Positions 1 to 32,000 are shown, counted from the stretch's first letter. The stretch is 32,000 nt of DNA from an uncultured Erysipelotrichaceae bacterium (GCA_964401865.1 CAYNZZ010000007.1:1-32000); one strand, 5' to 3'. Notes: generated by a model not told the origin, from the letters alone. Numbers and translations: made by a program.

Positions 1-764
1 CTTTAGTATTCTTATTAATTTATTTATTCTTTGTGAGAAAAGAAAAATATGCTCAAATAATAGTTGTATTGATTTTAGTATTCTTCAATCCTTTTTGTTG
101 TAGTTTTTTAAATAAAGTTAACGTTGTATATTATCGTGCATATGAATTGATATTAAATCCATTTACATTTATTTATTTTATATATTTTGTCTTCAATTTA
201 ATTGATAATAAATATGTTTATTATATAGGTTCAGTTATCTTGATGGTTTTGATATATAAGAGTACTGATTTTAAAACTCCTTTGTATTGGCATGATAGTT
301 TTATTCTGGGCGATAATTACAATTATGTTTATAAAATGACTAATGATGAGTTTGATATAATTCGAGAATTAAAAGAAAACATTCAATATTATAAGATTGA
401 TGAGCCTATAATTATTACGACAAATATTCTCACACAATCATACATACCAAATGGTGAATATATTTATGGTCGAGAAAAAGCAATTAACAAGAACTGGAAA
501 AAAAGTGAACTAGAACTATATAAAATATTTTATCCTGTTTTATATTGGAACGATCCGGCTCAACCTAAAAATCCTGATTATGATCATATGTGCGAACATA
601 TCAAAGATGCTGAAATTGATTTTATCGTTCAAGATAAAAAGGTTGAATACTATGATGAAGAACAGAATATCTGGTATCCTTTATCATATAAAATAGATGG
701 TTGCGGTAATTATGCATTCTATGAAAATGATAGCTATGCAATATATAAATATATTAATGATTAA
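1..764 (+). CDS. hypothetical polytopic membrane protein, 5' end outside the window
   Basis: The track calls 33..764 with a GTG start, but the same frame is open back to nt 3 (tta gta ttc tta tta att tat tta ttc ttt gtg, no stop). The gene therefore enters from upstream. The first ~75 aa are strongly hydrophobic (IIVVLILVFFNPF, FTFIYFIYFVF, IGSVILMVLIY). The C-terminal ~170 aa are hydrophilic and Y/D/N-rich. No family recognised. Confidence 0.5.
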   Translation, partial: LVFLLIYLFFVRKEKYAQIIVVLILVFFNPFCCSFLNKVNVVYYRAYELILNPFTFIYFIYFVFNLIDNKYVYYIGSVILMVLIYKSTDFKTPLYWHDSFILGDNYNYVYKMTNDEFDIIRELKENIQYYKIDEPIIITTNILTQSYIPNGEYIYGREKAINKNWKKSELELYKIFYPVLYWNDPAQPKNPDYDHMCEHIKDAEIDFIVQDKKVEYYDEEQNIWYPLSYKIDGCGNYAFYENDSYAIYKYIND

Positions 765-812
765 CGATTGAATTATTTATTTGCAATTAAATGAGTTTCA
801 ATAAAAATCTAA

Positions 813-858
813 AAATCAAATCAAATCAATTGACACTTCCGTTTTGTTTGGATAAGAT
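813..858 (+). promoter_or_regulatory. candidate sigma-A promoter for the pfl leader
   Basis: TTGACA (830-835), 17-nt spacer, TAAGAT (853-858). Three tandem AAATC pentamers (813-827) lie directly upstream as an A-rich UP-like tract. The predicted start is a few nt before riboswitch P1. Confidence 0.45.
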
Positions 859-865
859 GAATTTG

Positions 866-938
866 CTTGTACAACTGACGGAAGTGGAATTGACCACATG
901 AAGTATAAGATAATAATAGTTAGCCGACCGTCTGGGCA
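866..938 (+). promoter_or_regulatory. ZTP (ZMP/ZTP-sensing, pfl-motif) riboswitch aptamer
   Basis: P1 is cttgtac (866-872) paired with gtataag (903-909). The conserved core is ACTGACGGAAGTGGAATTGACCAC (874-897) and contains a GTGG/CCAC hairpin. An AT-rich linker is followed by the 3' module CCGACCGTCTGGGC (924-937). A near-identical element recurs at 16705-16773. It sits directly upstream of pflB, the classic context for this motif. Confidence 0.85.
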
Positions 939-967
939 TCACTTCAAATCTGATGTGACGGTTTTTA
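927..967 (+). terminator. intrinsic terminator acting as the riboswitch expression platform
   Basis: accgtc (927-932) and catc (937-940) pair with gatg (952-955) and gacggt (957-962), followed by a T-run (962-966). The 5' arm reuses the CCGTCTGGGC pseudoknot segment of the aptamer. Ligand-bound folding should therefore exclude the terminator, giving an ON switch. Confidence 0.7.
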
Positions 968-992
968 TATGCTTTAAAGGGAGGATAATTAA

Positions 993-3233
993 ATGAAAGC
1001 TGAATGGCAAGGATTTAAAGGAAAAATCTGGCAAGAAGAGATTGATGTTCGTGATTTCATTCAATCAAACTACACTCCATATGATGGAGATGAAAGCTTC
1101 TTAGCGGATGCGAGCGAAAAGACACAAAAATTGTGGTCTGAGCTACAAGAACTTCAAAAGGAAGAAAGAAGCAAGGGTGGCGTACTTGATATGGAAACAG
1201 AAGTTGTTTCTGGTATTACTGCTTATGGCGCTGCTTATTTAGACAAAGAAAATGAAACAATTGTTGGTTTACAAACTGATAAGCCATTAAAGAGGGCATT
1301 CATGCCATTTGGTGGCATTAGAATGTCTGAAGAATCATGTCGTACATATGGTTATGAACCAAGTGAAAAACTACATGAAATCTTTACAAAATATCATAAA
1401 ACACACAATGACGCCGTGTTCCAAGCTTATACACCAGAAATGATGAAGGCAAGGCATAATAAAATCATTACAGGACTTCCTGATGCTTATGGTCGTGGAA
1501 GAATTGTTGGTGACTATCGTCGTATTGCTCTATATGGTATCGATCGCCTTATTGAAGCTAAACTTGAAGATGCTGCTCAACTAGGCGATGGAACTACTAT
1601 GATTGATGATGTAATTCGTTTAAGAGAAGAAATTGCTGAACAAATTAAATCATTAAAAGAAATGAAAGAAATGGCTGTTAGCTATGGCTTTGACATTTCA
1701 AAACCTGCTAAAGATTCTAAAGAAGCTGCACAATGGCTATATTTTGGCTACTTAGCTGCAATCAAAACCCAAAATGGTGCCGCGATGTCAGTTGGCAGAA
1801 TCTCTTCTTTCTTAGATATTTATTTTGAAAGAGATTTAAAGAACGGCACTTATACTGAAAGTGAAATCCAAGAAATTATTGACCACTTGACAATGAAATT
1901 CAGAATGGTTAAGTTTGCTCGTGTACCAAGCTACAATCAACTATTCTCTGGTGATCCGGTATGGGCAACAGTAGATGTTGGCGGTAAAGGTGTAGATGGC
2001 AGAAGCTTAGTAACCAAGACTTGCTTCCGTTTCTTACACACATTAGAAACTATGGGACCTAGCCCAGAACCAAACTTAACGGTTTTATATTCAAGCGACC
2101 TTCCACAAGGATTCAAAGAATATGCCGCTAAAGTTTCCATCATTTCAAGTTCTATTCAATACGAAAACGATGATGTAATGCGTCCGATTTGGGGCGATGA
2201 CTATGCAATTTGCTGTTGCGTATCAGCTACACAAACCGGTAAAGAAATGCAATTCTTTGGCGCTCGTGCTAACCTTGCTAAATGTTTATTGTACGCTATT
2301 AATGGTGGTGTTGATGAAAAGACAAAAGACCAGGTCGGACCAAAATATCGCCCTATTACTAGTGATGTATTGGACTTTGATGAAGTTATGGAAAGCTATG
2401 ATAATATGTTAGAATGGCTTGCAAAATTATATGTTGATACATTGAATATCATTCATTATATGCATGATAAATACTACTATGAAGCTGCTGAAATGGCTTT
2501 AATCGATACAGATGTTAGAAGAACATTCGCTACCGGTATTGCCGGATTCAGCCATGTAGTTGACTCTTTATCAGCTATAAAATATGCTAAAGTTTCAGTT
2601 GTTCGTGATGAAGACGGGTTAGCTGTTGACTATAATATTGAAGGTGATTTCCCAAGATATGGAAATGACGATGATAGAGCTGACGAATTGGCTGTATGGG
2701 TACTTAGAACATTTATTAATAAAGTCAAGAAGCATCATACATACCGCAATTCAGAAGCTACAACTTCTATCCTTACAATCACTTCAAATGTTGTATATGG
2801 TAAAGCTACTGGTAACCTTCCTGATGGAAGAAAAGCCGGAGAACCATTGTCTCCAGGTGCAAACCCTGCTTATGGTGCAGAACAAAATGGTTTATTAGCT
2901 TCTCTTAATTCAGTTGCCAAATTACCTTACGAATATGCACTTGACGGTATTTCAAATACTCAAACCATCAATCCTGATGCTTTAGGACATAGTGAAGAAG
3001 AAAGAATTAATAACTTAGTTACAGTATTGGATGGTTACTTCGATCAGGGTGCACATCACTTGAATGTAAATGTCTTTGGTGTTGAAAAATTAAAAGATGC
3101 TATGGAACATCCGGAAAAAGAAGAATACCAAAATTTCACTATCAGAGTTTCTGGTTACGCCGTTAAATTTATTGATTTGACTCGTGAACAACAGCTAGAT
3201 GTAATTTCTAGAACTTGCCACGATCATATGTAA
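993..3233 (+). CDS. pflB: pyruvate formate-lyase (formate C-acetyltransferase), glycyl-radical enzyme
   Basis: 746 aa. It has the glycyl-radical motif [11 protein letters not shown] near the C-terminus and the active-site Cys pair in [10 protein letters not shown]. The C-terminus [13 protein letters not shown] resembles E. coli PflB. RBS AAAGGGAGG lies at 976-984. Confidence 0.97.
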
Positions 3234-3234
3234 T

Positions 3235-3957
3235 ATGGCACTCGGTAAGATACATTCTATTGAAACTTTTGGTTCGGTTGATGGACCGGGTGTTAGATAT
3301 GTCATATTTGTTCAAGGCTGCACGATGCGTTGTAAATTTTGCCACAACGCTGATACCTGGACAATAGAAAAAGGCGATAGTGAAGCGTATGATGTCTTTA
3401 ATAAAGCGATGCGTTATAAGGCATATTGGAAAAATGGTGGTGGTATCACTGTTTCTGGTGGCGAACCATTGCTTCAGATTGACTTTTTGATTGAATTGTT
3501 TGAACTGTTTAAAAAAGAAGGCATTCATACCTGCATCGACACTTCCGGCGCACCATTTAATGATGATGAAGAATTCTTAAAGAAATTTAATCATTTGCTT
3601 GAACTTACTGATTTAATTCTCCTTGACATCAAACATATCGATAATGAAGCTCATAAGGACTTAACCGGAAGAGAAAATACCAATATCTTAAAATTGGCTA
3701 AATACCTGTCAGATAAAAGTAAACCTGTTTGGATAAGACATGTCTTAGTTCCGGGCATTAATGATAATAAAAAGGATTTGCAAAATTTAAGAGCATTTAT
3801 CGACACTTTAAAAAATGTAAAGAGAGTTGAAGTCTTGCCCTATCACAGCTTAGGTGCTTATAAATGGGAAAAACTCGGTTATGTATATCCTTTAAAAGAT
3901 GTTTTGCCACCGAGCAAAGAGTCGATAGAATTAGCTAATTCAATTCTTAAAGATTAA
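3235..3957 (+). CDS. pflA: pyruvate formate-lyase activating enzyme (radical SAM)
   Basis: 240 aa. The N-terminus GKIHSIETFGSVDGPGVRYVIFVQGCTMRCKFCHN carries the CxxxCxxC radical-SAM cluster motif typical of PflA. The ATG lies 1 nt after the pflB stop, suggesting coupled translation. Confidence 0.95.
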   Translation: MALGKIHSIETFGSVDGPGVRYVIFVQGCTMRCKFCHNADTWTIEKGDSEAYDVFNKAMRYKAYWKNGGGITVSGGEPLLQIDFLIELFELFKKEGIHTCIDTSGAPFNDDEEFLKKFNHLLELTDLILLDIKHIDNEAHKDLTGRENTNILKLAKYLSDKSKPVWIRHVLVPGINDNKKDLQNLRAFIDTLKNVKRVEVLPYHSLGAYKWEKLGYVYPLKDVLPPSKESIELANSILKD

Positions 3958-3970
3958 TTAATGTATAAAT

Positions 3971-4004
3971 TGCCTCATTCTAAAATGGATGAGGCATTTA
4001 TTTT
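3971..4004 (+). terminator. rho-independent terminator after pflA
   Basis: tgcctcat (3971-3978) pairs with atgaggca (3989-3996), followed by tttatttt. Confidence 0.8.
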
Positions 4005-4391
4005 GCTTAAATTACTTAAAAATTGTGATAAAATACACCGATTTTATTCTAAGATTTGAAGAAAACGAAGATATCATTAATGGTTATTTTTCCCAAAGAT
4101 AAAGTTGCAGTGATGTCTATTGTTAGAGTTGAATCGACATATTTATTGAGTTCATTAACTCTGCTGGGTTATGATTATTCGCACTTATACAATGTCGGTG
4201 GCTTCTTTAATTCTTTGACTACTTTTGCATCATATAGAGAAACGAAAGATTTCAAGTATAAGATTATGCCTCCCAAAGTCGAAAACCTCAAATAAATCAT
4301 ATATAGGAAGATTTAACATTTATAAATGATACAAGCATTAAAGATTGATGAAAAAAATAATGAAAATTCTATTTAAAAGAACTTGTATTTT

Positions 4392-4400
4392 TGATAGAAT
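4392..4400 (+). promoter_or_regulatory. candidate extended -10 promoter for purC
   Basis: TGaTAGAAT fits the extended -10 pattern TGnTATAAT with one mismatch. A weak -35 TTTAAA lies 17 nt upstream. It would give a ~30-nt leader ahead of the purC ATG. Confidence 0.4.
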
Positions 4401-4436
4401 AACTCCGTATTCGATTTAATCGAATTGGAGGGAAAA

Positions 4437-5120
4437 ATGGAGAAAGTTTACGTCGGAAAGACTAAAGATGTCTATAAATTAGACAATGGTAATGTTCAAC
4501 TAAAATTCAAAGACGACTGCACAGGAAAGGACGGAGTGTTTGACCCAGGTGAAAACAGCATCGGTTTGACAATCGAAGGCATCGGTAAGGCAAATCTAGA
4601 AACATCTATTCATTTCTTCGAATTATTAAAAGAAAAAGGAATTAAAACTCATTTCGTTAGTGCTAATGTTGAAGAAGCAACAATGGAAGTGTTGCCTGCT
4701 AAAGTATTTGGACATGGTCTTGAAGTTATCTGTCGTTTGGTTGCAACAGGAAGCTTCATCCGTCGTTATGGTGAATATATTGAAAATGGAACTAGACTAG
4801 ATGGTGGTTATGTTGAATGCACATTTAAGAATGATGCGCTTGGCGATCCACTTGTTACAAAAGAAGGACTTGTAGCGCTTGGAATCATGTCAGATGAAAT
4901 GTTTGAAAGCATGAAAGAACAAACATTAAATATTACGAAAATCGTAGCTGAAGATTTAAAATCGATTGGTCTGGATCTATGGGATATTAAGTTCGAATTT
5001 GGATATCATGGTGATGAAGTTATCTTGATTGATGAGATTGCTTCGGGTAATATGCGTGTATATCAAGGTGATAAAATTGTTGATCCAGTAGAGCTTACAA
5101 AACTAATTTTAAATCGTTAA
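4437..5120 (+). CDS. purC: phosphoribosylaminoimidazole-succinocarboxamide (SAICAR) synthase
   Basis: The track starts at TTG 4425, but ATG 4437 ([15 protein letters not shown]) sits 5 nt after GGAGG (4427-4431) and matches the usual PurC N-terminus. The size (227 aa) and the KTKDVY, RLVATGS and LIDEI segments fit the short bacterial PurC family. Confidence 0.9.
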
Positions 5121-5125
5121 TCGAT

Positions 5126-5152
5126 AGCCCTATTTTCATAGGGCTTTATTTA
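5126..5152 (+). terminator. hairpin plus T-rich tail between purC and the purF-like gene
   Basis: agcccta (5126-5132) pairs with tagggct (5139-5145) across a 6-nt loop (ttttca, 5133-5138), followed by ttatttatt. It lies 20 nt before the next RBS. Confidence 0.7.
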
Positions 5153-5172
5153 TTGTATATAAAGGAGAGTAT

Positions 5173-6585
5173 ATGGGCGGATTTTTTGGTGTAGTGTCAA
5201 AGAAAGATTGTGTGCTAGATTTATATTTTGGTGTAGATTATCATTCGCATCTTGGGACTCGCAGAGGTGGCTTAGCTGTTTACGGAAGTGAAAGTGGATT
5301 TCAAAGATCTATTCACAATATTGAAAATTCACCTTTTAGAACTAAGTTTGAACATGAGATCGATTCATTCCATGGTAATTTAGGTATTGGTTGTATTTCT
5401 GATGGTGAAGCACAGCCGTTATTAGTGACGTCACATCTTGGTTCTTTTGCGATTACTACAGTAGGTCGAATCAACAATATAAATGAACTTAGAGATTTGT
5501 GTTTTGAATATGGAACAACACATTTTTTAGAGATGTCTGGCGGCGAGATAAACCCTACTGAACTTATTGCGGCTTTAATCAATCAAAAGTCTAGCATCGA
5601 AGAAGGTTTGGCTTTTGTGCAAGAAGCTGTAAGAGGTTCGATGAGTGTATTGGTTTTAACTAAAGATGGGATATATTGTTCAAGAGATAAATACGGTAGA
5701 ACGCCAGTGGTTATCGCTAGTAAGGATGATGCATATTGCGTCAGCTTTGAGTCTTCGGCATATTTGAATCTGGGATATCGTCACGTCAAAGATTTAGGAC
5801 CAGGCGAAATTGTCCTAATAACCGCTGAATATCATCGCGTATTAAAAGGCATCAATGAAAAAATGAAAATGTGCTCTTTCCTTTGGGTTTATTATGGTTA
5901 TCCAACAAGCGATTACGAAGGCAAAAATGTTGAAATGATGCGCAATGCGTGCGGACAAAAACTAGCTCAAAGGGATAATGTCGATGTCGATATTGTTGCC
6001 GGAGTACCGGATAGTGGTTTAGCGCATGCCATCGGTTATGCCAATGTATCTAAAAAGACATATGCAAGACCATTCATTAAATACACACCTACATGGCCAC
6101 GCTCGTTTATGCCTTCTAATCAAATTGAAAGAAATTTAATCGCTAGAATGAAGCTCATCCCAGTTGAAGAGCTGATAAAAAATCAAAAACTACTTTTGAT
6201 TGATGACTCAATTGTAAGAGGAACTCAGCTTGGCGAAACAACTGATTTCTTATATCGTTCAGGTGCTAAAGAGGTTCATGTACGTCCTGCTTGTCCACCT
6301 ATCATGTTCGGATGCAAGTTCTTGAATTTCTCAAGATCATCATCAGAAATGGATCTCATCACTAGGAAAGTGATATGTGAGTTAGAGCATACCGAAGATG
6401 TAAGTACCGAAACTTTAAAGGAATATGCTAATCCAGATGGTGAAAAATATAAAAGAATGGTTGAAGAAATTAGAAAAAGACTGCATTTCACATCTTTAGA
6501 TTTCGCAAGACTTGATGAACTTGTTGAATCAATCGGACTTGAGCCGTGTAAGCTATGTACATATTGCTGGAGCGGAGAAGAATAA
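5173..6585 (+). CDS. purF: amidophosphoribosyltransferase (PurF) homologue with an intact PRTase domain but no N-terminal Cys nucleophile
   Basis: 470 aa. The PRPP-binding loop is LLLIDDSIVRGTQ and the VAGVPDSGLAHAIGYA segment is PurF-like. Cys positions resemble [4Fe-4S]-type PurF (MCSFLWVYYGYP, PACPPIMFGC, C-terminal CKLCTYC). The N-terminus is MGGFFGVV where PurF has (M)CG(I/V)xG. RBS AAAGGAGAG (5161-5169) fixes the start, and an in-frame TAG at 5125-5127 excludes a longer N-terminus. Confidence 0.85.
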   Translation: MGGFFGVVSKKDCVLDLYFGVDYHSHLGTRRGGLAVYGSESGFQRSIHNIENSPFRTKFEHEIDSFHGNLGIGCISDGEAQPLLVTSHLGSFAITTVGRINNINELRDLCFEYGTTHFLEMSGGEINPTELIAALINQKSSIEEGLAFVQEAVRGSMSVLVLTKDGIYCSRDKYGRTPVVIASKDDAYCVSFESSAYLNLGYRHVKDLGPGEIVLITAEYHRVLKGINEKMKMCSFLWVYYGYPTSDYEGKNVEMMRNACGQKLAQRDNVDVDIVAGVPDSGLAHAIGYANVSKKTYARPFIKYTPTWPRSFMPSNQIERNLIARMKLIPVEELIKNQKLLLIDDSIVRGTQLGETTDFLYRSGAKEVHVRPACPPIMFGCKFLNFSRSSSEMDLITRKVICELEHTEDVSTETLKEYANPDGEKYKRMVEEIRKRLHFTSLDFARLDELVESIGLEPCKLCTYCWSGEE

Positions 6586-8651
6586 TGAAAGAATTAGATA
6601 ATTATGGAATTAACTTATTCTCTGACGAAGTGATGAAACAGAGGATACCTAATTCAATATATCGTGCATTTCATAAGTCTTTAGATGAGAACAAGCCTTT
6701 GAGCAAGGAAACAGCAACAGTCATTGCCAATGCGATGAAGATCTGGGCAATTGAAAAAGGTGCGACTCATTTTACTCATTGGTTCACTCCTCTTACTGGT
6801 TTGACTGCCGAAAAACATGATGCATTCTTAGAGTTGGAACAAGATAAACCAATTTTAGAATTCAGTGGCAAAGCTTTGAGAAAAGGTGAATCTGATGCAT
6901 CATCTTTTCCTAATGGCGGACTTAGAGCGACATTTGAAGCACGTGGTTATACCACTTGGGATGCGACATCTCCAGCCTTTGTCAAAGATGGTTCGTTATA
7001 TATTCCGACAATATTTGTATCTTATAACGGCGAAGCTTTAGACAAAAAGACTCCCCTTCTTAAATCGATTGAGGTATTATCTAAAAATGTTACTGAATTA
7101 TTGCATACTTTAGGCTATGAAGATGTAAAAAGCGTTAAACCTTATGTTGGTGTTGAACAGGAATACTTTTTGGTTGATGAAAAGTATTATAAGAAAAGAA
7201 TTGATTTAAAACTCACTGGCCGTACTTTATTTGGTGCTAAAGCTCCTAAAGGTCAAGAATTAGAAGACCACTATTATGGAAGCATTAAGATGCGAGTAGC
7301 TGAATTCATGAAAGAATTAGATGAAGAACTATGGAAATATGGTATTCCTGCTAAGACTAAACATAATGAAGCTGCTCCTTCCCAACATGAGATAGCCTGC
7401 ATATATCGTGATGCAAATATCACTTGTGACAACAATCAATTAGTTATGCCTTTAATGCATGATATAGCCAAAAAGAATGGTCTTAGATGCCTGCTTCATG
7501 AAAAGCCGTATTCATATGTAAATGGTTCGGGCAAACATAACAACTGGTCATTGGTTATGGATGATGGTACAAATTTATTTTCGCCTGGTGTAAATCCAGA
7601 AAATAACATCGTATTCTTGGCTAGTATTGCCTGCATGATTAAAGCGGTTGATGAGTATCAAGATTTATTGCGAGTTACAGCGGCTATTCTTGGCAATGAT
7701 TTAAGGCTTGGTGGTAATGAAGCGCCACCTGCTATCGTGTCAATGTTTTTGGGTGACGATATCACTGAACTTTTTGAAAGTATTGTAAATGGCAATAAAA
7801 GTTCGATAAACAAAGAAAGATTTGTAACCGGTGTTAGGGTGAGCAGTGATTTTAGCAAGGATACAACCGATCGCAACAGGACATCTCCTTTCGCATTCAC
7901 AGGCAATAAGTTTGAATTTAGAATGATTGGCTCATCGCAATCTGTAGCGACTGCCAATACGATTTTAAATGCCATATTTGCATACGAGGCAAAAGTAATG
8001 AGTGAAGAGATAAAAGCCGGAAACAGTGTAGACGATGTGATTAAGAAGTTTTATATTGAACACAAGCGCATACTGTTTAATGGCGATGGATATTCTAAAG
8101 AATGGCGTATTGAGGCTAAAAAAAGAGGCTTGAAAGAAAGAAAGAATGCTTATGAGGCTATCATGAGTCTTATGGAGCCAGAAAACGTCAATGCCTTAAC
8201 GAGCCTTGGCATATATACCGATTTAGAATTAAAATCACGTCAGGAGATACTTTTAGAAAATTACGCTAAATCAATACATGTCGAAGCGTCAACGGCACTT
8301 ATGATTGCTCGCCAGCAAATTTATCCTTGTATGATTAATGTTCTTAAAGATAAGTCTGGTTTAGCTATAGATTTAAAAGAGTTAAATTTAGAAGAAGAAT
8401 ATCTTTTGAATGATCTAAAGGAATTAAACGATCAAGTATCTAAACTTAAAAAGGAAATTGATGAACTTGATAAAGCCATTAATGATTATGATAATAACAA
8501 CGAGACAACGGAAGTTAAAGCGAAGATTGCCAGAGAAGATTTGATGTTCAAAATGAATAATCTAAGGCAAACTGTCGATACATTAGAACTGATGTGTGAT
8601 AAAGATATTTGGCCTTTGCCTAACTATGTTGATTTAATGTTTTCGATATAG
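6585..8651 (+). CDS. glnN: glutamine synthetase, type III (GSIII)
   Basis: 688 aa from ATG 6585; the track's 6555 start lies inside purF. GSIII hallmarks are ATHFTHWFTPLTGLTAEKHDAF, GVEQEYFLVD, KHNEAAPSQHE, HEKPYSYVNGSGKHNNWS, NRTSPFAFTGNKFEFR and C-terminal WPLPNYVDLMF. The ATG overlaps the purF-like stop (TAATG at 6583-6587), with GGAGCGGAGAAG upstream. Confidence 0.9.
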   Translation: MKELDNYGINLFSDEVMKQRIPNSIYRAFHKSLDENKPLSKETATVIANAMKIWAIEKGATHFTHWFTPLTGLTAEKHDAFLELEQDKPILEFSGKALRKGESDASSFPNGGLRATFEARGYTTWDATSPAFVKDGSLYIPTIFVSYNGEALDKKTPLLKSIEVLSKNVTELLHTLGYEDVKSVKPYVGVEQEYFLVDEKYYKKRIDLKLTGRTLFGAKAPKGQELEDHYYGSIKMRVAEFMKELDEELWKYGIPAKTKHNEAAPSQHEIACIYRDANITCDNNQLVMPLMHDIAKKNGLRCLLHEKPYSYVNGSGKHNNWSLVMDDGTNLFSPGVNPENNIVFLASIACMIKAVDEYQDLLRVTAAILGNDLRLGGNEAPPAIVSMFLGDDITELFESIVNGNKSSINKERFVTGVRVSSDFSKDTTDRNRTSPFAFTGNKFEFRMIGSSQSVATANTILNAIFAYEAKVMSEEIKAGNSVDDVIKKFYIEHKRILFNGDGYSKEWRIEAKKRGLKERKNAYEAIMSLMEPENVNALTSLGIYTDLELKSRQEILLENYAKSIHVEASTALMIARQQIYPCMINVLKDKSGLAIDLKELNLEEEYLLNDLKELNDQVSKLKKEIDELDKAINDYDNNNETTEVKAKIAREDLMFKMNNLRQTVDTLELMCDKDIWPLPNYVDLMFSI

Positions 8652-8673
8652 CAAACTATATAATTTATAAATA

Positions 8674-8722
8674 AAATATCAGAGGTAGAAAAAAACATTT
8701 ATACTGCCTCTGATATTTTATA
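8674..8722 (+). terminator. rho-independent terminator after glnN
   Basis: A 12-bp perfect stem: aaatatcagagg (8674-8685) pairs with cctctgatattt (8707-8718). The flank is T/A-rich. Confidence 0.8.
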
Positions 8723-8827
8723 AATTTCATACTTAGTTTATGAATATGTTTTTATTTGTGATACAACTAAAAACATTAGCGCTAACATTTTTAATGTAAT
8801 TCAAAAAATAGAAATGAGGTAATCAAT

Positions 8828-9799
8828 TTGAAAAATAATCTAAATAAGATTAAAGCGAAAACATTGCCACTTTTAATGATGATATCTTTATTATTGTTAA
8901 TAGGATTAACATCTTGTGATAACAGTAACAATCAAAGCCCTGATGTCAACAAGACCGATAGTTCTTCAGATAAAACGGAAAATTCAAGTTATGGAATCTT
9001 TGATAACATTGCCAGTATAAAAGTAATAGTCAATGGGACGGATGATAATGGATATTATCCATGTTATTTAACTTTCAATTCAAAGGAAGCTATAAATACC
9101 TTTGTCGATACAATACATATGATAAATGATAATAGCGAAATAGAGCTAAAATATGGAAGTTTTGAAGGAAAGATAGATGATATTGAAGAGTTGAAAAAGC
9201 GAAGACTATTTAATGGAATATCGTTGTCATCGGAAGATGAAAAATATCTAGGTATAAGCTGTGTATCGTTATTAATTGAGTACGATGACAATCGCAAACC
9301 TTCAAAAGTATGTGAATTTATTGATGGATATACTGATGTTTTTGAAGACGGTGATGGAATTAAAATCGTATATGATAGTCAAATAACTTATCTAGAAAAT
9401 AAAGATGATTTAATAATCAACGAAGTTGTTCAAATGATTAAAAACCATCTGCATTATGTGCAAATATATGACTATGATGGTAATTATGAATATACTAGAT
9501 TTCTTAATCCTCTACATGTTGAAACCGATGAATATACGATTGAGAGTGATCATTTCTTTCAAGCATTCTTAACGGATTATTGGATTGATTATATTTCTAA
9601 ACATAATTTCACAATATATAAATATAATAAAATCATTGGCGAATTGCCTGAACCAGATGGCGAGATAACTCAAGATATATATTTGGATGATGAAAATGGA
9701 AATATCTTTCAATATGCGTATGACAGAAAAGACAACATGAGATGTACAGTCGATAAAGAAAATGACAGCAAGTATTACTGTGAATATGAATCAGAATAG
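8828..9799 (+). CDS. hypothetical lipoprotein
   Basis: TTG start 8 nt after GAGG (8816-8819). The signal peptide has a lipobox (LLLIGLTSC-DN). The mature part is D/E/N/Y-rich with no recognised family. Confidence 0.7.
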   Translation: MKNNLNKIKAKTLPLLMMISLLLLIGLTSCDNSNNQSPDVNKTDSSSDKTENSSYGIFDNIASIKVIVNGTDDNGYYPCYLTFNSKEAINTFVDTIHMINDNSEIELKYGSFEGKIDDIEELKKRRLFNGISLSSEDEKYLGISCVSLLIEYDDNRKPSKVCEFIDGYTDVFEDGDGIKIVYDSQITYLENKDDLIINEVVQMIKNHLHYVQIYDYDGNYEYTRFLNPLHVETDEYTIESDHFFQAFLTDYWIDYISKHNFTIYKYNKIIGELPEPDGEITQDIYLDDENGNIFQYAYDRKDNMRCTVDKENDSKYYCEYESE

Positions 9800-9907
9800 T
9801 GCATAAATGCATTATTAAGATTATGAAAAGGCAAAAGGTAATATCGAATCAGCAATATACCATTGTGGTGCATAAGCATAACAATAAATATAGATATATT
9901 GCAAAAT

Positions 9908-9958
9908 AAGCACTATTAAGACATTTTTAATGATTTAAAAGTGCTTTTGTTTTTGTTT
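9908..9958 (+). terminator. probable terminator after the lipoprotein gene
   Basis: aagcact (9908-9914) pairs with agtgctt (9940-9946). An inner attaa/ttaat pairing is possible. It is followed by ttgtttttgtttt. Confidence 0.45.
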
Positions 9959-10287
9959 TGAAAAGTTTTGTTAATTTTGTTGAAAGCGAAATTGACAATG
10001 AAAGAGTACTGGTTATTTCGCAAAATGATGTAACAAAGCGAAATGTGCTCAGATATTTGGATATTTCTTATGCTGGGAACCACGAATACGATATTGGTGA
10101 AGCTATGTGGGAAAATGATTATTGGGCATTGCTTATGGAATATGATTATATTTATATTTGTGACTACGACGAGTCGTTTATTCATTTTTGGGAAATGACC
10201 ACAACAGCAGAATTAAAGATGGATCATTTTTATAAAATAGAATGTGATGAAATGTACAACGCAGTTATAACGGAAATTGGTTTTTGA
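9958..10287 (+). CDS. doubtful small hypothetical protein (109 aa as called)
   Basis: The called TTG start lies inside the T-tract of the preceding hairpin and has no RBS. The first ATG is at codon 49 (MWENDYW...). No family recognised. It may be shorter, a gene remnant, or non-coding. Confidence 0.3.
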   Translation: MKSFVNFVESEIDNERVLVISQNDVTKRNVLRYLDISYAGNHEYDIGEAMWENDYWALLMEYDYIYICDYDESFIHFWEMTTTAELKMDHFYKIECDEMYNAVITEIGF

Positions 10288-10318
10288 GTTAGTGAATTTA
10301 TTGGCTAAATTGCAGGGC

Positions 10319-10327
10319 TGTTATAAT
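10319..10327 (+). promoter_or_regulatory. candidate extended -10 promoter (distal) for sugar ABC operon 1
   Basis: TGtTATAAT is a perfect match to the extended -10 consensus. No good -35 is present. Confidence 0.35.
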
Positions 10328-10366
10328 GAGAAAGCTTGAGGATTTAATAGTGTAGTATAAACAATA

Positions 10367-10394
10367 TTGAAATCGCTTACAGATAGTGTATAAT
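10367..10394 (+). promoter_or_regulatory. candidate sigma-A promoter (proximal) for sugar ABC operon 1
   Basis: TTGAAA (10367-10372), 16-nt spacer, TATAAT (10389-10394). A 6-bp hairpin, atgtgg/ccacat (10400-10416), lies in the leader just before AGGAGG. Confidence 0.55.
10368..10381. promoter_or_regulatory. cre-like catabolite-responsive element
   Basis: TGAAATCGCTTACA fits every specified position of the CcpA cre consensus TGWNANCGNTNWCA. It overlaps the -35 of the proximal promoter. Confidence 0.6.
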
Positions 10395-10427
10395 TAATAA
10401 TGTGGAAAACCCACATAGGAGGAAAAA

Positions 10428-11573
10428 ATGAAAAAACTATTCACACTATTGGTTTCTTTATTATTAGTAGTTGGTTTAGTAGGTTGCTCAAACAGCAATA
10501 ACAACAACCCAACAACTAAAACTGATGAACCAAACTCTGATCTTAAAACGATTTATGTAATGGGTCCTACACCTGACCATGGTTGGACTGCTCAAGCTGG
10601 TTCTTATGCAGAAGCTCGTGTAAAAGAGATTGTTAAAGAAGGAAAATATAACGCTCAATACATTCCAGCTGCTTCTGGTGAAGAACAAGTTGACCAAATT
10701 CAAACAATCATTGCTAATGGTGATGCTGCCGGTGTAGTTATGATGGCTCTTGATGATACAGCTCAAGCTGGTCAAGAAGCATTATATGCTGAAGGTATTC
10801 CATTCATTTCATTCGATAGAATTATCGAAGCAACTGAAAAATACGCTGCGTTAAACTACTCTGGTGATAACTGGGCAGTCGGTGCTGGTATTGCTTATTG
10901 GTGCTTAGAAAACGGTATGGAACCTGGCGATGTAGTTGTTACTCTATGGGGTGATAATGGTACAGTTTGTACACGTCGTCAAGCTGGTTTTGAAGAATAC
11001 TTAAAGGGCGAAAGAGAATATTTTGATGCTCATGAAGGTGTATCTCACAAAATCGAAACTCCTTGGACTGAAGAAGAAGTTAGTGCTCTAGTATCTAAAT
11101 ATTCTAAAGTTGTTGATCCTAACTGGTCAGCAGATGGTGCTTATTCTTACTTAGAAACTCAAATTGATGCAATCGTTAATGATGCAACTGCTGCTACTGG
11201 TAAGTTATATGTTTATTCAATGGATGACGAAATGACTTTCGGTTTCATGAACTTATTAGAAGGTAACTCAGTAAGCGATGATACTAAAGCTAAATTAGAA
11301 GCTCTTGATGTATATGTATCTGCAATTGGTGGTATGGCTGAATTATATGCAGTTATTGATGGTACAAGTGCTCAAGCTCCAATTGCTCAACAGTACTTTG
11401 ATGGTTTGATGTCTATGAACTTCAATCCTAATATGATGATCAATGCTGTTAACTTCATGGTTGATTACTTAGAAGGTAACTGGTCATATAAACAAGGTGA
11501 TGGTACTTACTCTGAAACTTGGGTAGTAGATGCAAATAATGTATCTCAATACGAAGGTTTCGCTGGTCACTAA
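10428..11573 (+). CDS. sugar ABC transporter substrate-binding lipoprotein (type I periplasmic-binding fold, CUT2-type)
   Basis: Lipobox LVVGLVGC-SN followed by an N/T-rich linker. A ~340-aa domain has PBP1-like segments (IYVMGPT..., ISFDR, VYVSAIGG). It is the first gene of an operon with a CUT2 ATPase and permease. Confidence 0.9.
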   Translation: MKKLFTLLVSLLLVVGLVGCSNSNNNNPTTKTDEPNSDLKTIYVMGPTPDHGWTAQAGSYAEARVKEIVKEGKYNAQYIPAASGEEQVDQIQTIIANGDAAGVVMMALDDTAQAGQEALYAEGIPFISFDRIIEATEKYAALNYSGDNWAVGAGIAYWCLENGMEPGDVVVTLWGDNGTVCTRRQAGFEEYLKGEREYFDAHEGVSHKIETPWTEEEVSALVSKYSKVVDPNWSADGAYSYLETQIDAIVNDATAATGKLYVYSMDDEMTFGFMNLLEGNSVSDDTKAKLEALDVYVSAIGGMAELYAVIDGTSAQAPIAQQYFDGLMSMNFNPNMMINAVNFMVDYLEGNWSYKQGDGTYSETWVVDANNVSQYEGFAGH

Positions 11574-11598
11574 AATCATAATTAATTAATTAATTGAT

Positions 11599-11629
11599 GG
11601 GTGCGGTGCTTAACCGTACCCGTTTTTTT
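11599..11629 (+). terminator. intra-operon terminator or attenuator after the binding-protein gene
   Basis: gggtgcgg (11599-11606) pairs with ccgtaccc (11614-11621), including one G-U pair. It is followed by gttttttta, 15 nt before the ATPase RBS. Confidence 0.75.
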
Positions 11630-11644
11630 AAAAGGAGATAAATT

Positions 11645-13138
11645 ATGAATATATTGGAAATGACAAATATCTCTAAATCTTTCGGCGGTGTAAAGGCATT
11701 ACAAAATGTTCATTTGACGGTCAAAGAGGGAGAAATATGTGCTCTTATGGGCGAAAATGGGGCTGGTAAATCAACATTGATGAATGTTTTGACTGGCGTT
11801 ATTCCCCCTGACACTGGAATTATACAATTTGATGGTAAAGTGTATGACAATCCCACCATCAGTCAGATGGAGAATGCAGGCATTGCCTTTGTTCATCAAG
11901 AATTAAATGTAATAAACGATTTAACTGTTTATGAAAATATCTTTTTAAATCGTGAATTAAAGACAAAATTAAATCTTCTTGATTCAAAGAAGATGATTAA
12001 AGAAACAAATGAGTTGTTTGAAAGTTTGGGAGTCAAAATCGATCCATGTGAAATGGTTTCTTCTTTAAAAACCAGCGAAAAGCAATTGCTGGAAATATGT
12101 CGCGCTTTGCATATGGATGCCAAGCTTCTTATTCTTGATGAACCAACAACATCTCTATCTAATGAAGAAATTGAACATTTATTTTCAATTCTAAGAAAAA
12201 TGAAGGAACAAAATAAATCTTTTATCTTCATATCTCATAAAATGCCAGAAATATTCTCTATTGCGGATAGTTATACAGTATTTAGAAATGGTACATTTAT
12301 ATCTAGTGGTAAGATTAAGGATACAAATCCTAATAAGATGACATCAGAGATGACAGGCACTGCTTATAATGAGGAAAGCGTTTATAAGAGTCGTGAATTT
12401 GGCGATGTAGTGTTAAGGGTTGTGAATTTATCTGGTGAAGGGTTTAATGATGTAAATATCGAACTTCATAAAGGTGAGGTGTATGCTTTGACTGGTTTAG
12501 CGGGATGTGGAGCATCTGAACTTATGCACACATTGTTTGGCGCTTTGCCGATCGAGGGCGGATACATCGAAGTCAATGGTAAGAAGATAAAGGGAAACAT
12601 TAAGAGTTTTATGAAGAATAAAATTGCTATGCTTCCAAGTAATAGAAAAGAAAATTCTGTTGTACAAGATTTATCGATCTTGGAGAATATGTATCTTGCT
12701 GAACACCGTATTTCCGAAAATAAACAATTGATTAAAAATAGCGAAGAATTAAAGCGTTATGATAAACAAAAAGAAGCACTTAAGATTAAGGCTGATAAAT
12801 GTAGCGATTCTATTAATTCATTGAGTGGCGGTAATCAGCAGAAAGTATTTTTAGCACGTTGGCTTAACACTGAAGCTGATGTATTGTTGTTCGACAATCC
12901 AACACAAGGTGTTGATGTCGGAGCCAAGGCCGAGATCTATCAATTGATTATGAAATTTGCCAACGAAGGTAAATCCATCATCATTAATACACTAGAAATT
13001 CCGGAAATTATGAAGGTTGCAGATCGCTGTGCAGTTTTATATGAAGGAAAAATTACTAGAATATTCAATCATGATGAAATCAATGAAAAGGATGTCATGA
13101 TGTATTCAACAAATGCCATCAATATGAAGGGAGAATAG
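11645..13138 (+). CDS. sugar ABC transporter ATP-binding protein, tandem NBDs (CUT2 family)
   Basis: NBD1 has Walker A GENGAGKST and Walker B LLILDEPT. NBD2 has the signature LSGGNQQK but Walker A GLAGCGASE and Walker B VLLFDNPT. RBS AAAGGAG lies upstream. Confidence 0.93.
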   Translation: MNILEMTNISKSFGGVKALQNVHLTVKEGEICALMGENGAGKSTLMNVLTGVIPPDTGIIQFDGKVYDNPTISQMENAGIAFVHQELNVINDLTVYENIFLNRELKTKLNLLDSKKMIKETNELFESLGVKIDPCEMVSSLKTSEKQLLEICRALHMDAKLLILDEPTTSLSNEEIEHLFSILRKMKEQNKSFIFISHKMPEIFSIADSYTVFRNGTFISSGKIKDTNPNKMTSEMTGTAYNEESVYKSREFGDVVLRVVNLSGEGFNDVNIELHKGEVYALTGLAGCGASELMHTLFGALPIEGGYIEVNGKKIKGNIKSFMKNKIAMLPSNRKENSVVQDLSILENMYLAEHRISENKQLIKNSEELKRYDKQKEALKIKADKCSDSINSLSGGNQQKVFLARWLNTEADVLLFDNPTQGVDVGAKAEIYQLIMKFANEGKSIIINTLEIPEIMKVADRCAVLYEGKITRIFNHDEINEKDVMMYSTNAINMKGE

Positions 13139-13140
13139 GT

Positions 13141-14238
13141 GTGAATAAAAATAGTGGATTAAAGGCTACGCTTTCTAAGTTGTGGTCAAATTATAGTTAT
13201 ATATTCGTTTTCTTACTAATTTTGATTGTTTATGCCGTGGTTATCGGCAATAATGGTCAAACATTCAATACTGGACATGTTTCGACAATTTTAGCCAGTC
13301 AGTACACGGTTATTGTCGGAACAATAGCTTTAGGTATGTCCTTAATCATCATTACAGGACAAATTGATTTATCGGTTGGTTCAACATTGGTCATTACAAC
13401 TGCGAGTGCGATCATGGGTTATAACCTAACTGGCGGAAGTATTGTTGTGATGGTGTTGGCTGCCATATTATCTGGTTTTATCTGCGGTTTAATTAATGGT
13501 TTATTTGTTGGTTTAGCTAAGATGCCACCATTCATTGTTACATTAGGTACTATGCTTATCTATCGTTCATTGGCATTATCTTTTGTAAATAGTAGATTTG
13601 ATTTTAATGAAGCGGCAGGTATTTCGAGTGGCCAGTTTAAATTGCTCAATACATTTGATTCTTACGAATTAATTCGTATGCAATTTGGTTCAGGTTCTTT
13701 AAACATCTTAGGATTCAAAATACCTTATATCACAATATTATTTATCCTGCTTACTGCTTTGTTCATTGTAATTACTCAAAAAACTAAATATGGTAAGAGC
13801 GTCTATGCAGTAGGTTCTAATGAAAAGGCTGCCAGACTTACTGGTATCAATGTGACCGGTGTTAAAATGTCAGTATTTATTATTACCGGTGTATTGGTTG
13901 GTATTGCCGGTGTTATGCAAGCTTGTAAGATGTCTAATGTCAATCCGGCTTCTTCTGGACAATCATATGAAATGTACGCCATTGCTTCTGTAGTGCTGGG
14001 TGGAGTTTCGATGTCAGGCGGACGCGGAAAGCTTCTAGGTGTTTTATTTGGTGCTATGTCATACTGTACAGTAAATACTATTATTTCTATTTCCGGCCTT
14101 CCTATCACCATGCAAGATGCATTCCAAGGTATTGTATTAATTGCTGTTATTTTCATTCAAACTGTTTCACCTATTATTAAGGAAAAGATAGATCAGCATC
14201 AGAAACGTAAATTAAATTCAAGCGTAGGAGAGAAATAA
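13141..14238 (+). CDS. sugar ABC transporter permease (RbsC/MglC-like)
   Basis: GTG start 2 nt after the ATPase stop, with GGGAGA upstream. It is multi-pass hydrophobic with typical segments GQIDLSVGS, PPFIVTLGTM, YAVGSNEKAARLTGINV and VVLGGVSMSGGRG. Confidence 0.9.
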   Translation: MNKNSGLKATLSKLWSNYSYIFVFLLILIVYAVVIGNNGQTFNTGHVSTILASQYTVIVGTIALGMSLIIITGQIDLSVGSTLVITTASAIMGYNLTGGSIVVMVLAAILSGFICGLINGLFVGLAKMPPFIVTLGTMLIYRSLALSFVNSRFDFNEAAGISSGQFKLLNTFDSYELIRMQFGSGSLNILGFKIPYITILFILLTALFIVITQKTKYGKSVYAVGSNEKAARLTGINVTGVKMSVFIITGVLVGIAGVMQACKMSNVNPASSGQSYEMYAIASVVLGGVSMSGGRGKLLGVLFGAMSYCTVNTIISISGLPITMQDAFQGIVLIAVIFIQTVSPIIKEKIDQHQKRKLNSSVGEK

Positions 14239-14239
14239 T

Positions 14240-15286
14240 ATGATAAGAATCGGTGTTATTGGTTGTGGCAAAATTGCTCAAGTAAGACATATCCCTGAAT
14301 ATTTAGACAATCCGGAATGTAAGCTGGTTGGCTTATTTGATGTAAATATTGATAGAGCTAGAGAATTAGCTGCAAAATTTGGTGCTAAAGCTTATAATTC
14401 ATATGAAGAATTATTGGCTGATGAAAATATTGATGCTGTAAGTGTTTGCACAAATAATGCTACACACGCCGAAATAACAGTTAAAGCCTTAAATGCGAAA
14501 AAACATGTCCTATGTGAAAAGCCAATGGGAATTACATTAGAAGAATGTGAAGCCATGGTTAAAGCTAGTCACGATAATGGTCGTTATCTAATGATTGGTC
14601 AAAATCAAAGACTTGCAAAGGCGCATATAGTTGCACGTGATCTAATCGCTAGTGGCAAACTTGGAAAAATATTGACATTCCGTACTACATTTGGTCATGG
14701 CGGTCCTGAAACATGGTCTATCGATCCTGGTAAAAATACTTGGTTTTTTGATAAGACAAAAGCATCGATGGGAGTTATGGCTGATTTAGGAGTTCATAAG
14801 ACTGATGCAATTCAATATATCTTAGGAGCAAATGTCGTAAAGACAAGTGCTACTTTAACTACTCTTGATAAAAGAGATAGTGAAAACAATCTAATTGGTG
14901 TTGATGATAACGCTATATGTATATATACATTAAGCAATGGTACAATTGGTACAATGACTGCATCGTGGACTTATTATGGTGCCGAAGACAATTCAACTAT
15001 TATCTATGGTACGAATGGTATCTTAAGACTTTATGACGATGCAGAACACAGTGTTAAATGGGTTCATACTGATGGAAGTGTTGAATATCTTGAAGCTGAT
15101 CAGATTCAAACTAACGATAATCAAACTAAATCAGGAATTATCGATGCATTCATCGAATGCTTGGTAAACAATCATGAACCTGCAATTTCTGGTGATTCTG
15201 TTTTATCGGCAATGCGTGCTGTATTTGCGTCAATCGAGTCATCAGATATTCATAAAGAAGTAGTCATTGAAGCGAATAAGGAGTGA
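14240..15286 (+). CDS. Gfo/Idh/MocA-family NAD(P)-dependent oxidoreductase
   Basis: N-terminal Rossmann motif IRIGVIGCGKIAQ and the family EKP motif (VLCEKPMG). 348 aa. The ATG lies 1 nt after the permease stop. Confidence 0.9.
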   Translation: MIRIGVIGCGKIAQVRHIPEYLDNPECKLVGLFDVNIDRARELAAKFGAKAYNSYEELLADENIDAVSVCTNNATHAEITVKALNAKKHVLCEKPMGITLEECEAMVKASHDNGRYLMIGQNQRLAKAHIVARDLIASGKLGKILTFRTTFGHGGPETWSIDPGKNTWFFDKTKASMGVMADLGVHKTDAIQYILGANVVKTSATLTTLDKRDSENNLIGVDDNAICIYTLSNGTIGTMTASWTYYGAEDNSTIIYGTNGILRLYDDAEHSVKWVHTDGSVEYLEADQIQTNDNQTKSGIIDAFIECLVNNHEPAISGDSVLSAMRAVFASIESSDIHKEVVIEANKE

Positions 15287-15290
15287 TTTT

Positions 15291-16205
15291 ATGCAAATGG
15301 GTTTAGTAAGTGCCATCCTTGATGGTTGGACATTTGAAGAAATGATTGACACAGTATCCGAAATGGGATTTGAATGTGTAGAAGTTGCCTGTTGGCCACA
15401 AGGTAAGGCTGAAAGACGCTATGCCGGAGTTAGCCATATTGATGTCGATAATACATCAAAAGAATATATTGATTATATCTTGAACTATTGTAAAAAGAAA
15501 AATGTTTCTATTTCATCTTTGGCTTTCTATCCAAATACGATGGATTCAAATTTAGAAAAAAGAAAGGCCAATATTGAACACCTAAGAAAAGTCATTAAAT
15601 TTTCATCTCTATTAGGTGTTAATATGGTTACTACTTTTATTGGTCGTGATCAGAACAAATCGGTTGAAGAAAATATTGAATTATTTAAGGAAATATGGCC
15701 AGATATTATTAAATATGCCGAGGAGTTAAAAGTTAGAGTTGCAATCGAAAACTGTCCAATGCTATTTGGAGAAGATCAATGGCCAGGCGGTCAGAACTTG
15801 ATGACAACTCCATCAATTTGGCGCAGATTATTTGCAATTATTGATTCTCCGTATTTTGGCATTAACTACGATCCAAGTCATTTTGTATGGCAACAAATTG
15901 ATTATATTAAACCAATTTACGAGTTCAAAGATAAGATATTTCATGTTCACTACAAAGATATTAAACTATATCAAGATCGCTTGAATGATGTTGGTGTTAT
16001 GGCATATCCTTTAGAATACATGTCACCAAAACTTCCTGGCTTAGGTGATGTCGATTGGGGAAAATATGTTTCAGCTCTAACTGATATTGGTTTTGAAGGT
16101 CCAACTTGTATTGAAGTAGAAGATAAGGCTTTTGAAACAAGCAAGGAAAGAATTTTAGATAGTATTAGATTATCTAAACGTTATTTAGATCAGTTTGTCA
16201 TCTAG
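15291..16205 (+). CDS. xylose-isomerase-like TIM-barrel protein (annotated class: sugar phosphate isomerase/epimerase)
   Basis: The track start 15267 lies inside the upstream gene. ATG 15291 follows AAGGAG (15278-15283). 304 aa with family-like segments VRVAIEN, NYDPSHF, FHVHYKD and CIEVED, which are putative metal-ligand strands. Confidence 0.85.
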   Translation: MQMGLVSAILDGWTFEEMIDTVSEMGFECVEVACWPQGKAERRYAGVSHIDVDNTSKEYIDYILNYCKKKNVSISSLAFYPNTMDSNLEKRKANIEHLRKVIKFSSLLGVNMVTTFIGRDQNKSVEENIELFKEIWPDIIKYAEELKVRVAIENCPMLFGEDQWPGGQNLMTTPSIWRRLFAIIDSPYFGINYDPSHFVWQQIDYIKPIYEFKDKIFHVHYKDIKLYQDRLNDVGVMAYPLEYMSPKLPGLGDVDWGKYVSALTDIGFEGPTCIEVEDKAFETSKERILDSIRLSKRYLDQFVI

Positions 16206-16213
16206 ATAAAAAT

Positions 16214-16252
16214 AAATGGCACTTACTCGTAATCGAGCAGGTGCCATTTTTT
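16214..16252 (+). terminator. rho-independent terminator ending sugar operon 1
   Basis: aaatggcac (16214-16222) pairs with gtgccattt (16241-16249), with an inner ctcg/cgag pairing, followed by ttt. Confidence 0.8.
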
Positions 16253-16425
16253 GAACAGTATGCTAAAGCGTCATATAATGCAAGTGAATTTTAAGCAATG
16301 ATAGACAATGGAATAAGATAAAATTTTTTCTTAAAAAAAATATTTCATAAGGTAAGCGCTTAGATGGGATACTTTTATTTTAATTCAAAATAAATAAGGT
16401 ATAATTTATACGGAGGTACTTCAAA

Positions 16426-16632
16426 GTGAAAACTAATCTTATAGTTGAAGCCGAAGGCAATAGTTTTGATATTACCGGGCTTGAAAAACGTGTAAAAGAA
16501 GAAATTAAACTTCAAGGTGTTTTAGTTAAAGATATTTCATCAATCAATCTTTATGTTCAACCAGCTACAGGTTTATGCTACTATGTGGCAAGTGTTAAAG
16601 ATCAAAGTGTTGAAGGAAAAATAGAGCTTTAA
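16426..16632 (+). CDS. small hypothetical protein (68 aa)
   Basis: GTG start 8 nt after GGAGG (acGGAGGtacttcaaaGTG). A TATAAT box lies ~25 nt upstream. No family recognised with confidence. Confidence 0.55.
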   Translation: MKTNLIVEAEGNSFDITGLEKRVKEEIKLQGVLVKDISSINLYVQPATGLCYYVASVKDQSVEGKIEL

Positions 16633-16704
16633 GCCTTTGTTTAATCTGCTATTTTAACTAATTATTTTGTTTTAAAAACAGGGTAAATATGGTAACATTT
16701 AAGT

Positions 16705-16773
16705 GTTATACAACTGACGGAATAGTGGATTACCACATGGGAGTATAATTTTAAGGAGTCGACCGTCTGGGCC
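16705..16773 (+). promoter_or_regulatory. ZTP (pfl-motif) riboswitch aptamer, second copy
   Basis: P1 is ttatac (16706-16711) paired with gtataa (16743-16748). The core is ACTGACGGAATAGTGGATTACCAC (16713-16736) with a GTGG/CCAC hairpin. The 3' module is GTCGACCGTCTGGGC (16758-16772). It shares the ACTGACGGAA, ACCAC and CGACCGTCTGGGC blocks with the 866-938 copy. Confidence 0.85.
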
Positions 16774-16801
16774 ATTGTCTGGGATAGGTGACTCTTTTTT
16801 A
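16756..16801 (+). terminator. intrinsic terminator acting as the riboswitch expression platform
   Basis: gagtc(g)acc (16756-16764) pairs with ggtgactc (16787-16794), followed by tttttt. The 5' arm overlaps the aptamer 3' module. Confidence 0.75.
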
Positions 16802-16825
16802 TTTATTGAGAAAGGAAAAAAGAAA

Positions 16826-18496
16826 ATGCTAACAGATGTTCAAATTGCACAACAATGCACTATGGAACCAATCGTCAAGATTGCCTCTAAGCTAGGATTA
16901 ACCGAAGATGATTTAGAGCTTTATGGAAAATATAAAGCTAAGATTTCTTTAGAAACTATCAAACGTTTAAATGAAAAAGAAGATGGCAAATTAGTTCTGG
17001 TAACTGCTATCAATCCAACTCCGGCAGGAGAAGGAAAAACTACAACGATGATAGGCTTGGCACAAAGTTTAAATAAGATAGGTAAAAATGCTGTTGTAGC
17101 TATGCGTGAACCATCTTTGGGACCATGCTTTGGCGTTAAGGGTGGAGCTGCAGGTGGCGGTTATGCTCAAGTTGTGCCGATGGAAGATATTAACTTACAT
17201 TTTACAGGCGATATTCATGCCATCACCACTGCTAATAATTTGATTTCAGCGATGCTAGATAATTCTCTTCAACAAGGTAATCCCTTGAATATTGATGAAA
17301 GACAAATCGTATGGAAGAGATGTGTTGATTTAAACGATAGAGCTTTAAGACATATCGTAGTAGGTCTTGGTGGTAAAGCTAACGGGGTACCTAGAGAAGA
17401 TGGTTTTGACATTAGCGTCGCTAGCGAAGTAATGGGTGTATTGTGTTTGGCTACATCACTTGAAGATTTAAAAGCTAGAATCGCAAGAATGATTATTGCA
17501 TATTCGCGTGATGGCAAAGCAGTGACTGTTGATGATATTGGGGCAACTGGAGCTGTAACTTTACTTTTAAAAGATGCAATTAAACCAAATCTTGTGCAAA
17601 CCTTAACTCATACTCCTGTTTTTGTTCATGGTGGCCCATTTGCCAATATTGCACATGGCTGTAATTCGGTCATGGCGACAAAACTAGCTATTAAGTGCGG
17701 TGATATAGCTATTACTGAAGCTGGATTTGGAGCCGATTTAGGAGCTGAAAAATTCTTGGACATCAAGTGTCGTCAAGCTGGTTTGAAACCAGATGCTGTG
17801 GTAATTGTTGCAACAGTTAGAGCATTGAAGATGCACGGCGGATTAGATAAAAAAGAACTGGGTCACGAAGACTTAGAGGCATTGAGAAAAGGTGTTGAAA
17901 ACCTAGAGAAGCATATTGAAAATATTGCACAGTTTGGTGTTCCAAGCATTGTGGCTATTAATGCTTTTCCTACCGATACCGAAAATGAAATCAACCTTTT
18001 AAGAGAAATCTGTGAAAAGAAGGGTGTTAAAGTTTCAATTTCTGAGGTATGGGCCAAGGGCGCTGAAGGTGGTGTTGAACTAGCTAAAGAAGTAGTTAAG
18101 ATCTTAGAAGAAAAGAAAAGTAACTACAAACCAATTTATGATTTAGATATGTCAATTGCCGAGAAGATCAAAACTATTGCGTCAAAGATTTATGGTGCTG
18201 ATGATGTAATTTTCTCTAAGAAAGTGTTGACTAAGATTAACAGATATAGTGAACAAGGTTTAGACAAGCTTCCTATTTGTATCGCTAAAACTCAGTATTC
18301 TTTGAGTGATGATGCAAGTTTACTTGGAAGACCAACAAACTTTAAAATTGAAGTAAATGATTTGATTCCTAACGCTGGTTCCGGTTTCTTAGTTGCAATT
18401 TGCGGTGATATTATGCGTATGCCAGGACTTCCAAAAGTTCCGGCTGCTAATCATATGGATATCAAAGAAAACGGCGAAATTGTCGGTCTATTTTAA
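16826..18496 (+). CDS. fhs: formate--tetrahydrofolate ligase (10-formyl-THF synthetase)
   Basis: The track start 16775 would place the first 17 codons across the riboswitch terminator. ATG 16826 (MLTDVQIAQ...) gives 556 aa, the normal Fhs length and N-terminus. The P-loop is [10 protein letters not shown]. Confidence 0.95.
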
Positions 18497-18504
18497 GGAG
18501 TGAT

Positions 18505-18993
18505 ATGAAAGTAGCAATTATAATGGGTTCAACCAGTGATCTTGCAAAAGTTGAACCAGCGATTGAAATATTAAAAAGTCATCATGTTGATGTAGATGTT
18601 AGATGTCTTTCTGCTCATCGTGCGCATAAAGGATTGAGTGAATTTGTGGAAAAGCTCAATAATGATGGAACAGAGGCTATCATTACTGCTGCTGGTATGG
18701 CTGCTGCACTTCCTGGAGTCGTTGCTTCAATGACAACTATTCCAGTTATCGGCGTTCCTTTGTCAGGATCGGTACTAGATGGTATGGATGCATTGATGTC
18801 AATTGTTCAGATGCCGTCTGGAATACCGGTGGCAACTGTTGCGATTAATGGAAGCAAGAACGCTGCTCATCTAGCGTTACAAATTTTAGGCGTTAAATAT
18901 CCTGAAATACGTAAGACCTTGATAGCGGAAAGAGTAGTAATGGAAGAAAAAGCTATGCAGGCAAATAATGAAATAATCGAAAAATATAGATAA
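18505..18993 (+). CDS. purE: PurE (N5-CAIR mutase / AIR carboxylase family)
   Basis: 162 aa with [24 protein letters not shown] and [23 protein letters not shown] lies upstream. Confidence 0.93.
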
Positions 18994-19003
18994 GGGGAAG
19001 AAA

Positions 19004-20035
19004 ATGAGCGAAAAATATAAAGAAGCAGGCGTTGATTTAGAAGCAGGCTATGAATCGGTAAGACTAATTAAATCACATGTCGCAAGAACTAAGGTACTGG
19101 GTGCTGTTGATTCAATCGGTGCTTTTGGAGGAATGTTTGATCTAAGCCTGTTAAATATGAAAGAGCCAGTTTTGGTATCTGGAACTGATGGCGTTGGCAC
19201 GAAACTAATGATTGCCTTTGACTATGATAAACATGACACTATCGGTATTGATGCGGTAGCAATGTGTGTCAATGATGTTTTGGTGCAAGGCGCTATGCCA
19301 ATCTTTTTCTTAGATTATTTAGCTGTAGGCAAAAACTATCCTAAGAAAATTGAACAACTGGTCAAAGGTGTTGCTGACGGATGTGTATTGTCAGAATGCG
19401 CATTGATTGGTGGCGAAACAGCAGAAATGCCAGACATGTATGATGAAAATCACTATGATATTGCCGGATTCTGTGTTGGCGCAGTTGAGAAGAGCAAGCT
19501 GTTAAATGGTCAAAATATCGCTGAAGGTCATGTGTTAATTGGTTTGCCTTCTAGTGGCTGTCATTCTAATGGTTATTCCTTGATTAGAAAAGTCTTATTA
19601 AAAGATGCAAAGCTTGATTTACACACTAAATATGCTGAATTAGATAAAGAGTTAGGCGAAGAACTACTTACTCCTACAAAAATCTATGTCAAGGCTATTA
19701 AACATTTATTGAACAGTGGTCTTGATATTAAGGGTATGTCGCACATCACTGGTGGCGGATTCTTTGAAAATGTGCCAAGAATGTTGAAAGATGGTCAAGG
19801 TGTTAGCATTAATGTTAAATCATTCCCGAGACCAAAAATCTTTGATTTCATCATGAAGACTGGCGATATCGACGAAAAAGAAATGTATAATGTTTTTAAC
19901 ATGGGAATAGGATTTATCTTAGCTGTTGATAAAAATGATGTAGATAAGGCGATCACATTGTTAAGTGAAATTGACGAAAAGGCTTATGTAATTGGTGAAG
20001 TAACTAATTCGGGTATGGTTGATTTAAAATGGTAA
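19004..20035 (+). CDS. purM: phosphoribosylformylglycinamidine cyclo-ligase (AIR synthase)
   Basis: 343 aa with [25 protein letters not shown] and HITGGG motifs. Confidence 0.95.
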
Positions 20036-20637
20036 AAATCGCAGTATTTGTGTCAGGTGGTGGAACAAATTTACAATCGTTGATAGATCATAAGTTTGAA
20101 AACGGAAGCATTGAGCTTGTAATATCAAACAGAGAAAGTGCTTATGGTTTGAAACGAGCTAGAAATGCAGGTATTAAGGCAATATTCGAAAAAGATCAAA
20201 ATAAAATCTTAGAAATACTAAAAGAAAACGAGATTGATTTAATTGTCTTAGCTGGTTATCTAGCCATCATATCCGACGAACTTATCAAGGAATATGAAAA
20301 CAGAATAATCAACATCCATCCATCACTTATTCCATCATTCTGTGGAAAAGGATATTATGGTTTACATGTTCACGAGAAAGCTTTTGAAAGAGGGGTTAAA
20401 GTTTCAGGACCAACTGTTCACTTTGTAAACGGAGTGGTAGACGGCGGGCCTATTATCTTGCAGAAAGCAATTGATGTAAGTACAGCTAAAAGTCCTGAAG
20501 AGATGCAACAAATGGTCTTAGTCCTAGAACACGAGATTTTGCCTAAGGCCGTAGAATTATATTGTGATAATAAATTAGAAATAGTTGAAGGAAGGGTAAT
20601 AATAAATGAGAAGAGCGCTAATTTCAGTAACAGATAA
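20029..20637 (+). CDS. purN: phosphoribosylglycinamide formyltransferase
   Basis: 202 aa with [23 protein letters not shown] and SGPTVHFV. The ATG overlaps the purM end by 7 nt. Confidence 0.93.
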
Positions 20638-22129
20638 AACTGGTGTCGTTGAGTTCGCTAAAGGTCTAGAAAAGCTAGGCTTTGAAATTGTATCAACCGG
20701 TGGTACACTGTCTAAACTACAAAGCGAAGGTGTAAAAGCTATTGCCATTGATGAAGTAACAGGTTTTCCTGAAATTCTAGATGGTCGTGTTAAAACTTTA
20801 CATCCAATGGTTCACGGCGGTTTGTTGTATAGAAGAGATAACGCAAATCATGTAGAGACAGTGGAAAAGATGAACATTAAACCAATTGATTTGGTTTGTG
20901 TTAATCTATACGAATTTGAAAAAGCATTGCGTAATCATAAGCCACTTGATGAAATGATTGAAAACATTGATATTGGTGGTCCTTCAATGATTAGAAGTGC
21001 AGCTAAAAACTTTAAAGATGTGTTGATTGTTACTGATCCAAGTGATTATGATTCGGTATTAAAAGCTATTGAAGAAAAAGGCGATGATTTTGATTTCAGA
21101 AAGAATCTTGCTTATAAGGCATTCTCTAAAACAGGTGCTTATGATGCGATGATTTCTCGTTTTTTCGCTGGTATTTGTAATGATGAATTCCCAGATATTT
21201 TAAATATTTCGTTAAAGAAGGTTGAACATTTAAGATATGGTGAAAACTCGCAACAGAAAGCTAATAAATATGAAGATTCATATGTAGAAAAATCTTTGCT
21301 TGATTATGAACAACTTCATGGTAAAGAAATATCTTTCAATAATGTTAATGACTTATATGGGGCGGTGGCATTAGTTAGAGAATTTAAAGATCAGATTGTT
21401 ACAGCTGCTATTAAACATTCAACACCATGTGGTGTGGCAATTGGTGAGAGTGGTTATGATTCTTATATGAAAGCATACAATGCTGACCCACAATCAATTT
21501 TCGGTGGCATTGTAGCTACTAACTACAAGATTGATAAAGAAACTGCTGTTAAAATGAATGAGATTTTCTTAGAAATTGTTGCAGCGCCGGATTTTGATGA
21601 AGAAGCTTTGGAAATCTTGGAAAAGAAGAAAAATCTTCGCATTTTGAAACTCAAAAATATTGACGCAAGAGATGCAAAATATGACATTAAATATTTAGAA
21701 GGCAAGGTTTTAGTTCAAGATTTAAATACTGTGATGTTTGATGAATTAAAGACTGTTACTGAAGCAAAACCTACTGATGAACAGATCAAAGATATGGAAT
21801 TCGGTATGCGCGTTGTTAAATATGTTAAGTCTAATGCTATCTGTATTGTTAAAAATGGTGTAACACTTGCGATTGGCGGAGGTCAGACATCAAGAGTATG
21901 GGCTTTAGAAAATGCTATTCACAACAATCCAGATAAAGATTTTAATGGGTCAGTGTTAGCTTCGGATGCTTTCTTCCCATTCAATGACTGTGTTAAGGTT
22001 GCACATGATGCAGGAATTAGTGCCATCATTCAACCTGGTGGAAGCATTAAAGATCAAGATTCTATCGACTTATGTAATGAATATGGTATGCCAATGGTAT
22101 TTAGTGGCTATCGTCATTTCCGCCATTAG
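20606..22129 (+). CDS. purH: bifunctional AICAR transformylase / IMP cyclohydrolase
   Basis: 507 aa. The N-terminus is [11 protein letters not shown] (MGS-like domain), with KTLHP and C-terminal SGYRHFRH. The start overlaps the purN 3' end, with GGAAGGG upstream. Confidence 0.95.
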   Translation: MRRALISVTDKTGVVEFAKGLEKLGFEIVSTGGTLSKLQSEGVKAIAIDEVTGFPEILDGRVKTLHPMVHGGLLYRRDNANHVETVEKMNIKPIDLVCVNLYEFEKALRNHKPLDEMIENIDIGGPSMIRSAAKNFKDVLIVTDPSDYDSVLKAIEEKGDDFDFRKNLAYKAFSKTGAYDAMISRFFAGICNDEFPDILNISLKKVEHLRYGENSQQKANKYEDSYVEKSLLDYEQLHGKEISFNNVNDLYGAVALVREFKDQIVTAAIKHSTPCGVAIGESGYDSYMKAYNADPQSIFGGIVATNYKIDKETAVKMNEIFLEIVAAPDFDEEALEILEKKKNLRILKLKNIDARDAKYDIKYLEGKVLVQDLNTVMFDELKTVTEAKPTDEQIKDMEFGMRVVKYVKSNAICIVKNGVTLAIGGGQTSRVWALENAIHNNPDKDFNGSVLASDAFFPFNDCVKVAHDAGISAIIQPGGSIKDQDSIDLCNEYGMPMVFSGYRHFRH

Positions 22130-22137
22130 GAGTAAAT

Positions 22138-23388
22138 ATGAAGGTATTAGTGATTGGTAGTGGTGGCAGAGAACATGCACTTGCGTATGCAATTTCAAAA
22201 AGTCCTAAATTAGATAAGTTATATTGCTTGCCTGGTAACCCCGGTATGGCAGACATTGCGACATTGGTTGATGGAAAAGTTGATGATTTAGAGGCTATCT
22301 TAAATTTTGTGGAAAGCGAAGGGATTGATTTTACTGTCATTGGTCCCGAAGTTCCTTTATGCCTTGGGTTGGCTGACCTTCTTGAAAGAAATGGTCATAA
22401 AGTGTTTGGACCTATTTCTAAAGGAGCTCATTTAGAGGGCTCCAAAGCATATGCAAAAGAATTTATGGTTAAACATAATATTCCGACTGCCGCTTATAAA
22501 GAAGTTGATAATTATGAAGATGGCATTAAGGCCTTAGAAACATTTAATTATCCGCTTGTCATTAAAGCTGATGGTTTGGCTGCCGGCAAGGGCGTCGTCA
22601 TTTGTGAAGATGAGGCTGTTGCTACAGAAACTCTAAAAGAGATGATGTTAGAAGGAGCTTTAAACAGGGCTGGCAATGTAGTGGTAATTGAAGAATTTTT
22701 GACCGGTTTTGAATGTTCTTTGTTGTGTTTTGTCGATGGCGAAAGCATTGTTCCGATGGTTAGTGTTAAAGACCATAAACAAATTTATGATGATAATAAG
22801 GGACCTAACACTGGCGGAATGGGCAGCGTTTCACCTAATCCATTTTTAAAGGATATGGATGAAGTTTTTGATAAAACAATCTTAAAACCATTTCTACAAG
22901 GCTTAAAAGAAGATGGTATCGACTATCGTGGGGTTATTTTTATCGGGCTGATGATCGAAAATGATGAAGCTAAAGTCTTAGAGTTTAATGTGAGATTTGG
23001 CGATCCAGAAACTCAATCGATAGTTTTAAGACTTGATAGCGATTTACTAGAAATAATGATGGCAGTAAGTGAAAAACGCTTGAAAGATATTGATATAAAG
23101 TGGAAAGATGAAACAGCAGTATGTCTTGTCTTAGCATCTGATGGTTATCCTAACACTTATAAAAAAGGATTAGCAATTACAGGCTTAGATAAAACCGATG
23201 AAGATATTGTTGTTTTCCACGCCGGAACTAAAAAAAGTGATAATCAGATTCTTACTAATGGTGGTCGTGTTTTAAATATTTGCGCATTAGGTAAGGACTT
23301 GAGAGATTGTCGCAATAAAGTATATAAGGCAGCTGATAAAATTAACTTTGAAGGTAAATATTATCGCAAAGATATTGGATTACATTAG
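22138..23388 (+). CDS. purD: phosphoribosylamine--glycine ligase
   Basis: 416 aa. The N-terminus is MKVLVIGSGGREHALA, with an ATP-grasp core (LVIKADGLAAGKGV, EFNVRFGDPE). Confidence 0.95.
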   Translation: MKVLVIGSGGREHALAYAISKSPKLDKLYCLPGNPGMADIATLVDGKVDDLEAILNFVESEGIDFTVIGPEVPLCLGLADLLERNGHKVFGPISKGAHLEGSKAYAKEFMVKHNIPTAAYKEVDNYEDGIKALETFNYPLVIKADGLAAGKGVVICEDEAVATETLKEMMLEGALNRAGNVVVIEEFLTGFECSLLCFVDGESIVPMVSVKDHKQIYDDNKGPNTGGMGSVSPNPFLKDMDEVFDKTILKPFLQGLKEDGIDYRGVIFIGLMIENDEAKVLEFNVRFGDPETQSIVLRLDSDLLEIMMAVSEKRLKDIDIKWKDETAVCLVLASDGYPNTYKKGLAITGLDKTDEDIVVFHAGTKKSDNQILTNGGRVLNICALGKDLRDCRNKVYKAADKINFEGKYYRKDIGLH

Positions 23389-23396
23389 GAGATAGT

Positions 23397-26300
23397 ATGA
23401 ATAAAGTGTACCGAGTTTATGTAAAGAAACAAAAAGCTTATGCCGTTGAAGCAAATGAGTTGCTAGAAAATATCAAGACTCAATTAAAACTAGACAATTT
23501 AAAGGATTTAGAGGTTATCAATCGCTATGATATTGAAGGGGTAAGCGAAGAAAATTTAAATAAGGCTATTCCTACTATATTGAGTGAACCGATGGTTGAT
23601 GAAGTATATCTTGACGAATACGACTTCAGCAATCATGCCTTTGCGGTAGAATTTTTACCTGGGCAATATGACCAAAGGGCTGATGCTACTAAACAATGTT
23701 TTGAAATATTAGGGCAGGATGGCGAAGTTAAAGTTAAATTTGCCAAGGTTATTAATTTATTTGGTGAATTGAGCGAAGAAGATGTGTTAAAGATTAAACA
23801 TTTTATGGTTAATCCGGTTGATCAAAGGATTGCGAGCCTAGATAAATTTGAATCTCTAGATGATGAAAAAATTGAAATCAATAAAGTTCCAAGTGTTGAA
23901 GGCTTCATCAATTTCGGTGATGAAGAATTGAAAAATCTGTTGAACAAAATGTCATTAGCAATGAATTTTGATGACCTTAAATTGACACAGGATTACTTTA
24001 AAAATGATGCTCAAAGAGATCCGAGCGAAACAGAAATTCGTGTATTAGATACATATTGGTCAGACCATTGTCGTCATACTACTTTCGCAACGATTATTGA
24101 TAATATTAAAGTTAATGACGATGAATTCAAATCGGTTTATGAACAAGATTTAAGTGATTATATCAATTCGCGTAAACTTGTCTACGGTCTTGATACCAAA
24201 CGTCCTATAACATTAATGGATTTGGCAACAATTTCAATGAAAGAACTTAGAAAACAAGGCTATCTTGATGATTTAGAGGTTTCTAAAGAAATCAATGCCT
24301 GCTCAGTTGAAGTTGATGTTAATACTAGTGAGGGTGTAGAAAAATGGTTATTGATGTTCAAGAATGAAACACATAATCATCCAACTGAAATCGAGCCATT
24401 TGGTGGTGCTGCCACTTGTCTTGGCGGAGCAATAAGAGATCCGCTTTCAGGCAGAGCCTATGTATATCAATCTATGCGTATAACTGGAGCAGGTGATCCT
24501 CGCACATCATTTGAAGATACACTAAAAGGAAAGCTCCCTCAACGCAAAATATGTAAAGAAGCTGCCCATGGTTTTTCATCGTATGGAAATCAGATTGGCC
24601 TTACAACTGGTTATGTTCATGAAATATATGACGAAGGCTACTTGGCAAAGAGAATGGAGCTAGGGGCTGTTGTAGCCGCAGCGCCAAAATCGCAGGTTAA
24701 ACGTTTAGAGCCATTAAAGGGACATATTGTTCTCTTGATTGGTGGCAGAACTGGTAGAGATGGTATTGGTGGGGCAACCGGCTCATCAAAGACACATAGT
24801 GAGAAAACCACAAGTACTGCTGGAGCCGAAGTACAAAAGGGTAATCCAGTTGAAGAAAGAAAGATTCAAAGATTATTCAGAAATCCTTTAGTATCCGAAA
24901 AGATTGTTCGTTGTAATGACTTTGGTGCCGGTGGTGTATCGGTAGCGGTTGGTGAATTAGCTGATAGCTTAGACATCGAACTGGATGCAGTATTAAAGAA
25001 ATATGATGGATTGAACGGTACTGAACTTGCAATTTCTGAATCTCAAGAGCGTATGGCTATTGTCATTGACCCGAAAGATATGGATTTCATCACCAAGGCT
25101 TGTAAAGATGAAAATCTTGAAGTTGTTAAAGTGGCAACTGTAACTGATGACGGTCATTTAAGAATGTCATATCTTGGACAGACTATTGTTGATATTAAAC
25201 GTGATTTCTTAGATGAGAATGGTGCTCCAAGACATCAAGACGTCATGATTCAAGGACCTGATATGCGTGTTAATCCATTTAAGGGTGTATCAGAAAAAGA
25301 CTTTGTCAAAGCTAGCAAAGATATTTTAAGTTCGCTTGATGTATGTAGCCAAAAAGGTTTAGTTGAATGTTTTGATTCTTCTATTGGTGCATCTACTGTT
25401 TTATCGCCATTTGGTGGCAAATATAATCAGACGGAAACTGAAGGTATGGTTGCCTTGCTTCCAGTTTTAGGTAAAGAGACAACTACTTGTTCAATCATGG
25501 CATATGGCTATGATCCAAAGGTTGCTAAGTGGTCGCCATATCATGGAGCTATTTATGCAGTTGTTGAATCATTGACTAAGATTGTGGCAATGGGCGGAAA
25601 CTATAAAACAGTTAGATTCTCATTTCAAGAATTCTTTGAAAAGTTATTAAATGATGCTACAAGATGGGGCAAACCTTTAGAAGCATTATTAGGCGCTTAT
25701 AAAGCACAGAGCGCATTGAAGTTGGCATCAATAGGTGGAAAAGACTCGATGTCTGGTTCGTTTGAAAACTTAGATGTTCCGCCAACATTTGTATCTTTTG
25801 CGATTACTCATGGCGAAGCCGATCAAATCATTACGCCAGAACTAAAGGGCGAGAATCATAAATTGTATGTATTAACAGCCAAAAGAGATGATAAACACTT
25901 GATTGATTTTAACAGTTTGATGTCAATGTATGATGAAGTTATCAAATTAAATGGTGAAAAGAAAATATATAGTGCCTATACAGTTAAAACCGGCGGTATA
26001 TTAGAAGCTATCTATAAGATGGCATTTGGCAATAAGATTGGCGTATTGTTGAATGATGAATTATCGATCGAAGAACTAAGCTATAAAAACTATGGTTCAA
26101 TCATTATCGAAGTTGACGAAAAAACCACTATTGATTATCCGCATAAACTTGTCGGTAAGACTATTGGCGAGGCGTGTGTATGCTATGGCGATAAGAAAGT
26201 AAGTCTCGATGAAGCATATCAAGCTTATGAAATGCCTTTAGAGAGTGTATATCCTAGTAAGATCGAAACTAAAAAGAGTGCAGTAATCTCTAAGGAGTGC

Positions 26301-27137
26301 ACTTTAAGACCTAAGCTACACGCATCAAAGACATATGATGAAGTAAAGGTTGTAATACCGGTATTTCCAGGAACTAACTGTGAATATGATTCGAAACGTG
26401 CTTTCGAAAGAGCTGGCGCCAAGGTCGAACTTGTAATCATTAGAAATAAGACTAAGGAAGATGTTGAAAACTCAATTAATGATTTAGTTAAAGCTATTAG
26501 TGATACACAAATTATTATGCTCCCTGGCGGTTTTAGCGCTGGTGACGAACCGGAAGGATCGGGTAAATTTATCGCTACCGTATTGAGAAATGAGAAGATA
26601 AAAAATGCCATTGATGATTTATTGGATAATCGCGAGGGCTTAATGATTGGTATCTGCAATGGTTTCCAAGCATTAATCAAACTGGGATTACTACCTGATG
26701 GACATATCAGAAATATGTCGAAAGATGATGCTACTCTAACCTTTAACACCATTAATCGTCATTTATCACAAATGGTAAGAACAAAGATTACTTCTACTAA
26801 TTCACCATGGCTGGCAAATGTTAGTGTTGGTGATATTCATACAATTCCTATCTCTCATGGTGAAGGTAGATTTGTAGCTCCTGAAGCACTAATTGAAGAA
26901 TTGTTCAATAATGGACAGGTAATAACTCAATATGTTGATAATAATGATGAAGTTACAATGGAATCACCATTTAACCCTAACGGATCAATGATGGCTATTG
27001 AAGGCATTGTATCAAGAGATGGAAGAATACTTGGCAAGATGGGGCACAGTGAAAGAATCGGTGAAAACCGCTATAAGAACATTTATGGCGAAATGGATCA
27101 AAAGCTGTTTGAGGCTGGCGTAAGCTACTTCAAATAA
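23397..27137 (+). CDS. purL: phosphoribosylformylglycinamidine synthase, single-chain large form with C-terminal glutaminase
   Basis: 1246 aa. The synthetase part has HNHPTEIEPFGGAATC and DFGAGG. The C-terminal triad-type amidotransferase has GICNGFQ and SHGEGR. Confidence 0.95.
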   Translation: MNKVYRVYVKKQKAYAVEANELLENIKTQLKLDNLKDLEVINRYDIEGVSEENLNKAIPTILSEPMVDEVYLDEYDFSNHAFAVEFLPGQYDQRADATKQCFEILGQDGEVKVKFAKVINLFGELSEEDVLKIKHFMVNPVDQRIASLDKFESLDDEKIEINKVPSVEGFINFGDEELKNLLNKMSLAMNFDDLKLTQDYFKNDAQRDPSETEIRVLDTYWSDHCRHTTFATIIDNIKVNDDEFKSVYEQDLSDYINSRKLVYGLDTKRPITLMDLATISMKELRKQGYLDDLEVSKEINACSVEVDVNTSEGVEKWLLMFKNETHNHPTEIEPFGGAATCLGGAIRDPLSGRAYVYQSMRITGAGDPRTSFEDTLKGKLPQRKICKEAAHGFSSYGNQIGLTTGYVHEIYDEGYLAKRMELGAVVAAAPKSQVKRLEPLKGHIVLLIGGRTGRDGIGGATGSSKTHSEKTTSTAGAEVQKGNPVEERKIQRLFRNPLVSEKIVRCNDFGAGGVSVAVGELADSLDIELDAVLKKYDGLNGTELAISESQERMAIVIDPKDMDFITKACKDENLEVVKVATVTDDGHLRMSYLGQTIVDIKRDFLDENGAPRHQDVMIQGPDMRVNPFKGVSEKDFVKASKDILSSLDVCSQKGLVECFDSSIGASTVLSPFGGKYNQTETEGMVALLPVLGKETTTCSIMAYGYDPKVAKWSPYHGAIYAVVESLTKIVAMGGNYKTVRFSFQEFFEKLLNDATRWGKPLEALLGAYKAQSALKLASIGGKDSMSGSFENLDVPPTFVSFAITHGEADQIITPELKGENHKLYVLTAKRDDKHLIDFNSLMSMYDEVIKLNGEKKIYSAYTVKTGGILEAIYKMAFGNKIGVLLNDELSIEELSYKNYGSIIIEVDEKTTIDYPHKLVGKTIGEACVCYGDKKVSLDEAYQAYEMPLESVYPSKIETKKSAVISKECTLRPKLHASKTYDEVKVVIPVFPGTNCEYDSKRAFERAGAKVELVIIRNKTKEDVENSINDLVKAISDTQIIMLPGGFSAGDEPEGSGKFIATVLRNEKIKNAIDDLLDNREGLMIGICNGFQALIKLGLLPDGHIRNMSKDDATLTFNTINRHLSQMVRTKITSTNSPWLANVSVGDIHTIPISHGEGRFVAPEALIEELFNNGQVITQYVDNNDEVTMESPFNPNGSMMAIEGIVSRDGRILGKMGHSERIGENRYKNIYGEMDQKLFEAGVSYFK

Positions 27138-27246
27138 ATAGATATAATCTAAAAATAGTAGATAATATCTAACAGGAATATGACCAGAGGAAAGCAAAAC
27201 ATTAAAGATTTTAAAGCAACAATAATAAAAAGGGGCAGTATAAAAA

Positions 27247-27780
27247 ATGAAAAAAACATTGCTTGTAATTGTAGGTTTACTGATTGGCTGTTTAGCGACG
27301 GCAGTGTTTTACGAATATAATGATTTCAGAGAAAGTGAAACTGACACTGATTATGTGTGTAGTCGATATTCGAATGCGTTTAATGATGTCGAATATATAA
27401 AACCATCATCGACAGTAGATTTCTATCACGATGGAAACGAATATTTCTTTAATATAACATTAGATTTGAATGATAGAGTTGATTTTTCGGGTTACAGTAA
27501 CAATGATACAATGTTTGTGAGCATTTCATTTGATAGTTTAATTCCGTATTCTATCTTGGAAGCTAATCATAAATATATTCAAATCCCACTTCAAAATGGT
27601 AAAATGCCGGAAAAATTCAGTTTCGTTGTTGATGATGAAGATAATGCCTTTAGTGGTAAAGATTTAGAAATATTAAACACTTTTTTAAATCAGGAAAGCA
27701 GCGAACTGGTTGTAAGCATCAATCTTTTTGATCCCAATGGGATAGTTACGCACATTATGGATGTGTTTATAACGGAATAA
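27247..27780 (+). CDS. hypothetical secreted protein or lipoprotein
   Basis: N-terminal signal-like MKKTLLVIVGLLIGC-LA with a possible lipobox. 177 aa, no family recognised. Confidence 0.6.
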   Translation: MKKTLLVIVGLLIGCLATAVFYEYNDFRESETDTDYVCSRYSNAFNDVEYIKPSSTVDFYHDGNEYFFNITLDLNDRVDFSGYSNNDTMFVSISFDSLIPYSILEANHKYIQIPLQNGKMPEKFSFVVDDEDNAFSGKDLEILNTFLNQESSELVVSINLFDPNGIVTHIMDVFITE

Positions 27781-27909
27781 TTAAACTGTTCTATGTGAAG
27801 TAAGACATTCAATGATATTGATCTCATTATTTAATGCATAGTAAAGATTTACTAAAATGTACTAAAAATATCATTGTCTAACGATGACATACCATCGCAG
27901 TCAATGTGT

Positions 27910-27938
27910 AAAGGGGCTGATGTAGTTCAGTCCTTTTT
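27910..27938 (+). terminator. rho-independent terminator
   Basis: aaagg(g)gctga (27910-27920) pairs with tcagtccttt (27927-27936), with one bulge and one G-U pair. The T-run ends at 27938. It lies 130 nt downstream of the preceding stop codon. Confidence 0.6.
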
Positions 27939-28189
27939 AGTGTTTAGCTTCTTTAGTGCTTTTCTTCGTTTTTAAATATTTTCATCAGTTTCTCTTTTTC
28001 CTTTGATAATTACGAATAACAGTTTCAGAGCACCTGTTTTTAGAATGTCTTTAAACATCTTAATAAGAATGCTTTAATATCGTTTAAGGACATTTACAAG
28101 GACTTTTGCAGGTGCTTTTAATGGCGAGAATTTGCCGCGTCAACTCTTGTTCGACAGGACAAAGTTATAAAAATGTTAAAAAAATCATA

Positions 28190-28203
28190 TGAAATCGTTT
28201 ACA
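28190..28203. promoter_or_regulatory. cre-like catabolite-responsive element
   Basis: TGAAATCGTTTACA fits every specified position of TGWNANCGNTNWCA. It differs by one base from the box at 10368-10381. Confidence 0.6.
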
Positions 28204-28225
28204 TTTTTTTTGTGATTGTTATACT
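28198..28225 (+). promoter_or_regulatory. candidate sigma-A promoter of the mgl-like operon
   Basis: TTTACA (28198-28203), 16-nt spacer, TATACT (28220-28225). The -35 lies inside the cre-like box. Confidence 0.5.
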
Positions 28226-28267
28226 ATATAGGTAAGCAGGGAATAAACTGCTACGAAAGGGAAAAAG

Positions 28268-29365
28268 ATGAAAAAAAGTATTATTACATTAACTGCTCTA
28301 CTTTTGATTCTAACTTGCCTAGGCGGATGTTCTAAAGACGAACAAAAACCCGTTGATGGCAAAGAAACAGACAATACAGTAGAAACTAAGACTGCTGGCG
28401 TATTATGGTATCAATTCGCTGATACATTTATCGCTAATGCAAAAAATAATCTAGAAAACATTTCTAAAGCCGATGGTCGTATCGAAGTCGTTTCTGCAGA
28501 TAGCCAAAACGATATCGCTAACCAAACTAACAACATGAACAACTTCTTCACTCAAGGAAAAGACTTCATTGTTGTCAACAATATCAATACAGCTGCAACT
28601 GATGAAATTGCTGAACAAATCGTAAACGCTGGTTCAACTGCAATCTTCGCTAACACTACTGCTCCATCTGATGAGGTATTAGCAAAAGACGGTGTTTACT
28701 TAGTAACATCTGCTGCTGAACAATCTGGTACTATCATGGGTGAAGCTCTAGTTAAATACTGGAACGAACATCCTGAAGCTGACCGTAATGGTAATGGCAA
28801 ATTAGATTGCGTTGTATTATTAGGTCTTGAATCTCACTATGATACAATCGTTAGAGACTCTGGTTCTAGAGAAGCTCTAGAAGCTGCAGGTATCGAACAA
28901 GTATTAGTTGGTGGTTCTAAGATCGTTGCTAACTATCAAAGAGCAGAAGCTCAAGATAAAGTAACTGCATTATTAGCTAACTTCTCTGATGATATCGAAG
29001 CAGTAATCGCTTGTAACGATGATATGGCTCTAGGTGCTATCGAAGCTCTTAAAGCTGGTGGATTCTTCACTGGTGATGAAAGCACATTTATCCCAGTATG
29101 TGGTGTAGATGCTACTGAACCTGGACGTCAAGCTGTAAAAGATGGCACAATGCTTGTAACTGCATTAAATGACCCTGTTAAATTAGGTAAATCGATCTAT
29201 AAATTAATGGTATTAGTTTCTGAAGGTACTCCATTAACTCAAGAAAACTTAGGTATTGAAGGAACTACTGTTGATGGATCTAAAGTTTGGATTAACTACG
29301 TTGGTGTAACAGCTGAAAACGTAGATACAATCGGTTACGATATCAACGATACTAATTTGAAATAA
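28268..29365 (+). CDS. mglB: galactose/glucose-binding lipoprotein (MglB-like)
   Basis: Lipobox LTCLGGC-SK. Blocks align by eye to E. coli MglB: DSQNDIANQTNNMN, NGNGKLDCVVLLG, VIACNDDMALGAIEALKA and VWINYVGVTAENV. Confidence 0.88.
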   Translation: MKKSIITLTALLLILTCLGGCSKDEQKPVDGKETDNTVETKTAGVLWYQFADTFIANAKNNLENISKADGRIEVVSADSQNDIANQTNNMNNFFTQGKDFIVVNNINTAATDEIAEQIVNAGSTAIFANTTAPSDEVLAKDGVYLVTSAAEQSGTIMGEALVKYWNEHPEADRNGNGKLDCVVLLGLESHYDTIVRDSGSREALEAAGIEQVLVGGSKIVANYQRAEAQDKVTALLANFSDDIEAVIACNDDMALGAIEALKAGGFFTGDESTFIPVCGVDATEPGRQAVKDGTMLVTALNDPVKLGKSIYKLMVLVSEGTPLTQENLGIEGTTVDGSKVWINYVGVTAENVDTIGYDINDTNLK

Positions 29366-29393
29366 TTAAATATTAAGTAAAATTATTATCTAC

Positions 29394-29434
29394 CAAGTCG
29401 GAGTTTGTTCGAAATAGACTCCGACTTGTTTATT
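29394..29434 (+). terminator. intra-operon terminator or attenuator after mglB
   Basis: An 11-bp perfect stem: caagtcggagt (29394-29404) pairs with actccgacttg (29418-29428), followed by tttatt. Confidence 0.8.
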
Positions 29435-29461
29435 AAGCAGACATAAAAGGAGAATTAAATT

Positions 29462-31003
29462 ATGGCTGAAGAAAAATATGTTTTGGAACTCAGAAACATC
29501 AGCAAGAGTTTCCCTGGCGTTAAGGCTTTAGACAATGTTTCTCTAAAAGTTAGACCTGGGACTGTTCACGCACTAATGGGTGAAAATGGAGCCGGTAAAT
29601 CAACTTTGATGAAATGTTCGTTTGGTCTATATCATCCTGATGAAGGCGAGGTAATTGTAGAAGGTAAAGAAGTTCATTACAAGGATACTAGAGATGCTAT
29701 GGCAAATGGTATTTCGATGATTCACCAGGAGTTACAGCCAATCAGAACTCAAAATGTAATGGAGAATATCTTCGTCGGAAGAATTCCGTATAAAAAGGTC
29801 GCTGGTGTTCGTTGGGTAGATTTCAAAAAAATGTACGAAGATACAAAATCATTATTTGATGAATTAGGTATTCAACACATTGATCCTAAACAATCGGTTG
29901 GTGATTTATCGGTATCACATTGTCAGTTATTGGAAATTGCTCGTTCAGTTTCATATGGTGCGAAAGTTATCATTATGGATGAACCTACATCTTCTCTAAC
30001 TGATGCCGAAGCATCATTGCTTTTCAAAATTATTAAGAAATTAACTAGTCAAGGAGTTGCGATCATCTATATTTCTCACAAGATTGAAGAAGTATTGGAT
30101 ATTTCTGATGAAGTAACTGTCATGCGCGATGGTAAGTTGGTTGGAAATTGGGCAACTTGTGAAATGGATATGGATATGATTGTGGCTAAGATGGTTGGTC
30201 ACGATATGGCCACTCGCTTCCCACTTAGAGATCATACGCCAACCGATGAAGTGGCGCTTGAAATTAAAAACTTTACCAGTGCTTACAGCAATAGTTTTGT
30301 CGATATTAGCTTTGCAGTTAAAAAAGGTGAAATATTTGGTGTTGGTGGCTTAGTCGGAGCTCAACGTACTGAACTTATGGAATCGATATTTGGCTTAAGA
30401 CCGGTTGAATGTGGCGAAATCTATATTGATGGAAATAAAGTGAGTATTAAGCAGCCTATCGATGCAATTAAAAATGGTATGGCCCTACTTACTGAAGAGA
30501 GACGTCGTACAGGCATCTATCCGTCATTAGATATTACTGAAAATACTGTTGTCGTTAACGAGGCGGTACGTCCAAAGATTTACTTAAATAAATTTGGACT
30601 ATTGAACCATAAGAAACGTAATGAAGAAACACAGCGCTATGTTGATCAGTTATCGACAAAGACTCCAAATCTAAAGACACAGATTCAATTTTTATCAGGT
30701 GGTAACCAACAGAAAGTTCTATTAGGACGTTGGTTATTATCATCTCCAGATATTTTGATTCTTGATGAACCAACACGTGGTATTGACGTTGGAGCTAAAT
30801 ATGAAATCTATTGTCTAATGGAACAAATGGCAAAAGAAGGAAAAACTGTCATTATGATTTCTTCAGAGATGCCTGAACTAATGGGCATGTCTGATCGAAT
30901 TATGGTTATGTGTGAAGGACATCTTTCAGGTATTGTAGATGTTAGTACAACTACTGATGAGGAAATAATGCGTCTAGCAAGTGCATATTCTGAAGAAGCT
31001 TAA
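29462..31003 (+). CDS. mglA: galactose/methyl-galactoside ABC transporter ATP-binding protein (MglA-like)
   Basis: 513 aa. It is collinear by eye with E. coli MglA: SKSFPGVKALDNVSLKVRP..HALMGENGAGKSTLMKC, NGISMIHQEL, VIIMDEPTSSLT, LTEERRRTGIY, LSGGNQQKVLLGRWLL and ILILDEPTRGIDVGAK. Confidence 0.93.
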   Translation: MAEEKYVLELRNISKSFPGVKALDNVSLKVRPGTVHALMGENGAGKSTLMKCSFGLYHPDEGEVIVEGKEVHYKDTRDAMANGISMIHQELQPIRTQNVMENIFVGRIPYKKVAGVRWVDFKKMYEDTKSLFDELGIQHIDPKQSVGDLSVSHCQLLEIARSVSYGAKVIIMDEPTSSLTDAEASLLFKIIKKLTSQGVAIIYISHKIEEVLDISDEVTVMRDGKLVGNWATCEMDMDMIVAKMVGHDMATRFPLRDHTPTDEVALEIKNFTSAYSNSFVDISFAVKKGEIFGVGGLVGAQRTELMESIFGLRPVECGEIYIDGNKVSIKQPIDAIKNGMALLTEERRRTGIYPSLDITENTVVVNEAVRPKIYLNKFGLLNHKKRNEETQRYVDQLSTKTPNLKTQIQFLSGGNQQKVLLGRWLLSSPDILILDEPTRGIDVGAKYEIYCLMEQMAKEGKTVIMISSEMPELMGMSDRIMVMCEGHLSGIVDVSTTTDEEIMRLASAYSEEA

Positions 31004-31019
31004 TAAAAGGGGACTAACA

Positions 31020-32000
31020 ATGAATAAAAAAATTAATATTAAAAATCTAATAATGAACAATGTCCTATATGTCATTATGATTTTGATAGTCATAGGCATT
31101 GCAATCATTTCTCCAAAATTTCTTTCATTCCGCGTATTGCGTGATATATTGAACCAATCATCTGTTCGTGTATTAGTAGCATTAGGTGTAATGTTTGTCA
31201 TCGTATCTGGTAGTGCCGACTTGTCAGGTGGACGTCTAGTTGGTTTAACTGCTGTTGTTGCTGGTACGCTAGCACAAAGTGTTTCTACTAGTTTAAAATT
31301 TTTCCCAAATCTTCCCGAATTAAATCCAATCATTCCAATCGTTGTAGCAGTTTTGTTGGGATTAATAGTTGGACTATTTAATGGATTTGTTGTATCAAAA
31401 CTTAAAGTTCCCGCTTTCTTGGCAACTTTAGGTACACAAATGATTGTCTATGGTGCAAACTGTCTATTTATCGCTCTTCCTCCAAACAACTCTCAGCCTT
31501 TGGCGGGATTAACTGATGGTTTTAAAGAGATTGGCACTGGTAATATCGCTGGTGTTAACTATGTAATTATCATTTCAATTATTGCATCAGTATTGGTATG
31601 GATTTTCCAAACTAAGACAACTTTAGGTAAAGAAATATTTGCGGTTGGTGGTAATCCTGAAGCTGCAAAAGTATCAGGAATCAATGTATTTAAGATTACC
31701 CTAATCACTTATGCAATTGCCGGTGCTTTCTATGGTTTAGCTGGTGCATTGGAATGTGCAAGAACTGGTTCAGCTAACTCATCTTATGGTATGGGTTATG
31801 AACTAGATGCCATCGCTTCATGTATCATTGGCGGATGTTCTGCCGGCGGTGGTATCGGTGGCGTACCTGGTGTATTCTTAGGAGTTATAATTTTCAACGT
31901 AATTAACTATGGATTGACTTTCATTGGTTTGTCATCTTATTGGCAATATGTTGTTAAAGGAATAATTATCATTTTTGCAATCGCATTAGATGTTCGAAAA
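31020..32000 (+). CDS. mglC: galactose ABC transporter permease (MglC-like), 3' end outside the window
   Basis: Absent from the ORF track because no stop occurs before the window end. ATG 31020 follows AAAAGGGGA. The frame is open for all 327 codons to nt 32000. My translation begins MNKKINIKNLIMNNVLYVIMILIVIGIAIISPKFLSFRVLRDILNQSSVRVLVALGVMFVIVSGSADLSGGRLVGLTAVVAG, which resembles E. coli MglC (ILTQSSVRIIIALGV...GTDLSAGRQVGLAAVVAA). Confidence 0.85.
   Translation, partial: MNKKINIKNLIMNNVLYVIMILIVIGIAIISPKFLSFRVLRDILNQSSVRVLVALGVMFVIVSGSADLSGGRLVGLTAVVAGTLAQSVSTSLKFFPNLPELNPIIPIVVAVLLGLIVGLFNGFVVSKLKVPAFLATLGTQMIVYGANCLFIALPPNNSQPLAGLTDGFKEIGTGNIAGVNYVIIISIIASVLVWIFQTKTTLGKEIFAVGGNPEAAKVSGINVFKITLITYAIAGAFYGLAGALECARTGSANSSYGMGYELDAIASCIIGGCSAGGGIGGVPGVFLGVIIFNVINYGLTFIGLSSYWQYVVKGIIIIFAIALDVRK

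What the first reader, a model, noticed from the sequence alone, without database searches (positions are those of the whole stretch)
5173..8651. PurF homologue without the Cys nucleophile, overlapping a type III glutamine synthetase
Seen in sequence:
- The PurF-family ORF begins MGGFFGVV, where class II (Ntn) amidotransferases need Cys as residue 1 after Met or propeptide removal (E. coli MCGIVG; B. subtilis ...ECGVFGI).
- RBS AAAGGAGAG and an in-frame TAG at 5125-5127 leave no alternative start.
- By eye, the positions I recall as glutamine-site residues in E. coli PurF (Arg73, Asn101, Asp127) also differ: GIGCISDG vs GIGHVRYP, TTVGRINN vs LAHNGNLT, INPTE vs SDSE.
- The PRTase half (DDSIVRGT loop) and the Fe-S-type Cys pattern (CxxCxxC tail) look intact.
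- The stop overlaps the ATG of an apparently catalytically complete GSIII (TAATG at 6583-6587), which suggests coupled translation.
- The seven-gene pur operon at 16826-27137 contains no purF.

Inference: this may be an ammonia-dependent PRA synthase whose nitrogen supply is tied to, or physically partnered with, GSIII. It could instead be a regulatory pseudo-amidotransferase. I cannot tell from this window whether the pairing has been described.
Basis: partly seen in the sequence, partly recalled or inferred. Interest (0 to 1): 0.75.

Follow-up and report, generated by a model that had tools for sequence, protein, structure and literature searches.

The report
Cysteine-less PurF paralogue coupled to GSIII
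This gene encodes a full-length copy of the first enzyme of purine synthesis (PurF) that has lost every residue needed to use glutamine but keeps its sugar-phosphate site. It belongs to a large uncharacterised family that probably uses free ammonia, and only in this small clade is it co-expressed with a type III glutamine synthetase.

Summary
ORF 5173-6585 is a 470-aa PurF homologue starting MGGFFG, with no alternative start. Profile alignment puts Gly where the Cys nucleophile should be, and the Arg26, Arg73/Tyr74, Asn101 and Asp127 equivalents are substituted or deleted. The PRPP loop, the flexible loop and four Fe-S cysteines are intact. The AlphaFold model superposes on B. subtilis PurF (TM 0.84-0.86). 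Its TAA overlaps the ATG of an intact GSIII.

It is not a one-off. It belongs to a broad family (Bacillota, Muribaculaceae, Treponema, WOR-3, some archaea) with N-terminus M-[G/S/T/A]-G and its own conserved N-domain motifs.

In relatives it occupies the purF slot of pur operons (purE-C-Fx-M-N-H-D). In other relatives it lies beside a canonical Cys-bearing purF.

GSIII linkage is clade-restricted: about 6 of 91 other loci examined. In that clade GSIII sits in purine operons, sometimes beside guaB rather than beside the PurF paralogue.

Best reading: an ammonia-dependent phosphoribosylamine synthase, with GSIII recruited to the purine regulon to supply glutamine for PurL and GuaA. A physical complex is not supported.

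Cys-less "PurF'" was noted in archaea in 2011 with the same untested hypothesis. I found no description of the bacterial family or of the GSIII pairing.

The parts
4437..5120 (+). purC (SAICAR synthetase, 227 aa), first gene of the conserved purC | purFx-glnN triad
   Evidence: Pfam SAICAR_synt, E = 1.4e-40. The same gene lies upstream of PurFx in L001-L004, L089 and L090.
5126..5145 (+). Terminator-like hairpin (8 bp stem, then a U-rich tail) between purC and purFx
   Evidence: Terminator scan. RNA fold -12.9 kcal/mol. A hairpin of different sequence lies at the same place in L004, L089 and L090. Function is inferred: a partial terminator or attenuator that separates purC from purFx-glnN.
5161..5169 (+). 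Ribosome-binding site AAAGGAGAG of purFx
   Evidence: Read directly from the sequence.
5173..5868 (+). PurFx N-terminal domain (aa 1-232): Ntn-amidotransferase fold without the Cys1 nucleophile or the glutamine-site residues, but with its own conserved motifs (GxDYHSHLG, IHNI, FxxKF, ISD, N127)
   Evidence: phmmer against 1ao0. hhalign at 99.65% probability. GATase_7, E = 4.7e-7. Conservation analysis.
5869..6585 (+). PurFx PRTase domain (aa 233-470) with PRPP loop DDSIVRGTQ, flexible loop, four Fe-S Cys equivalents and a family-specific insertion of about 25-30 aa near the C-terminus; stop TAA at 6583-6585
   Evidence: Alignments. AlphaFold pLDDT 93.3. Foldseek TM 0.84-0.86 to 1ao0.
6583..6587 (+). 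TAATG stop/start overlap between purFx and glnN
   Evidence: The identical junction GAAGAATAATGAA is present in L004. L089 has a 2-nt spacer and L090 a 9-nt spacer.
6585..8651 (+). glnN, type III glutamine synthetase (688 aa), full length with catalytic motifs
   Evidence: Pfam GSIII_N 8e-72, Gln-synt_C 4e-23, Gln-synt_C-ter 3e-34. Aligns over residues 4-687 to B. fragilis GSIII 3o6x, E = 9e-178.
16700..27137 (+). Context: ZTP riboswitch (16700-16779) followed by fhs-purE-purM-purN-purH-purD-purL, a pur operon without purF or purC
   Evidence: Rfam RF01750, 54.8 bits. Pfam assignments.

Best explanation
I call this protein PurFx. It is a PurF-derived phosphoribosylamine (PRA) synthase that has lost glutaminase chemistry and most likely uses free ammonia: PRPP + NH3 -> PRA + PPi.

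Shown:
- The whole PurF fold is kept, together with the PRPP-binding loop, the flexible loop that closes over PRPP, and the [4Fe-4S] ligands.
- The Cys nucleophile, the oxyanion Asn and the Arg/Asp that hold glutamine are gone.
- The N-domain is nonetheless conserved almost as strongly as the catalytic domain, with a new set of near-invariant polar residues.

Inferred:
- The former glutamine pocket has been remodelled into an entry or capture site for ammonia/ammonium that feeds the pre-existing channel to the PRPP site.
- In this clade PurFx is the purine pathway's own first enzyme.
- purFx and glnN form a translationally coupled pair behind a hairpin that follows purC.
- GSIII is there because it has been recruited to the purine regulon, to make the glutamine still needed by PurL and GuaA. 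It does not hand nitrogen to PurFx.
For: - Catalytic-site audit: (Cys1 to Gly, Arg26 to Leu, RY deleted, Asn101 to Val, Asp127 lost). Searches show the PRTase motifs and four Cys ligands kept.
- Fold: AlphaFold pLDDT 93.3, pTM 0.90. Best PDB matches are all PurF, TM 0.84-0.86.
- Family: position 2 is G, S, T or A and never C across phyla.
- N-domain constraint: pairwise identity among diverse members is 35.6% for the N-domain against 40.3% for the C-domain, so the N-domain is under selection.
- PurFx occupies the purF slot with no canonical purF within 10 kb:
  - L054, L057, L081, L082: purE-C-Fx-M-N-H-D.
  - L066: purE-M-N-H-D-L-Fx-fhs-guaB-glnN.
  - L004: purC-Fx-glnN-fhs-purE-M-N-H-D.
  - L052: purC-purB-Fx.
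  - L084: purL-Fx in Muribaculaceae.
- The window's own pur operon lacks purF, and purC sits with purFx.
- Established knowledge, as quoted in PMC3261824: E. coli PurF with Cys1 replaced loses glutamine activity but still uses ammonia.
- GSIII as regulon member: the triad is conserved in L004, L089 and L090. GSIII lies next to guaB in L090 and L066.
Against: - No biochemical or genetic test exists for any family member.
- I could not check whether the window genome has a canonical purF elsewhere.
- In at least 7 of the 80 genome loci a canonical Cys-bearing purF lies next to or near purFx (L018, L034, L051, L056, L060, L062, L072). The two are therefore not simply alternatives and may have non-redundant or cooperative roles.
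- Most loci have purFx as a stand-alone gene with variable neighbours and no purine or nitrogen riboswitch.
- Archaeal and WOR-3 members show no pur genes within 10 kb.
- The strongly conserved, remodelled N-domain could serve something other than ammonia entry.
Confidence: 0.55

Rival explanations
1. PurFx is a half-dead partner or regulator of canonical PurF. It would assemble into PurF-type oligomers with the Cys-bearing enzyme, or act alone as a sensor, and modulate activity or feedback control rather than supply PRA itself. This would resemble the pseudoenzyme subunits seen in other pathways.
For: - Canonical purF and purFx are directly adjacent in several genomes: L018 E-C-F-Fx-M-N-H-D, L056 and L062 Fx-F, and L034, L051, L072 C-F-B-Fx.
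- Crenarchaeal purF and purF' are also neighbours (PMC3261824).
- The N-domain is conserved although not catalytic.
Against: - All PRTase catalytic motifs and the flexible loop are retained. A purely regulatory subunit would not need them.
- Several pur operons contain only purFx in the purF slot.
- The window clade shows no canonical purF in four near-complete pur clusters.
Confidence: 0.15
2. PurFx is a neo-functionalised phosphoribosyltransferase. It would use PRPP with a nucleophile other than ammonia, or make PRA for a purpose other than bulk purine synthesis, for example a feedback-insensitive supply for thiamine. The remodelled N-domain would bind the new ligand.
For: - Family-specific near-invariant polar residues lie in the former glutamine pocket region: D22, Y23, H24, H48, S76, D77, N127.
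- A family-specific C-terminal insertion is present.
- Most loci are stand-alone and unlinked to pur genes.
- Members occur in archaeal contigs without nearby pur genes.
Against: - Where genomic context exists, it consists of purine genes.
- In PurF the nucleophile site is closed by the flexible loop, which is conserved here. This leaves little room for a large nucleophile.
Confidence: 0.1
3. PurFx and GSIII form a physical complex in which ammonia or nitrogen status is shared or channelled. Translational coupling would ensure stoichiometric assembly.
For: - The TAATG overlap is conserved in the window and in L004. Spacers are short in L089 and L090.
- The pair is conserved behind a hairpin in four lineages whose surroundings differ.
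Against: - Outside this clade GSIII is directly adjacent to purFx in none of the loci examined.
- In L066 GSIII is in the same operon but separated from purFx by fhs and guaB.
- GS consumes ammonia and makes glutamine, which PurFx cannot use. No chemical rationale for channelling is apparent.
- Overlapping stop/start codons are common in compact operons.
Confidence: 0.07

Closest known systems
Glutamine PRPP amidotransferase PurF, B. subtilis type with [4Fe-4S] cluster (PDB 1ao0/1gph; TIGR01134)
   Same: - Same two-domain fold (TM 0.84-0.86).
- Same PRPP loop, flexible loop and four Cys ligands.
- Same operon slot in relatives.
   Different: - No Cys1, no oxyanion Asn, no Arg73/Tyr74 and no Asp127.
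- Only 26% identity, and 187 bits against the 350-bit family cut-off.
- Own conserved N-domain motifs and a C-terminal insertion.
PurF' of Crenarchaeota and Mlab_0150 of Methanocorpusculum labreanum (Brown et al. 2011, PMC3261824)
   Same: - PurF paralogues lacking the N-terminal Cys (Ala, Val or Ser instead).
- Located beside purF and other pur genes.
- Proposed, without test, to be ammonia-dependent.
   Different: - Described only in archaea and only as a note in a curation paper.
- Sequence-level relatedness to the present family was not tested here, because no PurF' sequences were available.
- No GSIII link was reported.
Type III glutamine synthetase GlnN (B. fragilis, PDB 3o6x)
   Same: The downstream gene aligns end to end with it (E = 9e-178) and has all three GSIII Pfam domains.
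   Different: - Here it is translationally coupled to a PurF paralogue.
- It is embedded in purine operons next to purC or guaB.
- I found no description of this context.

Membership tests
PurF, glutamine PRPP amidotransferase (EC 2.4.2.14, TIGR01134) | Two-domain architecture: Ntn-type amidotransferase domain plus type I PRTase domain | tested here: met
   Pfam GATase_7 plus a weak Pribosyltran hit. AlphaFold model matches PurF structures over the full length, TM 0.84-0.86.
PurF, glutamine PRPP amidotransferase (EC 2.4.2.14, TIGR01134) | N-terminal Cys nucleophile, exposed by Met or propeptide removal | tested here: not met
   Gly2 aligns with the Cys. No upstream start or Cys codon exists. 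The family has G, S, T or A at this position.
PurF, glutamine PRPP amidotransferase (EC 2.4.2.14, TIGR01134) | Glutamine-site and oxyanion residues (Arg26, Arg73/Tyr74, Asn101-Gly102, Asp127, E. coli numbering) | tested here: not met
   Leu27, an 8-residue deletion, Val97-Gly98, and no Asp with a 5-residue insertion. Only the Gly is kept.
PurF, glutamine PRPP amidotransferase (EC 2.4.2.14, TIGR01134) | PRPP-binding loop (DDSIVRGT) and flexible loop of the PRTase site | tested here: met
   LLLIDDSIVRGTQ. K303, R310, S311, Q317, R320 and K327 are conserved family-wide.
PurF, glutamine PRPP amidotransferase (EC 2.4.2.14, TIGR01134) | Score at or above the curated equivalog cut-off | tested here: not met
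   187.2 bits against a cut-off of 350.
PurF, glutamine PRPP amidotransferase (EC 2.4.2.14, TIGR01134) | Glutamine-dependent PRA synthesis in vitro or complementation of purF | not testable with these tools
   Requires an enzyme assay or genetics.
PurF, B. subtilis-type Fe-S subclass | Four Cys ligands of the [4Fe-4S] cluster (Cys236, 382, 437, 440 in B. subtilis) | tested here: met
   C234, C381, C462 and C465 align with them and are invariant or at least 90% conserved.
PurF' (Cys-less PurF paralogue; Brown et al. 2011) | PurF homologue without the N-terminal Cys | tested here: met
   Definition taken from PMC3261824.
PurF' (Cys-less PurF paralogue; Brown et al. 2011) | Clusters with purF and other purine genes | tested here: met
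   In the window it sits next to purC. In relatives it sits in pur operons, and next to canonical purF in L018, L056, L062 and others.
PurF' (Cys-less PurF paralogue; Brown et al. 2011) | Same phylogenetic cluster as the crenarchaeal PurF' proteins | not tested
The paper's supplements hold locus tags and trees only.
Type III glutamine synthetase (GlnN) | GSIII_N domain, GS catalytic domain and GSIII C-terminal domain, full length | tested here: met
   PF12437, PF00120 and PF18318. Residues 4-687 align to 3o6x residues 28-728, including the EQEYFLVD, KHNEAAPSQHEIA and NGSGKHNNWS motifs.

The most novel reading that the evidence does not exclude
- In a wide range of anaerobes the committed step of purine synthesis would be glutamine-independent.
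- PurFx's remodelled ex-glutaminase pocket (D22, Y23, H24, H48, S76, D77, N127) would be a dedicated ammonium-capture site feeding the old ammonia channel.
- PurFx would be the sole PRA synthase in lineages such as this one.
- In this clade it would additionally work in obligate stoichiometric partnership with GSIII, splitting incoming ammonia between PRA and glutamine.
Probability: 0.12. Interest if true: 0.8.

Novelty: new variant of a known kind. Interest (0 to 1): 0.55.

Why it matters
- Annotation: pipelines name these proteins amidophosphoribosyltransferase, which implies glutamine use. If they are ammonia-dependent, metabolic models of gut, rumen and sediment anaerobes carry the wrong nitrogen and ATP stoichiometry for purine synthesis.
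- Enzymology: the family offers a natural experiment on what an amidotransferase's glutaminase domain does once its chemistry is lost. Here it stays under selection with new conserved residues.
- Testability: it makes the 2011 archaeal PurF' hypothesis testable in tractable bacteria.
- Regulation: placement of GSIII inside purine operons is a separate, smaller point about how some Bacillota secure glutamine for PurL and GuaA.

Tried and rejected
- Riboswitch or leader upstream of purC/purFx: Rfam at gathering and at E <= 5 gave nothing credible. Rfam on 16 related loci found only tRNAs.
- PurBox and TnrA/GlnR boxes: at chance level in the window and absent upstream of purFx in 61 loci. K-mer enrichment gave only AT-rich noise.
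- A conserved neighbour across the family: clustering 874 neighbouring ORFs gave no family present in more than 11 of 80 loci. A polar amino-acid ABC transporter upstream of purFx occurs in a handful of syntenic Lachnospiraceae loci only.
- Literature: nine searches found only Brown et al. 2011.
- Ser1 as an alternative Ntn nucleophile: rejected. G and S alternate among close relatives, and the oxyanion and glutamine-binding residues are missing in both forms.
- Sequencing or start-site artefact: rejected.
- L052 ORF 8482-9951 was first taken for a canonical purF. Pfam shows it is purB.
- Model coordinates are not exposed, so I could not check whether the conserved residues cluster in 3D.
Full report
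**What is in the window**

- The region holds three co-oriented genes: purC (4437-5120), a 470-aa PurF homologue that I call PurFx (5173-6585), and a 688-aa type III glutamine synthetase (6585-8651).
- The PurFx start is unambiguous. The RBS AAAGGAGAG lies at 5161-5169. An in-frame TAG lies at 5125-5127, and the 15 codons between it and the ATG contain no start codon and no Cys codon.
- The TAA of purFx (6583-6585) shares its last base with the ATG of glnN.
- Upstream lies a ZTP riboswitch followed by pfl-pflA. Downstream lies a second ZTP riboswitch followed by fhs-purE-purM-purN-purH-purD-purL. That operon lacks purF and purC.

**Catalytic audit of PurFx**

phmmer against B. subtilis PurF (1ao0) and a profile-profile alignment give the same mapping. 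The profile comparison used 15 diverse family members against 7 canonical PurFs recovered from related loci, at 99.65% probability.

| Canonical PurF feature | PurFx equivalent |
|---|---|
| Cys nucleophile | Gly2 |
| Arg of the HRG motif | Leu27 |
| 'RY' (Arg73/Tyr74, E. coli numbering) | removed by an 8-residue deletion |
| Asn of HNG (oxyanion hole) | Val97 |
| Asp127 | not Asp, next to a 5-residue insertion |

- The PRTase half is intact: GVPDSG, the flexible-loop residues K303, R310, S311, Q317, R320 and K327, and the PRPP loop DDSIVRGTQ.
- The four cysteines aligning with the B. subtilis [4Fe-4S] ligands are also kept: C234, C381, C462 and C465.
- The curated purF model TIGR01134 scores 187 bits against a cut-off of 350.
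- An AlphaFold model built on 66 family sequences is confident (pLDDT 93.3, pTM 0.90). Its best PDB matches are all PurF, with TM 0.84-0.86 to 1ao0 at 26% identity.

**It is a family, not an accident**

- Of the 120 closest database proteins, all but one begin M-G/S-G-F-F.
- In a search of 1.84 billion cluster representatives, full-length relatives down to about 35% identity begin M-[G/S/T/A/K/D]-G. They share GxDYHSHLG, IHNI, FxxKF and ISDxDxQPL. Cys-bearing sequences appear only at much lower scores.
- None of the 83 related loci then held has Cys at position 2.
- Members come from Lachnospiraceae, Ruminococcus, Oscillospiraceae, Erysipelotrichaceae, Treponema, Muribaculaceae, WOR-3, Cloacimonadota and archaeal contigs carrying PolD and Cdc6.
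- Among diverse members the N-domain is conserved almost as well as the catalytic domain (35.6% against 40.3% pairwise identity). It has near-invariant residues not found in canonical PurF: D22, Y23, H24, L27, H48, F55, F59, S76, D77 and N127. The dead glutaminase domain is therefore under selection.

**Genomic context across relatives**

I annotated 80 species-level genome loci plus contigs looked up individually. This makes 91 loci outside the window (L004-L094). Three patterns emerge.

1. PurFx occupies the purF slot with no canonical purF within 10 kb:
   - purE-purC-Fx-purM-purN-purH-purD in L054, L057, L081 and L082;
   - purE-M-N-H-D-L-Fx-fhs-guaB-glnN in L066;
   - purC-Fx-glnN-fhs-purE-M-N-H-D in L004;
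   - purC-purB-Fx in L052;
   - purL-Fx in a Muribaculaceae contig.
2. PurFx lies beside a canonical PurF, which has a propeptide ending ..EECGVFG plus LQHRGQES, GHVRYST, AHNGNL and SDTE:
   - L018 (E-C-F-Fx-M-N-H-D);
   - L034, L051 and L072 (C-F-B-Fx);
   - L056 and L062 (Fx-F);
   - L060.
3. In most loci purFx stands alone, with variable neighbours and no recognisable riboswitch or regulator box.

**The GSIII link**

- Direct purFx-glnN adjacency occurs in the window, in near-identical contigs (L001, L003), and in L004, L089 and L090. In these PurFx is 76-83% identical to the window protein, and GSIII is about 61% identical in L004.
- In all four lineages a hairpin with a U-rich tail follows purC. 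Its sequence differs between lineages but its position is the same. purFx and glnN are separated by -1, -1, 2 and 9 nt.
- The surroundings differ between lineages: pyrimidine genes in L089; purL-M-N-H-D and guaB in L090.
- At 74% identity (L091) purFx stands alone. In L066 GSIII is in the same purine operon but sits after fhs and guaB. In L069 it is about 6 kb away. No other locus among those examined has GSIII nearby.
- GSIII itself is ordinary: all three GSIII domains and an end-to-end alignment to B. fragilis GlnN.
- My reading is that this Erysipelotrichales-like clade has recruited GSIII into the purine regulon. PurL (present here with its glutaminase domain) and GuaA still need glutamine. 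The coupling to purFx reflects operon compaction or stoichiometric co-expression rather than nitrogen hand-over. GS makes glutamine, which PurFx cannot use.

**Mechanism proposed**

- Shown:
  - An intact PRPP site inside an intact PurF fold.
  - No glutaminase residues.
  - A selected, remodelled N-domain.
  - Purine-operon context.
- Established knowledge: E. coli PurF with Cys1 replaced loses glutamine-dependent activity but still accepts ammonia. This is quoted from Mei and Zalkin 1989 in PMC3261824.
- Inferred:
  - PurFx makes PRA from PRPP and ammonia, which saves the ATP spent on glutamine.
  - That would make sense in ammonia-rich anaerobic habitats.
  - The conserved polar residues around the former glutamine pocket may form the ammonia/ammonium entry site of the old channel.
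- Confidence is about 0.55.
- Co-occurrence with canonical purF in one operon is compatible with isozymes for different nitrogen regimes. It also keeps alive a hetero-oligomer or regulatory role (about 0.15) and a neo-functionalised PRTase (about 0.10).
- A dedicated PurFx-GSIII complex is the least supported reading (about 0.07).

**Comparison with what is known**

- The closest characterised family is B. subtilis-type PurF. PurFx fails its defining glutaminase features and its curated score threshold, so it should not be filed as EC 2.4.2.14.
- The closest published idea is PurF' (Brown et al. 2011). These are crenarchaeal PurF paralogues with Ala or Val in place of Cys, next to purF, suggested to be ammonia-dependent. 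The same paper describes Mlab_0150, which has Ser in place of Cys.
- I could not test whether those proteins belong to the same clade.
- Nine literature searches found nothing on the bacterial family, its distribution or the GSIII pairing. The PDB holds only canonical PurFs.
- I therefore rate it a new variant of a known kind: an uncharacterised, widely distributed, consistently mis-annotated branch of PurF, with a clade-specific GSIII association.

**Limits**

- The key open question is whether this genome, or any purFx genome with a full pathway, lacks a canonical purF.
- Model coordinates are not exposed, so spatial clustering of the conserved N-domain residues is inferred from alignment to PurF, not measured.

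Noticed in passing
window 861-944 and 16700-16779: Two ZTP (pfl-motif) riboswitches. One lies ahead of pfl-pflA (993-3957). The other lies ahead of fhs-purE-M-N-H-D-L. Together they form a formate / 10-formyl-THF / purine regulon that flanks the purC-purFx-glnN cluster, which has no riboswitch of its own.
   Followed up: partly
window 5126-5145; L004 9951-9977; L089 8643-8667; L090 9947-9970: A terminator-like hairpin with a U-rich tail sits between purC and purFx in all four lineages that carry the triad. Stem sequences differ between lineages. There is hardly any room for a promoter before the purFx RBS, so purFx-glnN expression may depend on read-through or on a promoter inside purC.
   Followed up: partly
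P0242, P0253 (database proteins): An intermediate PurF group keeps a propeptide, the Cys and the LQHRGQ motif. Like PurFx, it lacks the 'RY' loop and the Asn of HNG (GIGHVSLKERQPI, FSGNIMN), and it scores closer to PurFx than classical PurFs do. It may mark the lineage from which PurFx arose, or a second atypical glutaminase site.
   Followed up: no
L085 4882-6297, L087 8001-9386, L094 10001-11416: Archaeal PurFx genes lie directly downstream of the PolD large subunit (DP2) and upstream of a TctA-family gene in three contigs, with no pur genes within 8-10 kb. One record is labelled Pacearchaeota. If the host lacks de novo purine synthesis, this would argue for another role.
   Followed up: partly
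P0300-P0418; L092 (WOR-3 complete genome CP070664.1): In the WOR-3, Cloacimonadota and archaeal branch, position 2 is Ser in 118 of 119 sequences (MSG[IV]V..). In the Bacillota branch G and S are about equal. In CP070664.1 purFx stands next to a rubrerythrin gene, and a glutaminase-less NAD synthase gene lies 8 kb away.
   Followed up: no
L026 7595-9958, L040, L064, L034, L051, L069: A polar amino-acid ABC transporter (SBP_bac_3, permease, ATPase) lies immediately upstream of purFx or of purC-purF-purB-purFx in several Lachnospiraceae loci. The ATPase gene ends 4-43 nt before purFx in L040 and L026. The loci are syntenic, so this may be a single event.
   Followed up: partly
P0014 (629 aa): A close homologue (E = 5e-271) is 629 aa long, with two GATase_7 stretches ahead of the PRTase domain. 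This is either an internal duplication of part of the N-domain or an assembly artefact.
   Followed up: no
window 8828-9799: A 323-aa ORF just after glnN has a lipoprotein-type signal (..LLLLIGLTSCDNSN) and no Pfam match. The equivalent position in the near-identical contig L001 holds different genes (Peptidase_C69, AAA_21/RloB), so the region downstream of glnN is variable.
   Followed up: no
PurFx proteins about 73% identical to the window's are labelled both Erysipelotrichaceae/Coprobacillus and Lachnospiraceae. N-domains 65-66% identical occur in Treponema. This suggests horizontal spread of the gene among gut anaerobes.
   Followed up: no
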